A stretch of DNA of 64,000 nucleotides from a candidate division Kazan bacterium RIFCSPHIGHO2_01_FULL_44_14 (GTDB taxonomy: Bacteria > Patescibacteriota > Kazan-3B-28). The notes under the pieces were generated by a model. The model was not told the DNA's origin. It ran no database searches and saw only the letters and a program-made list of their open reading frames with translations. The stretch spans positions 375,200-439,199 of the forward strand of contig METB01000001.1 in the NCBI GenBank assembly GCA_001771185.1. The letters are read 5' to 3'. A program made the position numbers and the translations under genes. Positions 1 through 64,000 of the stretch are shown one piece after another. The first letter of the stretch is position 1; every line of letters starts with the position of its first letter.

Positions 1-1794
1 GTGGTGACTGAAAAAGGTAATTATCACGCCAAAGCGGTCATAGTGGTTAATGGTGAATTGCTCTTGGTTGACCCAGAACAACCCGGTAAAAGGGAAGCCG
101 TTGAAGCCGTCCAGGCCTTTGAGCTTTCAAGGGTTGGGTTAGACCAGCTACTCACTGGGCTTGGGGTCCATCCCGAAGATAAAGAGTGGATTACAAAAAA
201 TGTTTTGGTCTTTGATGGAGACAAGAATTATCGCAAAGAGTCCATAGTCAAACCAACCGACCGAATGACCGAATATGAAAAAGCCATCAATGATTATGTG
301 TCGGGCGGAACTGATATTGCAGGGACTCCTTTGGAGAACAAAGCAGAACGAAAGCAATATAGAATCAATATTAACCAAGAATATAAATTGGCTCAACAAG
401 CATTGACTGCCGAAGAGCAGGAACAAATCAAAACCGAGCTAAAAGAATACTACGACCGATATCATTATCCCAATGCTGAATATAATGATCCGGACGCCAT
501 TAAAATGAGTAGCGGGTTAAAAGCGGAGCACTTGGGCCGACTGGATAAGGCCTTTGAAAACGACCTTGAAAGAGCGGTAGTGTCCTATGCTTATCTCAAG
601 ACCATTTTAAGTACACCAGAGAAACGAGCAGAACAAACTAAATATATAGAAAGCCAACTCGGCCATTACTCACATCTTGATTTGGACAACGCCAGAAAAG
701 TCATCAAGACAACAGCCATAACTTCAGTGGATAAGCTTACTTTGGGTCAGAGAGCAAAACTCCGAATTGATTTTGACAAAAAAAATCCGATTTACAGTCC
801 CTATCTGAAACTGCTTCGGACTAGACAAGCGGTACGAGGACTCACCAACACCGAACAGGACTATTTAATCAAGCATGGCAACTTAAAGATGGGAGTCGAG
901 CGACCGGCGGAGAAACCAGAGCCGTCAGTATTGGGCTCATTGGATTATGACAATCAAGAAAAAGAGTGGGTTGCCGGAGCCAATAATGAATTTGTCGGAG
1001 CAAGAAAAAAGAAAAGTAATATTGAACAAAAAGCCAGGGAAATCAGAAAATCGTTCGAAGTCACTGACTCTGGGGCTTTGCGTAAACAGCTCGACCAACT
1101 GTCTGACCAGCAAAAAATCTCCGAGCTCAAACATCAACTTGGTGCACTATTTTCTGGTGGTCAGAAAGAGGGGAAAACCACAAAACCAACAAAGAAAATT
1201 GAAGACAGCCCTATAGGACCAGAAACATTACCTGGCGCTGAACAGATAGTACTTCCAAATGACCAAGAACTCGTCGAATTTTTAGGGGAGAAACTAGATA
1301 AATATTACGAACTATACGAACAAGGAGACAAAAAAACCGAGCAAAAGATGGCAAACATTTTCGCTCTTTTGAAAGAGCTTGTACACGAAGGGGTTATTGA
1401 TAAAACAGAATTTGCAGAAGAAATGAGCCGACGGTTGTTATCTAATGAGGTAGTACTAGACCATGGATACAGCCAGAAGGACCAGGATAAGTATTTTGAA
1501 TCCGCCTACAATAAAGTGAAGGATTATGTTGATAATTACCGTAAAATATCCGACCAAGAAAAACAGGACCGAAAGCAAGCTATTGCCGACGGAATGTTTG
1601 CCCAACGCGGGAGTGAAGTGCTCGTCAGCGACTTAAAGCCAAATATGGTATTTGAAGGCAATGTTTATGCACCAGGTGTTCAAACCCCCGGTTGGTCAGA
1701 CCTTTTGATACCCAAAAACAGACCTCTGTCCCAGGAGGAAATCACGCGCATAAAAACTAAGTTCCCGGGCTCAAAGCTCTCAGTGGGGAAGTAA
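1..1794 (+). CDS. Hypothetical large charged/coiled-coil protein, 5'-truncated by the window edge
   Basis: Open frame runs from base 1 to a stop at 1794. Lys/Glu/Gln-rich with no motif I recognise. Confidence 0.45.
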   Translation: MVTEKGNYHAKAVIVVNGELLLVDPEQPGKREAVEAVQAFELSRVGLDQLLTGLGVHPEDKEWITKNVLVFDGDKNYRKESIVKPTDRMTEYEKAINDYVSGGTDIAGTPLENKAERKQYRININQEYKLAQQALTAEEQEQIKTELKEYYDRYHYPNAEYNDPDAIKMSSGLKAEHLGRLDKAFENDLERAVVSYAYLKTILSTPEKRAEQTKYIESQLGHYSHLDLDNARKVIKTTAITSVDKLTLGQRAKLRIDFDKKNPIYSPYLKLLRTRQAVRGLTNTEQDYLIKHGNLKMGVERPAEKPEPSVLGSLDYDNQEKEWVAGANNEFVGARKKKSNIEQKAREIRKSFEVTDSGALRKQLDQLSDQQKISELKHQLGALFSGGQKEGKTTKPTKKIEDSPIGPETLPGAEQIVLPNDQELVEFLGEKLDKYYELYEQGDKKTEQKMANIFALLKELVHEGVIDKTEFAEEMSRRLLSNEVVLDHGYSQKDQDKYFESAYNKVKDYVDNYRKISDQEKQDRKQAIADGMFAQRGSEVLVSDLKPNMVFEGNVYAPGVQTPGWSDLLIPKNRPLSQEEITRIKTKFPGSKLSVGK

Positions 1795-1816
1795 CATCGG
1801 GTTTCTCTGGTCTCCG

Positions 1817-3607
1817 CTAAACCTCAATCACCACAGGCAGGACTAGTGGGCGACGTTCGGTTTCGCGGAAGAGAAATTCACCCACGCTTTCACGGAGCTT
1901 GGTCTTGATATTAGTCCAGTCATCCGGCACTTTGCCAGTATGCTCTGCAAAAATCTCTTTCACTTTTTGACGGGTCTGATTAATCAGGTCGCCTTTTTCC
2001 CGCATATAGACAAACCCGCGGGAAATGATATCCGGACTACCGACGATTTTGCCGTTTCTATCAACCAGAGCGATTAACACAATCATCCCTTCCCTGGCCA
2101 TGGCTTGACGATCGCGAAGAACGACCTCTTTGACATCGCCTACCCCTAAACCATCTACCATGATAGAACCGACTGGGATTTTTTGGCTACCCTTGCGAGC
2201 TTTGCCTTGGCGAAATTCAACCACATCACCGTCTTCTATAATCAAAATATTGGCAGGACGGATTCCGGTCTCTAGTGCCACCTCTTTGTGAGACACCAAC
2301 ATGTGGTATTCGCCATGTACTGGGATAAACCAGCGCGGACGAACCATCTCTAGCATCTGTTTCATTTCATCGCGGTAAGCATGGCCAGTGACATGCACCT
2401 GCATCTTTTTGTCGAAGATAACATTGGCACCCTGCCGATAAAGATTGTTAATCACGGCGTTGATTGAGCGTTCATTACCGGGGATAGCCGAAGAGGAAAT
2501 CACCACCGTATCACCAGTCCCCAGTTTGACTTGCTTGTGTTCACCAAACGCCATCCGCTGAAGTGCCGAACCCTCTTGTCCTTGGCTACCCGTACTCAAA
2601 ATCACAATTTGAGAATCGGGATACTTTTTGATATTCCGCAAATCGACCATCAGACCTTTAGGGGTCTTAATATAACCGGCTTTACTGGCGACATCGAAAT
2701 ATTTAATCATGCTTCGACCAGTAATCGCGACTTTCCGCCGATACTTCACAGCGGCGGCGATGACGTGTTGCATTCGGTCGATCCGGGAAGCAAAGGAGGC
2801 CACGATCAACCGACCACGAGTGTTGGCAAAAATTTCCATAAAGGCATCCGCAATCACTTGCTCGGACGGGGTCCGACCAGGAGTGTGAACATTGGTGCTT
2901 TCGCTCATCAGAAGCAGTGGTCGCTCCCGACCAATTTGCTCAAACTTAGCATAGTCGGCCTGAATCCCATCGGGCGGGGTGGGGTCGAATTTGAAATCGC
3001 CAGTGTAAATGACTTTGCCTTCCGGAGTATCGACAATAATGGAAAAAGCATCAGGGATACTGTGATTGACCCGAGCAAAGGAAACCGTAAAAACGCCCAA
3101 CCGAATTCGGTCGGTGGGCTGATAGGTAATAACTTTAACATTGCCGGTATCAGAGAATTCTTCCAGGTTGACTTTGATTAACTCGGCGGCTAACCGCGGG
3201 GCATAAACCGGCACACCCAGACGAGGAACAACATGTTGAATAGCGCCAATATGATCTTCGTGACCGTGAGTGATGATAATCCCGCGGAGCTTTTTTTGGT
3301 TGCGCTCTAGGTAGGTTGTGTCCGGAATCACATAGTCAATCCCAGGCATTGATTCGTCTGGCATCATCATCCCGCAATCAAGCACGATAATATCGTTGCC
3401 GTATTCGACTACGATCATATTTTTACCCATACCGCCAACCCCACCCAAAGGAATAACTTTGAGAGTAGGAGCCCCGGAAGGGCGATGGACAGGACGACTG
3501 GCGACTGGCCGGCGATGCGATGGATGAGCCGAACGCGACGGATGAACCGGACGAGATGACCGAGACGAGTGAGTTGGCCGAGACGGCCGAGCAGAACGAT
3601 TATTCAT
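1817..3607 (-). CDS. rnj: Ribonuclease J (metallo-beta-lactamase / beta-CASP RNase)
   Basis: Contains IIITHGHEDHIGA (HxHxDH metallo-beta-lactamase motif) and an RNase J-like core starting KVIPLGGVGGMGKNMIVVEY. Carries an unusual Ser/Arg/Pro-rich 48-aa N-terminal extension. Confidence 0.85.
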   Translation of the reverse strand: MNNRSARPSRPTHSSRSSRPVHPSRSAHPSHRRPVASRPVHRPSGAPTLKVIPLGGVGGMGKNMIVVEYGNDIIVLDCGMMMPDESMPGIDYVIPDTTYLERNQKKLRGIIITHGHEDHIGAIQHVVPRLGVPVYAPRLAAELIKVNLEEFSDTGNVKVITYQPTDRIRLGVFTVSFARVNHSIPDAFSIIVDTPEGKVIYTGDFKFDPTPPDGIQADYAKFEQIGRERPLLLMSESTNVHTPGRTPSEQVIADAFMEIFANTRGRLIVASFASRIDRMQHVIAAAVKYRRKVAITGRSMIKYFDVASKAGYIKTPKGLMVDLRNIKKYPDSQIVILSTGSQGQEGSALQRMAFGEHKQVKLGTGDTVVISSSAIPGNERSINAVINNLYRQGANVIFDKKMQVHVTGHAYRDEMKQMLEMVRPRWFIPVHGEYHMLVSHKEVALETGIRPANILIIEDGDVVEFRQGKARKGSQKIPVGSIMVDGLGVGDVKEVVLRDRQAMAREGMIVLIALVDRNGKIVGSPDIISRGFVYMREKGDLINQTRQKVKEIFAEHTGKVPDDWTNIKTKLRESVGEFLFRETERRPLVLPVVIEV

Positions 3608-3617
3608 AGATGAGTCC

Positions 3618-4229
3618 TTAGAAGATAGATGATTGAACCGAGAGGGTGGGGGACTTGGTTTCTGACAATTGGTCGATTTTGCCCAGTAAAATCGGGATTT
3701 TTTTGAAATCGGACATCAGGGTGGCTCGCAGTCGCGGGTCATAGAGTGCGGCGGCTGGATGATAAATTGGGAAAAAGATTTGATTACCCCTGCGTTTGGC
3801 CGTCCCGCGAATTTCGGAAATTTTTTCGGCCGGTAGAAACCAATGCAGTGCGTGACGGCCAAGTAAAACAATTAATTTTGGCTGAATCAAAGCCAATTCG
3901 CGAGTTAAAAACGATTTATGTTCCTCCACCTCTTCGGGCAGAGGGTCACGATTCTCGGGCGGACGGCATTTCACTACATTAGTGATATAAATATCTTCTC
4001 GCTGCCAACCGATCGTGGACAAGGCCTCGGCCAAAAGTTTCCCAGCCGAACCAACAAATGGATGACCGAGTTCATCTTCCATTTTGCCGGGGGCCTCACC
4101 GATAAACACAACCGGACTATTAATGTTGCCGTCGCCCGGAACAGCTTGTTGACACCCACCTCTTAGAGAACAATGATGGGATTTGATCTCTGCGACTAGC
4201 TTGGCAAATTGACTGCTTTTATCTGACAT
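3618..4229 (-). CDS. Uracil-DNA glycosylase, family 4
   Basis: VVFIGEAPGKMEDELGHPFVGSAGKLL motif (GEAPG...G.PF.G.AG) is typical of family-4 UDG. Confidence 0.8.
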   Translation of the reverse strand: MSDKSSQFAKLVAEIKSHHCSLRGGCQQAVPGDGNINSPVVFIGEAPGKMEDELGHPFVGSAGKLLAEALSTIGWQREDIYITNVVKCRPPENRDPLPEEVEEHKSFLTRELALIQPKLIVLLGRHALHWFLPAEKISEIRGTAKRRGNQIFFPIYHPAAALYDPRLRATLMSDFKKIPILLGKIDQLSETKSPTLSVQSSIF

Positions 4230-4473
4230 AAAACCAAATGAGTGCTACAACCACAGCTCCGAGTAGGAGCCACCCCCAGCCAGAGCCAGAACTGCTTTTG
4301 GGTTCATGGCGCTTGATTGACTGTGGGTTAACCACATAATCATTTTGGGGAGGTAAAAAGATTTGGCGGGCTTTCACTAACTTGGCTTGAGTCCGGCCAA
4401 GCTCCGTGGCACAACGCCCACAAAAAATAGTGGTGGGAGAATTATCGTGCCCGCAATTGTGGCAATGTGCCAT
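4219..4473 (-). CDS. Small zinc-ribbon protein with C-terminal TM helix
   Basis: CxxC...CxxC pairs (CHNCGH...CGRC) and a hydrophobic C-terminus. Confidence 0.4.
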   Translation of the reverse strand: MAHCHNCGHDNSPTTIFCGRCATELGRTQAKLVKARQIFLPPQNDYVVNPQSIKRHEPKSSSGSGWGWLLLGAVVVALIWFYVR

Positions 4474-4476
4474 AAA

Positions 4477-6579
4477 CTATTGCTTACTAGAGTCACCATC
4501 GAGAGTTGCTTTGTGGGAAAGATTGATTCGTCCGAGATTATCAATCTCTGTAACTACCACATCTAGCATATCACCCTCTTTGACCACATCGGTTACCCGA
4601 TCAATTCGACGGTCAGCCAATTGCGAAATATGGACAAGCCCTTCCCGACCAGGGAGAACTTCCACAAAAGCACCAAAGTCCATAATTCGAGTGACTCGGC
4701 CGTGGAATTTTTCGCCGGGTTTGATTTCGCGCATCATGTCGCGAATAGTTTGAGCGGCTTGCTCTCCCAATTTGGGGTCGCTAGAAGTAATGAAGGCGTT
4801 GCCGTCTTCTTCAATCGAGATATTGGTCACCCCCTTACCGCCAGCTCGATCAATAATCTCATTAATTACCCGCCCGCCCGGTCCAATCACTTCACCAATT
4901 CGGTCTTGTGGGACTTTGACCACAATCACCCGAGGCGCAAATGGGGATAGTTCAGGACGAGGAGCGGAAATAATCTTGCCCATTTCCGCCAACAAAAATT
5001 CGCGGGCTTGCTTGGCTTGGGCCAAGGCCTCGCTCATAATTTGCTTAGTAATCCCAGCTACTTTAATATCCATTTGAAGAGCCGTAATCCCATCCCGACT
5101 GCCAGCCACTTTAAAGTCCATATCGCCGTTGAAGTCCTCAATCCCGGCGATGTCAGTTAGAATTTTGTATTTGCCTTCACCAGTAACCAAGCCCATGGCG
5201 ATTCCAGCAACTGGTTTCTTAATTGGCACCCCAGCGTCCATCAAAGACAGGGTACTACCACAGACCGAAGCCATCGAACTGGAACCATTACTGGCCAAGA
5301 TTTCCGATACTACCCGGATGGTGTACGGGAAATCTTCGCGAGAGGGAATCATGGGCATCAATGCCCGTTCAGCTAAAGCCCCGTGACCAATTTCCCGTCT
5401 ACCAGTAGTCCGCATTGGTTTAACTTCACCGGTTGCATAGGGAGGAAAATTGTAGTGATGCATATACCGTTTAGTAGTGTCTAATTCCATCGTGTCCAAA
5501 ACCTGCTCGTCGTCTAGTGACCCTAAGGTAACCGTTGAGAGAGCTTGGGTTTCCCCTCGAGTGAATAGAGCCGAACCGTGAGGCCGTGGCAAAACGCCGA
5601 CCTCAATTGACAAGGGACGGATTTGATCCAACTTGCGGCCATCAGGACGCTTGTCGTGTTCTAAAATATTCCGACGGAATTCTTCGCTAACTACTTTTGA
5701 AAAGATGTCAGCCACCACTGCTTCGGGGTTTTCCTCACTAATGAATTCTTCCCAAATGGCCTGCCGCAAAGTATCCAACTTAGTATTGCGAACGATCTTT
5801 TCGGGATGATATAGGGCCTCTTCAAGTTGGCCACCCAGCCGAGTGGCGATATTGGTCTTAAGTTCTGCCGGAGTAGTTGTCACTTCATATTTATCATTCG
5901 CGACATTCAGACGCTTGACTAATTCATGCTGAATCTCGATGGCTGGCTGAAGTGATTTGTGCGCAAATTCGATTGCATCAACCATCTTGGCTTCAGATAC
6001 TTCCAAAGCCCCGGCCTCAACCATCATAATTGCATCTCTAGTCCCGGCTACCACTAAATCAAGCTGACTTTTGGCCCGCTGTTCGTAAGTTGGGTTGAGA
6101 ATAAATTTGTCATCAACTAGTCCAACCCGAACCCCAGCCACTGGACCATTGAAAGGCGCCCCGGCCTGCATCAACGCCGCCGAAGCAGCCGTAATTGATA
6201 ATACATCCGGATCATGAACTAGGTCGGCTGATAGAACTGTGATGACTACCTGGACATCATTATGGAAGCCCTTTGGGAAAAGGGGACGCAGAGGACGATC
6301 AATCAGCCGAGCTGACAAAATGGCATCCTCACTTGGACGGCCTTCTCGCTTGATAAACCGGCTACCCGAAATCTTGCCGGAAGCATAAAACCGCTCCTCA
6401 TAATCGATCATCAATGGGAAGAAATCAATATTCTCCCGCGGGGTTGCAGCTACCACAGCGGTAGCCAACACCACCGTGTCACCAATCCGCAAAGTAACTG
6501 ACCCATTGGCTAGTCCGGCTAGCCGACCAGTTTCCAACGTAAGCTTGGCTTCGCCAAGCTGGGTTTCAAATTTTTCCAT
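4477..6579 (-). CDS. pnp: Polynucleotide phosphorylase
   Basis: Two RNase PH domains followed by KH and S1 domains. Start chosen at MEKFETQ because it follows an AAGGAG Shine-Dalgarno; the track ORF extends further to 6630. Confidence 0.9.
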   Translation of the reverse strand: MEKFETQLGEAKLTLETGRLAGLANGSVTLRIGDTVVLATAVVAATPRENIDFFPLMIDYEERFYASGKISGSRFIKREGRPSEDAILSARLIDRPLRPLFPKGFHNDVQVVITVLSADLVHDPDVLSITAASAALMQAGAPFNGPVAGVRVGLVDDKFILNPTYEQRAKSQLDLVVAGTRDAIMMVEAGALEVSEAKMVDAIEFAHKSLQPAIEIQHELVKRLNVANDKYEVTTTPAELKTNIATRLGGQLEEALYHPEKIVRNTKLDTLRQAIWEEFISEENPEAVVADIFSKVVSEEFRRNILEHDKRPDGRKLDQIRPLSIEVGVLPRPHGSALFTRGETQALSTVTLGSLDDEQVLDTMELDTTKRYMHHYNFPPYATGEVKPMRTTGRREIGHGALAERALMPMIPSREDFPYTIRVVSEILASNGSSSMASVCGSTLSLMDAGVPIKKPVAGIAMGLVTGEGKYKILTDIAGIEDFNGDMDFKVAGSRDGITALQMDIKVAGITKQIMSEALAQAKQAREFLLAEMGKIISAPRPELSPFAPRVIVVKVPQDRIGEVIGPGGRVINEIIDRAGGKGVTNISIEEDGNAFITSSDPKLGEQAAQTIRDMMREIKPGEKFHGRVTRIMDFGAFVEVLPGREGLVHISQLADRRIDRVTDVVKEGDMLDVVVTEIDNLGRINLSHKATLDGDSSKQ

Positions 6580-6696
6580 CTTACTCCTTTTATCCGGAAA
6601 ACCCGGGCAGTCCCTGGGCGAGTGAGGCAAAGTCAGGAGTAAAAATAAATCCTGTCAACCGATTTACGCTTACTGCTGACTTCACTTGACCCAAAA

Positions 6697-6966
6697 CTAC
6701 TTCCGAATCTTCAATTTTTTAATGACGCTATTATAAACTTTTACATTATGGGTTTCGAGGTAGGCCAGCAGTTTGCGCCGGTTGCCTACCATCTTGAACA
6801 GACCATGCCGGGAGTGAAAATCCTTGGCATGGGTTTTGAGATGCTTGGTTAATTCATTAATTTTCTCGGTCAACAAGGCAATTTGCACCTCTGCCGAACC
6901 AGTATCCTTTTCGTGAGACCGATGCTCGGAGATGATTTTTTTCTTTTTTTCAGCTTGAATAGCCAT
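6697..6966 (-). CDS. rpsO: 30S ribosomal protein S15
   Basis: [10 protein letters not shown]...[27 protein letters not shown] is an S15 signature. Classic rpsO-pnp gene order. Confidence 0.9.
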
Positions 6967-7039
6967 AAATAACTCTAAAAACTTACCCAGCAATAATATC
7001 ACCTAGGGAGAACAAAATCAAGGGTTTAATCGGAGAATT

Positions 7040-8221
7040 CTAGGCCTCCAGCGCCTCTTTTTCTTGACTGCCCAGAGGAGCTCCTCCGAGCCGACGAGTT
7101 TGGTATTCGCGGACTTTTTCGAGAACAATTGGTTCGGCTTCGCTAATGGTCATGTCGAGCAACTTAAACCCGGCTGCTCCCGGATGCCCACCACCACCAA
7201 ACAGACCAGCCACTTCCATGGCATCTACCCCTTTAGCGGTCCGGATGCTTCCAGAGACGACTCGCGCTTCTTTCTCAGACAACAACAGCACAATGTCGGC
7301 ACCAGGGATACTGGTCATTAATTCGTCAATTAAACCACTGGCTTCTTCTGAACTAGCACCGGTGCTAATAAGGTCCTCTGGGGTAACCGTTGCCCAAGCC
7401 AATTTGGTAGTCATATCAAACTGGATCCGAGATAACACCTGCCCCCAGAGTTTGAGCTGAGACAAGGGCTTGGTCTTAAACAAATGCTTGATGATTTCCT
7501 GCTGACGAGCGCCAAAGCCAACTAATTGGGCCGCAACCGTCAGCGACTTGGGGGTAGTATTGGCATTTTGGAACGAGCCGGTATCGGAAATGATCCCGGT
7601 CAACAAACAAGTGGCGATTTCAGGGTCGATCAGATTCGGCCCCAGCGCTTCAATTAAACCAATTAAAATTTCGGCTGTGGAAGTGGCGGTGAGATCAACT
7701 AAATTAACACTGCCAAAATAAGCGTTGCTAGCATGATGATCAATATTGATGACTGGGACTTCCTGGAATAGGGTAGGGTATCGGTCGTAGGCCTGACCCA
7801 ATTGATGTAAGTCAGCAGCGTCTAGCACAATGATTGCATCATACTTGAACTGCCCCTGAACAAAACTAACATTCTCCGGCTGATACCGACCTCGCTTGGG
7901 CGTAATAATAATGTTCAACTTACCGTCTTCAAAGTTGTAAGACAGTTTGTCGGCTTCGGCCACGGGGCTATCGAGAGTGATGATAAAATCACGAACCCCG
8001 TCAATATCGGTCGCCACCTCGCTGATACTTGGTAAAAATTGATAGACCTGGCTGACAGGATCGAGAATCCCCAAAGACACTTCCTTGTTGAGTTTTTTAA
8101 AAACCTGTAGTAGCGCTAGAGCTGAACCGACCGAATCGCCGTCTGGTCGGCTCGGCACGACCAATATCCGCTGGGCGCGGTTGATTAACTCGACGGTCTG
8201 TTGCTTGGGAGTCGTTTCCAT
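7040..8221 (-). CDS. nrnA: DHH/DHHA1 phosphoesterase (NrnA-like oligoribonuclease / pAp phosphatase)
   Basis: DHH motif (INIDHHASN) and DHHA1 GGGGH motif (GGGGHPGAAG). Confidence 0.7.
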   Translation of the reverse strand: METTPKQQTVELINRAQRILVVPSRPDGDSVGSALALLQVFKKLNKEVSLGILDPVSQVYQFLPSISEVATDIDGVRDFIITLDSPVAEADKLSYNFEDGKLNIIITPKRGRYQPENVSFVQGQFKYDAIIVLDAADLHQLGQAYDRYPTLFQEVPVINIDHHASNAYFGSVNLVDLTATSTAEILIGLIEALGPNLIDPEIATCLLTGIISDTGSFQNANTTPKSLTVAAQLVGFGARQQEIIKHLFKTKPLSQLKLWGQVLSRIQFDMTTKLAWATVTPEDLISTGASSEEASGLIDELMTSIPGADIVLLLSEKEARVVSGSIRTAKGVDAMEVAGLFGGGGHPGAAGFKLLDMTISEAEPIVLEKVREYQTRRLGGAPLGSQEKEALEA

Positions 8222-8461
8222 ATTTGACAGCTCAACATACTGAAATAATCGGGAGGTGTCAATCGAACTCGGCTATTTACAGTTCCACTAATAGGCATTA
8301 CTCTAGGGTCTGTAAGAACTTCTTATGCCTAGTAGAGAATTTTAGAATAATTATATTATCACCAATATAATCACCTCCTAGAAAGTCACATCTCTCTAGA
8401 CAAACAAGTTGCCAGTAGCCACTATAATAAAAATACTACTTTCTAAAATCTTCTACTGGGT

Positions 8462-8695
8462 ATGCCAATTATTAAGTCAGCCAAAAAACAGGTTCGCAGC
8501 TCGGCCAAAAAACGCCGACTAAATGCGACTCGGCGTCGAACAATGAAAGAAGCCGTCAAGCAAGTTCGGACTACTCCTTCGGCTGAAAAACTCCGGGTGG
8601 CTTTTAAAGCCCTCGACAAAGCGGCTAAGCGGGGAATAGTGCATCGGAATAAAGCCGCTCGGCTAAAGTCCCGCTTGAGTAAAGCAATTAAGTAG
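8462..8695 (+). CDS. rpsT: 30S ribosomal protein S20
   Basis: MPIIKSAKKQVRSSAKKRRLN...HRNKAARLKSRL resembles S20. Confidence 0.85.
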   Translation: MPIIKSAKKQVRSSAKKRRLNATRRRTMKEAVKQVRTTPSAEKLRVAFKALDKAAKRGIVHRNKAARLKSRLSKAIK

Positions 8696-9635
8696 TAGCT
8701 AAAGTTAGCGTAAATAAATCAAGAGCGTCCGAGGGATCGTACGCCCCGATTTTGATTTGCCAATCAAAGTGAGCCAACCGCTGATAGGCCCGAACTAGTT
8801 GGGACCTCTGAAACCGGGCTGTTATCTGCCAATTAGCCCTAACTACGAATGGTGGCAACTGTGTTAACCTAGCCCCGTCACTCATTTGGACACCGGCAGT
8901 TTTTAAATCACTAATCCGAATTAGATTGCGCAATTGATAGGCAATCGCCCCCATCAACCGAGTTTCGTCTTCGCCCGCCAGCAAACTAGTCGCTACAATT
9001 CGGTGGGCCGAGTTTAAATCCCGACCCAAGGCCGAAGTGACCAAAGCGAAAATGTTAGTTTCCAATGAATCGGTCACTAATAAATCAACGGTGGCTTGGG
9101 TAACGGGCTGTCCATCGGCATAGGCAAACAATTTATTTAATTCATTCTCTACCCGCCAAAGATTGCCACCGGTCTTGGTCAACAAACACTCCAGCACGGC
9201 CGGATTGATTGCCACCCCTCGTTTTTGGGCTAAGCCCTGCACCACCCGGCGTAAAGCCACCCCACCCAGAGGGATAAATTCTTCGGCTTGTTTGGGCTGG
9301 TTGAGTAATTTAAATAATGATTGGCGCTTATCAAATGGTTGGGTTTCGTAAAAAATTGCCGTGACTTCTTCCGGTAACCCGGACTTCAATAAATTAACTA
9401 ACGCGGTTTTAACTTCAGCCGAAGCGCCAGACAATGTATCAGACAGGATCACTAGCCGAGGGCCACCCAATAGAGTTTGAGCCAACAAAACAGACCGTAG
9501 GTTATACCCAGTTAAATCAGTCCCTAGCAGCATCGCTAAATTATCTACCGGGTGCTTACTTAAAAATTTCTGCCGGATTGCAGTCAGTTTGACTTTGGCC
9601 TGATAAGTATCTTCACCGTGAAGCAATAAAATCAT
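8688..9635 (-). CDS. holA: DNA polymerase III delta subunit
   Basis: About 315 aa, LLHGED-type N-terminus, delta-like architecture. Assignment is by overall resemblance only. Confidence 0.5.
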   Translation of the reverse strand: MILLLHGEDTYQAKVKLTAIRQKFLSKHPVDNLAMLLGTDLTGYNLRSVLLAQTLLGGPRLVILSDTLSGASAEVKTALVNLLKSGLPEEVTAIFYETQPFDKRQSLFKLLNQPKQAEEFIPLGGVALRRVVQGLAQKRGVAINPAVLECLLTKTGGNLWRVENELNKLFAYADGQPVTQATVDLLVTDSLETNIFALVTSALGRDLNSAHRIVATSLLAGEDETRLMGAIAYQLRNLIRISDLKTAGVQMSDGARLTQLPPFVVRANWQITARFQRSQLVRAYQRLAHFDWQIKIGAYDPSDALDLFTLTLATT

Positions 9636-11095
9636 TCGATGGGTAAATTGGTTTGTTCTTGTCCCGCTTCGGTTGGTAAAACATTATTAAGGTCGGCTTC
9701 AACTTTATTGGCCTCTTCTACCCCGCGCAGATATTTGGCCGGCCAAGGGATGTAATGACTTTTGAAAGTATCGTTATAAAGTAGTTGGCTATTTTGATAA
9801 ACCTTGCGATATAGAACAACATCGGCTCCGCGATGAGCGATTTCAACTTGTTTGATTCCACCAACCGGCATGGTCGAAGTATCGATATAAATCGGTTCAG
9901 GATAGTCGGTTATATTAGAAACATACGGTCCAGTCATTTCAATCGTCCGACCGGTGTCGGTGCCATAAAAATCAAAGTGGAGTTCATTGCCAACAATATA
10001 AGTATCCATCAAAATACTGCCCGGTGTATCATTGGTAAATTTAAGATCGGGGTAGGGTTGATAAATCGTGGCGTCGGTACCGGGCGGTTCATAATAAGCC
10101 ACTCGGTAAGAATGATTTCGCCGCTCAACGACTGGTAGCCCACCGTTCAAGATCGCTCTAAACGCAGTAGTTGAAACTTGGCATAATCCACCGCCAAATT
10201 CTGGTTCGGTCTTATCACCCTTAATCACCAACTCGGGCAAATAGCCGGTGCTGCCGTCGACCGCTCCTAATGCTCGGATGAACGAGAAGATGCTTTTGGG
10301 AGCGATGATTATCCCGTCAAACTTAGCTGCTCCAGTAGCAATGTTGTGTCGCCGATTGCGGGGGCTCCCAGTAAAATTAGATACTCCACGAGCGATTAGA
10401 GTGTTGATTCCTAATGTGTTGGTCTCGGCCAAAGTAACGGTAGCTGGCCGAGTGGTAATCGGCAAAACGATTGGAGCTGGGTTAAGCAAATTCCGAGCGA
10501 TTAACTCGACCGTTTTATTCATATCCAATGTCTGCCCGGCCTGGTCAGCCATAAATTCAGTCGCCCGGTTATTCTTAATTGTCAGTTTTGCATCGCGTTG
10601 AGGTTTGACTATGCGACTTCCGATTTCGCTAAGATATTGATTTAACTTTGGCCGATTAAAACTATGGACCAAGTCGGTTTCGCTGACGATCGGCTGATGA
10701 GTCCCGACCAAAGCAAAACTCCGCTCGGATAAGCGTTGAGCAAACTGCCCGCGTCGGCCAACTAAAATCGCCTCGTCCGCTAATTTACTGCCATCCAATT
10801 CAAATCCAAACTGGTTGGGATCCATTTCCCAACTTTGGCCTTCAAACTCAAGCCGAATATTCCCAAGCGGTAAACCATCAACTCGCTTACTAATTAATTG
10901 AACAGCTTGAGACCTGGTTCGGCCACCTAAATCGATTTCTAAGAACTGGACTCCGGGGAGAACCCGCCGAGCGTAAATCACATCAACCCCAAAATATGCC
11001 CCTACAGCAACAATCAACAAACCGCCTACTCCGAGCGACATAAATTGGAGCAGGCGGATTTGATGAGAAGTTAATTTGGAGGGGTGACTATCCAT
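9632..11095 (-). CDS. VanW/YoaR-like membrane-anchored cell-wall protein
   Basis: N-terminal TM helix and a long extracytoplasmic domain. Resemblance to the VanW family is weak. Confidence 0.35.
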   Translation of the reverse strand: MDSHPSKLTSHQIRLLQFMSLGVGGLLIVAVGAYFGVDVIYARRVLPGVQFLEIDLGGRTRSQAVQLISKRVDGLPLGNIRLEFEGQSWEMDPNQFGFELDGSKLADEAILVGRRGQFAQRLSERSFALVGTHQPIVSETDLVHSFNRPKLNQYLSEIGSRIVKPQRDAKLTIKNNRATEFMADQAGQTLDMNKTVELIARNLLNPAPIVLPITTRPATVTLAETNTLGINTLIARGVSNFTGSPRNRRHNIATGAAKFDGIIIAPKSIFSFIRALGAVDGSTGYLPELVIKGDKTEPEFGGGLCQVSTTAFRAILNGGLPVVERRNHSYRVAYYEPPGTDATIYQPYPDLKFTNDTPGSILMDTYIVGNELHFDFYGTDTGRTIEMTGPYVSNITDYPEPIYIDTSTMPVGGIKQVEIAHRGADVVLYRKVYQNSQLLYNDTFKSHYIPWPAKYLRGVEEANKVEADLNNVLPTEAGQEQTNLPIE

Positions 11096-11303
11096 CGCTA
11101 ATAATTTCTTGAAGAATCTGTTTGGCCAAAGTTTGCTGGTCGGACTGATGCTCGCTTCGAGTCATCACTTCCATTACCATAATGGTTTCGGCAGGATAGG
11201 GCAATTTATCAGACAAGGGGACTTCAGTCCCGTTTTCTAATATCAGAGTGTCTGTCTGATCGCCCTTTTTCAGGGCCGCCGATAGTACTAATTTAGCCCC
11301 CAT
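11088..11303 (-). CDS. Hypothetical small protein
   Basis: 71-aa ORF co-oriented with and between flanking genes. No motif found. Confidence 0.3.
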   Translation of the reverse strand: MGAKLVLSAALKKGDQTDTLILENGTEVPLSDKLPYPAETIMVMEVMTRSEHQSDQQTLAKQILQEIISDG

Positions 11304-11357
11304 AACTATTTAATCACCAATAACGCAACTAATAATCAATAATCAAAAAGGGGACAG

Positions 11358-13370
11358 TTAGCGGAGAAACAGGCCGACCGCCAACAAAGCCACGATATTA
11401 ATAATTTTAATCATCGGGTTAATCGCGGGACCGGCGGTATCTTTGTAGGGATCTCCGACCGTGTCTCCGGTCACCGCGGCAGCATGAGCAAGTGAGCCCT
11501 TCCCACCCAAGTGTCCTTCCTCAATGTATTTCTTAGCGTTATCCCAAGCCGCTCCGCCGGTAGTCATGGAAATCGCTACAAAAATGCCCGTGACAATACT
11601 CCCGACCAACAACCCCCCGAGTGCCTTGGGGCCCAACAGCCAACCCACCAACAATGGAGTGACTACTGGAAGTAATGCCGGGATAATCATCTCTCGAATC
11701 GCTGCCCGAGTAACAATGTCAACTGCTCGAGCGTAGTTAGGCCGAGCCGTCCCGTCCATAATTCCAGCGATGGTTTTAAATTGATGCCGGACTTCTTTTA
11801 CTACCGCCGCCGCGGTTTTCCCAACTGTTTCCATTGACAGGGCAGCAAACAAATAGGGGAGCAAACCTCCCAGGAACAAGCCAATTAATACCAGCGGGTC
11901 GCCCAACCCGAATTGAACTGATTGACCCTGCAGATTACTTAACTCTTGAGTGTAAGCCGAAAACAACACGATTGCGGCCAACCCAGCCGAACCAATCGCG
12001 TAACCCTTAGTCACCGCCTTAGTAGTATTCCCAATCGCATCTAGTAGATCGGTGACCTGTCGAACTTTCTCTGGAAGCCCAGCCATTGCGGCAATCCCGC
12101 CAGCATTATCGGTAATCGGACCATACGCATCCACTGCGACAATAATCCCTACCATCGACAACATGCTGACAGCGGCAATCGCCACTCCAAACAGACCAGC
12201 AAAATAGTACGCCCCAAAAATGGCTGCCGCAATTACCAACACCGGTAACGTGGTTGATTTCATCCCCACCGCCAATCCCGCGATTACATTAGTTCCATGC
12301 CCAGTTTCGGAAGCGTGAGCAATTTGTCTAACTGGGGCAAACCGGGAAGCCGTGTAGTATTCCGTAATCCAAATAATCAGCCCGGTTACTCCTAGCCCAA
12401 CCAAAGCGCAATAAAACAAATTTAAATAACTAACTCCGGCCAGATTGGCCAATAGATACCGGCTGGCTCCATAAAACCCACTTAACGCCAACACTCCGGC
12501 GACAATCAACCCTTGGTAGAGAGCACCCATAATGTTGTGGCTTTTTTTTGATAACCGTACAAACCAAGTTCCAATAATTGAAGCAATAATTGAAATCCCG
12601 CCGAGAACTAGTGGGAAAACTATCATCAGCGGATTGCCGGCAAACAAGAGCGCCGACAATACCATGGCAGCCACGATTGTAACGGCATAGGTTTCGAATA
12701 AATCAGCCGCCATCCCAGCACAATCCCCAACATTATCACCAACATTATCAGCAATTACGGCCGGGTTCCTGGGGTCATCTTCGGGGATACCGGCTTCAAC
12801 CTTACCGACCAAGTCAGCGCCAACATCCGCTCCTTTGGTGAAGATACCGCCACCGAGTCGGGCGAAGACCGAGATCAAACTTCCGCCGAAGCCCAGACCG
12901 ACCAAAGCATTGATATCATGAAAAATTGCATAAAACCCCGCCACTCCAAGCAGTCCCAACCCGACCACAAATAAACCCGTGACGGCTCCACCTCTAAATG
13001 CCACGGTCAAGGCCTGGCTTAACCCCAGTTCAGCCGCAGCCGCAGTCCTGACATTGGCTCTGACTGAAATATGCATACCAATAAATCCAGCTAATCCTGA
13101 CAGGACCGCCCCAACCAGAAACCCAACTGCCGGCAACAACCCAAGCACAACATAGAGGATAAGAGCTAGGGCTAGAGCCACTATCCCAATCGTAAAGTAT
13201 TGCCGTTTAAGATAGGCCGAAGCACCCTCTTGGATTGCCCGAGCAATTTCCATCATCTTGCTGCTGCCGGTTGGTTGGGACAAAACCCAAATTGACAGTC
13301 CACTAGCATAGAGGACGGCTAACCCACCGGTAATAATGGCGAAGATGATACTTAGGTTGGTTGGATTCAT
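11358..13370 (-). CDS. hppA: Membrane-bound proton/sodium-translocating pyrophosphatase
   Basis: Polytopic membrane protein with [18 protein letters not shown] and DTVGDPYKD motifs characteristic of H+-PPase. Confidence 0.9.
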
Positions 13371-13421
13371 GGGTTAAACACAAATTAACAATAATTGGTT
13401 ATTATATCACTCCTTATTCTA

Positions 13422-14573
13422 TTACTTTTTAGGGGGCTCTGTCAGAGCCCGGCGATAAACTGCCAAAGTTTCTTTGGCCACCCGAGCGAAAGAGTATTTC
13501 TTGGCCTGACGAAAACCCTTATCCCGCAACTCTTTTTGCAGCCGGAAGGTGGTGGCTAATTTATACATGGCTTGAGCAATATCTTCAATATTAGTAGGAT
13601 CAAAATACAGGGCGGCCTCTCCCAAAACCTCCGGCATGACTGAAGTATTTGATGACAAAACCGGGATCCCTGATGCCATCGCTTCCAGCGGTGGCAATCC
13701 GAATCCTTCATAAAGTGACGGAAAAATAAAGGCCTCGGCCTCGGAATAAAAATACGGCAAATCGCTATCTGCGACATACCCAGTCAAAATCACCGCATCC
13801 TGCAAATTTAGTTGTTTAATCAGGGCCGGGATTTCTGAAGCCAAAGGATCGGCCTTCCCGACTAACACTAATTGATAATCGATATCATATCGATGTCGCA
13901 GCAGAGCAAAAGCCCGAACTAGCCGAGCTAAATTTTTGTGATGTCTTTGCTGCCCAACATACAGAAAGAAGGGACGAGAAATGTTGTATTTAGTTTTAAC
14001 CATCTCGACCTTTTTGGGGTCTTCAACTGGCTGGTACCGCTTCGGGGCTGCTTCATACACAACATCAATTTTGTCTGGGTTAATCCCCAAGTACTTTACC
14101 AAATCCCGTTTGGTCCCCTGGGAAATCGCAATAATTCGAGCCGCATTTAAACATGACTGACGAATCACATATCGATAAATAATTCGCCTAAACCAACTCG
14201 TTTGTTTCCGACCCGGGTAGAACCAAAGGGTTAGGTCGTGAATCGTCACTACACTTTTGATTCGCCGAAACCAGACCGGAGAATTAAAATTGGTGTAATG
14301 GATTAAGTCCAAACCAGCCCGGCTCAAAGCCCGGGGGTAAAGAAATTGTTCGCTGTAGGTGTAGTGAGGGAAACGAACCGCTCGCTTCTCTAGATTGGCA
14401 GCATACAGCGGGAAAAATTCGGCCACCTCGGGCAAGACAAAGACCGTAAACTTATCTTCGGTATCGAGCCGAATCAAGTTGGCGACCAGTTCTTCGGTGT
14501 AGGTACCGATTCCAGCAGCTTGGGCAGTCCCAAATAACCGAGCATCGATCCCAATCCGGTAGTGTTTATTCAT
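13422..14573 (-). CDS. Glycosyltransferase family 4 (GT-B)
   Basis: EGFGLPPLEAMASGIPV motif in the C-terminal half. Confidence 0.75.
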   Translation of the reverse strand: MNKHYRIGIDARLFGTAQAAGIGTYTEELVANLIRLDTEDKFTVFVLPEVAEFFPLYAANLEKRAVRFPHYTYSEQFLYPRALSRAGLDLIHYTNFNSPVWFRRIKSVVTIHDLTLWFYPGRKQTSWFRRIIYRYVIRQSCLNAARIIAISQGTKRDLVKYLGINPDKIDVVYEAAPKRYQPVEDPKKVEMVKTKYNISRPFFLYVGQQRHHKNLARLVRAFALLRHRYDIDYQLVLVGKADPLASEIPALIKQLNLQDAVILTGYVADSDLPYFYSEAEAFIFPSLYEGFGLPPLEAMASGIPVLSSNTSVMPEVLGEAALYFDPTNIEDIAQAMYKLATTFRLQKELRDKGFRQAKKYSFARVAKETLAVYRRALTEPPKK

Positions 14574-14574
14574 A

Positions 14575-15801
14575 TTAATTCGCTCTCTCGCCAGGGCGGG
14601 TTACTACCGCCATCATAGCAAACAGCAACCAGAATAAGCTGGCCAAGTCGTTTTTCCAATAAGTCGAATCCACCAGGCCATGGATCAGGATTGCCGACAT
14701 AGCAGTAACCAGACCAATGGTTTGAGAATTGAACTGCCTGGCCATCCGATAAAAGAACTTAACTACCAACCAGAGCCAACCAGCCAGCCCCAATAATCCA
14801 GTATTAATCCAAAACTGCAAATAAACATTGTGAGCATGAAGAATGGCCGTCTCCCAGGGTGGAGAGAAAAGTTGGTTAGCGTAACTTAAATATTGATCTC
14901 GGAACTCCCCCAAACCGATTCCAGTCAACCAATGTTTCTTAATTATCAACATGGCTGTTTGCCAGACCTGCCATCGGACGCTGACCGACGACCGAGCGGT
15001 CAGATTCACCATGGCCTGCAATCTGGGGCTATCCCACTGACTAATAACTGCCAGGCCTGGTAGAATAATTCCCCAAATCCATTCCCACCACCGACGGCGC
15101 CAGTACAAAATCACCCAGACCAAACTCGCTCCAATCAAAGCCAGCCAACCCCCAAACGAGAAAGAAAAGTAGAGAGCAACTCCGCCCAGACCCCAAGCTA
15201 AATAGGTTACCCATCTTTGCCATGGTTTCCCGGTTTGAACCAGAATAATCCCCAATAGCAAAATCGGGACCAGATACATTGATAAATAGTTGGCCGAGGC
15301 AAACCAACCACTGGCCCTCCCGTCTACGGTAACAAATTGTTGAATCACAACCTGCCAGTTGGCCATTACCGAGAGCGGGATGGTTGATAAAATCAGCGCC
15401 GAAATATAATTGTTTAAATCTTCCCGGCCCAGTAGCCAACTAGTTAGCCAGTACATTATGACCGGGACCACAAACCAGCCCTTAAAAATCCCCAAACTTA
15501 GTTGGAGATCGGGGGATACGGCTGTTCCGATAATTAACCCCAACAACAGCAGTCCACCAGCCCAACTCACAGATTGGACGGCTGACCAAAAAGAACGCCA
15601 AGCCCCCTGTGGATATTTTATTACCATCACCATCGCCGACACCATTACCAACAATTCAACTAAGTTGGTCGGGAGCGACCCAACTGATACTTTCACCAAA
15701 TAGGTCGGGATTAAAAGCCAAACTAACCAAAGCGCTCCCCGGGGATTAACCCAAGCAACTATCCCAAACACTATCGCGCTTATAAGTGCCCACATATTCA
15801 T
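14575..15801 (-). CDS. O-antigen ligase/polymerase-like polytopic membrane protein
   Basis: At least 10 TM helices, Wzy_C-like. Start trimmed to MNMWAL to remove the overlap with the upstream paralog. Confidence 0.5.
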   Translation of the reverse strand: MNMWALISAIVFGIVAWVNPRGALWLVWLLIPTYLVKVSVGSLPTNLVELLVMVSAMVMVIKYPQGAWRSFWSAVQSVSWAGGLLLLGLIIGTAVSPDLQLSLGIFKGWFVVPVIMYWLTSWLLGREDLNNYISALILSTIPLSVMANWQVVIQQFVTVDGRASGWFASANYLSMYLVPILLLGIILVQTGKPWQRWVTYLAWGLGGVALYFSFSFGGWLALIGASLVWVILYWRRRWWEWIWGIILPGLAVISQWDSPRLQAMVNLTARSSVSVRWQVWQTAMLIIKKHWLTGIGLGEFRDQYLSYANQLFSPPWETAILHAHNVYLQFWINTGLLGLAGWLWLVVKFFYRMARQFNSQTIGLVTAMSAILIHGLVDSTYWKNDLASLFWLLFAMMAVVTRPGERAN

Positions 15802-16991
15802 TCCTGCTCCTTTAATCCTACCCCGATTATCAACCACCAGATAATTAAGATGGTCGCCGTTAGCCAAGCATTTACAAACAATGACGCCCCCATTAGTCCG
15901 GCCGTCACCGCCCACAACAGTGGTCCGAAAATTGTGGCGTCAACAGTCCAACTCCGCCAAGTTCGCTTGAGGATGATGATCAGCCAATTCAAAAATGCCA
16001 ATAAGCCAACCAACCCGCTAGCGGCAGCCATGGTTAGTAAGCTGCTGTCGAAACCATTTTCGGCTTGTCGAGATAACCGCTCCGTACCGGCCGGGGAATA
16101 TTGATAGCGCTGACTGGCAATCGCGTTGTAGCCCACTCCAAAAATCGGTTTAGCTTTAATCAATCGCCACCCGGCTTGCCAGGATTCGATCCGATATCGG
16201 ACGGTTACATCCAATTGCCAGACCCCTGACAAGCGGTCTTGCAACCGCGGAATAGACATAAACGCTAACGCCACAATGATTAACCCAATACCGACAACTC
16301 GCCGATATCTCATCCACCCAATCATTAGTAAAATGACCACCATCGCCAACAGAGCGCTCCTGGAAAAAGTCGCCAGCACTGATACGATTAGGAACACCGA
16401 AACAACTGCAATGATGACTTTGTCCCGCCGACTGGTTGCTCGCCCCCACATTAATATCCCCAACCCAACTCCAAACGATAAAAATATCCCAACCAAGTTC
16501 GGGTCCAAGAAAGTCGATACCAACCGTCCGTTGTGCGGATCTAATCCTAGATATTCAAATAAAACCAAGTCAGGGAAGAGCCCTAACTGAAGCCAGCCCA
16601 AAACCGCCACCCACAAAAACAAAACCAATAGCCAGCCCGCATAGACCACGGACCGTTTGGCATTAAGGTGCGGCCACAGAACAATTGGGAGTAAACCATA
16701 AATTATGAATCGCCCCAAAAACAATAGTGCAATTAGTCCATTGGACACTCCAAGAGCCGAGAGATTTACTAACCATGATAGAGCGATAGCAACCATCAGT
16801 ATGGACCATCCAAACAGGACTGGCCGAGGAGGCCAACTTGACCAATGCTTTACCATCATGCCCAACCCAATCAAAACGACCCCAGTCACTGCGATGTCTA
16901 CTGCCGGAATAGATAGACCAGCGATTGGCCACTTAATTAACTGGCCCAGACCAACTCCGATTAAGATGGGAATAATTAACCACTTATCCAT
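15798..16991 (-). CDS. O-antigen ligase/polymerase-like polytopic membrane protein (paralog)
   Basis: Polytopic membrane protein with a similar overall architecture to the neighbouring gene. Confidence 0.5.
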   Translation of the reverse strand: MDKWLIIPILIGVGLGQLIKWPIAGLSIPAVDIAVTGVVLIGLGMMVKHWSSWPPRPVLFGWSILMVAIALSWLVNLSALGVSNGLIALLFLGRFIIYGLLPIVLWPHLNAKRSVVYAGWLLVLFLWVAVLGWLQLGLFPDLVLFEYLGLDPHNGRLVSTFLDPNLVGIFLSFGVGLGILMWGRATSRRDKVIIAVVSVFLIVSVLATFSRSALLAMVVILLMIGWMRYRRVVGIGLIIVALAFMSIPRLQDRLSGVWQLDVTVRYRIESWQAGWRLIKAKPIFGVGYNAIASQRYQYSPAGTERLSRQAENGFDSSLLTMAAASGLVGLLAFLNWLIIILKRTWRSWTVDATIFGPLLWAVTAGLMGASLFVNAWLTATILIIWWLIIGVGLKEQE

Positions 16992-18066
16992 AGCGCTGAA
17001 CGATTTGCCAAGTTAATTCTGCGGTCCGTCGCCAACCGAACTCCCGGACTCGTCTAAGTCCGGCTTGTCGAAACTGCTCACGAAGGTCAGCCGAAGATAG
17101 CAATTTGGCCATAGCTTCTGCCAGAGCCCCCGGATTATCCGCCGATACTTTTATAGCCGCATCTCCAACCACTTCGGGGAGAGAGGCCCGGTCACTCACA
17201 ATTGTCGGCACCCCGCAGGCCATCGCTTCAAGCGGGGGAATCCCAAATCCTTCATAAAGCGAAGGGAATACAAAAATATCCGCCAAATTATAAACCGCCG
17301 GCCGATCGTTATCAGTGATGTAGCCGGGAAAAATAATCCGATTGTTGGCTTGTCTCAAAGTTGATTCGGACTGCCAACCAGCCCCCCCAGCCAAAACAAG
17401 AGCGACCTCGGGAAAGCGAGGACCGATTTGGTTAAAGGCCTTGATCAGTTGTTCAAGATTTTTCCGGGGCTCAATTGTCCCTAAATACAAAATAAAGTTT
17501 TTAGGCAAATGATATTTGGTCCGGACGACTGGATCGGCCAATAATGGTTTGAACTGTTCCGCCGCCGCCATCGGGGTAACTGTGATTTGGGCCGATGCCA
17601 CCCCACACAAATTCATGGCTTCTTGCTTGGTAAATTCTGAAATCGCCAAGAGATGGACTGACCGCTTAAAAGCTCGATTGGCAAATATTCGTTCTAGCCA
17701 GATCGCTTTGGATAGATGTGTCCGAGGGAATCTCCAAGCCGTGAAGTCAAATAATGTGGTGATAACTGGAACTGCCGAAGTTAACGCCGGGACAATAAAA
17801 CTAAGCGTCGCCAAAAAAACATCCACCGGCCGACGCCGTAACCACCACATCACTTGCCAGTGCCACCAAACCGACTGGCTAAAACTTTGGACCCGCCACT
17901 TCCCCGCGGGCAGGTTGACGGTCTGTCCGGCGTGAATTAGTAAAACCAGTTCCGCGTCGAAACCGCTAATAAGCCAGGCCCGGACCAATTGGTAGACATA
18001 TTCGCCCTTGCCCGCTCGAGTGGGGTGAGTCGCTTCTCTAAAATCAATTGCAATTTTCATTGTCAT
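16984..18066 (-). CDS. Glycosyltransferase family 4
   Basis: EGFGIPPLEAMACGVP motif. Confidence 0.75.
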   Translation of the reverse strand: MTMKIAIDFREATHPTRAGKGEYVYQLVRAWLISGFDAELVLLIHAGQTVNLPAGKWRVQSFSQSVWWHWQVMWWLRRRPVDVFLATLSFIVPALTSAVPVITTLFDFTAWRFPRTHLSKAIWLERIFANRAFKRSVHLLAISEFTKQEAMNLCGVASAQITVTPMAAAEQFKPLLADPVVRTKYHLPKNFILYLGTIEPRKNLEQLIKAFNQIGPRFPEVALVLAGGAGWQSESTLRQANNRIIFPGYITDNDRPAVYNLADIFVFPSLYEGFGIPPLEAMACGVPTIVSDRASLPEVVGDAAIKVSADNPGALAEAMAKLLSSADLREQFRQAGLRRVREFGWRRTAELTWQIVQRYG

Positions 18067-19481
18067 CGGCCAAGCAATTCCTTAACCACTGCTCGCGGAA
18101 CGGCTCGGGTAATCAACACCATTGCTCCATAACTGATTGCGCCAAGCCCCAAATTAATAAGTAGGTTGACTGACCCGACCCACCAAATTACTCCGCCCAT
18201 TATCAAAGCGCTGAGCGAGGCCTTGGCAAAGACGCCCCATTGAGGAACAAACCGAAGGTCTCGATAGACGATAATTAAGACACAGACAACCACTAGCAAT
18301 TCAGTGGCTACCGTCGTGGCGGCTGCCCCCATATATGAATAGCGGGGGATAAAGACCCAGTTAGTAACAATATTAAAAACCATGGCCAATAAATACGGCC
18401 GAACCAAGATACTTTGACGGCCAGCCGCAATCACACTGTAGTTTAGAGTCGAACCAACGAATGACAATGTAGCCGCCCAAATTAACAATTTAAGCGGAAC
18501 CCCCGAAGCAGCAAAATCGGGACCAGCGATTGCAGTCATTAACGGAGTTGCAATCAACATTGTCCCGATTGCTAATGGCCAAGCTGCTAACGCCATAATG
18601 TCAAACGCCCGGCGGAAGACCCGAACCGCCCGGTCCCGATTTTCGCTTAACGCTTGAGTGATTATTGGGAAAACCGAGCTCATGAAAATAGTCGGAACGG
18701 TCAAAAGCACTTCAATGATTTTATAGGGTGCTCCATAAATCCCAACCGCGTGGCTGTCCTGCATTACTGACAACATCACAGTATCAATCCTGAAATAAAT
18801 CGTTGCCATAACCATCACCACCCCAAGAGGCAGAGCTTCTCGCAAAAACTTCACCCAATATCGGACATCCCATCGAGGGACGAGAGAGGCCATCGAAGTA
18901 GCCCACCACCACTGCCACCCAAGTGAAAAAATATTAGCAATGGCCGTCCCCCAAAGAATCCCAACTAAGCCCAAATCGTTTTTAATTGCCCACCACACCA
19001 GACCTAAATAAAACGCTCGGGTCACAACATTGACAATCGCTACTTTTTGCATTTGTAGCCGAGCTTGGAACAAACTGATTGGGACCTGCAAAAGGGCCAA
19101 TGAAGTTTGCGACAAAGCCCCCACCAAGATTCCTTGATGAATCACGGTATCCGGGTAAATCATCAGCGCCACAAGGTACCCGAGCCCAAAAACCGCTCCA
19201 CTCAAAACCAGTTTCAACCCCATTATATTCCCCAAAACATAACTTTCTTGGGCAGGGAATTTGGTGATTTCCCTAACCTGGAGTAAGAAAAACCCGAAGT
19301 CCACTACCACTCCGATTAGGGACAAATACGCAAAAATAACCGTGTACTGACCATACCCACTAACCCCCAAATACCGCGTCAAGTACGCGATGGCCACAAG
19401 CGAAATGGCGGTCACGATGATTCGCGAAATCACTTGAACAATCGTGTTGTACGCAATCCGTTTGGTGGCACTAGCTTCCAT
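18063..19481 (-). CDS. Polysaccharide biosynthesis flippase (Wzx/MOP family)
   Basis: About 12 TM helices, 472 aa, sits in the glycosyltransferase cluster. Confidence 0.65.
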   Translation of the reverse strand: MEASATKRIAYNTIVQVISRIIVTAISLVAIAYLTRYLGVSGYGQYTVIFAYLSLIGVVVDFGFFLLQVREITKFPAQESYVLGNIMGLKLVLSGAVFGLGYLVALMIYPDTVIHQGILVGALSQTSLALLQVPISLFQARLQMQKVAIVNVVTRAFYLGLVWWAIKNDLGLVGILWGTAIANIFSLGWQWWWATSMASLVPRWDVRYWVKFLREALPLGVVMVMATIYFRIDTVMLSVMQDSHAVGIYGAPYKIIEVLLTVPTIFMSSVFPIITQALSENRDRAVRVFRRAFDIMALAAWPLAIGTMLIATPLMTAIAGPDFAASGVPLKLLIWAATLSFVGSTLNYSVIAAGRQSILVRPYLLAMVFNIVTNWVFIPRYSYMGAAATTVATELLVVVCVLIIVYRDLRFVPQWGVFAKASLSALIMGGVIWWVGSVNLLINLGLGAISYGAMVLITRAVPRAVVKELLGR

Positions 19482-20067
19482 TGGGTTTTTCGATTACCGC
19501 CATATATTGAATTTTTACTCTAGGTAAATACCATTTCGGGAAAAACTTAGGGGAATAGGAGCAGCTTGTGACTACCTGATACGGTTGCAGGATTTGTTCC
19601 CACTGGGATTTGGCCATTAGTCGTTCGTTCCCAAAATCCCGGCGGGGATAACGATGGTTAGGGACCGAGAACACTACCCGCCGAGCAACCCGCAATTGTT
19701 CATTGAATATCTTGTGGATGTCAGCGTCGGAGAAATGTTCCATCAGTCCCTGGTGAAAAACCAAGTCAAAAGATAGGTCGGAGTAGGGAAGAGAAAAGGT
19801 ATCAGCAACTTCAAACTTAGCCAATCCGTTGAATCGGGCGGATTCTGTTTTGGCCTTCTCAATCACTTCGGGACTAATATCGATTCCGGTTACATTTAAA
19901 CCGAGCCATGAGAAAAAGGTACTCATTGCTCCACTCCCAACTCCGACCTCAAGAATGTTTTTGGCCCCAGCTTCTAAGATTACAGACAAAAACTCTTTCT
20001 GCCCATACAGATTGCTTAGCAGTCCCTTTAGGGTTAGAGGAGCTTGATAATACTTGTTCCAATCCAT
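19471..20067 (-). CDS. Class I SAM-dependent methyltransferase
   Basis: ILEVGVGSGAMS glycine-rich SAM-binding motif. Confidence 0.6.
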   Translation of the reverse strand: MDWNKYYQAPLTLKGLLSNLYGQKEFLSVILEAGAKNILEVGVGSGAMSTFFSWLGLNVTGIDISPEVIEKAKTESARFNGLAKFEVADTFSLPYSDLSFDLVFHQGLMEHFSDADIHKIFNEQLRVARRVVFSVPNHRYPRRDFGNERLMAKSQWEQILQPYQVVTSCSYSPKFFPKWYLPRVKIQYMAVIEKPNGS

Positions 20068-20069
20068 GA

Positions 20070-20537
20070 CTAGGCCGGTTTGACTACTACTCGCCGGCTA
20101 GGGCCAATCCCAGTGCTCTCGCTCATAACTCCCGCTTCATTGACTAGCGCCAGATGAATTAGCCGGCGTTCAAAAGATGACATAGGCGGAAGATACACTG
20201 CCGTCCCAGTGGCTTTGACCTGACTCGCTGCGTCGCGAGCGATTTGTATCAGCCGCTCACGTTGCTGTTGATGAAATCCGCCAATATTCAAAGATAAACT
20301 TACCGTTTCGATTGGGAAATCACGCCGGACCATTAACCGGAGTAGGTGTTGTAACGCCAACAATGGGTCGGGCGAGGGCGAGATAAAAATTTCATCTCGA
20401 TCGGTTTTCATTTCAACAATTAACACTCCGTCTTCAGTGGCTACAGTAATTTCTGGGACGAGATCAAACGGGGCACATAATTCCCGCAACCGGTCCTGAA
20501 TTTTTTCCTCAATTGGGGTTAGTTTATTGGTCGCCAT
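20070..20537 (-). CDS. jag: Jag/KhpB RNA-binding protein (KH + R3H)
   Basis: C-terminal R3H motif and the conserved jag-yidC-yidD-rnpA-rpmH order. Start set at MATNKL to avoid overlap with yidC. Confidence 0.7.
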   Translation of the reverse strand: MATNKLTPIEEKIQDRLRELCAPFDLVPEITVATEDGVLIVEMKTDRDEIFISPSPDPLLALQHLLRLMVRRDFPIETVSLSLNIGGFHQQQRERLIQIARDAASQVKATGTAVYLPPMSSFERRLIHLALVNEAGVMSESTGIGPSRRVVVKPA

Positions 20538-21324
20538 GATGGGTGATAGTAGCCACGGCTTTTTCTTCGTGGCCAAATGACTTATAAATAATAACTTGCT
20601 GGATCGCCATAACAATCGTAGTGGTCGCCCAGTATAATCCTAAAGCAGAGGGGAGGGTCAAAGCAATCACCAGAGTCATGACCGGGAAAATATATAGCAT
20701 GGCTTGGTTGGTGATGTTTTGTTGCCCGGTTGCCTTGGTGGTCTTGGCAGTATATCGGATGGTTACCTGGCTCTGAACCAACTGGGCTACTCCGGCCAAT
20801 ATGGCTAAGTATATATTACGGGAGGTTAAATCTACCATGAGGGCCGGGATGTGGGTAAATTGAAGGAAAACCGTGTGCAGTTCCACTGGGGGATGCGGGA
20901 ACCAACCATAAAGATGGACCAAGCTGGCGGTGTTTAAACCAGCCCAGAATACTCGGTACAGCGCCAACAAAATCGGCAATTGAATAATCAGCGGCAGACA
21001 GCTGCCGAAGAGATTGATTTTGTGTTCTTTGTAAATTTTCATAATCTCTTCGGACTGTTTCTTTTGGTCGTCCTTGTAGTCGGCTTTGATTTTTTCAATA
21101 TACGGTTGGACCTTCTGAATGTCGTGCTGGGACTTCAAACTGTTCCGATATGAGGGTTGTAAAATCAATCGGATAAGAACCGTCAGAGCAATGATGGCCA
21201 ACCCGAGGTCTTGGCCTGGGATATAAACATAGAACAACACCAGAATATTCAAAAGCGGAACATACAAAAGCTTCCCAATCCAGCCGTTCCACATTGCCTC
21301 GCTAATTTGCAGTTTGTTATTCAT
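20524..21324 (-). CDS. yidC: Membrane protein insertase YidC (short form)
   Basis: Five TM helices and a conserved C-terminal half. Position between jag and yidD fits. Confidence 0.8.
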   Translation of the reverse strand: MNNKLQISEAMWNGWIGKLLYVPLLNILVLFYVYIPGQDLGLAIIALTVLIRLILQPSYRNSLKSQHDIQKVQPYIEKIKADYKDDQKKQSEEIMKIYKEHKINLFGSCLPLIIQLPILLALYRVFWAGLNTASLVHLYGWFPHPPVELHTVFLQFTHIPALMVDLTSRNIYLAILAGVAQLVQSQVTIRYTAKTTKATGQQNITNQAMLYIFPVMTLVIALTLPSALGLYWATTTIVMAIQQVIIYKSFGHEEKAVATITHHGDQ

Positions 21325-21447
21325 CCCGTTAGAAATAGCGCCCCAGCGTTTTTGCCCTGGCGTTAGCGATATAAATGTAATTTTATAATAACCATCTGTC
21401 TAGTTTGCTTCTGTTCGTCCCGGCAGGTGATTGTTAACGGGATTCAT
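21325..21447. repeat. IR-bounded ~120-bp mini-element (MITE-like): CCCGTTAGAAAT ... (A/T)TT(G/C)TTAACGGG
   Basis: Terminal inverted repeats. Homologous at both ends to the element at 22151..22269 and to the termini of the GIY-YIG element at 37205..37481. Abuts the yidC start codon. Confidence 0.6.
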
Positions 21448-21451
21448 TTTG

Positions 21452-21700
21452 TTAATTGGTTTGTTTATTTAAAACTAGATCAATGCCGGGAGCCGCCCAC
21501 GGATGGCACCGCGAAACCCTAGCCATCCCCAAAAACACCCCGCGGATTACTCCATGCTGTTCGATTGATTGCTTAACATATTCGCTACAGGTTGGCTGAA
21601 GTCGACAAACCCCGGTTGGATGCCACAGTCCCGGCCAACCCTGGTGGGGGACAAGCGTGTTTTGATACAGCGTGATTGCCTTGATCAATAAAGTTTTCAT
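21452..21700 (-). CDS. yidD: Membrane protein insertion efficiency factor YidD
   Basis: CRLQPTCSEY motif and small size. Confidence 0.8.
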   Translation of the reverse strand: MKTLLIKAITLYQNTLVPHQGWPGLWHPTGVCRLQPTCSEYVKQSIEQHGVIRGVFLGMARVSRCHPWAAPGIDLVLNKQTN

Positions 21701-21999
21701 TTGATTTGATTCAGAATGCTGCCCAGTTCCGACTTAATCTGCTGGAAAGATAGGTCGAGGATTGGCTTACGAGCGATAATAATTACCCCGGTGTTAGCCG
21801 ACAGATTTTTCTGGAGAATCACCCTGATCCGACGGCGAATTTTGTTCCTGGCTGCTGCTCGCTTATCCACCTTTTGCCCAGCCACAATCCGAGGCCGGGG
21901 AGCTGGAGTTTGCTTCATATAATACACCGTAAAAGCAGGGCGGTAGATGCGTCTGCCTCGGCGCATCACTTCATCCAACCGATCGGCATCTGTTTTCAT
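21697..21999 (-). CDS. rnpA: RNase P protein component
   Basis: Basic ~100-aa protein (KVDKRAAARNKIRRRIR) located immediately downstream of rpmH. Start set at MKTDAD. Confidence 0.75.
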   Translation of the reverse strand: MKTDADRLDEVMRRGRRIYRPAFTVYYMKQTPAPRPRIVAGQKVDKRAAARNKIRRRIRVILQKNLSANTGVIIIARKPILDLSFQQIKSELGSILNQIK

Positions 22000-22015
22000 G
22001 ATAAACCCAGCGCCG

Positions 22016-22150
22016 TTAGGCGCTGATCCGTTTGCGTCCCTTGGCCCGCCGACGCTGCAACACGGCCCGTCCGTCCTTGGTTGCCATCCGGGCACGAAAG
22101 CCATGGACCCTGGCCCGCTTTATTTTTTTGGGCTGGTAAGTTCTTTTCAT
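22016..22150 (-). CDS. rpmH: 50S ribosomal protein L34
   Basis: Hand translation gives [44 protein letters not shown]. At 44 aa it is below the ORF-track cutoff. Confidence 0.9.
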
Positions 22151-22269
22151 CCCGTTAGAAATAGGAAACCTAGCGTTTCCGTTTCTGGCTTAAAATTATC
22201 CTCGTATATACTTCCTCGTTTATTCTCCCTAATCCTTGTCGACTGTCCCGATAGGTGATTTCTAACGGG
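22151..22269. repeat. IR-bounded ~120-bp mini-element: CCCGTTAGAAAT ... ATTTCTAACGGG
   Basis: Perfect 12-bp terminal IR. Abuts the rpmH start codon. Confidence 0.6.
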
Positions 22270-22280
22270 ATTCATTTGAT

Positions 22281-22545
22281 TTACCTACCTAGTATAGGCA
22301 GATTTATCGGTTCAGGTCAACGAAAGTAGATGAAAGTTCGCTCCATTGTACAAATGTGGATAACTCTGATAAATTGAAGTGTGCCCCGTAGAGAAATTTT
22401 GAAAATGCTGACGCATTGTTTATTGCTCTGAGAGGATTAAAATATTGTTACGGAACACAGTTATCCCCAACGGCTGACGGTGGGGATAACCCACTCAAAA
22501 TTCTTCTAACGGGGTGTGCGACAGGGGAAATTATTGGGGAAAATT
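22281..22545. promoter_or_regulatory. Probable oriC / dnaA promoter region
   Basis: Intergenic region between rpmH and dnaA. One perfect DnaA box (TGTGGATAA) and two near-consensus boxes (TTATCCCCA, TGGGGATAA). Confidence 0.55.
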
Positions 22546-23916
22546 ATGGACGACAAGGAAAAGTTGTGGCGAGCGGTCTTGGGAGAAATTGAAGTCGGCA
22601 TGAGCCCGGCGAATTTCCAGACCTGGTTTAAAAACACCTCCCTTGATGACATCCAAGAAACCAGCGGGATAGTGATAATTCGAGTGCCAAACGACTTTAC
22701 TAAGGGTTGGTTGCAGCAAAAATATCAAAAAGAGATTCACCGCTGTCTCAACAAACACCTTGGCCGGGTGGTAGTAGTCCAATATATAGTTGGAACCAAA
22801 AGAATAGTTCCTCAAGAGGGACGCCCGACCGACGCCCAACTTCCCGCCAACGTAAAACCGATCGAAGAGGTGGTGGTTGAAACCCCGCCAGAGGGACTTA
22901 ACCCCAAACTAACCTTTGAACAGTTTGTGGTGGGGGAGAATAGTAAACTTTGTCATGCCGCCGCCGAATCAGTTGCCAGACAACCGGGGGCCAATTACAA
23001 CCCACTATTTATCTATGGCGGAGTGGGTCTGGGGAAAACCCATCTTTTGCAAGCCATCGGTAACGAGATTCTAAAAAACAATCCCAAAGCCAGGGTCACC
23101 TATATCACTTCTGAACGATTCACTAATGAAATGGTGGAGGCCATCCGGCAAAAAGAGACCAAGGGGTTCAAAGATCGATATCGCCGACTAGATTGTTTAT
23201 TAATCGACGATATCCAATTCGTTTCCGGGAAAGAGCAAACCCAAGAGGAGTTTTTCCATACCTTTAACGCTCTACACAACGCCGGGAAGCAAATCGTGAT
23301 GACTTCCGACCGACCACCGAAAGCCATCCCAGCCCTGGAAGAGCGGCTCCGGTCTCGATTTGGGTGGGGAATGACCGCCGATATTTCCGCTCCGTCCTAT
23401 GAAACCCGGCTGGCAATTCTCCAATCTAAAGCCGCTGCCCAAAAGAAAGAGGTGGCAACCGATATTTTGGAGTATATCGCCAAGTCGGTTAAAAATAATG
23501 TTCGGGAGTTGGAGGGCGCTTTGACCCGAGTTTTGGCCTTTGCTGACCTGAACAATGCCACCCCGACCCTGGATGATGCTAAAAACTTACTCGGGGGGAT
23601 TCTAAATTCCCCAGGTAAAAAAATCGTCAGACCATCAGAAATTATCCGAGCAGTCGCCAACCACTTTAATTTAAAAAAAGAGGATATCTGCGGCCGAAAA
23701 CGGACCAGAGAGGTGGTGGTCCCTAGGCAAATTTTAACTTATTTTTTAAGAGAAGAGTTGGATATGCCCTATGCCCAGATTGGTCATGAGATTGGGGGAA
23801 GGGATCACACTACAATCATCCACGACTATAACAAAATTAAAGAAACAATCATCAATAATGATAGTTTAGACCAAGAAATCACCCAAATAAAAAATAAACT
23901 TTATGTGGTGGATTGA
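22546..23916 (+). CDS. dnaA: Chromosomal replication initiator DnaA
   Basis: Walker A (GGVGLGKTHL), Walker B/sensor region and a C-terminal DNA-binding domain. An alternative GTG start exists at 22516. Confidence 0.9.
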   Translation: MDDKEKLWRAVLGEIEVGMSPANFQTWFKNTSLDDIQETSGIVIIRVPNDFTKGWLQQKYQKEIHRCLNKHLGRVVVVQYIVGTKRIVPQEGRPTDAQLPANVKPIEEVVVETPPEGLNPKLTFEQFVVGENSKLCHAAAESVARQPGANYNPLFIYGGVGLGKTHLLQAIGNEILKNNPKARVTYITSERFTNEMVEAIRQKETKGFKDRYRRLDCLLIDDIQFVSGKEQTQEEFFHTFNALHNAGKQIVMTSDRPPKAIPALEERLRSRFGWGMTADISAPSYETRLAILQSKAAAQKKEVATDILEYIAKSVKNNVRELEGALTRVLAFADLNNATPTLDDAKNLLGGILNSPGKKIVRPSEIIRAVANHFNLKKEDICGRKRTREVVVPRQILTYFLREELDMPYAQIGHEIGGRDHTTIIHDYNKIKETIINNDSLDQEITQIKNKLYVVD

Positions 23917-24078
23917 GTGGGGAGAGACCTGAAATGGGTAAAGTTATCCACAACTTATCCCCAAACTACCAACTATTTACCCCCAACCTGGGTTTCTAGA
24001 AAATCACTCCCACAAACTATAATCTAAGTACTACCCAAAACACACACCTCTATAATCTACTACTAATTTTTTACTCTT

Positions 24079-25212
24079 ATGAATGAAGAAATTTCTATAA
24101 AGGATAGGATTGGGGCTGATATTTCTGTATCAGTGGTATTAGACAAATTAAGAAGTGCATTACAAGGAGTTGAAAGAGTAGTAACTAGTCGGAGTACTTT
24201 ACCGATTTTAAATAATGTTCTGATTAAGACCACTGGTAGTGGGGTAGAGATTATCGCAACTGATTTAGAAATTGGAATAAAATTCTTTTTGGGAGGGAAA
24301 ATAGATAAAGAAGGAAGTATTACAATCCCAGGAAGAACCTTAATTGGATTGATTAATACTCTACATGGAGACACAATTACTCTGTCGAGTAAAAATAATA
24401 TTCTCCAAGTTGTTTCTGGAGAAACTAAAGCCAGTGTTAATGGGGTTCCGGCTGATGATTTTCCAGTTATCCCAGAAGTAGAAAAAGGGAAAGTGGTAAG
24501 TGTAAAATCAGATGTATTTAAAGAACTATTGGCACAGGTTGATTTCGCGGCTTCAAGTGAAGAATCTAGACCGGTCTTAACTGGAGTGTATTTAATTTCA
24601 GGTGGAGGAACTTTAACGGCGGTGGCGACGGATAGTTATCGGTTGTCGGAGGTGGTGGTCAAAGAAAAATTAAGCGCTGATTTTTCGGTGATTATCCCAG
24701 TTAGAACTTTGCAAGAAATCAAGCGGGTGGTTGGAGACACTCCCCAATTTGAGCTTAGAATTGGAGACAACCAAATTATGGTGGTAACCGACAATGCGAC
24801 CCTAGTGTCTCGGATTATCGAAGGGGAGTATCCTAACTATAAACAAATTATTCCTCCAAAGAGCGACACTATTGTTGAGGTTGACATCCAAGAATTAACC
24901 GACGCAATCAAGACCGCGGCGATTTTTTCAATGGAGGGATCAAATACGGTTCGATTGAATATCCAATCAAGCGGGACAATTGAGGTGGTGTCGGAGTCAT
25001 CACAGGTCGGTAATTTTAATTCCAAGGTTAAGGCCGAGGTCAGGGGAGAAGGTGGAGAAATTTCGTTTAATGCAAAATATCTGCTCGACGGGTTGAATAG
25101 TTTTGATACCCCCAAGTGTACTCTGGGGATGAGTGGGAAAACCGCAGCCGGGGTATTTCGCCCAAGTGGGGTAGAAGACCGACTATATTTAGTGATGCCT
25201 CTAAGGAGTTAG
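24079..25212 (+). CDS. dnaN: DNA polymerase III beta sliding clamp
   Basis: 377 aa with three-domain clamp-like repeats, located after dnaA. Confidence 0.85.
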   Translation: MNEEISIKDRIGADISVSVVLDKLRSALQGVERVVTSRSTLPILNNVLIKTTGSGVEIIATDLEIGIKFFLGGKIDKEGSITIPGRTLIGLINTLHGDTITLSSKNNILQVVSGETKASVNGVPADDFPVIPEVEKGKVVSVKSDVFKELLAQVDFAASSEESRPVLTGVYLISGGGTLTAVATDSYRLSEVVVKEKLSADFSVIIPVRTLQEIKRVVGDTPQFELRIGDNQIMVVTDNATLVSRIIEGEYPNYKQIIPPKSDTIVEVDIQELTDAIKTAAIFSMEGSNTVRLNIQSSGTIEVVSESSQVGNFNSKVKAEVRGEGGEISFNAKYLLDGLNSFDTPKCTLGMSGKTAAGVFRPSGVEDRLYLVMPLRS

Positions 25213-25219
25213 GCGAGGG

Positions 25220-26335
25220 ATGCGTATCCAGGCCCTTCGGCTCAACCACTTCCGCAATCTAACCACTTTGGATTTGTCCTCTTTGGGTGAGGTGAATGTT
25301 TTGGTGGGGAAAAATGCTCAAGGCAAGACCAATATATTGGAGGCGATTTTCCTGGCGGCGTCGGGGGAGTCGTTTCGAGTTACCCAAGACAGATATTTAG
25401 TCCAACGCGGGGAAATTGATGCACAAGTGTTTATGGAGGCCACGACCAATGATGGTCGGGATAAGTTTGTCCAATTGTTTTGGGCGGTTGACGGGGGGAC
25501 AGTATCAAAATCGATTAAGCTGAACGCTCTGGTGGTCCCGCGAGCGGATTTAATTAAGACCATCCCGGTGGTGATTTTTTCACCGGAGGATATTGACCTG
25601 GTTCGGTTGAGCTCGGGACATCGGCGGAAGTTTTTGAATTTGGCGGTGGCCAGACACGATGCCGAATATCGGCAGGACTTAATGGAATATACTCGGATCT
25701 GGCGGCAGAGAAACCAACTATTATTACTAATCAAGCAGGGCCGAGAGTCGGAGGCGGAATTGGATGTGTGGGACAACCAATTGGCCGAGGTCGGTTCACG
25801 GATAGTTCGGAAACGGGCCGATTTTGTGTCAGACATCGCTCGGACAGTGGGTGAATATTACAAAACATTCGTACCTAATGGTAACGGGGCCGAACTTCGG
25901 TTGCGCTACGCTCCCAGTATTGGTTTGCCGAATAAAAATGATTATCTGGCGCAAATCCAAAGAGTCCGGCGGTTGGATATCGCTCGGGCAACGACAACCC
26001 ATGGGGTTCATCGAGACGATTTAGTGTTTATTTTGAATGACAGCGACATTCGGTACACGGCATCTCGGGGGGAGTTCCGCAGTGCCGTGTTGGCGTTGAA
26101 GTTGGCCGAAGGCAAATACCTGTATGGTAAGTTGGGGGACCGACCAGTGTTTTTGTTGGATGATGTTTTTTCAGAATTGGACGACGACAGAAGGGTGGCA
26201 TTGGCCGAGGAGATGAAGCAATACCAAACCTTCATTACCACCAATGACGCCAACATGGCGACATTGTTTAACCATCCAAAGGTATTTGAGGTGGTGAAAG
26301 GGGTCATCGCCACGCCGGAGACAGAAGCACAATAG
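25220..26335 (+). CDS. recF: DNA replication/repair protein RecF
   Basis: Walker A (GKNAQGKTNILEAI), an ABC/SMC signature-like region and D-loop (LLDDVFSELD). Confidence 0.85.
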   Translation: MRIQALRLNHFRNLTTLDLSSLGEVNVLVGKNAQGKTNILEAIFLAASGESFRVTQDRYLVQRGEIDAQVFMEATTNDGRDKFVQLFWAVDGGTVSKSIKLNALVVPRADLIKTIPVVIFSPEDIDLVRLSSGHRRKFLNLAVARHDAEYRQDLMEYTRIWRQRNQLLLLIKQGRESEAELDVWDNQLAEVGSRIVRKRADFVSDIARTVGEYYKTFVPNGNGAELRLRYAPSIGLPNKNDYLAQIQRVRRLDIARATTTHGVHRDDLVFILNDSDIRYTASRGEFRSAVLALKLAEGKYLYGKLGDRPVFLLDDVFSELDDDRRVALAEEMKQYQTFITTNDANMATLFNHPKVFEVVKGVIATPETEAQ

Positions 26336-26366
26336 TAGTTTCTTGTGCTCTCCGCTTTTTCATTCC

Positions 26367-26422
26367 GTCATTCCTACGAAGGCAGGAATCTTCCCCATCG
26401 TCATTCTGGCTTGTCCAGAATC
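26367..26422. repeat. Two tandem short palindromes (GTCATTC....GAATCT units)
   Basis: The units resemble the termini of the MITE family at 34524 and 35984. They sit just after the recF stop. Confidence 0.4.
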
Positions 26423-26649
26423 TTTTCAACATTCTTTTGCCACCCCATTTGCTTGCCCAAATATTATTTTGCTACCACTTTGCGTGGTCCTTGCGTGGTA
26501 GCACCGAAAGGACGGCCAGTCGTCGGGGCTATTCAATGGCTAAATCCGTGGGCGCTCTCGCTGAACTCGTCGTCCGTCAGCTGACGGACTCAAACAAGTG
26601 CCTTAAGCGACGGCGATTTTCCAAATGGCTCACGCTCGACTCCGGAGGG

Positions 26650-26700
26650 CGGATGAGGATGGGGTTACTTCTGACAAAGTGGACAGAAGTGAGTGCCGCG
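26650..26700 (-). pseudogene. Divergent duplicate of the mutM 3' end (..GRGTHFCPLCQK stop plus about 10 nt)
   Basis: About 85% nucleotide identity to 27513..27560. Minus-strand translation ends GRGTHFCPLCQK*, against GRGTHYCPICQK* in the real mutM. Confidence 0.55.
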
Positions 26701-26782
26701 ACCACTGTTTGACAAAAATCCGCTCCGGGAGTATGTTTTTGGTGTCTGTAGTTTTTGAACATTACAATCAAGGAGTGGATAG

Positions 26783-27322
26783 ATGATGGACAAGCAAGGA
26801 ACATCAGGGGTTACGTGGTGGATAGGGGTACTAATGGGGGCGGTGTTGGGAGTGGCCGTTGAGGCCCTTGTCTGCATGGTGCCGGTGGTCAATGGACTCC
26901 CGGCCGAAGTCAAAGCCACTGGCGCAGCAGACTCGGCGTTTGTTGGTGCGTTGTTTGGTGGGTGGTTGATTACAATAGGGATTGTGATCCTCCCCTTATT
27001 GGGTTATATCCCCTACTCCCTGACATCTGCCATTCGCTACTACATCGGGATGACGCCGACCGAGCGCCGGGCCTGGCGACTTCGGAGGAAGCTAGTGCGC
27101 GTCGCAGCTCGGAATAAGCGGATATTGCGCGAGGCCCAAGCTCGGGTCGAGATCGCTCGGTTGGAGGAGCAAAAGATCGCTGAACACCAAAGGACGGTCG
27201 ATGAGTTGGTCACCTGTGACCAGGAGGAGTACAAAACGGCGATGCGGATAACTCGGGCCCTTGAGCCGTCGTTAGCGGCAACGCCATCTCCCAAGCGATC
27301 TTCCCAAGCACATTTTCAGTAA
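26783..27322 (+). CDS. Hypothetical membrane protein (2 TM helices plus charged coiled-coil tail)
   Basis: A rho-independent terminator follows it. It lies inside the segment bounded by the mutM 3'-end duplicates. Confidence 0.45.
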   Translation: MMDKQGTSGVTWWIGVLMGAVLGVAVEALVCMVPVVNGLPAEVKATGAADSAFVGALFGGWLITIGIVILPLLGYIPYSLTSAIRYYIGMTPTERRAWRLRRKLVRVAARNKRILREAQARVEIARLEEQKIAEHQRTVDELVTCDQEEYKTAMRITRALEPSLAATPSPKRSSQAHFQ

Positions 27323-27393
27323 ACCCCGGATCTTCCGCGGATCTGTTTGTCGGGGGGTACCCCATCCCCTATCAAACCTTCAGTAAACCTATA

Positions 27394-27419
27394 AACCGCG
27401 GGTCTCCCGCGGTTTTTTT
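27394..27419 (+). terminator. Rho-independent terminator
   Basis: AACCGCGGG tctc CCGCGGTT hairpin followed by TTTTTTTA. Confidence 0.55.
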
Positions 27420-27519
27420 ATATCCGCCGGGTGGCGGATGATTCTATTGAATCATTTCTAGCCTCTCGACTTCGCTCGAGGTCAATGTTGACAAATCGGC
27501 CCCTCGGCTACGCTCGGGG

Positions 27520-28491
27520 TTACTTCTGACAAATTGGGCAATAGTGAGTACCTCGTCCATTGAGGCGGATTTTTTTGATGGTGCTGCCACAGCGTTTGCG
27601 GCAAGGTAGGTCTTTGCGGTCATAAGCCACGAGGTAGTTTTGCATTTGCCCCATTGCGCCCTCGGGGGTGCGGTGGGTGTTGACGCTGGTGCCCATGTAT
27701 TTGATACCTTTTTCTAAAACCTTTTTAATAGCAGAAACGAGTTTGGTGGTGTCGGCTTTGGTGATGGATTTGCCGAGTCGGGTTGGTTTGATGCCGGCGT
27801 AAAAAAGGGCTTCATCGGAATAGATATTGCCAATGCCGGTGACGAGAGATTGGTCTAAAATGATGGTTTTGATGTTGCTCTTGGGGCGACGCTGGATGGC
27901 GGAGTATAAAAAGGCGGGAGTAAAGTTTTTGTCGAACGGCTCCATCCCAAGGTTGGAAAAGAATTTGTCATTTGGGACTTCGGCGGTGGGAGTGAGTTTG
28001 ACCCAGCCGAACCGGCGTTGGTCATTGAAATAGAGATTTCCTTTACTTAACTCAAACCAAACCCGAGTGTGGCGGGACGGCATGGTTTCGATAAAGTTTT
28101 TGTCGGGATGGCCGTAGTTGAGGCGTCCTTTTTCTAATTTGTCACCCCGAACTTGTTTCAGGATCTTGGTTTTAGATGCCGAAACGAGTTCGGCATGACG
28201 AGAGTGGGGGATATAAATCAACTGCCCCGTCATTTTTAGGTGAATCAATAAAGAAAGATCTGACCCGCCCGCACTTCGAGCTGTGGCGGGTTGTTTTGCC
28301 AACGAAACAATAATGCCCTTGCCTCGACGGGTGATGTTTTTAATACTTGCCCCGCGGAGACCTTGTCTCTTTGCGGGGGTGAATCCGAGAGTGCTTCTGG
28401 CCGAGAGAATTTTGACCTGTTTAATTTTCTGCCCGACGATGTGTCGGGAGAGGCCTCTTACTACCGTCTCTACCTCGGGTAACTCTGGCAT
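27520..28491 (-). CDS. mutM: Formamidopyrimidine-DNA glycosylase (Fpg/MutM) with ~50-aa internal insertion
   Basis: MPELPEVE N-terminus with catalytic Pro2/Glu3, H2TH region, and a C-terminal zinc finger CRKRCGSTIKKIRLNGRGTHYCPICQK. Confidence 0.8.
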   Translation of the reverse strand: MPELPEVETVVRGLSRHIVGQKIKQVKILSARSTLGFTPAKRQGLRGASIKNITRRGKGIIVSLAKQPATARSAGGSDLSLLIHLKMTGQLIYIPHSRHAELVSASKTKILKQVRGDKLEKGRLNYGHPDKNFIETMPSRHTRVWFELSKGNLYFNDQRRFGWVKLTPTAEVPNDKFFSNLGMEPFDKNFTPAFLYSAIQRRPKSNIKTIILDQSLVTGIGNIYSDEALFYAGIKPTRLGKSITKADTTKLVSAIKKVLEKGIKYMGTSVNTHRTPEGAMGQMQNYLVAYDRKDLPCRKRCGSTIKKIRLNGRGTHYCPICQK

Positions 28492-28623
28492 AATGCAATC
28501 TCCTGGGTTATTGTTCCAATCCGCCAGTGGGCGGACTTCCGGGAATTCTTCCCTACAGCTTCGGGGAGCTCGGGCATACTGAAGAATTAAAAATTAAAAG
28601 TGGTTAGAGTTGGTGGGAATGGT

Positions 28624-28803
28624 TTATAGGGGGTAGAACGCTTGCCGGGTCCACTTGTCAAAAACCTGTGTCTTTTCTATCCCAAGAGAGGTGGTAATCA
28701 GTCGGGTATCATAGCGGGTGTTAAGGGCAAACAAGAAGCCAAGCATAATCGCAAGAAGGGCAAGGATGGGCCAAATATATTTTTCCCAGGGAGCAGTTTT
28801 CAT
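28624..28803 (-). CDS. Possible 59-aa single-TM protein (below the ORF-track cutoff)
   Basis: Hand translation gives MKTAPWEKYIWPILALLAIMLGFLFALNTRYD... No clear Shine-Dalgarno. Confidence 0.2.
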   Translation of the reverse strand: MKTAPWEKYIWPILALLAIMLGFLFALNTRYDTRLITTSLGIEKTQVFDKWTRQAFYPL

Positions 28804-28859
28804 GGTAGTGAAATTAATTAGTATAAGATTTTTTGAGAAGGACTTCGGGTTTAGGTTAA

Positions 28860-29447
28860 TTATTTATAGTGTTTGGGGTTGTGAGTAGCTCGGGTGTGTT
28901 GATCTGTGGCAGGGGGAGTATTAAGGCGGGTTACGATCGCCCAAAAGTGGGAATACATTTTTTCTTGTGCTTCATTGGTCAAAGTATTGTTGTGCAATAT
29001 GTCATTGCGCCACTGATTTAGATCCTTTAACTTAGTGACTAACGGGGTGTCTAACCTAAGCTCCTCACGAGCGAACTCGATCTTGCCATAGAAATTGGCA
29101 GTTTTTAGAAGGAGTTTTTTAATTTTTTTCTTAACACTTGAGTCGGAGGTTACATGGGAGCTTATATAATCGTCTAGCTCCCGCTCGCATACAAAGTGGT
29201 ATAGAATGAGTTCTGTTTTTTTGATTGCGATGTTAAACAATTCACCTCCACGAACCTGCTTTTTGTAGTGATTGTTAAATACTCGGGAGGCGGTAGCAGA
29301 AGTTCTTGTGGCTCTATTTGCCAACAGTTGTTTCAAAAGAGGAGCATCCTCTATATCGTTGGTTATTGCCATAAAAACCAATGGGTAGTAGAGCTTTTTA
29401 AGCTTTTCTCGTACTCCTTGGCTATTTGGAGTAATTGCACGGCTCAT
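28860..29447 (-). CDS. Hypothetical protein with possible HEPN-like RNxxxH motif
   Basis: C-terminal WRNDILHNN fits the R-x4-6-H pattern of HEPN RNases. The start codon overlaps the stop of the polA-fragment pseudo-ORF. Confidence 0.4.
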   Translation of the reverse strand: MSRAITPNSQGVREKLKKLYYPLVFMAITNDIEDAPLLKQLLANRATRTSATASRVFNNHYKKQVRGGELFNIAIKKTELILYHFVCERELDDYISSHVTSDSSVKKKIKKLLLKTANFYGKIEFAREELRLDTPLVTKLKDLNQWRNDILHNNTLTNEAQEKMYSHFWAIVTRLNTPPATDQHTRATHNPKHYK

Positions 29448-29448
29448 A

Positions 29449-29568
29449 TCTTTTTGGTTTCTCCCCAGCTTACTCCAGCTTCGACAACCACATGGATAGG
29501 GACATCGAGCTGATAGACATTTTCCATTTTGTCGCGGACGAGTTTGGTGATGGACTCTATCATTGATA
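29449..29568 (-). pseudogene. Divergent duplicate of the polA 3' end (39 codons)
   Basis: Minus-strand translation MIESITKLVRDKMENVYQLDVPIHVVVEAGVSWGETKKI* matches the PolA C-terminus KKVAKLVKDKMENVYQLDVPIHVDAEAGVNWGETKPA*. About 85% nucleotide identity to 30662..30780. Confidence 0.6.
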
Positions 29569-29826
29569 TCCTAATATTTCCAGAGTGGCCTTGACGGATG
29601 GATTAGTAGTGTTCAATAGCGTTACCCTGCCGGGGTATTTCTCGAATAACGGTCGCAGAAACTCATCCCCCCAAGAAGGAGCAAAGGCATTAACGCCGGC
29701 AAAATCAATTTCCAATGATTCGCCCGAGGAAATATCTGTAAGCTGTGATTGTAATGCCAAGGCGGCGTCTCGGCCAGCTGGTCGCGACATCAAGATGGCG
29801 CCAAATTTTTCTAATTTAATCAGCAT
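29560..29826 (-). CDS. STAS-like domain protein (DUF4325-like)
   Basis: 88 aa. ...LEIDFAGVNAFAPSWGDEFLRPLF resembles the DUF4325/STAS fold that is frequently encoded next to GHKL ATPases. Confidence 0.45.
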   Translation of the reverse strand: MLIKLEKFGAILMSRPAGRDAALALQSQLTDISSGESLEIDFAGVNAFAPSWGDEFLRPLFEKYPGRVTLLNTTNPSVKATLEILGYQ

Positions 29827-29843
29827 AACCCTAAGTCAAAGAA

Positions 29844-30590
29844 TTAGAAGTAGAGAACCGCTAGGCAGCCGCGCAAAAAGGGAGCCAGTTGAACCTTTAA
29901 ATCAGTATCATTCTGTCGTAGTTCAAGTTTCGCATCGCCGGATTGGAAAGTAAGACGCAGAGGATTTTCGGTAACCACTTTGCGGGTGAGTTTCAAGCCG
30001 TTGCCCCTCGCTTCCGGGTCGCGACCGGATATTCTTTCGGTGAAAGCGAGCCAAAGGGCGTCTTGGTGGGTTTGGAGATTAGGACGGACGCGCTGGAGGG
30101 TATGTAACACGCCTACGCCACGATCGGCCATCACTAAGTATCTATCGAAGATGCTGTAGTAGAAATAAATCCCGGGCAGGTCAGGCCAATTACCAATATT
30201 GTGGTCAAATGAATTGTTGCCAATCTCACCAGCAACAATAGTGATTAAGGGAGTTAAATAGCGTAACGTTGGCACTTTGGTTAGTTCGTAGGCCATTCGT
30301 TCTATGCGGGCAGAAAATACATCACGGGTGGCGCAGTACTGGTCTGGTGAGGGCACGATCCGATTCTCTGGCACGGTCGCCCAGTGGAGCGCGGAGTTCA
30401 CCAGGGGCGCAGTTCTTTTTAGGCGTTTGGCATAAATAGTGGCCTCGATATCTTCGGCAAGATAGTAGCGGTGCCCCGTGGCAGAGGCGCGATGGGACTT
30501 GAGTGCTCCGCTACTGTCCCAGCGTCTTAGGGTGTCCATCGAAACCCCGAGCCGTTTGGCCGCCTCGCCTATGTAGAGATGTTTAGTCAT
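29844..30590 (-). CDS. MerR/excisionase-type HTH fused to GHKL (HATPase_c) ATPase domain
   Basis: N-terminal IGEAAKRLGVSMDTLRRW helix-turn-helix. C-terminal half has an N-box-like EIGNNSFDH, DRGVGV (G1) and GRDPEARGNGLKL (G2). Confidence 0.5.
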   Translation of the reverse strand: MTKHLYIGEAAKRLGVSMDTLRRWDSSGALKSHRASATGHRYYLAEDIEATIYAKRLKRTAPLVNSALHWATVPENRIVPSPDQYCATRDVFSARIERMAYELTKVPTLRYLTPLITIVAGEIGNNSFDHNIGNWPDLPGIYFYYSIFDRYLVMADRGVGVLHTLQRVRPNLQTHQDALWLAFTERISGRDPEARGNGLKLTRKVVTENPLRLTFQSGDAKLELRQNDTDLKVQLAPFLRGCLAVLYF

Positions 30591-30661
30591 ACCTGTAATC
30601 TATGTATTTTACGACCTAATTATATCAAAATGCATAGATTGCGTCAATGGGCGAGTTGGGG

Positions 30662-32848
30662 CTAGGCAGGTTTGGTTTCGCCCCAGTTTACACCAGCTTC
30701 GGCATCGACATGGATGGGGACATCGAGCTGATAAACATTTTCCATTTTGTCCTTTACGAGTTTGGCGACCTTTTTGATGTCTTTGGTCGGGACTTCCAGC
30801 ACTAGTTCGTCGTGGACTTGGAGAAGCATTCGAGAACCTGGACTTGCTTTCGGCAGGGCTTTGGCGAGTTCAATCATGGCGACTTTCAGTAAGTCAGCGG
30901 CGGTGCCTTGGACGGGCATATTGATAGCGGCGCGGATGGAAGCGTTGCGGACGGCGGGGACTTGGGATTTAATTTCTGGGATGTAGCGACGACGGCCAAA
31001 CAAAGTTTCAACATAGCCATGCTGTTTAGCGAAGGCGGCGGTGTCGTCCATATATTGTTTGATTTCCGGATGAAGTTCGAAGTATTTATGAATATAGTTG
31101 GTGGCCTGGTGGATGGTCATATTAGTTCGAGCGGCCAGGCCGTAAGGGGAGACGCCGTAGATGATGCCGAAGTTAATCACCTTGGCATTTCGGCGCATGT
31201 CTTTGGTGACATCTTTAATTTTGACGCCGTTGACTTCAGCGGCGACGGTAGTGTGGATGTCCTCACCTTTATTGAAAGTCCGAATCATTCGCTTGTCGTG
31301 AGCGAGGGAGGCAATAACCCGCAGTTCGATTTGAGAATAATCAGCAGAGATTAACCGGAAACTCTTGGGGGCAATAAAGGCCTTGCGGATTTCGGCGCCC
31401 AAGTCAGAACGGATGGGAATGTTTTGAAGGTTGGGGTCTTTGGATGAAAGCCGTCCAGTGGAAGTGTCTTGGGCGTAAGTGGTGTGGACGCGGTTGTTTT
31501 TGTCGACTAGTTTAGGCAGGGTTTCGAGGTAGGTGTTCTTGAGTTTGGTGAGCTGACGATATTCTAAAATATGTTTGATAACAGGATGAGCGCGGTAGAT
31601 TTTTTCAAGTTCCGATACCCCGGTGGAATAGCCGGTCTTGCCAGTCAGTCGACGGCCAGGAGTTTTGGCGATATCTAAAGTTGGGAGTCCAAGGTCTTTG
31701 AATAAAAAAGTTGCCAGTTGAGCAGGGGAACTGATGTTAAATGGCTGGTCGGCGTATTTGTGGATATTCTTCTCGAGTTTTTCAATGCGAATGGAGATTT
31801 GGTCGTTTAGTTTTTTGAGCAGTTTAATGTCCAGCAAAATACCCGCTCGTTCCATTTTGCGGAGGATGGGGTCAAGTTGTTGGTCGAGGTCTTTCACGGT
31901 TTTTTTCTGGGGCCCTTTAGACCGACGGGCCTTATCAAAAAAAGATGCTTGTTTCCCAGCCGGTGGGGTTGTGAGGGTCCCGTTGGGAATTTTTTCATAG
32001 AGGGTCTTGAAGCCCATCCGCCGGAAGAATTCGGCAACTCGGAATTTATCGAAAGCGATGGCCTCGGCTTTGGCTAAATCAAGCTTGATAGGGATGGCGG
32101 TATGAATAGTGGCCAACCCCTGACTTTTGATGGCGTCCGGTTTACTCTTTTTTAATTTATCGGCGATGGTGGGAGAAATCTTCTCCAAGTTTTCATAGAT
32201 GGTTTCGATAGTCCCAAATTCTTGTAGAAGTTTGAGGGCAGTGACTTCACCAATGCCAGCCACCCCGGGGATGTTGTCAGAGGGGTCACCGCGGAGTCCT
32301 TTAAAATCGATAACTTGGTCGGGGCGGATGCCTTTGGTTTTTAAAACTTCTTCGGGGGTGTAGATGACGATATCGGAAAAACCTTTGCGCGGGGCATATA
32401 CAAAAATATGGTCGTTTACTAGTTGGAGGGCGTCCATATCACCGGTGGCAATGTAGGTATCGAGGGTGGCCGGGGCTTGCTTGGCCAATGTTCCAATAAT
32501 GTCATCCGCTTCAAAACCGTCTTTCAAAAAGACCGGGACATTGAAACTTTCGAGCAAGGCCTGAACTTCGGGGATTTGGTCGTAGAGTTCCTGGGGAGCT
32601 TTAATGCGAGTGGCCTTGTACTCAACATATTCTTTGTGGCGGAAAGTCGGGGCATTGGTATCAAAAGCCACTGCGATATAGTCGGGCTTGAGGCGGGTGT
32701 AAATGTTGATTAACATCACGGCAAAACCATAAATTGCCGTGGTGGGAGCGCCTGATGGGGAGGTGAGATTGGCACGTGAAAAAGCGTGGAAGGCACGGTG
32801 GACCAGGGCGTTGCCATCAATAAGGACTAGTTTTTTTCTAATAGTCAT
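30662..32848 (-). CDS. polA: DNA polymerase I (5'-3' exonuclease plus polymerase domains; no room for a 3'-5' exonuclease domain)
   Basis: N-terminal LVLIDGNALVHRAFHAF 5'-nuclease motif. C-terminal motif A (DYSQIELR), motif B (RRNAKVINFGIIYG) and motif C (QVHDEL). Only 728 aa. Confidence 0.9.
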   Translation of the reverse strand: MTIRKKLVLIDGNALVHRAFHAFSRANLTSPSGAPTTAIYGFAVMLINIYTRLKPDYIAVAFDTNAPTFRHKEYVEYKATRIKAPQELYDQIPEVQALLESFNVPVFLKDGFEADDIIGTLAKQAPATLDTYIATGDMDALQLVNDHIFVYAPRKGFSDIVIYTPEEVLKTKGIRPDQVIDFKGLRGDPSDNIPGVAGIGEVTALKLLQEFGTIETIYENLEKISPTIADKLKKSKPDAIKSQGLATIHTAIPIKLDLAKAEAIAFDKFRVAEFFRRMGFKTLYEKIPNGTLTTPPAGKQASFFDKARRSKGPQKKTVKDLDQQLDPILRKMERAGILLDIKLLKKLNDQISIRIEKLEKNIHKYADQPFNISSPAQLATFLFKDLGLPTLDIAKTPGRRLTGKTGYSTGVSELEKIYRAHPVIKHILEYRQLTKLKNTYLETLPKLVDKNNRVHTTYAQDTSTGRLSSKDPNLQNIPIRSDLGAEIRKAFIAPKSFRLISADYSQIELRVIASLAHDKRMIRTFNKGEDIHTTVAAEVNGVKIKDVTKDMRRNAKVINFGIIYGVSPYGLAARTNMTIHQATNYIHKYFELHPEIKQYMDDTAAFAKQHGYVETLFGRRRYIPEIKSQVPAVRNASIRAAINMPVQGTAADLLKVAMIELAKALPKASPGSRMLLQVHDELVLEVPTKDIKKVAKLVKDKMENVYQLDVPIHVDAEAGVNWGETKPA

Positions 32849-32977
32849 ATGTATATATTATACCTGACCATCCTGGTCGTCCCCGCGTAGGCGGGGACCC
32901 AGACAGAAAAAGATTTTTAATTTTCTTTTCTGGGTTCCCGTTTCCACGGGAACGACGGAGAAGATCAGGTAAGAAAA

Positions 32978-32998
32978 AGGCCTCCAGAGAGGAGGCCT
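32978..32998 (-). terminator. Rho-independent terminator for gene 33005..33460
   Basis: AGGCCTCC...GGAGGCCT hairpin followed on the minus strand by TTTTTCTT. Confidence 0.45.
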
Positions 32999-33004
32999 GA
33001 AAAA

Positions 33005-33460
33005 TCAACCAGAAGCCGAAAAGGTGTTGGTGGGAGGAGGGAGAGTAAGTGTACCAAGAGAAGGATAAAACCGATCGGCGAAAAGATTAGATTTTCGGTT
33101 CTCGATGTTGTAGAACCGATCGAGCACCGCAGTGAACAGGTTGAGGGTGAAGTACTTTTGGAAAGCCGGTAGGACTGAAAGGATTTCTGGCGGTGGGTCC
33201 TGAAGCGGGTTGGCAGTGATCTCGCCGTCGAACCACATGAAGGCAACGACGATGGCAATTTGTGGAATGGTATTGCATTCCCGAGATTGGCGGACGAGGT
33301 CGATTAATTCGTCGTGCCCGCAAGCACTTCCAAACTCGTCCAGCAGTAAAAACTCGGTTCCCGTTAGAACCCGGCGAACTCGCTGGTCGTTGGCGACTTT
33401 TATGAAATCGATTTGGGCAGAGGACAAACATTTTTTCCAAACCGATTCTTTTTTGCCCAT
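33005..33460 (-). CDS. Hypothetical protein
   Basis: Strong Shine-Dalgarno (AGGAGG, 8 nt upstream) and a terminator downstream. No motif recognised. Confidence 0.45.
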   Translation of the reverse strand: MGKKESVWKKCLSSAQIDFIKVANDQRVRRVLTGTEFLLLDEFGSACGHDELIDLVRQSRECNTIPQIAIVVAFMWFDGEITANPLQDPPPEILSVLPAFQKYFTLNLFTAVLDRFYNIENRKSNLFADRFYPSLGTLTLPPPTNTFSASG

Positions 33461-33643
33461 GGGTCATCCTCCTAAAAGTAAAGTACAAATCGGACATATC
33501 AGTATAGCATAAGCAAAAGGCCTCCTCTTGGAGACCTTATCCTCTCAATCTTAATAGGGAGGGAGAGTAGCGAGCTTGGCCTTTGGGCCGGGCTTCGCCC
33601 GTGAGCGTCGAGAGGGAACCCACTGGGTCCCTCTCGAGACAAA

Positions 33644-34510
33644 TTACCGAATTTGGTAGGTCAGGTTGACAGTGACTTTAATGCTGAAGTTGCCTGGTTC
33701 TGGAGTGGGGGCAACTACTTTTTCTCCACCACCCATACCGTCGTAAAGTGGGATTGGATTGTCATTGTATTCGTTGACCGACATCAGCCGACCAATTCTA
33801 AAACCGCCGTCTTCGGCCATTTGCTTGGCCTTGTCTTTGGCCTTGCTCATCGCCTCTTTTCTGGCTTCCGCTAGTTTGCTGTCGGGATTTTCTAAAGTAA
33901 AGACAACTTGCCCAACCTCGTTAGCACCGGCTTTGGTGGCAGCGGCGACTACATCGGTAGTGATATTGAGGTCGCGGATTGTAATTTGATAAGAGTGTTG
34001 GGCGCGGTATCCTGTAACAGTCGAAGTCCCATTGGAACGATAGGACTGTTCGGGGTAGAGGTTGTAGTTGGTGGTCTTAATGTCTTTGTCTTCAATCCCG
34101 AGGGTGGTGAGAGTATCTTTGATTTTTTGAGAAATGTCTGTAACTTGTTTTTCAACATTGGCCACGGTGTTGGCCAACTTGTTGACCCCAACAGTAACCT
34201 TGGCGATGTCGGGAGTGGCATAAACGGTAGCGTCAGCAGAGACATTCAATCCCTCGGGTTGGGTGGGATTGCTGACGCGGTTGCCAAACATATTGATGGC
34301 TCCGATAACTACACCAACGATGACCACTAAAGTTACTAAATCGACAAGTCGTTTGACGAGGTAGTTATTAGTAGGTGGCTTCGGGGTCGGTTGGGTAAAA
34401 ACAGGCGGTGGAGTTGTAGGGGTCGAAGGTGTCGGTGAAGTTGGTGATTGGTTGAAGTTGATTGGGCCAGAGGGCTCAATCGGATTTAGATTAGCGTCGA
34501 ATTCTACCAT
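33644..34510 (-). CDS. SIMPL/DUF541 family envelope protein with Pro/Thr-rich N-terminal linker and TM anchor
   Basis: C-terminal region ...YRAQHSYQITIRDLNITTDVVAAATKAGANEVGQVVFTLENPD... resembles DUF541. Confidence 0.55.
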   Translation of the reverse strand: MVEFDANLNPIEPSGPINFNQSPTSPTPSTPTTPPPVFTQPTPKPPTNNYLVKRLVDLVTLVVIVGVVIGAINMFGNRVSNPTQPEGLNVSADATVYATPDIAKVTVGVNKLANTVANVEKQVTDISQKIKDTLTTLGIEDKDIKTTNYNLYPEQSYRSNGTSTVTGYRAQHSYQITIRDLNITTDVVAAATKAGANEVGQVVFTLENPDSKLAEARKEAMSKAKDKAKQMAEDGGFRIGRLMSVNEYNDNPIPLYDGMGGGEKVVAPTPEPGNFSIKVTVNLTYQIR

Positions 34511-34523
34511 AGGGCTCCTTTCT

Positions 34524-34630
34524 TGCTGTCATTCTGAACGTAGTGAAGAATCTAGTGATAGCGTTCTGCCACACAGCAGAACTAGATCCTTCGACTCTTC
34601 TGCTGTACAGCAGAATCGCTCAGGATGACA
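34524..34630. repeat. MITE-like ~107-bp element with TGTCATTCTGAACG / CGCTCAGGATGACA terminal IRs
   Basis: Over its internal sequence it is essentially the reverse complement of the element at 35984..36079. Its termini match the IRs of the GIY-YIG element at 40750..41112. Confidence 0.6.
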
Positions 34631-34648
34631 TATTATGATATTAACGGT

Positions 34649-35974
34649 TCATTGTAGCAAACTTTTAATATACTCGCGCTCGTCGTAGGGGATGAGACCG
34701 GTTCGGGTGGCCATCATGGTTTGAGCGCCAAGCGCCAGGAACAAGACGGTGTCGTCGGGTTGGGCTTGTTCAAGCGCAAACCGGACGGCAGCTTTCCGAT
34801 CAACGATGATATAGAGGTTTTCATCTTCGTGAAACTTTTCCGGGGGAATCCCAGGGCGGATTTGATTGATAATGTCCATCGGGTCTTCGTTTCCGGGATC
34901 TTCTTCAGTCAGGATAATTGTGTCAGCAAAGTTGCTGGCAATTTTGCCAAGGACTGGACGTTTAGTTTTATCTCGATCGCCGGCTGACCCGAATACGGCG
35001 ATTAGTTTTTTGGGTGAAAACTCACGGACGGCCGAAAAGACCTTTTCAAAACCGTCTGGGGTGTGGGCATAGTCACAAATCACGGTGAATGGTTGGCCGA
35101 CCTTAATTCGGTCCATCCGGCCAGGGACGCTAGTGACACTCTCAAGCCCTTGTTTGATAATGGGGGTTGGTACTCCCAGAGCAAAGGCGGCGGAAGCGGC
35201 CGCCAAGGCGTTTTGGATATTGAATGTCCCGGGCAAGTGTAGCCGAACCGGGAGAGTTCCGGTTGGAGTCCGCATCTCAAACGAACTACCAGTCGGAGAG
35301 AGTTGAATAGCAGTGGCGGAAAGGGAGCTCTCGCGGGTCTCTAATGGTAGTTCTCTTTCAATGGTGTAATAAAAAGTATGGTCGGAAGGATACTTGGCGA
35401 GATAAGAAGAGGTCGGGTCGTCAAAATTTAACACCATAATTTTCGGGACGCCAGATTGGCGGGGTGAGGCGTATAGTTCGCGAAACAACTTGGCTTTGGC
35501 GTCGCGATACTCTTCAAAGGTTCGGTGATAGTCGAAGTGGTCTTGGGTGAGATTAGTGAAGACGGCTACATCATAGAAAATTCCCCAAGTTCGATGTTGG
35601 TTTAAAGCGTGAGACGAGGTTTCGATTACGGCGTATTTACATTTGGCGTTTACCATCCGGCGAAGCAATTTTTGGAGAGCGAAGGGGGACAGGGTGGTCA
35701 TTTTACTTTCGTTAACCCAACGCTTGTCACCAATCCAGAAGTTGACTGTCGTAGCGAGTCCGACTTTGGCCCCGCTGACGGCTAAAATATTGGCTAACAT
35801 GTTGCAGGTAGTAGTTTTCCCGTTGGTCCCGGTTACTCCAATTACGATTAGTTTTTGAGAGGGGAAGCCGCTTAGAGTTGAAGCCAAAACTCCTCTACCT
35901 TTGTGGTAGGTGTTGTAGAGAAAAGTGTCGGGGGCGAAGGCCCGGCCAAGAATTTTTTTGAGGAGATATTTCAT
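34649..35974 (-). CDS. Mur ligase family protein (MurE/Mpl-like)
   Basis: GVTGTNGKTTT P-loop and Mur ligase middle and C-terminal domains. Start is ambiguous among 35974, 35989 and 36052. Confidence 0.6.
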   Translation of the reverse strand: MKYLLKKILGRAFAPDTFLYNTYHKGRGVLASTLSGFPSQKLIVIGVTGTNGKTTTCNMLANILAVSGAKVGLATTVNFWIGDKRWVNESKMTTLSPFALQKLLRRMVNAKCKYAVIETSSHALNQHRTWGIFYDVAVFTNLTQDHFDYHRTFEEYRDAKAKLFRELYASPRQSGVPKIMVLNFDDPTSSYLAKYPSDHTFYYTIERELPLETRESSLSATAIQLSPTGSSFEMRTPTGTLPVRLHLPGTFNIQNALAAASAAFALGVPTPIIKQGLESVTSVPGRMDRIKVGQPFTVICDYAHTPDGFEKVFSAVREFSPKKLIAVFGSAGDRDKTKRPVLGKIASNFADTIILTEEDPGNEDPMDIINQIRPGIPPEKFHEDENLYIIVDRKAAVRFALEQAQPDDTVLFLALGAQTMMATRTGLIPYDEREYIKSLLQ

Positions 35975-35983
35975 GGTTTGTTT

Positions 35984-36079
35984 TGTCATCCTGAGCGGAA
36001 ACGAAGGATCTAGTTCTGCTGTACAGCAGAACGCTATCGCTAGATTCTTCATCCCGGCAGGCCGGGATTCAGAATGACG
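35984..36079. repeat. MITE-like ~96-bp element, inverted copy of 34524..34630
   Basis: TGTCATCCTGAGCG terminus. Internal ...ctagttctgctgtacagcagaacgctatcgctagattcttca... is the reverse complement of element A. Confidence 0.6.
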
Positions 36080-36088
36080 GGAAAATTA

Positions 36089-37138
36089 TCATCGGAAGCG
36101 ACTGATGAACGAATAGATTCGATAAAGAGAGCGATTCAGGGGCAACTCGAGCGTACCTATATATTCTACTGCTTGTCCGCCAAAGCCCTGCTTGAATCGG
36201 GTGATGCCAGCCCAAGGATGGTCGGGGTCGGGATGAATCCCACCGAGGTCATAAAATCGCATCCCTCGGCGCTTGGCCATGGTCATTCCAAACCAATGTA
36301 GCAGGTAAGGGGCCATCAGATTTTTATAGGTATCGCTGGAGGCCCCATGGACATAGGTGGTAGTATCGCCGAAGGTGACCAAAAAGATACTACCGAGAGG
36401 TGTATCGTTAATAATTTTTTCGTCGACATCAACCAACTTCTCGGCAAACAGTAGATTCCCCATCCCGGCTTGGTGGAGGGTGTGGATTTGAGTGATGTAG
36501 TAATTGGTTGAGTGGGGAATAAAGCCCTGGCGGCGACCGGTCTGGGTGGCTAGTCGAGCGAATTCTTTAATGTCTTCTTCACCAGTGCCGGACTTGATTA
36601 AAACTTCGTGTTTAGTCGCTACGTTAATGTTGTAGCGGGTTTTGGGTTTCATCTGTTGACGCAAAACTTCATCGCTAGTGTCTAATTTTACCAGCTGAAT
36701 GTGGCGGGGCTGGATGTTTTTATAAGGATTCGGGATAAAATTATTTGAGCGGTAAAAGGACAAGGTTAGAGCATCGTGAGCGAAAGCGTTGGGATCGATT
36801 CGAAACAGAATGGTTCGGTTGGTATGGCCCAACCGATTAATTTCTTGCAGTAAGAGCTTAGCGCTCTCTTGTTGGAGTTGAGCTGAAAGCCGTTTATTTA
36901 CGATGCTACCCCGCGGGGAATAGAGGATATACCAACCAAATCCGAGTGATAGTCGGATTACTAGCAGCTGATTGACGATTTCCCCGTCGTGTTCAACGGC
37001 TAACCGCCAGATAGGGTTGCCGAGCTTGAGCTGGAATTCACCCCAGGCCCAACTTTGCAGAAAATGCCGATCGGGTCGGGTGAGTAGGGCAGAGTCCCAA
37101 ATCTCTTGAGCCAGGGCTGACGGGGGAAGTAGTTTCAT
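36089..37138 (-). CDS. FemAB-family peptidoglycan interpeptide bridge aminoacyltransferase
   Basis: N-terminal ...FLQSWAWGEFQ... is a hallmark of the FemAB family. About 350 aa. Confidence 0.7.
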   Translation of the reverse strand: MKLLPPSALAQEIWDSALLTRPDRHFLQSWAWGEFQLKLGNPIWRLAVEHDGEIVNQLLVIRLSLGFGWYILYSPRGSIVNKRLSAQLQQESAKLLLQEINRLGHTNRTILFRIDPNAFAHDALTLSFYRSNNFIPNPYKNIQPRHIQLVKLDTSDEVLRQQMKPKTRYNINVATKHEVLIKSGTGEEDIKEFARLATQTGRRQGFIPHSTNYYITQIHTLHQAGMGNLLFAEKLVDVDEKIINDTPLGSIFLVTFGDTTTYVHGASSDTYKNLMAPYLLHWFGMTMAKRRGMRFYDLGGIHPDPDHPWAGITRFKQGFGGQAVEYIGTLELPLNRSLYRIYSFISRFR

Positions 37139-37204
37139 ACATGCTTATTATAGCAGAAAAGTGGCTTCTGGACTGCTATTCTTATGGTATAATTGGGACG
37201 CGGT

Positions 37205-37481
37205 CCCGTTAGAGACCAGATAGTATGTACTATGTCTATATATCGCGTAGTAGTAAGTCGGGCCGGTTGTATACTGGGTTTACTTCCAATCTACGGAAAC
37301 GCCCGATAGTGCATAGTAGTAATATGGGTGGTTACACTTCTGGCCGTGGGCCTTATCGTTTGGTTTACTACGAGGCGTGTAACAACATTGAGGACGCTTT
37401 GGCGCGTGAGTTGTATTTAAAGTCAGGTATGGGTAAGAGATATATAAAAAATCGTATTCGGCGTTTCCTGTCTCTAACGGG
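37205..37481 (+). mobile_element. GIY-YIG element bounded by perfect 12-bp IRs CCCGTTAGAGAC / GTCTCTAACGGG
   Basis: The IRs flank the GIY-YIG ORF. The same IR core bounds the non-coding mini-elements at 21325, 22151, 46451 and 47234. Confidence 0.55.
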
Positions 37482-37485
37482 ATGA
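37225..37485 (+). CDS. GIY-YIG nuclease family protein (COG2827/UPF0213-like)
   Basis: MYYVYISRSSKSGRLYTGFTSNLRKR matches the GIY-YIG core (YVY...G.LY.G.T.NL..R). Two paralogs lie elsewhere in the window. Confidence 0.7.
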   Translation: MYYVYISRSSKSGRLYTGFTSNLRKRPIVHSSNMGGYTSGRGPYRLVYYEACNNIEDALARELYLKSGMGKRYIKNRIRRFLSLTG

Positions 37486-38519
37486 AGATTTTAGCAATTG
37501 AGACATCCTGTGACGATACTGGGGTGGCCATTGTAGAAAATGGTCATCGGGTTTTAGTGAACCTAGTCGCTTCTCAAGAGAAATTACATGCGACTTTTGG
37601 CGGGGTGGTGCCCGAGGTAGCTTCGAGAGAGCACCTTAAGGCGGTTTTCCCGTTGATTGATTTGGCGTTGCAAAAAGCCAAATCAACTCCAAAGAAGATT
37701 GATGCGATTGCCGTGACAGTAGGCCCCGGGCTGTTGGGGTCGTTATTGGTAGGAGTAAATGCCGCCAAAGTTTTAGGTTATTTGTGGGGGAAACCGGTCG
37801 TTCCAGTCAATCATCTAATGGGACATATTTATGCCGGGTTTATTAATCGGCCCAAAGTGGGATTACCGGTATTGGCTTTGGTGGTTAGTGGCGGTCATAG
37901 TGAATTGGTGCTGATAAAGAAACAGGGTGAGTATAAATATTTGGGCGGGACGCGAGACGACGCGGCGGGAGAAGCGTTTGATAAAGTTGCGCGATTATTA
38001 GGGTTAGGATATCCGGGAGGACCAGCAGTAGCCGCAGAGGCGGCTAAATTACAAATTACAAATGACAAATTACAAATGTTGAGGAGAAGAGGGATTGTTT
38101 TGCCGAGGCCGATGTTGGGAGAAGATAATTTGGATTTTAGTTTTTCAGGATTAAAGACGGCAGTAGCCATCGTAGTAGCGAATTCCAAATTACATCCGCC
38201 AGCTGGCGGACCAAATGACAACCAGGTTAGAGCGGAGATCGCTCACGAATTCCAGTCGGCGGTAGTGGATGTCTTGGTGGGCAAATTATTCCGAGCGGTC
38301 ATTCAATATCAGCCCAAAACAATTGTGTTGGGAGGCGGGGTAGTGGCTAATCGCGAACTACGCAAACGAGTGGAGGAGTTGGCCGGAAAACATAATTGGC
38401 GGTTAGCAATTCCGGACTTTCAATACTGTACGGATAATGCGGCAATGGTCGGAGCGGCGGCATGGCATATTGGGATAAGTAAAAATTCGCAGTGGTACAA
38501 TGTTAATGTGATAAGTTAG
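37482..38519 (+). CDS. tsaD: tRNA N6-adenosine threonylcarbamoyltransferase TsaD (Kae1/YgjD)
   Basis: MKILAIETSCDDTGVAIV N-terminus and HxxGH metal site (HLMGHIYAG). Confidence 0.9.
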   Translation: MKILAIETSCDDTGVAIVENGHRVLVNLVASQEKLHATFGGVVPEVASREHLKAVFPLIDLALQKAKSTPKKIDAIAVTVGPGLLGSLLVGVNAAKVLGYLWGKPVVPVNHLMGHIYAGFINRPKVGLPVLALVVSGGHSELVLIKKQGEYKYLGGTRDDAAGEAFDKVARLLGLGYPGGPAVAAEAAKLQITNDKLQMLRRRGIVLPRPMLGEDNLDFSFSGLKTAVAIVVANSKLHPPAGGPNDNQVRAEIAHEFQSAVVDVLVGKLFRAVIQYQPKTIVLGGGVVANRELRKRVEELAGKHNWRLAIPDFQYCTDNAAMVGAAAWHIGISKNSQWYNVNVIS

Positions 38520-38556
38520 GTGGGCATAGGATATATTTTCTAAATTCTTCTACGGG

Positions 38557-40704
38557 GTGGATAAGACATTTGACTTCAAAAAACTAGAGTCGGGGCTATA
38601 TGACTCGTGGGAAAAATCGGGAGTGTTCACGCCTAAAATAGAGACCGGCAAACAGCCGTATACGATTATTATGCCGCCACCTAATGCTAATGCCAGTTTG
38701 CATATTGGGCATGCTTTATTTGTGACGGTCGAAGATATTATGGTGCGTTACCATCGGATGAAGGGGGAGCCGACGCTGTGGTTACCTGGGGCGGATCATG
38801 CCGGGATCGCGACCCAAGTATCTTTTGAAAAAGAATTGGCCAAGCAAGATAAAACCCGGTTCGATTTGGGGAGAGATGAGTTCGTGAAACAAACCTTTGA
38901 TTTTACGGTTAAGAATCGGATAACGATGGAAAACCAATTGCGAGCTCTGGGGGCAAGTTGCGATTGGACCAGGAAAAAGTTTACTCTCGATTCGGATGTC
39001 AGCGAGGCGGTGTTTACAACTTTCAAAAAAATGTATGACGAAGGACTAATCTACCGGGGAGAGCGAATTGTGAACTGGTGTCCTAGGTGTGCCACCTCAC
39101 TATCCGACTTGGAAGTTGAGCACAAGGAAACCGAAGGAGTGCTTACATATATTAAATATCCGGTGGTGGGGGGTGGAGAAATTGTGGTGGCAACGACTCG
39201 GCCGGAGACGATGTTGGGTGACACGGCCGTAGCGGTGAACCCCAACGACAAGCGATATGTCAAACTGGTCGGACAAAAAGTTTTATTGCCGTTAATGGAA
39301 CGGGAAATCCCGATTATCACAGACATAGTGGTGGATATGGAGTTTGGAACAGGGGCGGTGAAAGTGACCCCGGCGCATGACTCAACCGATTTTGAAATCG
39401 GTCAACGGCATGGATTGCCGACGATTTCGGTGATTGGTCAAGATTTAAAAATGACAGAAAGCGCTGGCCGGTATGCGGGGATGAAGACGAAAGAAGCGCG
39501 AGAGAAGGTGATAGCGGATTTGCAAACAGTCGGGTTGATTGAAAAAACCCAGCCACATCTTCACAGTGTTGGCCGATGTCAGCGGTGCGATTCGGTGGTT
39601 GAGCCAATTATTTCTAAACAGTGGTTTGTGAAAATCGCTTCTTTGGCCAAGCCGGCAATCGAGGCAGTAAAGCGGGGGGCGATCAAATTTATCCCACAGC
39701 ATTTTGAGAAACTCTACTTTAACTGGATGGAAAATATTCGGGATTGGAACATCAGTCGGCAGTTGTGGTGGGGACACCAGATTCCTGTCTGGTACTGCCA
39801 AGCCCAGCAAGTTAAAAGTGATAAGTTAAAAGTGATAAGTGAAGGAGGGGATAATTTTATAGTTTCAGCAGAGAGGCCGGGGAAGTGTCCGGTGTGCGGA
39901 AAGTGTGAAATGTGTCAGGACACAGATACGCTCGACACTTGGTTCTCATCAGGGCTGTGGCCATTTACGACATTAGGTTGGCCAAAGTCAACCGAAGATT
40001 TTAAATATTTTTATCCCACTACAATGATGGAGACGGGGTGGGATATTATCTTTTTCTGGGTGGCTCGAATGATTATGCTGGGGATTTATTGCACTGGCAA
40101 ACCGCCATTTGAGTTGGTCTATTTGAATGGGTTGGTTCGTGACCAAGAGGGGAACAAAATCTCTAAGTCCAAAGGGAATGTGATTGATCCAATGATGATG
40201 GTTGAGAAATACGGCGCCGATGCTCTGCGGATGGGGCTAGTAGTGGGGACAGCAGCGGGGAACGATACGGCAATGTCGGAAGATAAAGTTAGGGCTTACC
40301 GGAACTTTGCTAACAAGATTTGGAACGCGGCGCGGTTTATTAATTTGGAAGTCAGTACGCCAAAGGCCGTTAAAGAAGTAGAGCTGACGGCCGAGGACAC
40401 GGCTTGGTTGAAAGAATTTGACGAAATGATACGCGAGACGACCAAGATGATGGAGCAATATCAGCTGGGTCAGGCAGCAGAAAAACTTTACGGTTATTTT
40501 TGGCACACATTTTGCGACAAGCATATCGAAGCAGCCAAGCCGCGATTGAAGGATGAGCAGCAAAAAGAAACTGCCGCTGCAGTTCTGGATCACATTCTAA
40601 AAAACTCTCTGATTATGCTTCATCCATTTGTACCATTCGTGACGGAAGCAGTTTGGGGCGAGCTCTACGATGATCAATTAATTACGGCCGCTTGGCCGAA
40701 ATAG
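38557..40704 (+). CDS. valS: Valyl-tRNA synthetase (short form without C-terminal coiled-coil)
   Basis: HIGH motif (PPPNANASLHIGHA), KMSKS motif (KISKSKGN), TTRPETMLGDTAVAVNP editing-domain signature. Only 715 aa. Confidence 0.8.
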   Translation: MDKTFDFKKLESGLYDSWEKSGVFTPKIETGKQPYTIIMPPPNANASLHIGHALFVTVEDIMVRYHRMKGEPTLWLPGADHAGIATQVSFEKELAKQDKTRFDLGRDEFVKQTFDFTVKNRITMENQLRALGASCDWTRKKFTLDSDVSEAVFTTFKKMYDEGLIYRGERIVNWCPRCATSLSDLEVEHKETEGVLTYIKYPVVGGGEIVVATTRPETMLGDTAVAVNPNDKRYVKLVGQKVLLPLMEREIPIITDIVVDMEFGTGAVKVTPAHDSTDFEIGQRHGLPTISVIGQDLKMTESAGRYAGMKTKEAREKVIADLQTVGLIEKTQPHLHSVGRCQRCDSVVEPIISKQWFVKIASLAKPAIEAVKRGAIKFIPQHFEKLYFNWMENIRDWNISRQLWWGHQIPVWYCQAQQVKSDKLKVISEGGDNFIVSAERPGKCPVCGKCEMCQDTDTLDTWFSSGLWPFTTLGWPKSTEDFKYFYPTTMMETGWDIIFFWVARMIMLGIYCTGKPPFELVYLNGLVRDQEGNKISKSKGNVIDPMMMVEKYGADALRMGLVVGTAAGNDTAMSEDKVRAYRNFANKIWNAARFINLEVSTPKAVKEVELTAEDTAWLKEFDEMIRETTKMMEQYQLGQAAEKLYGYFWHTFCDKHIEAAKPRLKDEQQKETAAAVLDHILKNSLIMLHPFVPFVTEAVWGELYDDQLITAAWPK

Positions 40705-40749
40705 GATTAGGATTTCGGTTTGTTTTTATATTGTTCCAAGGTGTCTTTT

Positions 40750-41112
40750 TTGTCATCCCGAGCGCAGTCGAGGGATCTGGCTATGAGTGCGAGACAATAC
40801 TATGTTTATATCTTGGCGAACCATAGTCGGGTTTTATATATTGGTGTAACCAATAATTTGACGCGACGGGTATACGAGCATAATCATGATTTAGTCCCGG
40901 GTTTTACACGCAAGTATAAAATTCATCGGTTGGTTTATCAGGAACATTGTGACGACGTTGAAAACGCTATTGCCAGAGAAAAACAGTTGAAAAATTGGAG
41001 ACGAGACAAGAAAGTAGCTTTAATTAACCGAATCAACCCAGAGTGGGAAGATTTGGTAGGTGTAGTAACGGGCTAGATCCCTCGATTCGCTCCGCTCACT
41101 CGGGATGACAAA
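40750..41112 (+). mobile_element. GIY-YIG element bounded by ~29-bp IRs TTGTCATCCCGAGCG..CGAGGGATCT
   Basis: The left IR (40750..40778) and right IR (41075..41112) are reverse complements. The termini match the MITE family at 34524 and 35984. Confidence 0.55.
40783..41076 (+). CDS. GIY-YIG nuclease family protein
   Basis: MSARQYYVYILANHSRVLYIGVTNNLTRRVYEHN matches the GIY-YIG core. Confidence 0.7.
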   Translation: MSARQYYVYILANHSRVLYIGVTNNLTRRVYEHNHDLVPGFTRKYKIHRLVYQEHCDDVENAIAREKQLKNWRRDKKVALINRINPEWEDLVGVVTG

Positions 41113-41266
41113 GTCGATGGTTGATTACAATAACAAAGGGGCTACTCGTCTAGTAGCCCCAAGCCTTATTACGTGAAGGACGTTGGCGTTGCCAACCTAT
41201 AGGATTCACCTCCTTGGTTTTGAGAATAAGGAACATCGGCTTACGCCAGCTTGAATGTAGCACGGG

Positions 41267-42034
41267 TTAGTTCCCATAACCAGGCAGGATAGAGGGGAGG
41301 TTGTAAGTAGTGCCGGCTGAACTGCCGCCAGTTGATTGGTTGGCATATTGTGGTCGGGCGACTTTGAGGACTCCACCTGAAGGGAACTCCATTAAAACCC
41401 AGATTCTGGTTTCAGCGACAATCTCGGCGTTGTAATTGGTTTGATAATTGGCAATCGCATTAACATCTTGGATCGGGGCGTAGGCCAAACGGTCTTGAAG
41501 CCAGGTGGTCTCGTCGCCAGTTTTAGTATTGAAACTGCGGATAATGTCGTTCGAGAAAATCACTAACACATTAGTCCCTTTTTGATACCAAGCCCGACCA
41601 CCGTCCTGATAAGCGTAAGCCAAATCGCTATTGGCGGGTGGGAGGATTCCTGCCAAGGCCGATGGTTGGTAGATCTCGGTATCGGAGCGGTCGCTTAGGA
41701 AGTAAGAGGCGGTTGGTGCAGTGAGAGTGTCGGAAGGTGATGAGTAGAAAGAGTCGGCTGGGCGATAAACTAAGTTAATAGTGGCCTTGGCGTCTTGGCC
41801 AATCTTGGCCGGGTTGTCAGGGAGATGAATATCCAGAAACCCCGGGGTAGGTACTTGGATAGCAGGGCCAGTAACCGAAGTATTTTGTAATAATGACGCC
41901 AAAACATCCGATTGAGTAGATTGAGAATGGGCTGGAGCGGGCTGGTAGTTGCGGACAGCGGGCAAGACCTCGGCGAAGACCAGGCCGAGGAGAAGAAAGA
42001 GAGCGAATAAGTTACGGAGTTTAACCATAAACAA
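41267..42034 (-). CDS. Secreted hypothetical protein (signal peptide)
   Basis: N-terminal signal sequence MFMVKLRNLFALFLLLGLVFA. A hairpin at 41140..41162 may act as a terminator. Confidence 0.45.
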   Translation of the reverse strand: MFMVKLRNLFALFLLLGLVFAEVLPAVRNYQPAPAHSQSTQSDVLASLLQNTSVTGPAIQVPTPGFLDIHLPDNPAKIGQDAKATINLVYRPADSFYSSPSDTLTAPTASYFLSDRSDTEIYQPSALAGILPPANSDLAYAYQDGGRAWYQKGTNVLVIFSNDIIRSFNTKTGDETTWLQDRLAYAPIQDVNAIANYQTNYNAEIVAETRIWVLMEFPSGGVLKVARPQYANQSTGGSSAGTTYNLPSILPGYGN

Positions 42035-42082
42035 GCGGGTTGAGTCCGCTTACTTTTCACCTGGTCTTATTATACCATGGTC

Positions 42083-43732
42083 TTATTCGGCAATCACTCG
42101 TAAAAGTTCATCTAGGGTAGTAATCCCGGCAGAAACCTTGGCTATCCCATCTTGGGCCAGAGTGGTCATCCCTTGGCTGACAGCAAGTTGCTTAATCTCG
42201 TTTGAAGATGCCCCGGAAAGAATTTTGGCTTGAATTTCAGGGGTGACTTTAAGCAGTTCGAAAATTCCAATTCGTCCACGGTAGCCGGTACCATTACATT
42301 TATCACAACCTTTGACGAGGGGAACCGTGGCGGGGATTTGAGCATCGGGCAGGATTGATTTGATTTTGGCAATGAAGATTGTGTCTGGCGCAGAAGTAGC
42401 AGTTTTGCAATCGGAGCAGATTTTGCGGACTAACCGTTGAGCAATAATTAACCTAAGAGCGTCGGCGAATAAATTGGGTTTAGCATCCAAGTCCACCAAC
42501 CTCGGGATGGCTCCAGCAGCATCGTTCGTGTGAAGAGTGGAGAGAACTAGGTGGCCGGTCAGCGAAGCATTAACAGCAATGTCAGCGGTTTCCTGATCTC
42601 GGATTTCTCCGACTAAAATAATATCTGGGTCTTGGCGAACGATGGCTCGCAGAGCGTTAGCAAAGTCATAATTTTCTTCTGGGTTAACTTGGGTTTGGGT
42701 GACGCCGTTGAGTTGGTACTCGATTGGGTCCTCGACAGTGATGATTTTAGTGGTAGGAGAGTTGATAGTGTTCAACACAGCGTAGAGAGTGGTGGTTTTC
42801 CCGGAGCCGGTTGGGCCAGTATTCAAAATTAGACCATTGGGTTGGTGAATGGCTTCATCGATAACTTGGCGATCACGTTGGCTTAATCCTAATTCATCTA
42901 GGGAAACAAACTTCCCCGTTTGGGGGAGTAGCCGCATAACCACTGATTCGCCATATTGGGTTGGCAAAACAGAAACTCGGATGTCGTAATGTTCGTCCTC
43001 GGCGGTGATAGAAAAACGGCCGTCTTGAGAACTTTCTTTAATATTTAATTTGAGAGTAGCCAGGAGTTTAATTCGGCTAAGAACGGTTTCGTGGGTGGCT
43101 TTGGGCAGGGTGGCAATGTCTTGGAGGACGCCGTCCAATCGATACCGCAACCGGACATCGGTTTGAGTTGGTTCGATATGAATGTCGGAAGCCCCTAAGC
43201 CAGTGGCTCCAGCAAAAATCAATTCAACCAAATCGCTGGTTGAGGTCTTGGCTAACTTGGTTTGAAAATTTTTCAGGTCGGTAAGTTTGGTAATCGAAGT
43301 CCCGGGTTTGCCGAGATTGATGGAGGTAGTAATTGGGTGCCCATCCTTGGGAGCGAAAGTGTCATAGAGGCCGATGACATAGCGTATTGATGAATCAGAC
43401 ACCAGGACTGGTTGGAACTGATATTCATCCATGGCGTCTAGTTGTTTAAGCGCAGTTAGCGTAGCGGGGGAGTTGGGGTTGGTGAGAGCCAACATAACTT
43501 TAGTCCCGGTTTTTTCAAAAGCAAAAATTTGAGCCGATTCAACTAACTCTTTGGGAACAATCGCAACGGCAGCCGGGTCGGGCTGAAGGTTATTTAAGTT
43601 TCGATATTCTAAATTGAACTGGGCTGCCTGGGTTTTGGTCAGTTCTTCTTCCTTAGTCCGCTGAAGATGCTTCACGGTCTGTTCTAATGGAGCTTGATTG
43701 TCGTCTGGTTGGGGGTTAGATTGATTAGTCAT
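42083..43732 (-). CDS. pilB: Type IV pilus / type II secretion assembly ATPase (PilB/GspE family)
   Basis: Walker A (GPTGSGKTTT), Asp and His boxes, and a tetracysteine CxxC...CDKCNGTGY zinc motif. N-terminal GSPII_E_N-like domain. Start set at MTNQSN. Confidence 0.8.
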   Translation of the reverse strand: MTNQSNPQPDDNQAPLEQTVKHLQRTKEEELTKTQAAQFNLEYRNLNNLQPDPAAVAIVPKELVESAQIFAFEKTGTKVMLALTNPNSPATLTALKQLDAMDEYQFQPVLVSDSSIRYVIGLYDTFAPKDGHPITTSINLGKPGTSITKLTDLKNFQTKLAKTSTSDLVELIFAGATGLGASDIHIEPTQTDVRLRYRLDGVLQDIATLPKATHETVLSRIKLLATLKLNIKESSQDGRFSITAEDEHYDIRVSVLPTQYGESVVMRLLPQTGKFVSLDELGLSQRDRQVIDEAIHQPNGLILNTGPTGSGKTTTLYAVLNTINSPTTKIITVEDPIEYQLNGVTQTQVNPEENYDFANALRAIVRQDPDIILVGEIRDQETADIAVNASLTGHLVLSTLHTNDAAGAIPRLVDLDAKPNLFADALRLIIAQRLVRKICSDCKTATSAPDTIFIAKIKSILPDAQIPATVPLVKGCDKCNGTGYRGRIGIFELLKVTPEIQAKILSGASSNEIKQLAVSQGMTTLAQDGIAKVSAGITTLDELLRVIAE

Positions 43733-43742
43733 GGAGAATAAT

Positions 43743-44657
43743 TTAAGAAGTGGGGAGGGCTTTGCCAAGGACGATGGCTTTATCGAGGGCGCCTTCGATG
43801 GGGAAGTTTTCGAGTCGGACTCGAGCGACATTTTCCCATAGACCGGCCTCTTCTACTGTAGCAGAAAAGGCGAAGGTCAAAGATGCGGTTGGATTATTGT
43901 GGGTAAGCTCGATCCGGTATTCTCCCATCCAGCCACTGCCAATTAATTGGGGCTGACCAGTTTGACCAACCGTGAGGGAATCACTGCCTTGGATGTGATT
44001 GAGTCCGCGTGGGAGTAAATCGTCGACAACGAAAACGGCTACGACTTGGTCGCCACTGGCGCTGTCTGGGACATTGCTTACACTCACGCTAACTTCAATT
44101 TTGAAATCAACCTGGGTTTGGCCATCAGCCAGAGCATCAACATAGTGAGTGTAACTGCCGTCAGGAGCCAACCGAACTTGTTTGGAGATACTGTAAGTAA
44201 ATTTCAATCCGCTAACGGGTTCCTCTTGTCCTGGTTGAGTAACGACTGGTAGGCCTCCGCTATTGAGGTCAGTTGGGTCAGTCCCTAAAATAATTTCAAT
44301 TCCATCAGCGACACCATCGCCGTCAGTGTCGGGGTTGGTTGGGTCGGTTCCGGGATCATCGAGGCCGTTGTAAATGCCGGAGTTATTTTCTTTGGAGTTT
44401 TCAATTCCATCATTGTCGTGGTCGCCGGGGCCGGTAACTTTTGGGCTAACCGCGGGAGTGGTTTCGTCGGGGATGTCTAACTCCCCGGCTGGATTGGTGA
44501 TGTCGGTATCGCGTTCAGCCATGGTCCGAGTACCCCAGCGCTCTTCGATCCCGGAAGTTTCTCTAATAAAAGTCGCCCCCAAGGTTGCGATAATAACCAC
44601 ACTGACAATGGTGGCGCCGGTGACGATGGCAAAACCAGATCCAACCCCGATACGCAT
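43743..44657 (-). CDS. Surface protein: N-terminal TM/pilin-like anchor, Ca-binding TSP3-like Asp repeats, C-terminal DUF11-like domain
   Basis: N-terminal MRIGVGSGFAIVTGATIVSVVIIATLG is hydrophobic (G|F but no Glu at +5). DPTNPDTDGDGVADG repeat. C-terminal ...VAVFVVDDLLPRGLNHIQGSD...GWMGEYRIEL... resembles DUF11. Confidence 0.4.
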   Translation of the reverse strand: MRIGVGSGFAIVTGATIVSVVIIATLGATFIRETSGIEERWGTRTMAERDTDITNPAGELDIPDETTPAVSPKVTGPGDHDNDGIENSKENNSGIYNGLDDPGTDPTNPDTDGDGVADGIEIILGTDPTDLNSGGLPVVTQPGQEEPVSGLKFTYSISKQVRLAPDGSYTHYVDALADGQTQVDFKIEVSVSVSNVPDSASGDQVVAVFVVDDLLPRGLNHIQGSDSLTVGQTGQPQLIGSGWMGEYRIELTHNNPTASLTFAFSATVEEAGLWENVARVRLENFPIEGALDKAIVLGKALPTS

Positions 44658-44659
44658 AA

Positions 44660-46450
44660 TTACTCCCCGGTTAGATTACGCAGTTCGGCTAATTGGGCAG
44701 GGTCAGAAGTGACGATTTTATCTTCCACATAACTAGCCACAACTTTAATGGCGGCATGGTTAGTGCCGGCAAAGAAAAGTCCTTCACCAACTTCGGACTC
44801 GAGCAGTAGGAACTTTTCACCTTGGGTCAAATTGAAGGTCTCGGCGACGACATCAATCGAAGCCGGGGACTGGCGGAAGAGCAGTTGAAGAGACGAGTTG
44901 GCTACCACTGCCTTACCATATTTGGAGCCCAAAAAGTCCTCTACATCCTGGGTAATAGTGGTGAGCCCGAGATAATATTTGCGAGCTCGTTTGGCGATAC
45001 TATATAAGAATTTAGCCGAGTCCTCGTATTGCATTAAAATCCAGGCCTCGTCGATGATGAGCAGACGCTTTTTAATATTGAAGCGGATTTTATTCCAAAT
45101 ATAATTCAACACCACATACATAGCGATGGGGCGAAGGGCGTCCTCCAAATCCCGAATATTGAAGACAACTAAACCGGTGTCTAAATCAAAATTGGTTGGT
45201 TTGTTGAAGATGCCAGCGAAAGTCCCGCGGGTATATTTGCTAAGTCGTTGAGACAAACTTTCGGCTCCCTGCATGTTGTCCAAAACATTTTGCAAGTCCT
45301 CCATCGTCGGCATTGGGTTTTTGTGGGTGGCGGTGTCGTTGGTGATATCTTTGAGGGCGTAGGTTTCATGTAAGGCCTTGTCCATCAAAGCATCTTCTTC
45401 GGGAGTCAAAGTCCCGACCAGCAAATTCATCAGGCCAAGCAAAGTGACGATGGCGGAGCGAAGGACTTTTTCGCCGTCAGCATCGACGCCCAGGTCGGGC
45501 AGGTCAAATGGATTAATCCGTTTGTCGCTGTTGAGCGAGATAGAAATAAATGAACCGCCAATGGCATTGGCCAGGGTCTCGTATTCATTCTCTGGATCGA
45601 TGACAATCGTGTCAGTTCCGAACATCGCACTGCGCAAAACCTCGAGTTTGACCGCATAGGACTTACCTCCACCGGACTTGGCGAAGACAGCCATGTTGGC
45701 ATTTTCTAAATCGAACCGGTCAAATAAAATCAGCGAATTGTTGTGCCGGTTGATACCATACAGAACACCTTTGCCGGTAGTCAGGTCAACCGAAGTGAAG
45801 GGGAAAGTGGTAGCAAGTGAGGAACTGGTCATGTTGCGGACAATATCTAACTCATCTAAGCCCAGTGGCAAAGAAGAATTAAAGCCCTGCTCCATTTGAA
45901 GTAAAGCATGCTTGGTGTAAACTAATTGGCCGCCCAGCGTGGTTTCAATGTGTTGGGTAATCGATTCCAACTCTTCGGGGGTCTTGGCGTAGATGGTGAA
46001 ATACAAACCATAATGGAAGAACCGTTCCATCCCGCGTTGCAGACGGTCACGGAGTTCCTCGGCATCTTGGTAGGCGACTTCCAGTTCGGGGTCGCGAACA
46101 GCGCCCTTTTCTTGGTTGATTCGAAGCGAGGACTCCATTTCGGCCACTTTCCGGCGGAGCGTATTCATAATGGCAGTACTGTCAATCGGGTAGATGTGCA
46201 TCGAAATGTCCAAATCAACATCATAGTTAATGACTGGGTTGAGCCAGTTGGTTTCAATATATTGAGGGTAGGTGAGCACAAACAGGGTTCGGACAAACCG
46301 GCCATTGAGCTCAATGGAATCATTTTTGATTTCCATAGAAGCCGGGGCAACCAAATCACGAATTGAAACTAGGCCAGCTTCAAATTGTTCGACGGCTTTG
46401 CGGGCGTCAGCTTCTTTTTGGGGCTTAGGTTTTCTTTTGAATAGAGCCAT
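44660..46450 (-). CDS. VirB4/TrbE-family type IV secretion ATPase
   Basis: P-loop FAKSGGGKSYAVK and the VirB4-typical Walker B LLIIDEAW. About 600 aa, comparable to the Gram-positive/CPR VirB4 class. Confidence 0.7.
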   Translation of the reverse strand: MALFKRKPKPQKEADARKAVEQFEAGLVSIRDLVAPASMEIKNDSIELNGRFVRTLFVLTYPQYIETNWLNPVINYDVDLDISMHIYPIDSTAIMNTLRRKVAEMESSLRINQEKGAVRDPELEVAYQDAEELRDRLQRGMERFFHYGLYFTIYAKTPEELESITQHIETTLGGQLVYTKHALLQMEQGFNSSLPLGLDELDIVRNMTSSSLATTFPFTSVDLTTGKGVLYGINRHNNSLILFDRFDLENANMAVFAKSGGGKSYAVKLEVLRSAMFGTDTIVIDPENEYETLANAIGGSFISISLNSDKRINPFDLPDLGVDADGEKVLRSAIVTLLGLMNLLVGTLTPEEDALMDKALHETYALKDITNDTATHKNPMPTMEDLQNVLDNMQGAESLSQRLSKYTRGTFAGIFNKPTNFDLDTGLVVFNIRDLEDALRPIAMYVVLNYIWNKIRFNIKKRLLIIDEAWILMQYEDSAKFLYSIAKRARKYYLGLTTITQDVEDFLGSKYGKAVVANSSLQLLFRQSPASIDVVAETFNLTQGEKFLLLESEVGEGLFFAGTNHAAIKVVASYVEDKIVTSDPAQLAELRNLTGE

Positions 46451-46532
46451 CCCGTTAAAAATTTTTACTAATGTATGTGTATTGCATCTTGGTGGTCTGT
46501 TGTTTGTGCCCGTTTTCTAGATTTTTAACGGG
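46451..46532 (-). promoter_or_regulatory. Conserved ~85-nt leader element with 12-bp IR (CCCGTTAAAAAT / ATTTTTAACGGG), copy 1
   Basis: About 85% identical to 47234..47320. Ends ...TAACGGG directly at the ATG of the VirB4 gene. Confidence 0.5.
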
Positions 46533-46540
46533 ACAGGTAG

Positions 46541-47233
46541 TTATTGTCCTGGGTTGGTATCCTTAATATGCTGGATGACTGAAACATCGACATTACTGAC
46601 CGAAAATAGTTTTTGTCTCCGGGCGGTATCAGTATTGTAGGTAGTATAGAACAGCTCAATCAATTCTTGAGTGTTGAGTTGGACATTATGCAACCCCAGC
46701 CCAGCCAGACCAGACGAGGCCAAGGAAGTCCGTTCCATCAACTTGGTTTTAACTTCCTCAAATCGGCCACCCAATGAAACCGGCCCACTCTTTTTACCAA
46801 AAAGTCCAGCCAGAAATCCGCCGGTAGGGAGTTCGACGCCGGTATCGTAGGGGATAACTAGATAGAAGGTTTTACTCATGATGTTAGCGACACCGATGAG
46901 TTCGCGGACGAAGTTGGTGTACTCGGTAGTTTGAGTTCGAAGCAGGTCATTGGTTTGTTGACGGCTAAGGGTGTCGAGTTGGGCCAAGTAATTGTCCAAA
47001 TCCAACATTCGGGACTGGACAACGATTTGGATTGGGAATCCTAGGCCGTTGAGAAAGGCCTGGTACTGCTGCATCATCGCTTCTTGTTCGTCCCTGGATT
47101 TGAGGTTGAAGTTGATGGCGTTGACCATCAATACAGTCCGAAATCCGCCGGTCTTTAAAATCACTATCCCATCGCGGACTTCCTTGATAGGTAGGTACTT
47201 TTGAGTACTGTTGGGCTGCTTTGATTTAGCCAT
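46541..47233 (-). CDS. VirB4 N-terminal-domain paralog (no ATPase domain)
   Basis: LPIKEVRDGIVILKTGGFRTVLMVNAINF... parallels the VirB4 N-terminus SIRDLVAPASMEIKNDSIELNGRFVRTLFVLTYP... The same leader element precedes it. Confidence 0.4.
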   Translation of the reverse strand: MAKSKQPNSTQKYLPIKEVRDGIVILKTGGFRTVLMVNAINFNLKSRDEQEAMMQQYQAFLNGLGFPIQIVVQSRMLDLDNYLAQLDTLSRQQTNDLLRTQTTEYTNFVRELIGVANIMSKTFYLVIPYDTGVELPTGGFLAGLFGKKSGPVSLGGRFEEVKTKLMERTSLASSGLAGLGLHNVQLNTQELIELFYTTYNTDTARRQKLFSVSNVDVSVIQHIKDTNPGQ

Positions 47234-47320
47234 CTCGTTAAAATTTTTTGTCAGTGTAAGTGTATTGCATCTTGGTGGTTTGTTAGTTTTGCCCGTTTTC
47301 TTGATTCTCTTGGGACAGGT
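47234..47320 (-). promoter_or_regulatory. Conserved ~85-nt leader element, copy 2 (IR degenerated)
   Basis: Shares ...gtgtattgcatcttggtgg.ttgtt.gtt.tgcccgttttct... with copy 1. Ends TAACGAG directly at the ATG. Confidence 0.5.
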
Positions 47321-47322
47321 AA

Positions 47323-47871
47323 TTATTCGTTTTCTGCTAAGACATCTTCTACATCCAGACCGGCTTCGTTAACGAGAGAGGGATTCTCATTTAAATTATT
47401 TACTTGAGTTGTCACCGCCTCCTGATCGTCCGGCTTAATTGTACCACCCGCATCTAAGACCCGAGACAGCTTTTCGAGCTGACTTTGCAATTCTTTGCCT
47501 TGTTTGCGTTCTTGAAGTTCACTTTTAGTGTCTTTGATATCGGTGGCTGACACTTTAATTGTTTCTACCAACTCGCGGGGTTCTTTATGCCACACTCGTT
47601 GTTTATTGGCCAACCAAAACTTGAACAAGTTGACGATAAAGACACCAAAGGGCTGTCCGTTAACTTTGCTAAAAGCAAAGGCAATGCTCAAAGACCCGGC
47701 TACTAAACTGATTAGGACAAACTCGATGCCATAGAGATACTGCATCGCGTAATACTGGTAAGCGATGAAGACGATTGAGGCGCCAGCCAAGACATAAAGG
47801 AATTGCTTTAGGGTCAATGGGCCGACGAGCCGGTCTTCACGGGTAACGTCTTGTGGGATTTTAGCAGGCAT
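47323..47871 (-). CDS. Small two-TM membrane protein, possible VirB3/PrgI-like T4SS component
   Basis: Two adjacent hydrophobic helices followed by a charged tail. Called mainly on position between the VirB6-like and VirB4-like genes; homology was not verified. Confidence 0.3.
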   Translation of the reverse strand: MPAKIPQDVTREDRLVGPLTLKQFLYVLAGASIVFIAYQYYAMQYLYGIEFVLISLVAGSLSIAFAFSKVNGQPFGVFIVNLFKFWLANKQRVWHKEPRELVETIKVSATDIKDTKSELQERKQGKELQSQLEKLSRVLDAGGTIKPDDQEAVTTQVNNLNENPSLVNEAGLDVEDVLAENE

Positions 47872-47880
47872 AAGATTTGA

Positions 47881-50607
47881 TTAAGATTTAGGTTTGTTAG
47901 TGATAATACTATCCAAGGTTTTTAGGACTCGGTTGACATCCAATTCCCTGCCATCTAGTTCTAAACTGTTTAAGTCGAAATGGTCTAGCGCTTGAGTGAT
48001 GTTTCCATTTTGAGTAGCATTAAGAACCGAGTTGCGAGATTCCTGGGCGGCCTGGATGGGGTCGGCAGTGTTTTGGAGTGCGGTCAAGATTTCCTGACGA
48101 AGTTTAGGGATTTCATTCTCAAGGTAATCTTTCGGAGAATCCCCGGTTGGAGACGAGGTCTTGTTCAGAGAGGCCGTCACATTGGAAGTGTATTGTGACT
48201 GGTTATTGATTTGAGCATTGATAGCCGACTGTTGCTGATTAACGCTTTGTTCGGCCGCAGTCCGGTTGGCCTCTTCGGTGGCTTTTTGCTGTTCAAGCCC
48301 AGAAATCTGTTGGTTATTTTCGATGATGGTTTTAATACTAGTTAAAGCATTGGGACTGGTGGCCCCAGCGGCAAAGATTCGGGCGTTGTTGATGTCTTCG
48401 GGTTTAATACCGGATGATAATACCGATGCCAGTTTTGCCGAAGTTGTTTCGTCAACCCCGATACCTTTGAGATAGTCATTGGTTTTTATCTCTCGAGCCG
48501 CTTGGTTCGTAGTTGTTGACGCGATGTTATCAAGTTCCTTCTTTTGGTCTGAAGTTAAATTGTTGACAGTGGCTTTGTCGGTATTGGAGGACAGTTCGGA
48601 GAGATTATCGCGGAGACCGGGATTATCAACCAATGCTTTTAGGGTTTGAGGGTCTAATTGTTTGCCGGCCTCTACGGCACGGTTAGCGGCTTCTTGCTCG
48701 GCAGTGCTAAGACCCTTTAACCCGTCAGCGGCTGTTTCGGTTTCTTGGCTTAGTGCCTGAATGGCCGTATTTAATTTATTCAGGCCGTCCTCTAGTGACT
48801 TTAGCGTGGCAGAACTTTTGGCCAGGTCGCCATAGTTGGCCCCGCCTGCACCAGAAACGCCAGCGGTTTCGTCGTCTGCTTCACCGGATTTGGGTGGGGC
48901 ATATTTGCCTTTGCTCCAGCGATATCCGGCTTGTTTTAATAAATCATCTCCTGTCCGGCTTTCCATACTTCCATCTGGTTGCAGTGTTTTAAATGGTTGG
49001 TCTAATAGATTATTGTGATCTTTTTCGATTTGTATCCGTTCCTCTTTATCACGGGTCGCATTGCGGACACGGCGCATAACCGCTTGGGCAATCTTAAGTT
49101 TGCGGGCGTTCAAAAGGGTAGGGCTAGCACCGTATGCTTCGTAGGCCTCCTTAAGTTCGTCGGCAGCGCCCTTACCAGTTGGTTCGGTTTTCATTTTGAC
49201 ATCAACCATGTCGGCCAAGAAGGAGTTGTCGCGGTCAGCCGCTTGGTCACGCTTAGAGACCAGACCTGGGTTTCTGTTTTCAAATTCTAATTTCAGGGCG
49301 GTCTTCTCGGCTGAGCTTAAGTCATCCATCGAACTTGCACCAAACCGAGGTAATTGGCTTTCGATATATTTGTTTTCCTTGTTGTCGTAATCGGCTAGAG
49401 TGCGCTCATCTCCGGGCTGGAGTTTATCCATTACACCCTTGCGAGTAGCCAATTCACCGACTTTCTTGGCCGACTTCACGCGGGTATCAAGCGCGGCCAT
49501 ATTGACATCCATTTGCCGGAGCAGTCCGCCGGCCTTTGAACCCTTAAATCCTTCCATACCCAATTGCCAGTATTTACCGGCAGTAGCAGAGATAGCTTTA
49601 CTGGAGGCCTGGAACGGTTTGTTGGCCAGGTCAGTCATAAACTTGGTGGCTGCGCTGATTGGGACTTTTAGCGTTCCTGGTGTGTTGGCGGCGGCTAGCA
49701 TTAAAGCAATTACGACGATGTAGTACATAAAGGTCGCAGCACTGGCGCCACTGTTTAATCCAGCATTGCTACCGGCAGGGCTAGTAAATGAATCGATGAT
49801 TAATTGTCCGATCGAGTTGGTGTCACTGGGCTTTAACATACTGGCTATGCCTAAAAGCAAGTAGGCGAGTGGCAAAACCAGAATCCAGCGAATTAAATCG
49901 CTCCACCAAGTTTGAGCCATACCCTGCAAATCCTTGTGGGGGAGCAAGCTCAAAGCAAACATGATTGGGCCAAAGATGGTCAAAATAATTAGACGGACTG
50001 CTCGCTCAATCAAAACAAACGCCAGTCGGAAGAAAACATAGGTGCTAATGGCGTAGACGGCCAACATCATGAGAGAGAGGCCGATGTATTTTACGAGGTC
50101 GACGTCATAACCTCCAACGACTTTGGGCGAGAAGAGCAGGTTAATGTCATTAACGAAGGTTTCTATCTGAGATGGCTCAAATCCAAGCATAGTGTGAGCG
50201 GTGTTTTTAAGAGCGTCGCCCACTTCAATCAATACCAATACGATTTGATAACTTAAGTTGGCTAATGCTACTGAAGTAATCAGCCCAGTAATGGCTTTTT
50301 TAAAGTTGTATCCACCCGAGCGGGTGATAATCATGATGGCGAAAGCCACCAATGCCAAGAAGAAAAGGACATTAGCTGCCATTGTCATAACTCCCCAGGC
50401 CTGGAGTACTGCCGGGCTACCAAGAATTAGATTCTGTCCCTTAAGGACCACTTCATTGATGATCCATAGCAAAAAACTATTAATCATCGCCAAAAATGCT
50501 TCAATGCCGATAATTAACCCCCCAACGATGACCTTGAGTACTGGTTGGGCAATAATACCTACGCCAAGTCCGAGAGCTGCCAGAAGAGTGATTGTAATCG
50601 GATCCAT
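47881..50607 (-). CDS. VirB6/TrbL-like polytopic membrane protein with ~550-aa hydrophilic coiled-coil/low-complexity C-terminal extension
   Basis: At least six TM helices in the first ~350 aa, then an Ala/Gln/Asn/Ser/Thr-rich coiled region. Start set at MDPITITLL. Confidence 0.45.
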   Translation of the reverse strand: MDPITITLLAALGLGVGIIAQPVLKVIVGGLIIGIEAFLAMINSFLLWIINEVVLKGQNLILGSPAVLQAWGVMTMAANVLFFLALVAFAIMIITRSGGYNFKKAITGLITSVALANLSYQIVLVLIEVGDALKNTAHTMLGFEPSQIETFVNDINLLFSPKVVGGYDVDLVKYIGLSLMMLAVYAISTYVFFRLAFVLIERAVRLIILTIFGPIMFALSLLPHKDLQGMAQTWWSDLIRWILVLPLAYLLLGIASMLKPSDTNSIGQLIIDSFTSPAGSNAGLNSGASAATFMYYIVVIALMLAAANTPGTLKVPISAATKFMTDLANKPFQASSKAISATAGKYWQLGMEGFKGSKAGGLLRQMDVNMAALDTRVKSAKKVGELATRKGVMDKLQPGDERTLADYDNKENKYIESQLPRFGASSMDDLSSAEKTALKLEFENRNPGLVSKRDQAADRDNSFLADMVDVKMKTEPTGKGAADELKEAYEAYGASPTLLNARKLKIAQAVMRRVRNATRDKEERIQIEKDHNNLLDQPFKTLQPDGSMESRTGDDLLKQAGYRWSKGKYAPPKSGEADDETAGVSGAGGANYGDLAKSSATLKSLEDGLNKLNTAIQALSQETETAADGLKGLSTAEQEAANRAVEAGKQLDPQTLKALVDNPGLRDNLSELSSNTDKATVNNLTSDQKKELDNIASTTTNQAAREIKTNDYLKGIGVDETTSAKLASVLSSGIKPEDINNARIFAAGATSPNALTSIKTIIENNQQISGLEQQKATEEANRTAAEQSVNQQQSAINAQINNQSQYTSNVTASLNKTSSPTGDSPKDYLENEIPKLRQEILTALQNTADPIQAAQESRNSVLNATQNGNITQALDHFDLNSLELDGRELDVNRVLKTLDSIITNKPKS

Positions 50608-50836
50608 AGTTTTGGTGTTTATTTTTTTGCTGGTTGAGTTGAGCCAAATAAGATTAGCCACCCAACAAGTAATTATTTAATTATAGCAAAAAATAGGGAA
50701 TTAGTCAAGAGGGAACTGGGCGGGGCTAAAATGGCCCAGAAACCGTTATATCAGATACGAAGTTTAGTCAAAGACCGGGAAATCAGGCATAATAGTAGTA
50801 GTTTACAAATCGGTAAAAAGAGGATGTAATCTTGCG

Positions 50837-52282
50837 ATGATAGAGGAGCCGCAAAATCAGTCCCAGAGCCCAAAATCGCCCCAGGATGAATTAGACGAAT
50901 TGTTGCGCCAAAGTAGAGCGACTCGGCCAATGTCTGGTATTAAATTGCCGGACAACAAACCAACAGGGGATCGGAATTGGTTGGGGGTAGGTATTGTCGG
51001 GCTGGCAGTTATTTTGGTTGCCGGGACGGGGTATTTGTTATTGAGCGGAATCAAATTTGGGACTGGAGAGGTAATTTTGGGGCTTAATCAGAGTCCGGTG
51101 GCTCTGTCGATAGACGATAAAAGTTACGGTCAGGTCAGCAACGGCGACATGATTCGCTTAAAAGTTGGTCAACATACATTGGTTTTGACCAGAGAGGGCT
51201 TTTTGAATTTGACCGAGATGGTGGAAGTCAGCCGGAGTCAGCAGTTGGCGATTAATTTGGAACTACTGCCAATCCCAGAAATCCAAACTGTGATTGACCA
51301 CCCGGTTAGTTTTGTGCGATTGAATCAAGACGGCTCCGAGATGGCTTATCTTGATTCCCAAGATAAGAGTTTTAAAACCATCAAACTGGATGATTCAAGT
51401 ATTGCTAACTTGTTCAAAGGCAGTTTCTCTGGGGTGACTGATGTGATGTGGTCACGAGTTGGTCAATCGGCGTTGGTGAAAATAACCGGGCGACCGACTT
51501 TGTCGAATATGTTGGATAATCGAGCGGTTCAGGGTCGGTATATCCCGCTCGGGACTCCGGGCGGTCGGCCCGATCAGGCCCCGGCCAAATCGAACGGAGT
51601 AAGCACTTGGTTATTTGACGATGACCGCAAACCGGCTAGCGGTTGGCAGCCGATTTTATTAAGCGATAGTGTTCGGGAGGCAGTATTTAGTGCGGACGGG
51701 AGTTCAATTATTTATATTTACGAAACCGCCGATGGTGAATACTCGCTAGTGCGGGCTTGGCCAGACGGGTTGGAATGGGAACGGCTGATTGTGGAGATGC
51801 CTCGACTGGAAACCCCGCAATTTACTTGGGGACCAGACGATAGATATGTATTAGTTCAGACCGCGGGTAAATTAATGCTCTTGGATTTAATAGCCAAAAC
51901 ATTGTCTGAACCGTTCCCGGATTATGCGGCGGGAAGCCAATTTGCTTTTTCAACTGATGGGACAAGAGTGGCGTATTTAGCGAAGTCAGAGGATGGCACT
52001 ATCCGGTTGAAGACCTATGACTTTTTGTCTGGGGTGGCGGTGGTAGTGGAAGGTCTGGCTGTGAATGGTGAAACCAGTATGGTTTGGACGACTGGGAATT
52101 CGCTAATGGTGGCGACTGGCGGACAGTCGTTTGAACTGGTTAATGTAGAACGAGGGACTCGGATGACAATTCCTCTGGCCGGGAACACGACCAGTTCTCA
52201 AATAGAGCGGATGGAATACAGCAAAACCGCAAAAGTTTTGATGTTGGTAACCGATGCGGGGGTATCGATGATGAAAGTGTGA
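50837..52282 (+). CDS. Hypothetical membrane-anchored protein with beta-propeller-like repeats
   Basis: N-terminal TM helix. Repeated ...DGS.I.Y... / FSTDGTRVAYL... segments reminiscent of TolB/PD40 blades. Divergently oriented to the T4SS-like operon. Confidence 0.4.
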   Translation: MIEEPQNQSQSPKSPQDELDELLRQSRATRPMSGIKLPDNKPTGDRNWLGVGIVGLAVILVAGTGYLLLSGIKFGTGEVILGLNQSPVALSIDDKSYGQVSNGDMIRLKVGQHTLVLTREGFLNLTEMVEVSRSQQLAINLELLPIPEIQTVIDHPVSFVRLNQDGSEMAYLDSQDKSFKTIKLDDSSIANLFKGSFSGVTDVMWSRVGQSALVKITGRPTLSNMLDNRAVQGRYIPLGTPGGRPDQAPAKSNGVSTWLFDDDRKPASGWQPILLSDSVREAVFSADGSSIIYIYETADGEYSLVRAWPDGLEWERLIVEMPRLETPQFTWGPDDRYVLVQTAGKLMLLDLIAKTLSEPFPDYAAGSQFAFSTDGTRVAYLAKSEDGTIRLKTYDFLSGVAVVVEGLAVNGETSMVWTTGNSLMVATGGQSFELVNVERGTRMTIPLAGNTTSSQIERMEYSKTAKVLMLVTDAGVSMMKV

Positions 52283-52353
52283 GCCCCGGCAGGGGTCTGA
52301 TGTGAAAGTAATCTTTGGAATTTGATTATTGATTATGGGGGATTAAGGTTGTT

Positions 52354-54351
52354 ATGGCAGATGATAATGACACCAAGAACCAGAGACGGTTAAAAGTAAA
52401 AAAGATTCGTGAACGGATTGAACGATTGGTTCAACAGTCGCGAATTAATTTGGATTTTTATGCAAGTGTGGCTGCCCAACTAGAACGGGCGAATAAACAA
52501 ATTGATGATGGTCAGCGTCAGGATGAATTTAATCAAGAGGATTTGGCGGATCAGCGAGTCAAGAATCAAGCGGGTGACGAGGACGAAGAAGAAGAGAATG
52601 AAGAGCAGCCCGAGCAACCAGAGCCCGAGCAACCAGAGCAGCAAGAGCAGCAAGAACGGCAAGAGCCAGAACAGCCCGAAGACCAACCATCTGCACGGAA
52701 AGACCAATTAGAAAAACTACGTCAGGCCAGAGAGACGTATCAGAAAGTGCAGAAAGCGGCCGAGACAGCCAAAAAAATGGCCGAAGCGGCTAAGTCAGCC
52801 AAGACGGTGGCGACGGTCGGAGCATTTTTAGCGGAAACCTGGTGGATATGGGTAATCTTATTGGTGTTACTATTACTAGTTGCTTTAGCTTATATGATTT
52901 TTGGTGGGGCGGGGAATAAGGTGCTAGATATGGCTGGTGGTTCTATCCCAATTGCGATGGACTATCAGAATAAAGAACATCAAAAACTGGTAGCGGATGT
53001 AGAGGGGCTAGTAAAAGATGGGGCATTATTAATGAACGAGAATTCGGCTAAGGACTTGTCTTGGCAATCAGATAAAAATGGTAAACCAATTCATGCGTTG
53101 GACTGGCGAACGATGGAAACCTTAAGTTATTTGGCCGGTAAATATAAAATTGGAGTAAAGTTTTTGAAGAGCAATGGACCAGATATGACACGGCGTATGC
53201 CAGTGGCCAAGGGGGAAGAAAATAGCGAGCCGATTGACGCACCGTCGGCGTATAGCTTCGGCCAAGGAATTGCGATTACAAGTATTGGGGTAACTAGTTT
53301 AGAATTAACTGAAGCGATGGGGTTGCCCCAACCTGTTCCAGTACAGGTGAATTGGCAGAAGCAAGTGGTAGAAAAAGCGCTAAGGCCGATTTATGAGCAA
53401 CTGCAGGTAGATGCTAGAGCATTATTTAATGCAACGGTGCAGGCGAATGCTCAAGCTGACACCGATGAAAAGGGGTTGGAGGTGTTGGCCAGAGCACATG
53501 AACAAGCAGTGACGGACTCGGCCAAGAATCCTCAGGCCAAAATTAAAGATAATTATATGATAGCTAAAGAAGCGCTTGATAATCTGATTATTAATCTTGA
53601 ACGAATGCGTGAGGTTGGGAAGTGTTGGGAGGAAAAACCATGGTTGGACCCGCGGGCTTGTCGATTTAGTACTAAGGCCAGTGGATATTTAGGCGGGGCA
53701 AGCGGCCTTTTTGAAAAATCTGGTACCGCGTTTATCGATGGTTGGGGAGAACAAACGGATAGTGGGCCAATCCATCAGGGGCTGTGGGCCACTTTTAGGG
53801 CAATGCAAGTGGCGAACATGTTGGGATGGAATGGGAACGAAGAAGAGATTGATTTGTGGAAGGCCTACGAGGCCAGACAAAATATTCGTAAGCTTGCGTT
53901 GGATATTTTACGGATGCCAGTGGCATTGGCTGGTGAAGGGCAGGATTTTAATGCGGACTTGGTGGCTAAACAATTAATCATTTATAGTCCAGAAGATGAC
54001 TTAGACAATGGGTTGCCTGATTTTGATGTCTACCCTAGAGGGACAATCGCAGTCGATGAGGGGGGAGTTGGTTATGACTCAACTGGGCACGATAATGTGA
54101 TTGATGTGCGGGATAATCATTTTATGTCACTACCAATTGATGGCGGTATATTTAGTAAGCTTGGTACTGTTTTTATCTATAAGACCGACAGCGCTGGGCA
54201 AATTGCCAAAGAGATACTTGAATGGGCAGCGGCCAGTTTTACCCTTGGAGGGAGTAAGATGATGGATTTGTGGGATGGGGGAGGAATTGAGAAACCAGGT
54301 GAAGAAAGGGTTAAAGTTTCTTATAGAAGTTTTGTCCATATTGGGTTTTGA
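52354..54351 (+). CDS. Hypothetical protein: N-terminal coiled-coil, acidic (E/Q/P) QPEQPE repeat tract, TM helix, ~450-aa C-terminal domain
   Basis: EEEENEEQPEQPEPEQPEQQEQQERQEPEQPEDQ low-complexity tract and TM segment WWIWVILLVLLLLVALAYMIF. Confidence 0.4.
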   Translation: MADDNDTKNQRRLKVKKIRERIERLVQQSRINLDFYASVAAQLERANKQIDDGQRQDEFNQEDLADQRVKNQAGDEDEEEENEEQPEQPEPEQPEQQEQQERQEPEQPEDQPSARKDQLEKLRQARETYQKVQKAAETAKKMAEAAKSAKTVATVGAFLAETWWIWVILLVLLLLVALAYMIFGGAGNKVLDMAGGSIPIAMDYQNKEHQKLVADVEGLVKDGALLMNENSAKDLSWQSDKNGKPIHALDWRTMETLSYLAGKYKIGVKFLKSNGPDMTRRMPVAKGEENSEPIDAPSAYSFGQGIAITSIGVTSLELTEAMGLPQPVPVQVNWQKQVVEKALRPIYEQLQVDARALFNATVQANAQADTDEKGLEVLARAHEQAVTDSAKNPQAKIKDNYMIAKEALDNLIINLERMREVGKCWEEKPWLDPRACRFSTKASGYLGGASGLFEKSGTAFIDGWGEQTDSGPIHQGLWATFRAMQVANMLGWNGNEEEIDLWKAYEARQNIRKLALDILRMPVALAGEGQDFNADLVAKQLIIYSPEDDLDNGLPDFDVYPRGTIAVDEGGVGYDSTGHDNVIDVRDNHFMSLPIDGGIFSKLGTVFIYKTDSAGQIAKEILEWAAASFTLGGSKMMDLWDGGGIEKPGEERVKVSYRSFVHIGF

Positions 54352-54464
54352 TGTAGTGTAGGGGTTGATAAACGGGTTTTTGGTGGGGTAAACAAGCAAC
54401 ACTGAGCGTCAATAGCCGAGCGAGCTATGTCGAGCTCGTGCGTAGCGCGAAGTTGTTGCGCAGT

Positions 54465-54554
54465 GGAGGCGTGGCCGAGTGGTTTATGGCGCTAGTCTCG
54501 AAAACTGGTTGGGGAGTAATCCCCTCGGAGGTTCAAATCCTCCCGCCTCCGCCA
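54465..54554 (+). tRNA. tRNA-Ser (anticodon CGA), type II with long variable arm, CCA encoded
   Basis: Acceptor stem GGAGGCG/CGCCTCC. Anticodon stem CTAGT/ACTGG with loop CTCGAAA. T-arm GGTTCAAATCC. Confidence 0.85.
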
Positions 54555-54609
54555 TACTTCGCCAAGGCTTCGAGTGGCCTGTGGCCAGATATGTAATAAT
54601 GGGGTAGTT

Positions 54610-55095
54610 ATGGCAGACCCAAAGCAAGAAGTTGGCACTCTCCGATATGAATGGACTGCGCTTGAATTCCCTCGGGTGGAGCGGACTAGAGTTTGGTATT
54701 TGGTGGCTGGGTTAGTTGGGCTTGGATTGTTGGCGTATACCATATATACCAGGCAATGGGCGGGAACAGCTGTCGTGCTAATGATTGGGGTGGTAGTTTA
54801 TCTGATGGGGAGAGTTGTCCCAAGAACTTTTGTTCATCGGTTAACAAGCCGTGGGGTAGAAGTGGGAGATAAATTTTATCCGTACACAGAGTTGAGAGCG
54901 TTTTGGGTGATTAATACCTCTAACAGTCGGACATTAAATCTGATATCAGCTAAGAAATTTAGTTTGCTTTTAACTTTACAATTAGAAGGGGCTGATGTAG
55001 AAAAGGTAAGAGAAGTTTTGTTGGAGTTTTTGCCAGAAGAGCCCGGGCGAGGCGAAGATGTGATTGACCGGGTTGGCAGGTTCTTTCGGTTTTAA
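54610..55095 (+). CDS. Hypothetical membrane protein (two TM helices, bPH/DUF304-like)
   Basis: Start set at MADPKQ, preceded by a GGGG Shine-Dalgarno-like stretch. Two adjacent TM helices. Confidence 0.4.
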   Translation: MADPKQEVGTLRYEWTALEFPRVERTRVWYLVAGLVGLGLLAYTIYTRQWAGTAVVLMIGVVVYLMGRVVPRTFVHRLTSRGVEVGDKFYPYTELRAFWVINTSNSRTLNLISAKKFSLLLTLQLEGADVEKVREVLLEFLPEEPGRGEDVIDRVGRFFRF

Positions 55096-55174
55096 TTATT
55101 ATGCGCCCGCCTGCAACGCTATGCGTAGCATTGCGGGCTGGCCCGTAGCTCTGTGGGCTGGCAGGGGGTTAGGA

Positions 55175-55426
55175 GTGTATTACATCTATGTTTTATTTTC
55201 AAGTAAAGATACGCACTTCTATGTTGGTTATACGAAGGATTTAAGGAAACGGGTAGAAGTGCACAACGTCGATGCTGTGGACGCCACAAAGTCACGCCGA
55301 CCGTTAAAACTGGTGTATTATGAGGCATGCTTGTCGGAGAACGCGGCGTTGGTGCGAGAGAAGCAACTTAAAACAGGGTTTGGTAGAGCGTATTTAAAAA
55401 CAAGGATTAACATTATGCGCCCGTAG
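55175..55426 (+). CDS. GIY-YIG nuclease family protein (probable GTG start)
   Basis: (V)YYIYVLFSSKDTHFYVGYTKDLRKRVEVHN matches the GIY-YIG core. The track ORF extends upstream to 55064 but the domain starts here. Stop codon overlaps the tRNA-Arg 5' end. Confidence 0.5.
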   Translation: MYYIYVLFSSKDTHFYVGYTKDLRKRVEVHNVDAVDATKSRRPLKLVYYEACLSENAALVREKQLKTGFGRAYLKTRINIMRP

Positions 55427-55493
55427 CTCAGGGGATTAGAGCGCGTAGCTACGGACTACGAGGTCGGGGGTTCGAATCCCTCCGGGCGTACCA
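55417..55493 (+). tRNA. tRNA-Arg (anticodon ACG)
   Basis: GCGCCCGTAGCTCAGGGGATTAGAGCG... cloverleaf. Anticodon stem CGTAG/CTACG with loop CTACGGA. T-arm GGTTCGAATCC. CCA encoded. Confidence 0.85.
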
Positions 55494-55521
55494 CGTCAAT
55501 TTGGTGGATTGAAAATAAAAT

Positions 55522-55646
55522 GGGGCCCCCGAAATGTTCTAGTTCTGACGGATGGAGGAACGAGGATTTTGGGGAGAGGAAGAATGACGAGGCCTAAAAG
55601 CACCCCGGCAGGCCGGGATAGCGTGAAGCCGAGTCCATTCTGACGA
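55522..55646 (+). ncRNA. Conserved ~125-nt structured element directly upstream of tRNA-Ser(GCT), copy 1
   Basis: About 80% identical to 56247..56383. Contains a hairpin with compensatory substitutions (CCCCGGCaggGCCGGG here, CCCCGCCAT..ATGGCGGG in copy 2). Ends at the tRNA 5' end. Confidence 0.4.
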
Positions 55647-55736
55647 GGAGAGGTGGCTGAGTGGCCGAAAGCGACACACTGCTAACGTGTTATACCCGTA
55701 AGGGTATCGCGGGTTCGAATCCCGCCCTCTCCTCCA
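55647..55736 (+). tRNA. tRNA-Ser (anticodon GCT), type II
   Basis: Acceptor stem GGAGAGG/CCTCTCC. Anticodon loop CTGCTAA. Long variable arm. T-arm GGTTCGAATCC. CCA encoded. Confidence 0.8.
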
Positions 55737-55743
55737 GAATTTT

Positions 55744-56205
55744 ATGAAACCAGACCATCAGAAATTTTTGCAGGTGGCTATTACTGAAGCCCAAAAGGCC
55801 GGTGTCAAAAAAGAAGTGCCGATTGGTGCAGTGATTGTAGACGCAAATGGCAATATTATCGGGCGAGGCAGAAATCAGACCCACGCAAAGAAAGATGGGT
55901 TAGGACATGCAGAATTGGTAGCGTTACGGCAAGCCCAGAGAAAATTGGGTGATTGGCGGTTTCCCGGAGCGAAAATATATGTAACACTTGAGCCCTGTTT
56001 GATGTGCTTGGGGGCGATTGGGAATGCCAGGATTAAGGAAGTTTATTATGGGTTAGCCGACCCGTTGTTTGGGTCGATTGAGAGTAAACTAACAAATAAG
56101 CAGGTAAAGAAAATGTTCCCAAAGTTAGAATGTTTTAAACTTCCAGACGATGGGACGGTGGCTGGTCTAATGAAACAGTTTTTTCATGGCTTAAGAAAAC
56201 GGTAG
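55744..56205 (+). CDS. tadA: tRNA-specific adenosine deaminase
   Basis: HAELVAL...PCLMCLGAI motif (H-A-E plus PCxxC zinc site). About 150 aa. Confidence 0.85.
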   Translation: MKPDHQKFLQVAITEAQKAGVKKEVPIGAVIVDANGNIIGRGRNQTHAKKDGLGHAELVALRQAQRKLGDWRFPGAKIYVTLEPCLMCLGAIGNARIKEVYYGLADPLFGSIESKLTNKQVKKMFPKLECFKLPDDGTVAGLMKQFFHGLRKR

Positions 56206-56246
56206 GGTACAATAGAGGCGTTAGGCAGTTTAATATTTTTGATAAA

Positions 56247-56383
56247 CGGGGTCCCCGAAATGCTCTAGTCCCGACGAATGGAGGAACGAGGATTTTGGGG
56301 AGAGGAGAAATGACGAGACCCAAAAGCACCCCGCCATCTGTAAACAATGGCGGGATAGTGTAAAGTTGAGTCCATTTGGACGA
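56247..56383 (+). ncRNA. Conserved structured element upstream of tRNA-Ser(TGA), copy 2
   Basis: See copy 1. Same 5' block GGGGNCCCCGAAATG.TCTAGT.C.GACG.ATGGAGGAACGAGGATTTTGGGGAGAGGA and same 3' block GTCCATT.GGACGAGG. Confidence 0.4.
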
Positions 56384-56473
56384 GGAGGCGTGGCCGAGCG
56401 GTTTATGGCGCCAGTCTTGAAAACTGGTTGGGGAGCAATCCTCTCACAGGTTCGAATCCTGTCGCCTCCGCCA
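56384..56473 (+). tRNA. tRNA-Ser (anticodon TGA), type II, CCA encoded
   Basis: Acceptor stem GGAGGCG. Anticodon stem CCAGT/ACTGG with loop CTTGAAA. T-arm GGTTCGAATCC. Confidence 0.85.
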
Positions 56474-56492
56474 GACAAATATTCAGGGAACA

Positions 56493-56523
56493 AAAAAGAA
56501 GCCCCAGAGGGGCTTCTTTTGAT
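56493..56523. terminator. Bidirectional rho-independent terminator
   Basis: GAAGCCCC agag GGGCTTC hairpin flanked by A-tract and T-tract (AAAAAAGAAGCCCCAGAGGGGCTTCTTTTGA). Confidence 0.6.
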
Positions 56524-56541
56524 TATGTAGTTGGAACTAAG

Positions 56542-56865
56542 TTATTGAATCAATCCAATAACTACATTAACGATGGCATATGACAGACCGATAATGACCA
56601 CACCCACAAGGGCGTTGGTAATCATGGTTTTGCCTGATTCAGCACCTTTGGCGCCACCGGTGATATAGGTTATACCACCAAACACCAAATATCCAACAGC
56701 GATGATGCCGGCAATGCTAAACACCCAAGTTATAAGTGCACCAATGGTGGCTTGGATGGAGGTGCCTTCTGTTATATCGGTAACATTACCACCTTGGGCG
56801 AATGCTGGTAGTGCAAGCCACAAAGAAGTGACGATACCAGTACCGATTGATAATACCTTTTTCAT
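56542..56865 (-). CDS. VirB2/TrbC-like pilin candidate (signal peptide plus two hydrophobic helices)
   Basis: Signal peptide MKKVLSIGTGIVTSLWLALPAFA|QGG. Two glycine-rich hydrophobic segments separated by a short GGAKGAESGK loop. About 107 aa. Paralogous to the next gene; both end LIQ. Confidence 0.4.
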   Translation of the reverse strand: MKKVLSIGTGIVTSLWLALPAFAQGGNVTDITEGTSIQATIGALITWVFSIAGIIAVGYLVFGGITYITGGAKGAESGKTMITNALVGVVIIGLSYAIVNVVIGLIQ

Positions 56866-56904
56866 ATTACGACCCTTTAATTATTAATATGAACCGAAGT
56901 ACCT

Positions 56905-57225
56905 TTATTGTATCAAACTGATAGCCAAATTAATAATAGCGGTGGCAAGCCCAACAATAATCCCACCGACAATTGTGGCGGTAATGGTTTTCTTCCCGGC
57001 TTCGGCTTGACCAGTAATATATTGGATGCCGCCAAAAACCAGCATTAATACCATAATTAATCCGGCAATCCCCAGGATGTAAACTTGGAGTCCTTCAACG
57101 ATTGAAATAACTTTGTTAATCAGACCGGCAAGTTTGCTCATGCCGATTCCGGCTCCAACAGAAAGACCGGCGTTATTTGGTTGGGCATAGGCCGTCAGTA
57201 CCCATTTGGTAATCCAATTTATCAT
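56905..57225 (-). CDS. VirB2/TrbC-like pilin candidate (paralog)
   Basis: Same architecture. ...VFGGIQYITGQAEAGKKTI... aligns with ...VFGGITYITGGAKGAESGKTMI... in the neighbour. Confidence 0.4.
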   Translation of the reverse strand: MINWITKWVLTAYAQPNNAGLSVGAGIGMSKLAGLINKVISIVEGLQVYILGIAGLIMVLMLVFGGIQYITGQAEAGKKTITATIVGGIIVGLATAIINLAISLIQ

Positions 57226-58577
57226 TCGAGTTTGTTGATGTCTCTGACGGCTACATCAATGGCAACTTCGGGACTAATTTTGTCTTTAACTACACTATCA
57301 ATCATTCGGCCAAAAATACTTTCGATCTCGGGAGTGTTCTTACGATACCAGGATTTGGCATAGTCAATTTGTTGAGCGACTGGAGCGTAGTAGCGGCGAC
57401 TGGTCATGGTATCTTGAAGTTCTTTGCTGGCCGGGATGTGTCCGGTGGCGCGGAAGAAAGCACTTTGAGAATTGCGCTTGGTCATAAATTTGATAAAGTC
57501 CCAGGCCTCATTGGGATGCTGACTATTCTTAGAGACGGTCTCGCCCCAATAGTTAGCGATGGTGATTGGATTTTGGATTTGGCGTTGAGGCAGGACGGCC
57601 GTTTCGAATCGAAGTTTGGGAGCAAACTGTTGGATTAGCGGAACATGATAAGCGTAACCAAACATCATGGCGGCTTTCCCTTCGATAAAGGCCTGAACAT
57701 CGGAGGGGAAGACCCGACTGCCATCGGCATTTTTGGCATCAGTATAGGTATAGACGGGAGACCCTGGGGTAGCAAATTGAGTGTAGTAACTTAAGGCGTT
57801 TTGACTGGCCATAAAGGGTGGGTTGGTGTCAGGTGCTGGCAGATTAAAAGTCGCGGTGGTATGATCGGCCGAGGTCATTTCGGCACCATATTGCATCATT
57901 AGAGCAGCTAGGATATCAGCGGCTCGGGGGATACCATCATTACCGCCAAGGGTGATGGCGGAACGGGTAATATTGCCCCGGCTATCTTTTTCGGTGAGTT
58001 TGGGAATCAGATCAACTAGGTCCTGAAGCGTCCGTGGCGGTTGTTTGATTTTCTTGGCACTAAAGATGTCGGTGTTATAGAAGAGCATTAGGTCGTCTAT
58101 ATAGTAAGGTACTGCGTAGATGCGATTGTTAGAGATAAAGTCGGTTTGAACGACATCGGGGAAGAGATTTCGGTAATCCTTAACACTCATCAGACCGGCC
58201 GGCATCGGAGCAATCTGATTAATCTGGTAGGGGAGCCAGTCATTATGGAGCATGAACATGTCCGGGCCAGCACCGTCAGCGATTAATTTGATCAGATTCT
58301 GCTGATAGTCGTAAATAGTTTCGCCGGGCTTTAAACTGATTTTCTTTACCTCGATGGTAATGTTCGGGTGTTTACTGGTGTAACTGTTAATAAGTTCGTC
58401 GAGGGCATCGCTCTCATCCCATAGTCGCCAATACTCCAAAGTAATTGGTTCATTGGAAATGACCGGAGGCGCTTCGGTAGTATCACTGCTACCGCCTCTT
58501 TTGCACGACAAAGCAGTCAGGGAGACCCCAATTAAAAGGGCGAGAAAAATCGAGTAGAGACGGTGGCGGTTGGTCAT
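57222..58577 (-). CDS. ABC transporter extracellular solute-binding lipoprotein (family 1, sugar-type)
   Basis: Lipoprotein signal (...LTALSC). About 450-aa periplasmic binding protein fold. Confidence 0.65.
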   Translation of the reverse strand: MTNRHRLYSIFLALLIGVSLTALSCKRGGSSDTTEAPPVISNEPITLEYWRLWDESDALDELINSYTSKHPNITIEVKKISLKPGETIYDYQQNLIKLIADGAGPDMFMLHNDWLPYQINQIAPMPAGLMSVKDYRNLFPDVVQTDFISNNRIYAVPYYIDDLMLFYNTDIFSAKKIKQPPRTLQDLVDLIPKLTEKDSRGNITRSAITLGGNDGIPRAADILAALMMQYGAEMTSADHTTATFNLPAPDTNPPFMASQNALSYYTQFATPGSPVYTYTDAKNADGSRVFPSDVQAFIEGKAAMMFGYAYHVPLIQQFAPKLRFETAVLPQRQIQNPITIANYWGETVSKNSQHPNEAWDFIKFMTKRNSQSAFFRATGHIPASKELQDTMTSRRYYAPVAQQIDYAKSWYRKNTPEIESIFGRMIDSVVKDKISPEVAIDVAVRDINKLE

Positions 58578-59446
58578 TTGCGGTTTGCGAATCGGTTGAT
58601 TAATTGCTGACGAAGTTGAGGTTGGTCGAGGGCGTATTCAATAATGGTAGCGAGGTATGAAGCCGGGTCTCCGGTGGTGAGCCATTTCCCACCAACTACT
58701 TTGCGGGTGACAACCGGAGCGATTTTGATGAGATGTTTGATGGCGTCGGCGGTCCAAAATTCATTGTCTTTGCCGTGCCTAGTTTGTTTCAGAGCCCGAA
58801 AGATATCGGGAGTAAAAAGATAACGGCCAAATGATGCTAAATGAGAAGGGGCTTGTTGCGGTGAGGGCTTTTCGACAATGTCTTCTAGGAAAGGTGTATC
58901 CGACCGCAACTTTACTATGCCATATTTTGATACTTCTTTGCTATCTACTTCTTGTACGCCGATAATGCTACAGTGGTGTTTGCGGTAGGTGTCGATGAGT
59001 TGTTTGGAAAAAGAGATTTTTGATTTAACCAGATCGTCGCCAAAAGCGTAGATGAAGGGCTCGTTGCCAATCAGATCTTGAGCGGTAATCAAGGGGAGAG
59101 CATTGCCATAGCCCTCGATTTGTCGGACATAGACAAACTTGGCCAGTTTACTGATTTGTTTCATTTGCTGAACCAGGGCTTTTTTGCCTTGGGCAAGCAA
59201 CTGATGTTCCAGTTCAAAAGACGGATCAAAGTGATCTTCGACCGATTTCTTTTGCCAGTTAGTGACCAAGATGATTTCTTTGATTCCGGCATCATGCAGT
59301 TCCTCGGCGATGTACTGGACGATTGGTTTGTCGATGATTGGCAGCATTTCTTTGGGACTGGCTTTGGTGATTGGTAGAAACCGAGTGCCAAATCCAGCGA
59401 CAGCGATTACGGCTTTACGGACCGGGGGCAGTTTAGCGGGAGTCAT
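58574..59446 (-). CDS. galU: UTP--glucose-1-phosphate uridylyltransferase
   Basis: VRKAVIAVAGFGTRFLPITKASPKEMLPIIDKP motif. Confidence 0.85.
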   Translation of the reverse strand: MTPAKLPPVRKAVIAVAGFGTRFLPITKASPKEMLPIIDKPIVQYIAEELHDAGIKEIILVTNWQKKSVEDHFDPSFELEHQLLAQGKKALVQQMKQISKLAKFVYVRQIEGYGNALPLITAQDLIGNEPFIYAFGDDLVKSKISFSKQLIDTYRKHHCSIIGVQEVDSKEVSKYGIVKLRSDTPFLEDIVEKPSPQQAPSHLASFGRYLFTPDIFRALKQTRHGKDNEFWTADAIKHLIKIAPVVTRKVVGGKWLTTGDPASYLATIIEYALDQPQLRQQLINRFANRK

Positions 59447-59879
59447 CTTGAATTTGAATTATTTTGGTATGACTAGTGGAAGCCAAAGGCATAATGATAG
59501 TTAAGATTCCATTATTTAGCGATGCTCGAGTGCGGTCTGGATCGATCGGTTTAGGGAGATCAACGGTTCGGCTTAAATTCCCCCAGTGGCATTCTTGGAG
59601 ATAGAAGTGTTCTTTCTCCTCGCTCCTACCTTGCCAACTGTTTTTGTTAATCGTTAATTGATTTGGGGTGATGGTGACACTAATATCGTGGATACCGGCT
59701 CCGGCAATCGGGGACCTAGCAATCAATTTGTTACCGGTTCGCAGTAGATCAACCGGAAGCTCGCTAGCATCGACACTATCAGTTGCCAAATCTTCGGCTT
59801 CAACTTCCTCACCATCACGAAAGGTGATGGTCTTACTCCCGGCCGACTGGTTTTGAGCGAAAAATGTATTGCGCAGCAT
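59433..59879 (-). CDS. Hsp20/alpha-crystallin family small heat-shock protein
   Basis: Alpha-crystallin domain ending SLNNGILTIIMP. About 148 aa. Confidence 0.7.
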   Translation of the reverse strand: MLRNTFFAQNQSAGSKTITFRDGEEVEAEDLATDSVDASELPVDLLRTGNKLIARSPIAGAGIHDISVTITPNQLTINKNSWQGRSEEKEHFYLQECHWGNLSRTVDLPKPIDPDRTRASLNNGILTIIMPLASTSHTKIIQIQDDSR

Positions 59880-59954
59880 CTCCTATCAATTATAAACTGC
59901 ATATCCTGAAGCGCAATTTCGGTAATGGTTTTGTTATAATAGGAATATCTATCA

Positions 59955-62279
59955 ATGATGAGACCGATAGCTTACATTTTGGCTGTTGGATTATTGGCTG
60001 GAGTGATTCAGCCGGTTCCGGTTGCTCAGGTTTTGGCGGCCAGCCAGTTTGCAGCTGAAGTGGTTTTGGTGGGTCCGTCACTTAATTTAAAAGCCGGGGC
60101 GATAGGGGGGTTTGAAGTGGTGGTCAGGAATGCCGGGACGACAACTTGGGCTAACACCGGAGCCAATGCGGTAAAACTAGGGACGATCAAGACCCAAGAT
60201 CACTCGGGTAAATTTTATCATTCGAGTTGGCTGTCTTCGAATCGGGTAGTCACGATGCAAGAGGATGTAGCGGCTACCGGACAACTGGCTCATTTTTCAA
60301 TTATGGTAATGGCTAGCGGGGGAGGCAAGACAATCGAACATTTTGGTCTGGTGATTGAAGGGGTAACTTGGATTGGCGGAATTGATATTCCGTTGACCAT
60401 TAATGTCCAGCCGGCGATATTCAAGACGGGATTGACCCAACAGTCGGTGAATAAGGTGACACTCAAGGCCAAAGAAACCACCACGGTCAGTGTCAGTTTT
60501 CAAAATTTGGGAGATATCGCTTGGCAAAATAGCGGAGGGGTAGCAGTAAAGATCGGGACAATATCCCCATTCGACCATGCCGGGAAGTTGTATCACTCAA
60601 GTTGGTTGAGCTCAAACCGGGTGACTTCGGCGAGTACAATCGTGGAACCAAATGGAACCGGAATATTTAATTTTACGATTCAGGCACCCAGTCAAGTTGG
60701 AACCTTCAAAGAAGAATTTGGTCTGGTGGCCGAAGGGGTAACTTGGTTTGATGCGCGATTTGGGTTAGAGGTTACGGTGGTCCCGGCAATTTACAGTGCC
60801 AAATATATTCAGCAATCGTCTGGGGTGATTTCTCTTTCGCCGGGAGACGGTTCGGTGTTGTGGGTGGACTTCCAAAATACCGGAAACACCACTTGGTCAG
60901 CCGAAGAAGTAAATGCAACAAGGTTAGGGACGGCCAGGACGCTGGACCGAGCCAGTGGATTTTATGACTCTAGTTGGTTATCGACCAACCGCACGGCCAC
61001 GATTACTCCTAGCCAAGTGAAACCGGGCGAAACAGCTCGTTTTACTTTTACGATTAAGGCGCCGGACCGAATTGGACAGTATCGGGAATATTTTCGAGTA
61101 GTAATCGAGGGAGTAAGTTGGTTGCCGGATGTCGGTTTATATTGGGACATCCATGTGGACGAAGAGTTGGTGATTGCTAGTCCGATTCGAGTTGGGATTA
61201 CTTCAACAACGAGTAGTATTACTGTTCAAGGCAACATGGCTATCCGGCGGGGCTCGGATAAAGGGCTGGTGCGCAAAGTTTATGGTGGGTCGGTTAGCGT
61301 TACTGCACTGAATTCTGGGTATCGATTGAGTACTGGGGAAGAAGTTAAAGATTATTTGCGGATCGTGCCAATTAATCAAGGGGTAATTAGTGTGTCGACT
61401 GACGGAGTTGGTTCTTATGACACTTTTCGGGGAATTGTTGAAGTCAGACGGTCAAGTTTGTCTAATAATGTTTGGGTGGTCAATACACTAGAGTTGGAGG
61501 ACTACTTAAAAGGGATTGCTGAAGTGCCAGACAGTTGGCCGGTAGAGTCGCAGAGAGCCCAGATGGTAGCGGCCAGAACTTTTGCAGCCAAGAAACGGTT
61601 GGCGCCCCGGGCCGATATTTTTGATATGTATGACGATACTCGGGATCAAGTTTATTACGGTTATGATTATGAAGTTCAAAAACCGAATCTAGTGGCGGCG
61701 GCTGAAGCCACTCGGGGGCTAGTGATTAAATATGGAGGACAACCAATCTCGGCTTATTTTTTCTCCGATAGCGGTGGGGCGACCGAGAATGTGGAAAATG
61801 TGTGGGGGAAGGGTAACCCGGCATCAGCCATTCCATATTTAAAGGGGGTACTGGATCCGTACGCTAAACCAATCGATTGGAGTGCTACATTAACCCAAGA
61901 TTATTTGCAAGGAAGATTTGATAGTCAACTGGGGATTGCAGCAAATGGTAGTGAAATTATCGACAAAATTGATGTGGTGGAGCGGTTCCCGTCTGGTCGG
62001 GCCAAGACAGTGAACTTTACCTTACGTAGCGGACGAGTGGTGGCGGTACCGTTTTATGATTTTGATTATCTAACTAACAATAATGATATTAAAAGTATGA
62101 ACTTTACGGTTCAAACAGTCGGGTTTGTTGATAAGCCCGACTTTATGTTTGTTGGTCAAGGATGGGGACACGGAGTGGGTTTGCCACAATGGGGAGCGAG
62201 ACGGATGGCCGAAGCTGGCAAGAATTTTCAGGAGATTTTAACTTACTACTACACCGGTGTCCAAATCGCCGCGCTTTGA
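59955..62279 (+). CDS. SpoIID/LytB-domain protein with signal peptide and three or four tandem ~100-aa N-terminal repeat domains
   Basis: C-terminal SpoIID region (VAARTFAAKK...FFSDSGGATENVENVWG). N-terminal repeats each contain ...TW.N.G...V.LGT......G.FYHSSWLSSNR... Confidence 0.75.
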   Translation: MMRPIAYILAVGLLAGVIQPVPVAQVLAASQFAAEVVLVGPSLNLKAGAIGGFEVVVRNAGTTTWANTGANAVKLGTIKTQDHSGKFYHSSWLSSNRVVTMQEDVAATGQLAHFSIMVMASGGGKTIEHFGLVIEGVTWIGGIDIPLTINVQPAIFKTGLTQQSVNKVTLKAKETTTVSVSFQNLGDIAWQNSGGVAVKIGTISPFDHAGKLYHSSWLSSNRVTSASTIVEPNGTGIFNFTIQAPSQVGTFKEEFGLVAEGVTWFDARFGLEVTVVPAIYSAKYIQQSSGVISLSPGDGSVLWVDFQNTGNTTWSAEEVNATRLGTARTLDRASGFYDSSWLSTNRTATITPSQVKPGETARFTFTIKAPDRIGQYREYFRVVIEGVSWLPDVGLYWDIHVDEELVIASPIRVGITSTTSSITVQGNMAIRRGSDKGLVRKVYGGSVSVTALNSGYRLSTGEEVKDYLRIVPINQGVISVSTDGVGSYDTFRGIVEVRRSSLSNNVWVVNTLELEDYLKGIAEVPDSWPVESQRAQMVAARTFAAKKRLAPRADIFDMYDDTRDQVYYGYDYEVQKPNLVAAAEATRGLVIKYGGQPISAYFFSDSGGATENVENVWGKGNPASAIPYLKGVLDPYAKPIDWSATLTQDYLQGRFDSQLGIAANGSEIIDKIDVVERFPSGRAKTVNFTLRSGRVVAVPFYDFDYLTNNNDIKSMNFTVQTVGFVDKPDFMFVGQGWGHGVGLPQWGARRMAEAGKNFQEILTYYYTGVQIAAL

Positions 62280-62952
62280 TGGGGTGGTGTGGTTTATTAA
62301 AGAAGGGATAGCCCCATCTCGATGTGTTGGTTGCGGCAAAGTTGGGACTTGGCTGTGCACTGATTGTGCTAGCCAAATTTTATTTTTGAAGGTTCAAAAT
62401 TGTTATCGGTGCGGTCGGTTAATGCCTCGTGGGCGAACTTGTGACAATTGCCGTCGGCAGACGAATTTGGACGGAGTAGTGGTAGCGACCCATTTTGAAA
62501 TTGGTCCAATTCGTGAGTTGATTCACGAGTTGAAATACAGCGGAACAGTTGAGTTAGCTAATCTTCTGGGGGCAATGTTGGTGCGTACAATTTTAGTGAA
62601 TGAGTTGGCAGATTTTGTATTGGTGCCGGTCCCATTGCATGGCAAGCGGATAATTGAGCGAGGGTTTAACCAAGCCGAGCTTTTAACTCGCCAAATAATC
62701 GAACGGACGGGGATGGAAACTGAATTGATTTTGAGTCGGGTAAAGGCAACTTTGTCGCAAACCAAACTGACTCGGGTGGAACGGTTGAGAAATATTTCTG
62801 GGGCTTTTGAATGCCGAGTCGCGTTAGAGGGCATTAACATATTGTTGGTAGATGATGTGATGACAACAGGGGCAACCTTGGAGGAATGCGCTAAAACATT
62901 AAAACGAGCCGGGGCTAAACGGGTTTGGGGAGTGGTGGTTGCCAGAGGTTGA
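62257..62952 (+). CDS. comFC: ComF-family phosphoribosyltransferase (ComFC-like)
   Basis: N-terminal double zinc-finger (CVGCG...CTDC, CYRCG...CDNC) and PRTase motif ILLVDDVMTTGATL. GTG start is ambiguous among 62257, 62284 and 62287. Confidence 0.65.
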   Translation: MSKSPRFDGVVWFIKEGIAPSRCVGCGKVGTWLCTDCASQILFLKVQNCYRCGRLMPRGRTCDNCRRQTNLDGVVVATHFEIGPIRELIHELKYSGTVELANLLGAMLVRTILVNELADFVLVPVPLHGKRIIERGFNQAELLTRQIIERTGMETELILSRVKATLSQTKLTRVERLRNISGAFECRVALEGINILLVDDVMTTGATLEECAKTLKRAGAKRVWGVVVARG

Positions 62953-63265
62953 TTTTATTTTTTCAAGCACCTGTGCGGTGCTTAACCCGCGACTACTTTT
63001 GTCTTGCCAAAAGTAGCCAAAAGCGCTGGCCAACATCCTCGGGTCTATTCATTGGCTAAATCGCTGGGCGCTTCCGCCGAACTCGTTGTTTCACTCCTCA
63101 AACAACGGCTTCGCCCCAAGCGATTTAGCTCAATTCAGCCTGCCTGCCGGTAGGCAGGAACGACCCTCGTTCTAGGGCCAATAAAGAATGGATTTAGATA
63201 CCTGGCTGGCTTGATGGGTCCCAACAGAAATAGACGACCTCGTTCCAAAGGGTCGTAAAATAAAA

Positions 63266-63290
63266 AGCCCGACGAGGGTCGGGCAAGATG
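63266..63290 (-). terminator. Rho-independent terminator for gene 63300..63542
   Basis: GCCCGAC cctc GTCGGGC hairpin followed on the minus strand by TTTTTATTTT. Confidence 0.45.
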
Positions 63291-63299
63291 AGATTGGCA

Positions 63300-63542
63300 C
63301 TAGAGGGCTGTTTCGAGATTGGTACAAAAACTTCTGCAGCCAAATAGGCCTTCGTGACGTTTGTGATTCTCGTCTTCTATGATGACGGGAGTTTCACCGC
63401 AGCCACCTTCTACGCGAGAAATGCCGAAAATCTCAATGACTCCATGTTCTGCAATACTTTCCAGACGCTCTTGGATTTCGGAGCTATATCCTTCGTCAAC
63501 ACCACGCACTAGCCAAATCCCTGGCTTTTCTGTCTCCGTCAT
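63300..63542 (-). CDS. Hypothetical small Cys-containing protein
   Basis: Start at MTETEK has an AAGGAG Shine-Dalgarno 6 nt upstream. About 80 aa. No motif recognised. Confidence 0.4.
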   Translation of the reverse strand: MTETEKPGIWLVRGVDEGYSSEIQERLESIAEHGVIEIFGISRVEGGCGETPVIIEDENHKRHEGLFGCRSFCTNLETAL

Positions 63543-63624
63543 GGTTCTACTCCTTACAAAGAACAAAAATAGAAGTCGGCTTGAGTATATCACTATTGGG
63601 GATAGGGGTTGATATAATGCTTTT

Positions 63625-64000
63625 ATGAACCCAAGTATTTTTCGGGCCTACGATATTAGAGGGGTTTACCCAACCGAGTTAGATGAGCAAGATGCTTATA
63701 AAATTGCTCGGGCAGTAGTTGAATATGCTCGTCCTAAAACTGTGGCTGTAGGTAGGGATGCTCGTTTGTCAGCACCGAGTATTGCTCAAGCAGTAATGTT
63801 GGGGTTTGAAGATAGTGGCTGTGAAGTGACGGATCTAGGGATGGTAGCTTCTGATATGGTGTCGTGGGCAAATGGAGCATTAGGATTTGATTTGACGGTG
63901 AGCGTGTCAGCATCGCATAACCCGAAAGAATGGATTGGGTTGAAATTTACTTGGCAGGGAGGATGTGCGATGGGTGGCGAGGGAGAATTGCAGGAAATCC
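63625..64000 (+). CDS. Phosphohexomutase (phosphomannomutase/phosphoglucomutase or GlmM), 3'-truncated by the window edge
   Basis: MNPSIFRAYDIRG N-terminus and the SASHNP active-site serine loop. Confidence 0.7.
   Translation, partial: MNPSIFRAYDIRGVYPTELDEQDAYKIARAVVEYARPKTVAVGRDARLSAPSIAQAVMLGFEDSGCEVTDLGMVASDMVSWANGALGFDLTVSVSASHNPKEWIGLKFTWQGGCAMGGEGELQEI

Follow-up and report, generated by a model that had tools for sequence, protein, structure and literature searches.

A mobile-element-like structured repeat lying flush against tRNA ends and start codons in Patescibacteria

Within the 64,000-nt stretch of a Kazan-lineage bacterium analysed here (hereafter the window), two different tRNA-Ser genes are each preceded by the same structured sequence, and the question raised by this locus is whether that sequence serves the tRNAs it precedes or has come to lie there by other means. 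An earlier note, made from the letters alone, had proposed a tRNA-precursor leader, a processing or regulatory RNA, or a mobile tRNA-associated module, and of these options the last fits best. The element comes and goes between close relatives and lies flush at tRNA ends and start codons, and is thus mobile-element-like rather than a tRNA-Ser regulator.

The two sequences are copies of one element (Table 1). Pairwise alignment recovers the long identical blocks reported previously, and the two share a 26-nt block, GGAGGAACGAGGATTTTGGGGAGAGG, that is found nowhere else in the window and in none of 100 shuffles. The boundaries first given for copy 1 hold, and the start of copy 2 had to be shifted from 56247 to 56248, the position of its GGGG. 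Since ARAGORN places the starts of the two tRNA-Ser genes at 55647 and 56384, both copies end at tRNA position -1, as had been claimed. The conserved long-range pairing described at the outset, CCCCGAAAU/AUUUUGGGG, is present in both copies, which fold better than their own shuffles (z about -3.1 to -3.3). A variable hairpin had been said to differ by fully compensating changes: it is made of CCCGG/CCGGG with a CAGG loop in copy 1 (the 3' arm had been written GCCGGG, with one G too many) and of CCCGCCAU/AUGGCGGG in copy 2, a difference that includes one G-C to C-G flip but also three added pairs and a larger loop.

Table 1. Coordinates of the element copies and adjoining features in the window
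Feature	Position	Strand	Description
Element copy 1	55522..55646	+	core, 125 nt; 89.3 bits
Copy 1, 5' tail			GGGGC
Copy 1, hairpin P1	55527-55574		CCCCGAAAU / AUUUUGGGG; contains an inner hairpin
Copy 1, exposed linker	55575-55582		AGAGGAAG
Copy 1, second hairpin domain	55582-55640		P2 GAAUGAC/GUCCAUUC, tandem G.A, P3, P4, apical P5 (55604-55617)
Copy 1, 3' tail			CUGACGA; last base 55646, position -1 of tRNA-Ser(GCT)
A/T-rich stretch between tRNA-Arg CCA and copy 1 core	55494..55521	+	28 nt; CGTCAATTTGGTGGATTGAAAATAAAAT
Element copy 2	56248..56383	+	136 nt; 85.5 bits
Copy 2, P1	56253-56300
Copy 2, linker	56301-56307		AGAGGAG
Copy 2, P2	56308-56377		AAAUGAC/GUCCAUUU; longer P5 (56330-56354)
Copy 2, tail			GGACGA; stops one base short of tRNA-Ser(TGA)
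tadA stop to copy 2	56206..56247	+	-10-like TACAAT at 56208-56213
Degenerate third copy	54385..54464	+	directly 5' of tRNA-Ser(CGA); covariance model 35 bits, E about 1e-8; nhmmer 2e-9
tRNA-Ser(GCT)	55647..55736	+	ARAGORN; abutted by copy 1
tRNA-Ser(TGA)	56384..56473	+	ARAGORN; abutted by copy 2; followed by a terminator-like hairpin (56498-56516)
tRNA-Ser(CGA)	54465..54554	+	degenerate copy flush against the tRNA
tRNA-Arg(ACG)	55417..55493	+	abuts tRNA-Ser(GCT) without spacer in L015 and L016, the empty state of the copy-1 site

The third tRNA-Ser gene of the window, with a CGA anticodon, had been thought to lack the element; it is preceded by a decayed copy, in which P1 is internally deleted and collapsed to ACGGG-TTTTTGG-TGGGG and in which the second domain belongs to the "GCCGAGCGAGCT..GAGCTCGTGCGTA" variant found in the related genomes L017 and L021. 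Most copies of the element are separated from the upstream feature by an A/T-rich extension of ca. 8-30 nt (longer at L021a and L097B), and comparison of filled with empty sites indicates that ca. 9-13 nt of it arrives together with the core. The extension of copy 1 ends with a -10-like TAAAAT immediately 5' of GGGG, a place where -10-like hexamers are found in many copies. In front of copy 2, the TACAAT that in element-free relatives sits 6-11 nt 5' of tRNA +1 is followed by an A/T-rich extension, ...TTGATAAAC, common to the copy at the first site. When spacer, element and tRNA-Ser(GCT) are folded together, both element hairpins and the cloverleaf are predicted to stay independent modules.

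Further homologs were sought, and at least ca. 28 more distinct copies were found in contigs of Patescibacteria and in a few gut-metagenome contigs; the scan of metagenomes could recover only sequences that match a conserved first-hairpin pattern exactly, so that the sample of sites is biased and incomplete. The family has a core of ca. 110-135 nt plus the short A/T-rich 5' extension, and several diverged copies occur per genome in either orientation (three each in the window, in L053, in L097 and in the L017/L142 contig), with tandem and partial units in the gut contigs. The gene content of these gut contigs is Firmicutes-like. Most matches to the pattern in the metagenomes were unrelated sequences, namely G4T4 telomere-like repeats and a gut "CCCCATTTTGGGG" repeat. 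Scans of viral contigs gave nothing, a gut copy had no match by blastn among phages and plasmids, and a scan of genome contigs with GGAGGAACGAGGN{3,9}GGGAGAGG, a pattern derived from a hairpin insert found in one subfamily only, returned 13 loci that were all chance by blastn.

Family members fold, on one strand, into two irregular hairpins strongly supported by covariation, with an exposed purine-rich Shine-Dalgarno-like (SD-like) linker (ARAGGAG) between them. Across 21 distinct copies, paired cells make up 92.9%, compared with 78.5% for shuffles and 37-49% for slid controls, and changes on both sides affect 18 of 27 pairs, which none of 500 shuffles equalled; the second helix covaries in 12 of its 12 pairs. 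G.U pairs outnumber A.C (31 vs 8), one G.U being kept in 16 of the 21 copies, full-length covariance-model matches are confined to one strand, and single-sequence folds reach z values of -4.6 to -6.3. The structure is thus selected, as the earlier note had claimed, and in a strand-specific manner. Conservation is highest at the two ends, 5' GGGG-N-CCCCRAAAUG...CAUUUUGGGG and 3' GACG(N). A small ORF after the SD-like linker was considered and discarded: not all copies have its AUG, the reading frame and the peptide vary from copy to copy, and the pattern of substitutions is that of base pairing.

That the element resembles no recognised RNA was borne out by cmscan, in which no Rfam 15 family (including ribozymes, T-box, HEARO/omega RNA, 6S, SRP, tmRNA and RNase P) matched at gathering thresholds or credibly at E<=10, diverse copies included; far below threshold, chance overlaps were seen with the sR21 C/D box (16.8 of 45 bits), the ylbH leader (20.4 of 50 bits) and, for the second half of the L039 copy, rli47 (20.1 of 200 bits). 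Neither topic searches of the literature nor searches with exact sequence strings turned up a description of the element; the family is undescribed, is without an Rfam model and merits one. Several other resemblances were also set aside: a box C/D or K-turn is suggested by copy 1 only, a T-box-like loop (UGGAGGA) pairing with the tRNA 3' end fits copy 1 only, the similarity to an rrn boxA-like antiterminator is weak and lies inside a helix, and terminator-like matches on the reverse strand are no commoner than in shuffles.

The ornate, covarying architecture, the conserved GACG tail, tandem G.A pairs and junction purines, and a 3' end flush to tRNA +1 or AUG at nine or more independent sites could suggest a ribozyme that cuts its own 3' end after GACG-N, making mature tRNA 5' ends and leaderless mRNAs without RNase P. 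This is very improbable: no ribozyme family matches even at E<=10 (hammerhead, twister, hairpin and HDV-like models included, their cores being unconserved here), and invariant unpaired nucleotides are few. The hammerhead-like CUGACGA of copy 1 is replaced elsewhere by UCGACGA, UGGACGA or UAGACGA; a hammerhead core has CUGANGA ... GAAA around three stems. Moreover, the conserved SD-like linker would be pointless once cut off the ORF, antisense copies at CCA ends would be left unaccounted for, and RNase P is enough for the tRNA cases.

The sites occupied by the element extend well beyond tRNA-Ser leaders. Sense copies are flush to the 5' end of tRNAs Ser (three), Lys and Ala, antisense copies to the CCA end of tRNAs Ser, Arg, Gly (two), Thr, Phe and Cys, and others to the ATG of rpsL, ftsA and a neighbouring gene, X; in each class the GACG end lies 0-3 nt from the junction. 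Among the matches listed, about half of the independent sites are antisense at tRNA CCA ends, so the element is not restricted to positions upstream of tRNA-Ser in other genomes. An origin of the antisense copies by inversion between acceptor-stem inverted repeats does not fit, since the observed junction retains the discriminator and CCA, and an integrase att scar was dismissed, a direct repeat of the tRNA 3' end being found in L055 only. In ORF contexts, GGAG adjoins the hairpin base and the other side of the hairpin lies 5-7 nt from the AUG. Such copies fill the whole intergenic gap and abut essential genes that have no other SD, so the element must permit or provide translation there.

A leader or regulator specific to tRNA-Ser, or a mere recent local duplication without wider significance, would be suggested by the window itself, an unbiased sample in which all three copies lie at tRNA genes and precede tRNA-Ser. 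Both are extremely improbable and are refuted by the sites at eight other tRNA species and at ORFs, by more than 25 distinct homologs in other genomes and by the different flanks and tRNAs of copies 1 and 2; the last point also means that no recent segmental duplication carried the tRNA along, an outcome the earlier note had allowed for. A dedicated tRNA-Ser function is thus unlikely given the other tRNAs, the antisense CCA ends and the start codons. Physically, the window copies still form part of tRNA precursors, as their 5' leader or spacer, a position that copies 1-3 share with L017+, L021a/b, L056 and L069 and that antisense and ORF-adjacent copies do not have.

Filled and empty alleles were found at five orthologous sites. 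The third tRNA-Ser site is filled in the window and in L021-L024 and empty in L014 (whose tadA is 92% identical), L018-L020, L015/L016, L017 and L025-L028. At the Arg/Ser(GCT) junction, the two tRNAs of L015/L016 adjoin directly (0-nt spacer, empty), a sense copy is present in the window, L017 and L021, and an antisense one in L027, L047 and L129. The alaS/ftsA site is filled in L053, L086 and L142 and empty in L140, L141 and L143/L144, with intergenic regions of 4-9 nt. There, the copies of L142 and L053 are 85% identical where the ftsA genes are 59% identical, and nearer relatives, with 71-75% ftsA identity, lack the element. Three of the five examined sites are occupied in the L017/L142 contig as against none in the L016/L143 contig. 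In filled/empty pairs, 3-11 nt are replaced without duplication. Occupation of alaS/ftsA in three lineages could also reflect ancient presence and repeated loss.

Copies recombine with each other, as in L018, where a deletion has occurred between two of them. From the GIY-YIG gene to tRNA-Ser(GCT), copy 1 included, the block has 97-100% identity to L019/L020, against 83% for the adjacent tadA, which indicates recent recombination; the 100% identity of copy 1 with L019/L020 cannot therefore be read as purifying selection.

Terminal inverted repeats (TIRs) were not detected, the best match of the 5' 35 nt to the reverse complement of the 3' 25 nt being 3-7 nt long, as in shuffles. Direct repeats indicative of a target-site duplication (TSD) were not consistent, a single 7-nt match at copy 2 being within chance, and a crude motif check found no transposase, recombinase or reverse transcriptase adjoining any copy. 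Without TIRs and a consistent TSD, no established transposition mechanism fits, and mobility is deduced from distribution only. On this basis we tentatively favour, at slightly less than an even chance, a small non-autonomous mobile element lacking inverted termini and target duplications, which occupies tiny intergenic gaps and is removed by RNase P from tRNA precursors. With the same reserve, the family as a whole may represent mobile or rapidly turning-over intergenic elements of Patescibacteria (CPR), with relatives in some gut-metagenome bacteria.

Such an element would spread by insertion into the very short gaps of compact genomes through an enzyme encoded outside it, its GACG end being placed beside G-rich gene edges (the GG of tRNA +1, the TGG complementary to CCA, or ATGG), and the mobilising machinery would recognise the folded strand, as single-stranded DNA or RNA. 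Its persistence may reflect how little harm it does. In tRNA operons, those of the three window copies for example, it would be transcribed as leader or spacer and RNase P would cut at tRNA +1; in front of ORFs, the SD-like linker, which the second hairpin would bring to within 5-7 nt of the AUG, would replace the displaced ribosome-binding or coupling signal. Hitch-hiking on recombination tracts around the neighbouring GIY-YIG gene may also contribute. Harmlessness alone does not account for the exact flushness of antisense copies to CCA ends.

Even in very distant hosts the first hairpin and the nucleotides at the junctions are kept, and the element is far more conserved than the genes that flank it; a host-selected RNA would also fit this. 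The element would then be a structured module useful to the host, either a leader or spacer or a released small RNA, transcribed with tRNAs or before growth-related genes (tRNAs, rpsL, ftsA); it could act as stabilising or processing "punctuation", as a structured ribosome-binding module, or in trans through its exposed GGGG and GGAG, with RNase P freeing it from tRNA precursors and copies multiplying by duplication and gene conversion, not transposition. We consider this unlikely, if a serious contender. It draws on the strong strand-specific conservation of structure and of junction nucleotides, the higher identity of the element than of ftsA between L142 and L053, the gaps filled entirely at essential genes, the -10-like hexamers right before GGGG and the predicted independent folding of element and tRNA. 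Against it, the element is missing in close relatives at every examined site, at ca. half of the independent sites it runs antisense to the tRNA operon and has no gene downstream on its own strand, the association with genes is inconsistent, and decayed and recombined copies exist. Should it be a host RNA, it would constitute a new and widespread class of CPR non-coding RNA.

Two other forms of mobility were weighed against this preferred mobile-element reading. The first is a SINE-like element, whose RNA or single-stranded copy would be written at transcript termini through its invariant 3' end; an RNA ending ...GACG-3' would be copied by a reverse transcriptase encoded elsewhere: priming by the tRNA 3' OH would join GACG to CCA and yield the tRNA-CCA/antisense-element junction, and template switching off a tRNA or mRNA 5' end would yield element/tRNA +1 or element/AUG, the chimera being fixed at the cognate gene. 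To our knowledge, no such RNA-templated mechanism exists in bacteria, and a new bacterial element of this kind is improbable, though it would be a prokaryotic SINE-like retroelement living in tRNA operons. The junctions do coincide with mature RNA termini (tRNA +1, CCA end) that are unmarked in double-stranded DNA, the 3' junction is precise (0-3 extra variable nucleotides) with a variable 5' side, TIRs and TSDs are absent, and the folded strand is the sense, RNA-like one. On the other side, a crude scan for YxDD found no reverse transcriptase near any copy, the start-codon junctions of ftsA and X lie inside operons and are no obvious RNA ends, integration needs a second junction left unexplained, and a "GG" target preference plus selection explains most junctions more simply.

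The second is a guide-RNA scaffold resembling the omega-RNA or reRNA of IS200/IS605 TnpB systems, in which the flank 3' of GACG(N) would guide a nuclease encoded elsewhere. Its size is scaffold-like, and its conserved structure with an abrupt fixed 3' end followed by variable flank, and its dispersed copies in both orientations without TIRs or TSDs, would be expected. It is highly improbable, as no TnpB, IscB or Cas gene adjoins any copy, the 5' (left-end) flank has no conserved motif such as IS200/IS605 insertion would leave, the two hairpins are mutually unlike, and neither HEARO nor any other Rfam model matches.

The genomes of CPR/Patescibacteria are very small, leave little space between genes and are thought to be poor in mobile elements. 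If the family is mobile, it would show how selfish DNA survives in such genomes, by entering gaps of 0-10 nt beside tRNA ends and essential start codons, apparently with a ribosome-binding signal of its own. It would also account for puzzling long tRNA "leaders" in CPR genomes and would serve as a marker of recent recombination between uncultured strains. The lack of inverted termini and target duplications, the single folded strand and the RNA-end junctions point to an insertion mechanism undescribed for bacterial small repeats.

The closest comparisons are with other small repeats. REP/BIME/REPIN and ERIC-type elements of proteobacteria are reviewed in PMC2229807 and PMC3184786. Like them, members of the family are short non-coding sequences with a defined structure, present in several copies and in both orientations within intergenic or intercistronic gaps; variable presence between strains is shared, and co-transcription with neighbours and mobilisation in trans would be shared as well. 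REPs are GC-rich palindromes of 20-40 nt, and a REPIN consists of two REPs in inverted orientation, folds into a single long hairpin and is linked to RAYT. Unlike these, the element is neither a palindrome nor an inverted pair: two dissimilar hairpins are joined by an SD-like linker, the fold belongs to one strand and keeps a conserved G.U pair, the two ends are fixed but differ from each other, and the junctions lie flush against gene ends. No RAYT gene was found in the fragments examined. Bacterial MITEs (Correia/CREE, RUP, Nezha and others) are small non-autonomous elements covered in PMC2229807. The resemblance lies in a length of ca. 100-150 bp, non-autonomy, dispersion in multiple copies and insertion polymorphism; MITEs are defined by TIRs and TSDs, and the element has neither. 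MITEs can also bring RNA-processing sites and outward-directed signals that resemble promoters or RBSs.

IS200/IS605 PATEs and omega/reRNAs share with the element the lack of TIRs and TSDs, hairpins on one strand, small size and variable orientation. PATEs have subterminal hairpins, similar at left and right, and insert 3' of a conserved 4-5-nt target at their left end. Here, in contrast, the precise, context-linked end is the right one (GACG), left flanks share A/T richness only, P1 and P2 are unrelated and no partner gene is adjacent. In integron attC sites, an inverse core RYYYAAC and a core GTTRRRY pair in a single hairpin with extrahelical bases; attC was rejected since the ends of the element, GGGG-N-CCCC and GACG(N), are not mutually paired. 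Target-primed or template-switch retroposition of eukaryotic SINEs and LINEs, like the Mauriceville retroplasmid, offers a parallel in that the 3' junction is precise and the 5' side varies, that junctions fall at the termini of RNAs and that tRNAs take part; the element differs from SINEs and LINEs in having no known reverse transcriptase partner, no poly(A) and no TSD.

At ORFs, the arrangement resembles the hairpin-bridged ("split") RBS of phage T4 gene 38, with GGAG at the hairpin base and AUG 5-7 nt beyond, except that the hairpin is here ca. 60 nt long and part of a repeated element, its RBS function being putative. At tRNAs, the window copies resemble leaders and operon spacers removed by RNase P, since they lie between a promoter or an upstream tRNA and tRNA +1; because the element is predicted to fold independently of the tRNA, cleavage would release a defined 3' end, much as in MALAT1-mascRNA, where RNase P generates the 3' end of the RNA by cutting at a tRNA-like structure that lies downstream. 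Ordinary tRNA leaders are short and unconserved, and unlike them, the element also stands antisense after tRNAs and in front of ORFs.

Pairwise alignment confirmed the two related elements that the earlier note had placed directly before tRNA-Ser(GCT) and tRNA-Ser(TGA), with long identical blocks common to copies 1 and 2 and a slight correction to the hairpin quoted for them. A 26-nt block shared by both copies has exactly two occurrences in the window and none in any of 100 shuffles. Given the tRNA starts, both copies end at tRNA position -1 (see the table). The copies have different outer flanks and stand before different tRNAs, which rules out recent duplication of an element-plus-tRNA block. 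The third gene, tRNA-Ser(CGA), had been thought to lack the element and is in fact preceded by a degenerate copy matching the family profile (nhmmer 2e-9; covariance model 35 bits, E ~1e-8), in which the first hairpin (P1) has collapsed to ACGGG-TTTTTGG-TGGGG and the second domain is a variant present in related genomes. A filter-free covariance-model search of the whole 64 kb returned only these three copies, each at a tRNA gene. When Rfam 15 was searched on both strands, at gathering thresholds and at E<=10, no family matched the element, and the check proposed in the earlier note assigned it to no known family.

Copies of the element and tRNA genes adjoining them in the window
Feature	Position	Strand	Basis
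Degenerate third element copy	54385-54464	+	nhmmer and covariance model; directly before tRNA-Ser(CGA)
Element copy 1	55522-55646	+	pairwise comparison with copy 2
tRNA-Ser(GCT)	from 55647	+	ARAGORN and Rfam
Element copy 2	56248-56383	+	pairwise comparison with copy 1
tRNA-Ser(TGA)	from 56384	+	ARAGORN and Rfam

From 5' to 3', the core is composed of GGGG-N, P1, a linker, a long irregular hairpin and a tail. P1 pairs CCCCRAAAUG with CAUUUUGGGG and has a UA bulge; its apex takes the form of a GCGAAGC-type mini-hairpin in some copies and of a longer insert in others, the window copies among them. The linker (ARAGGAG) is unpaired and purine-rich and is followed by P2, tandem sheared G.A pairs, a short P3, an internal loop (CCAAWAG / GUAAN), P4 and P5, a hypervariable apical hairpin; the 3' tail, YGACG(N), is 5-6 nt long. 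In a MAFFT alignment of 21 distinct copies, whose sequences are related and for which shuffle controls are not probabilities, standard pairs occupy 92.9% of pair cells versus 78.5% after shuffling, and both sides have changed at 18 of the 27 pairs (0 of 500 shuffles). Covariation extends to every one of the 12 P2/P3 pairs, and pairing falls to 37-49% when partners are slid. The outer CCCC/GGGG of P1 is invariant and its inner pairs covary, two copies having AACCG/CGGUU or a GC-rich helix in place of AAAUG/CAUUU. The excess of G.U over A.C pairs (31 vs 8, with one G.U retained in 16 of the 21 copies) and full-length covariance-model matches on one strand only indicate that the folded molecule is the strand as read, either RNA or single-stranded DNA. 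Single-sequence folds gave the same two-hairpin shape (z -4.6 to -6.3), and in the predicted fold of the spacer-element-tRNA precursor the modules are independent and the cloverleaf intact. As to a function for such a fold, a 3'-cleaving ribozyme seems highly improbable and a guide-RNA scaffold slightly more so. On the minus strand (56327-56357), the reverse complement of the copy 2 apical hairpin is followed by CTTTTGGG and was called terminator-like; such calls are not commoner in this region than in shuffles.

A first pattern scan of species-representative genomes gave chance matches only. Relatives were obtained through homologs of tadA, the gene between copies 1 and 2, which led to syntenic Patescibacteria contigs, and through a metagenome scan with the first-hairpin pattern, where the matches listed included many unrelated repeats. 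These sources gave at least ca. 28 distinct copies among the matches listed, which, with the differing flanks and tRNAs of copies 1 and 2, refutes trivial duplication. Since all relatives, mostly short contigs, were found via a single conserved pattern or synteny, the census of sites is biased and small. A few copies come from contigs of human-gut metagenomes whose gene content looks Firmicutes-like (SerRS, ParA/ParB, Noc, parS sites); tandem and partial units of the element are found there as well. Two unrelated repeats were also met. The first, starting TATAATAGGTTTTGCATTGAAAGGTCCCCCAAAATGGGGTTTTGGGG (loci L029, L034, L035 and at least ca. 60 more in metagenomes), consists of G4T4 telomere-like repeats beside a conserved ~150-nt sequence on short contigs and may represent ciliate nanochromosome ends. 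The second (L032, L036, L054, L068 and other human-gut contigs) has three TTGCCCCATTTTGGGG(C/T)A units at ~40 nt spacing upstream of TATATAGCC and resembles iterated protein-binding sites.

The element had been tied to tRNA-Ser, a link that did not hold. Sense copies end 1 nt before +1 of tRNA-Ser (three genes), Lys(TTT) and Ala(CGC), and antisense copies start 0-3 nt past the encoded CCA of Ser(CGA), Arg(ACG), Gly(TCC), Thr(CGT) and, all in one tRNA array, Phe, Gly(GCC) and Cys. Others occupy an entire intergenic gap and reach to within 0-2 nt of a start codon; the genes concerned are rpsL (after rpoC), ftsA (after alaS) and the one following ftsA. A tRNA-Ser-specific regulator is refuted by these other tRNAs and start codons. 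A few copies have other settings (L027b, L055, gut contigs), and orientation relative to local transcription is about even among the copies found. The 5' boundary is less sharp than the 3' one: in most copies GGGG follows an A/T-rich stretch of ~8-30 nt, whose last bases often form a -10-like hexamer; the gap is longer at L021a and L097B and just 3 nt at L053c3. The flank after GACG(N) starts with GG, TGG or ATGG in ca. 21 of 27 copies. The element has no terminal inverted repeats, and no consistent target duplication was found at its flanks. An RNA-templated, SINE-like insertion route would neatly account for junctions at mature tRNA termini, the 0-3 extra bases and the ragged 5' side, but a crude check put no reverse transcriptase in evidence, and we regard this route as very improbable. 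At L055 (7840-8080), a copy lies between 18-nt direct repeats of a tRNA-Gly 3' end (TTCTCGTATCCCACTCCA); the downstream repeat forms a minihelix ending in CCA, and before it lies a GGGGCCCC...GGGG fragment resembling the beginning of a further copy. In the window, tadA starts 7 nt past the CCA of tRNA-Ser(GCT) (55737-55746) with no recognisable Shine-Dalgarno between them, illustrating the scarcity of intergenic space in this genome.

Both filled and empty sites occur among relatives. The window and L021-L024 carry a copy at the third tRNA-Ser site, which is empty in L014 (tadA 92% identical), L015/L016, L017, L018-L020 and L025-L028. The tRNA-Arg/tRNA-Ser(GCT) junction holds a sense copy in the window, L017 and L021 and an antisense one in L027, L047 and L129; in L015/L016 the two tRNAs adjoin with zero spacer. 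L017 has an antisense copy after the same tRNA that a sense copy precedes in L021. Between alaS and ftsA, the element is found in L053, L086 and L142 and is absent from L140, L141 and L143/L144, where gaps are just 4-9 nt. The copies of L142 and L053 are 85% identical and their ftsA genes 59%, whereas nearer ftsA relatives (L143, 75%; L140, 71%) have no element. The contig of L017 and L142 carries it at 3 of 5 examined sites, versus 0 of 5 for that of L016 and L143. Compared with empty sites, filled ones have the short A/T-rich extension and the core in place of 3-11 nt, and this insert runs right up to the first base of the gene (TAA-ACTATAGAT-ATG, empty, vs TAA-ACTAAAAGTGTTTAT-[element]-ATG, filled). 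At L018 (2600-2770), tRNA-Ser #1, a 173-aa ORF, GIY-YIG and tRNA-Arg are gone. What remains is a chimeric copy whose 5' half resembles copy 2 or the first-site copy and whose 3' half resembles copy 1, the mark of a recombination between two copies that deleted the genes between them. The high conservation of the element would also suit an RNA under selection in the host, whether leader, punctuation element or small RNA, but we think this rather unlikely: the element is absent from close relatives, many copies are antisense, and no gene consistently accompanies it among the sites found.

Genomes hold several diverged copies, in both orientations; close relatives have filled or empty alleles, and related genomes show an all-or-none pattern; some copies are decayed or recombinant, and conservation is strongest at the two ends. 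Taken together, this is how a small non-autonomous mobile element behaves, a reading that we hold tentatively. Structure, distribution and junctions were observed, and the mechanism is inferred from them. A trans-acting enzyme would insert it by reading the folded strand, the GACG end being preferentially set against G-rich gene edges, and the insert would survive because it does little harm to the host. The window copies form leader or spacer sequence in tRNA precursors, from which RNase P would cut them off. In element-free relatives (L014, L015, L017, L025, L027), a conserved -10-like TACAAT is found just 6-11 nt upstream of +1 of the third tRNA-Ser (56208-56213 in the window), which places copy 2 between start site and tRNA +1 and suggests that third-site genes of these relatives are transcribed with almost no 5' leader. 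Before ORFs, the exposed GGAG linker lies at the foot of the second hairpin, with the AUG 5-7 nt further on; from this geometry, and from tolerance of the insert by essential genes, the element could stand in for the ribosome-binding site that it displaced.

Small nuclease genes occur in the same tRNA cluster. A GIY-YIG ORF (Pfam 3.5e-14; window 55178-55426) lies just before tRNA-Arg; ahead of it stands a degenerate second 5' half of tRNA-Arg, broken up by two inserts (GCGCCCG...CCCGTAGCTC...GGGGGTTAGGAG; 55103-55175). A homologous ORF lies inside tRNA-Lys at L117 (760-1123), the tRNA 5' half being duplicated on either side, and both look like homing-type insertions into tRNA genes. At L017 (1672-1950), a second such gene, a 92-aa HNH endonuclease ORF (Pfam 2.5e-7), overlaps the start of tRNA-Ser(TGA). 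Window positions 55064-55743 (GIY-YIG, tRNA-Arg, spacer, copy 1 and tRNA-Ser(GCT)) are 97-100% identical to L019/L020, versus 83% for the adjacent tadA (55744-56205), a mosaic indicating a tract of recent recombination or co-conversion that stops where tadA begins. Relative to L015-L017 and L021, the first and third tRNA-Ser have swapped anticodons (CGA...TGA in the window, TGA...CGA in those relatives); the close similarity of the two window genes (54465-54554 and 56384-56473) suggests that anticodons switched or that gene conversion took place.

The element, in no Rfam family, is tentatively filed among the small mobile intergenic repeats. It fails the inverted-repeat and target-duplication tests that define a MITE, does not have the architecture of REP/REPIN and departs from the left-end target rule of IS200/IS605; in the way it works, it is most like REP/ERIC-type or MITE-type repeats.

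What the first reader, a model, noticed from the sequence alone, without database searches (positions are those of the whole stretch)
56542..57225. Two paralogous VirB2/TrbC-like pilin candidates about 6 kb from the T4SS-like cluster
Both proteins are ~106 aa with a signal peptide followed by two glycine-rich hydrophobic helices joined by a short charged loop. Both end in LIQ. This is the architecture of conjugative-pilus/T4SS pilins. Pilins are missing from the main cluster, so these are natural candidates for the pilin or cap of that apparatus. A strong bidirectional terminator separates them from the tRNA block.
Basis: inference. Interest (0 to 1): 0.6.

Follow-up and report, generated by a model that had tools for sequence, protein, structure and literature searches.

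The report
Two VirB2-like secretion-system pilin genes
These two small genes in a Kazan-group (Candidate Phyla Radiation) bacterium encode members of the known type IV secretion 'pilin' family of these ultrasmall bacteria, so the call is right but ordinary; the unexpected part is that such pilin genes are very often welded to a sugar-binding lipoprotein gene.

Summary
Both ORFs exist as described, on the minus strand: 56542-56865 (107 aa) and 56905-57225 (106 aa). They are paralogues (53% identity over 64 aa, E 2e-15). Each passes Pfam's cut-off for PF18895 T4SS_pilin and falls just under it for PF04956 TrbC/VirB2.

AlphaFold gives a confident two-helix hairpin for both. Foldseek was uninformative. 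The window is 100% identical to a candidate division Kazan bacterium (Patescibacteria).

The pair lies 5.9 kb from a monoderm-type T4SS cluster (VirB4, TrsD-like, PrgI/VirB3, polytopic 926-aa protein) and about 34 kb from dnaA. The layout is conserved in the relatives fetched from three Kazan-lineage species.

VirB2-like pilin arrays in Patescibacteria are already published (Wang 2023; Quinonero-Coronel 2025). So this is a new member of a known kind.

One thing I did not find in the literature searched. The pilins are the last genes of an overlapping operon, Hsp20-GalU-SBP-pilinB-pilinA. The sugar-type solute-binding lipoprotein sits directly upstream of a pilin array in 22 of 72 pilin-anchored loci. 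In the reverse test, 63 of 70 SBP-anchored loci have a pilin ORF within 300 nt downstream. A motif check found essentially no ABC transporter genes nearby.

An actual pilus, the processing of the proteins and the role of the SBP are all untested.

The parts
56542..56865 (-). pilin A (p1), 107 aa. PF18895 T4SS_pilin family, canonical Sec signal peptide (AFA|Q), loop GGAKGAESGK. It has its own AAGGG Shine-Dalgarno-like motif after a 39-nt spacer and is the last gene of the operon.
56905..57225 (-). pilin B (p2), 106 aa. PF18895 family, 14-residue presequence ending AYA|Q, longer mature N-terminus, loop GQAEAGKK. Its ATG overlaps the SBP stop codon (ATGA).
56494..56520 (.). Bidirectional intrinsic-terminator-like hairpin (12-bp stem, 3-nt loop, A-run and T-run flanks). 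It closes the pilin operon and separates it from tRNA-Ser(tga).
   Evidence: z -4.3 and -3.5
57222..58577 (-). Sugar-type ABC solute-binding-fold lipoprotein (SBP_bac_1/8), with a putative lipoprotein signal (...LTALSC) whose Cys is conserved in the family. It is translationally coupled to pilin B. This subfamily is almost always followed by a pilin array.
58574..59446 (-). GalU-like UTP-glucose-1-phosphate uridylyltransferase (NTP_transferase). Its stop overlaps the SBP start. It is often conserved upstream of the SBP in other lineages.
59433..59879 (-). Hsp20 small heat-shock protein, the first gene of the overlapping five-gene operon.
44660..46450 (-). VirB4-family ATPase of the monoderm type (NCBIfam CD1110 family, 396 bits against a cut-off of 325).
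46541..47233 (-). TrsD/TraC-like protein, resembling the N-terminal part of VirB4.
47323..47871 (-). PrgI family (VirB3-like) membrane protein.
47881..50661 (-). 926-aa polytopic membrane protein with 7 hydrophobic stretches in its N-terminal third and a large hydrophilic remainder. By position and architecture it resembles an extended VirB6, but no family match was found.
   Evidence: synteny
50837..55095 (+). Three syntenic genes of unknown function (481 aa with a PEGA domain, 665 aa, 173 aa), each with hydrophobic segments. They lie between the T4SS cluster and the pilin operon and are conserved in Kazan relatives.

Best explanation
Identity. p1 and p2 are two anciently duplicated members of the patescibacterial T4SS_pilin family (PF18895). 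This family is a sister of the TrbC/VirB2 pilins.

Most likely mechanism (all steps inferred):
1. Each protein is inserted into the cytoplasmic membrane and its presequence is cut at AxA|Q by signal peptidase I.
2. It then sits as a two-helix hairpin, with the short basic loop facing the cytoplasm and both ends outside.
3. This membrane pool is used by the nearby monoderm-type T4SS (VirB4, TrsD-like, PrgI/VirB3, polytopic VirB6-like protein), either as a pilus-like fibre or as the distal conduit of the machine that contacts a host cell.
4. p1 (own ribosome-binding site, canonical signal peptide, the generic sequence type) is the likelier major subunit. p2 (translationally coupled to the upstream gene, divergent N-terminus) is the likelier minor or specialised one.

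Operon. The pilins are co-transcribed with a sugar-type solute-binding lipoprotein, which probably works with the pilins at the cell surface.

Shown here: family membership, paralogy, hairpin fold, operon structure, synteny with the T4SS genes, purifying selection, and the SBP-pilin gene linkage.

Inferred: cleavage, topology, filament formation, dependence on VirB4, the major/minor roles, and any role of the SBP.
For: - Family: Pfam PF18895 above cut-off for both, TrbC at E about 1e-5. Family-wide, 89/90 match PF18895 and 51/90 match TrbC. Orthologue P0007 and a Berkelbacteria pilin pass the TrbC cut-off.
- Monoderm relatives: 85/90 members also match the Mycoplasma ICE 'Mbov_0395 pilin-like conjugal transfer protein' model at E <= 0.01, best 7e-14.
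- Fold: AF2 hairpins have pLDDT above 90 over both helices.
- Conserved residues: G64, G88 and K79 after the loop, plus the AxA|Q site.
- Real genes: dN/dS about 0.1 against the GWA1_50_15-type orthologues, with dS saturated.
- Organism: Kazan-group CPR bacterium.
- Neighbouring T4SS genes.
- Synteny: the order of pilin operon, tRNA/tadA block, three unknown genes and T4SS cluster is conserved in Kazan-lineage genomes whose pilins are 44-70% identical to p1.
- Other CPR lineages: pilin arrays lie directly beside PrgI-TrsD-VirB4. VirB4 is within 10 kb in 28/72 loci and PrgI in 30/72.
- Literature: PF18895 pilins SEML1_0014-0019 are essential for epibiotic growth of Southlakia ML1 (PMC10633639). 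VirB2-like pilins occur in 1,948 VirB4-positive Patescibacteria assemblies, and 441 arrays of 2-11 genes were counted (PMC12102498).
- SBP linkage.
Against: - Foldseek of both models against the PDB returned no VirB2, TraA or TrbC hit. It returned only generic helical hairpins at E above 2.
- A PDB sequence-profile search found no pilin.
- hhalign of the family against A. tumefaciens VirB2 was in register but weak (E 0.0025, probability 12%).
- p1 and p2 themselves miss the TrbC gathering score by 2-3 bits. Bona fide VirB2 does not hit PF18895.
- p2's presequence is unusually short.
- No VirB5-like gene was recognised among the neighbours scanned. Monoderm T4SSs are generally pilus-less, and no pilus has been seen in any patescibacterium (PMC12857230).
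- Many family members are fused poly-pilins, for example six hairpins in one 552-aa chain. That is hard to reconcile with a classical one-subunit helical filament.
- The Kazan-lineage synteny extends to unrelated flanking genes, so it partly reflects general genome collinearity.
Confidence: 0.8

Rival explanations
1. The proteins belong to the T4SS but never form an extended pilus. They stay in or just above the membrane as a short channel or stalk lining, as VirB2 homologues are thought to do in pilus-less systems such as Ptl and ComB.
For: - Monoderm-type machinery, with no VirB5, VirB7, VirB9 or VirB10 recognised among the neighbouring genes scanned.
- Poly-pilin fusions of 2-16 hairpins are frequent in the family.
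- The review PMC12857230 notes that VirB2 is required even in T4SSs that make no pili.
Against: - Arrays of diverging paralogues are more typical of surface-exposed, host-facing proteins (PMC12102498).
- Nothing in the sequence separates this reading from a filament.
Confidence: 0.3
2. The hairpin proteins and the upstream SBP form a T4SS-independent surface module, for example small membrane subunits of an SBP-dependent uptake or adhesion device. Under this reading the 'pilin' name is misleading here.
For: - The SBP is immediately upstream of pilin arrays in 22/72 pilin-anchored loci and in 63/70 SBP-anchored loci.
- VirB4 is within 10 kb in only 3 of the 23 SBP-positive loci.
- A few family members hit DctQ/TctB-type small transporter subunits weakly.
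- Poly-pilin fusions look like polytopic permeases.
Against: - The same family sits directly next to PrgI-TrsD-VirB4 in many other lineages.
- In L015 and L055 the SBP, the pilins and VirB4 are all contiguous.
- There is no large permease subunit, and no ABC ATPase or EAA-motif permease, nearby.
- The SBP is of the ABC (MalE-like) type, not DctP or TctC.
- The DctQ/TctB hits involve only 1-2 of 90 members.
Confidence: 0.1
3. These are generic small hydrophobic membrane proteins (holin-like, or of unknown role) whose resemblance to pilins comes from composition alone.
For: - Foldseek retrieves only generic hairpins such as the ATP-synthase c subunit and DgkA.
- Hydrophobic low-complexity sequences can inflate HMM scores.
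Against: - Both pass a curated Pfam threshold.
- Specific non-hydrophobic positions are conserved: GG-x-Y-I-T-G, K79 and AxA|Q.
- About 50,000 50%-identity cluster representatives match the family profile.
- Gene linkage to T4SS genes recurs.
- Homologues are essential in Southlakia ML1.
Confidence: 0.03

Closest known systems
Patescibacterial VirB2-like pilin arrays (Pfam PF18895), e.g. Southlakia epibionticum ML1 SEML1_0014-0019 and the arrays of Quinonero-Coronel et al. 2025
   Same: - Same Pfam family and same size, with tandem divergent paralogues.
- Same monoderm-type T4SS partners (VirB4, TrsD-like, PrgI, large polytopic protein).
- An Hsp20 gene is next to the array in ML1 too.
- Location near dnaA/oriC, as that paper reports for T4SS genes.
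   Different: - Only two genes, a minimal array.
- Separated from the T4SS cluster by 5.9 kb that holds three unknown genes, tadA and four tRNAs.
- Fused into an overlapping operon with Hsp20, GalU and an SBP lipoprotein. That link is absent in ML1 and not mentioned in either paper.
TrbC/VirB2 pilins of diderm T4SSs (Pfam PF04956; A. tumefaciens VirB2, PDB 8cue/8exh)
   Same: - About 100-120 aa propilin.
- Presequence ending AxA|Q; in my reading of the 8cue sequence, VirB2 has AAA|QSAGGG.
- Two hydrophobic helices joined by a short loop carrying a basic residue.
- Significant but sub-threshold Pfam match (E 1e-5), with the hhalign alignment in register.
   Different: - Misses the TrbC gathering score, and VirB2 does not hit PF18895.
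- No Foldseek match.
- The host is a monoderm, with no VirB5/7/9/10 recognised near these genes.
- Maturation (cyclisation, acetylation) is unknown.
Mbov_0395/MMCAP2_0565 pilin-like conjugal transfer protein of Mycoplasma ICEs (NCBIfam NF045849), and the pLS20_p028 family
   Same: - A small two-helix membrane protein of a monoderm conjugation system.
- 85/90 CPR family members match NF045849 (best 7e-14) and 11 match pLS20_p028.
- The window's VirB4 and TrsD-like proteins also hit the Mycoplasma ICE VirB4 model.
   Different: - p1 scores 17 bits against a cut-off of 40, and p2 has no hit.
- Those proteins sit on conjugative elements with relaxases, whereas this is a chromosomal locus near the origin.
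MalE-like carbohydrate solute-binding proteins of ABC importers (SBP_bac_1/SBP_bac_8), for the operon partner
   Same: - Pfam matches above cut-off.
- The best solved relatives are sugar binders: 4r9f MBP1 at 1e-19 and the trehalose/maltose-binding protein 1eu8.
- Lipoprotein-type N-terminus and conserved aromatic residues.
   Different: - No ABC permease or ATPase motif within 5-10 kb in 80 + 72 loci, apart from 5 stray ATPase-like ORFs.
- Instead it is followed, often with overlapping stop and start codons, by VirB2-like pilin genes.

Membership tests
Pfam PF18895 T4SS_pilin | Whole-protein score at or above Pfam's gathering threshold (26.6 bits) | tested here: met
   p1 scores 35.3 bits (E 1.2e-8) and p2 29.8 bits (E 6.2e-7).
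Pfam PF18895 T4SS_pilin | About 100-130 aa protein with an N-terminal presequence and a two-helix hydrophobic hairpin | tested here: met
   Hydropathy. AF2 helices 37-69/71-106 in p1 and 29-70/74-105 in p2, with pLDDT above 90.
Pfam PF18895 T4SS_pilin | Occurrence in Patescibacteria, typically as tandem paralogues | tested here: met
   100% identity to a Kazan bacterium protein. 63/72 related loci carry 2 or more pilin ORFs.
TrbC/VirB2 pilins (Pfam PF04956) | Score at or above the gathering threshold (27.9 bits) | tested here: not met
   26.0 and 25.0 bits, E about 1e-5. Orthologue P0007 (33.7) and a Berkelbacteria pilin (36.3) do pass, and 51/90 family members match at E <= 1e-3. I therefore treat TrbC/VirB2 as a related family, not the family of record.
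TrbC/VirB2 pilins (Pfam PF04956) | Structural match to solved conjugative pilins (VirB2, TraA) | tested here: inconclusive
   Foldseek against the PDB gave nothing below E = 2 for either model, and no pilin among the hits. The fold is too simple for the method. hhalign against VirB2 gave E 0.0025, probability 12%.
TrbC/VirB2 pilins (Pfam PF04956) | Signal peptide removed by signal peptidase I at an AxA site | tested here: inconclusive
   The AxA|Q motif is conserved in both orthogroups. p1 is canonical; p2 has only a 14-residue presequence. Cleavage itself cannot be tested here.
TrbC/VirB2 pilins (Pfam PF04956) | Genetic linkage to VirB4/VirB3/VirB6-type genes | tested here: met
   5.9 kb, or 8-9 coding genes, from VirB4. 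Conserved in the Kazan-lineage relatives fetched. VirB4 lies within 10 kb in 28/72 family loci.
TrbC/VirB2 pilins (Pfam PF04956) | Polymerisation with phospholipid into an extracellular pilus; dependence on VirB4 | not testable with these tools
   Needs cryo-EM/cryo-ET, surface proteomics or genetics.
NCBIfam NF045849 Mbov_0395 pilin-like conjugal transfer protein | Score at or above the curated cut-off (40 bits) | tested here: not met
   p1 scores 17.3 bits (E 0.0027) and p2 has no hit. 85/90 family members match at E <= 0.01. This is a relative, not the family.
ABC-importer solute-binding proteins (for the upstream gene) | SBP_bac_1/8 domain above cut-off | tested here: met
   95.7 and 93.2 bits; sugar-binding relatives in the PDB.
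ABC-importer solute-binding proteins (for the upstream gene) | Encoded with cognate ABC permease and ATPase genes | tested here: not met
   Motif scan (LSGGQ plus Walker A; EAA loop). The window has none. The 80 SBP-anchored loci have 1 ATPase-like ORF and 0 permease-like ORFs. This is a crude test of the neighbourhood only.

The most novel reading that the evidence does not exclude
The patescibacterial T4SS 'pilus' may work together with a dedicated, orphan, sugar-type solute-binding lipoprotein.

The SBP-pilin operon is often preceded by GalU and appears in loci labelled Kazan, Berkel-, Doudna-, Andersen-, Parcu- and Peribacteria. It would be a conserved module in which the SBP is a pilus-associated receptor. 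In that role it would either recognise a host surface glycan as an adhesin or tip factor, or capture a host-derived sugar at the end of a T4SS conduit.

This would be the first concrete genetic handle on the published speculation that the T4SS serves uptake from the host. I found no description of this linkage in the literature searched.
Probability: 0.3. Interest if true: 0.7.

Novelty: new member of a known kind. Interest (0 to 1): 0.4.

Why it matters
The pilin call only upgrades two 'hypothetical proteins' of a Kazan genome to a family that is already in Pfam and already published. It does confirm that even a roughly 0.7-Mb genome keeps a minimal two-gene pilin set beside its T4SS and near its origin.

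The wider value is the SBP-pilin operon. Patescibacteria cannot make most of their building blocks, and their T4SS and pilins are essential for growth on a host, yet nobody knows what the machine moves. A conserved, transporter-less sugar-binding lipoprotein co-translated with the pilins gives a testable candidate for what the apparatus binds.

Separately, the hits to Mycoplasma ICE and pLS20 small proteins suggest that pilin-like subunits were already part of monoderm T4SSs, rather than being borrowed from diderms.

Tried and rejected
- Foldseek of both AF2 models against the PDB returned only generic helical hairpins at E above 2 and no pilins. I judged it uninformative rather than negative.
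- A family-profile sequence search against the PDB returned only a spurious MacB hit at E 0.034.
- hhalign against a single VirB2 sequence was in register but weak. I did not build a broad VirB2 alignment, because Pfam's TrbC model already gives that comparison.
- tblastn of p1 against 72,556 plasmids found no match at E <= 1.
- The simple terminator scan missed the hairpin; direct folding recovered it.
- Alignments A2 and A4 were too diverse for the search for related loci. The smaller A1 and A5 worked.
- I tested whether p2 corresponds to a conserved 'first pilin after the SBP' type across CPR. It does not: in arrays of 3 or more, 45 of 48 first-position pilins are closer to p1. p2 is therefore a lineage-specific type.
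- I looked for an upstream alternative start that would lengthen p2's signal peptide and found no canonical start codon.
- LIQ as a functional C-terminal motif is rejected, since it is not conserved in orthologues.
- One Python call was lost to a machine error and was repeated.
- I could not confirm that this exact genome is in the 2025 survey, because the stored supplement is truncated. The class Kazan-3B-28 is included.
Full report
**1.

Two minus-strand ORFs lie at 56542..56865 (p1, 107 aa) and 56905..57225 (p2, 106 aa). Both end in LIQ. They are paralogues: 34 of 64 C-terminal residues are identical, with BLASTP E 2e-15.

Each has two strongly hydrophobic, Gly/Ile-rich stretches joined by a short charged loop, GGAKGAESGK in p1 and GQAEAGKK in p2. 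p1 has a textbook Sec signal peptide (MKK, hydrophobic core, AFA|Q).

p2 has only 14 residues (MINWITKWVLTAYA) before the same conserved AxA|Q site. No canonical start codon lies upstream in frame. Its 'signal peptide' is therefore atypical.

A 12-bp GC-rich hairpin at about 56494-56520 is flanked by A- and T-runs. It folds far better than shuffled sequence on both strands (z -4.3 and -3.5). It separates p1 from tRNA-Ser(tga). The simple terminator scan missed it.

A family HMM searched against every ORF of the window finds only p1 and p2. So no pilin gene was detected in the main T4SS cluster, and the gap to that cluster is 5.9 kb.

**2. Family assignment**

| Model | p1 | p2 | Cut-off |
|---|---|---|---|
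| PF18895 T4SS_pilin | 35.3 bits | 29.8 bits | 26.6 |
| PF04956 TrbC/VirB2 | 26.0 bits (E 1.1e-5) | 25.0 bits (E 2.3e-5) | 27.9 |

Both proteins pass the PF18895 threshold and just miss the TrbC one.

- Of 90 aligned relatives, 89 match PF18895 and 51 match TrbC, with a best E of 2e-11.
- The Kazan-lineage orthologue P0007 (44% identical to p1) and a Berkelbacteria pilin pass the TrbC cut-off.
- Authentic A. tumefaciens VirB2 (sequence taken from PDB 8cue) hits only TrbC. PF18895 is therefore a sister family, not the same family.
- The family is very large. A profile search finds 49,953 50%-identity cluster representatives at E <= 1e-3.
- 85 of 90 members also match NCBIfam NF045849, the 'Mbov_0395 pilin-like conjugal transfer protein' of Mycoplasma ICEs (best 7e-14). 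Eleven match the pLS20_p028 family.

**3. Structure**

AlphaFold2 with 90-92-sequence alignments gives mean pLDDT 81 for p1 and 80 for p2. Both models have two long helices above pLDDT 90: residues 37-69 and 71-106 in p1, and 29-70 and 74-105 in p2.

Foldseek against the PDB found nothing below E = 2 for either model and no conjugative pilin. The hits were generic hairpins such as the ATP-synthase c subunit and DgkA. hhalign of the family against VirB2 is in register but weak (E 0.0025, probability 12%).

I treat the structural test as uninformative for so simple a fold. The case for VirB2 relatedness rests on the sequence profiles.

Conserved positions are G64, G88, the GG-x-Y-I-T-G turn and a nearly invariant Lys (K79) just after the loop. 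This recalls the basic loop residue of VirB2. That last comparison is my own inference, prompted by a paper title listed.

**4. Organism and neighbourhood**

p1 is 100% identical to hypothetical protein A3K24_02190 of candidate division Kazan bacterium RIFCSPHIGHO2_01_FULL_44_14.

The window carries dnaA, dnaN and recF at 22.5-26.3 kb, with a GC-skew minimum at about 20-22 kb. The T4SS cluster is therefore about 22-28 kb from the origin and the pilins about 34 kb from dnaA. This agrees with the origin-proximal placement reported by Quinonero-Coronel et al. 2025.

The T4SS cluster comprises:
- VirB4 (44660-46450), NCBIfam CD1110 family, 396 bits against a cut-off of 325;
- a TrsD/TraC-like protein (46541-47233);
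- PrgI/VirB3 (47323-47871);
- a 926-aa polytopic protein (47881-50661), with no family match but a VirB6-like position and architecture.

The pilins are the last two genes of a five-gene minus-strand unit, Hsp20-GalU-like-SBP-p2-p1. Hsp20/GalU, GalU/SBP and SBP/p2 overlap (the SBP stop and p2 start share ATGA). p1 follows after 39 nt, with an AAGGG motif upstream of its ATG.

**5. Conservation**

The same order recurs in the Kazan-lineage genomes that carry P0005, P0006 and P0007, whose pilins are 70%, 55% and 44% identical to p1. The order is: Hsp20-NTP_transferase-SBP-pilinB-pilinA, then tadA, then genes of about 160, 660-800 and 480-496 aa, then the divergently oriented ~930-977-aa protein, PrgI, TraC-like protein and VirB4. 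The SBP-pilinB 4-nt overlap is also kept.

Flanking housekeeping genes are collinear as well, so part of this is plain synteny.

The two pilins form separate orthogroups. The A type has the loop GGAKGAESG. The B type has a 3-residue-shorter loop and a longer mature N-terminus. So the duplication predates these lineages.

dN/dS against the GWA1_50_15-type orthologues is about 0.10 for p1 and 0.12 for p2, with dS saturated.

**6. Wider picture, and the part I had not expected**

I fetched 72 pilin-anchored loci from species-representative genomes.

| Feature within the locus | Loci (of 72) |
|---|---|
| 2 or more pilin ORFs | 63 |
| 3 or more pilin ORFs | 56 |
| VirB4 within 10 kb | 28 |
| PrgI within 10 kb | 30 |
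| Homologue of the window's SBP | 23 |

In 22 of the 23 SBP-positive loci the SBP gene is immediately upstream, on the same strand, of an array of 2-8 pilin genes. The gap runs from overlapping to 114 nt. The loci are labelled Kazan, Berkel-, Doudna-, Andersen-, Parcu- and Peribacteria.

Reverse test. I fetched 80 metagenome loci anchored on SBP homologues that are 31-85% identical to the window's SBP.
- 63 of 70 evaluable loci have a pilin ORF starting within 300 nt downstream, and 68 of 70 within about 660 nt.
- Collapsed at 70% identity, 44 of 46 evaluable clusters show it.

The SBP is of the sugar-binding MalE-like type (best PDB relative 4r9f MBP1, 1e-19). It has a lipoprotein-type N-terminus with a conserved Cys. 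A motif scan finds essentially no ABC ATPase or EAA-loop permease nearby.

In two loci (L015, L055) the SBP, the pilin array and PrgI-VirB4 are contiguous. That ties the SBP module to the T4SS rather than to an independent transporter.

**7. Literature**

- Wang et al. 2023 (PMC10633639) found the T4SS of Southlakia epibionticum ML1 essential for epibiotic growth. This includes its PF18895 pilins SEML1_0014-0019, which sit next to an Hsp20 gene.
- Quinonero-Coronel et al. 2025 (PMC12102498) used PF04956 and PF18895 on 3,035 genomes, including class Kazan-3B-28. They found VirB2-like pilins in 1,948 VirB4-positive assemblies, near virB4 in 1,135 of them, and 441 arrays of 2-11 genes.
- The pair here lies 8-9 coding genes from virB4, inside their +/-20-CDS window.
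- Neither that paper (no occurrence of solute, SBP, ABC or substrate-binding) nor three further full-text searches mention an SBP-pilin linkage.
- The review PMC12857230 speculates that the T4SS and pilus could be a conduit for uptake from the host.

**8. Mechanism**

Shown here: family membership, hairpin fold, paralogy, operon structure, linkage to T4SS genes, purifying selection and the SBP linkage.

Inferred:
- Membrane insertion and cleavage at AxA|Q.
- A hairpin topology with the basic loop inside and the termini outside.
- Recruitment by the VirB4/VirB3/VirB6-like machine into a fibre or short conduit.
- p1 as the major subunit (own ribosome-binding site, canonical signal, and the generic type that most array members resemble).
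- p2 as a lineage-specific minor subunit.
- The SBP as a surface partner, acting as a glycan receptor or adhesin.

**9. Rivals**

| Reading | Confidence | Main point |
|---|---|---|
| Non-filament channel role within the T4SS | about 0.3 | Overlaps with the main reading |
| T4SS-independent SBP-linked module | about 0.1 | Weakened by the VirB4-adjacent arrays and the contiguous loci |
| Chance resemblance | about 0.03 | Contradicted by curated thresholds and conserved polar positions |

**10. Verdict**

However, the object is a new member of a known, published kind. The SBP-pilin operon is the only element that goes beyond what I found described, and it lifts the score modestly.

Noticed in passing
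window 57222-58577 (SBP) with 56542-57225; loci L010-L081 and L082-L161: A sugar-type solute-binding lipoprotein is hard-wired upstream of VirB2-like pilin arrays across many CPR lineages. It is immediately upstream in 22 of 72 pilin-anchored loci. In the reverse test, 63 of 70 SBP-anchored loci have a pilin ORF within 300 nt downstream. GalU often precedes it, and a motif check found essentially no ABC transporter genes nearby. I did not find this in the literature searched.
   Followed up: yes
P0122 (552 aa), P0128 (348 aa), P0163 (221 aa) and many other hits: Many family members are single polypeptides with 2-16 pilin hairpins in tandem, carrying one N-terminal signal peptide and short linkers. 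P0122 has six PF18895 domains. The three sequences inspected look like genuine fusions rather than stop-codon read-through. Such fusions are hard to reconcile with a classical pilus subunit.
   Followed up: partly
family alignment A2; window 44660-47233: 85 of 90 CPR pilins match the Mycoplasma ICE 'Mbov_0395 pilin-like' model and 11 match pLS20_p028. The window's VirB4 and TrsD-like proteins hit the Mycoplasma ICE VirB4 model. This suggests that monoderm (MPF-FATA) systems already had pilin-like subunits, contrary to the assumption that they lack them.
   Followed up: partly
window 20000-26335: dnaA (22516-23916), dnaN (24079-25212) and recF (25220-26335) lie next to a GC-skew minimum at about 20-22 kb, so the replication origin is inside the window. 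The T4SS cluster and the pilin operon are on the minus strand of the positive-skew arm, meaning they are transcribed head-on to replication.
   Followed up: partly
window 54465-56473: This is a tRNA block with three different tRNA-Ser genes (cga, gct, tga) and tRNA-Arg(acg), interleaved with a TadA-like tRNA adenosine deaminase gene (55744-56205). tRNA-Arg(acg) is, from general knowledge, the usual TadA substrate, and here it sits about 250 nt upstream of the enzyme's gene.
   Followed up: no
window 55064-55426 (+), 120-aa ORF: This ORF corresponds to a gene with a GIY-YIG nuclease domain in near-identical metagenome contigs L008 and L009, but it is not called in L007. It may be a strain-variable homing-endonuclease-like insertion beside tRNA-Arg.
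   Followed up: no
window 42083-44657: A PilB/T2SSE type IV pilus ATPase (42083-43831) and a TSP3-repeat membrane protein (43743-44657) lie directly beside virB4. Type IV pilus and type IV secretion genes are therefore adjacent on the same strand.
   Followed up: no
window 50837-55095: Three genes of unknown function (481 aa with a PEGA domain, 665 aa, 173 aa) sit between the T4SS cluster and the pilin operon. Each has hydrophobic segments, and all are syntenic in Kazan relatives. They could be further T4SS-associated components.
   Followed up: partly
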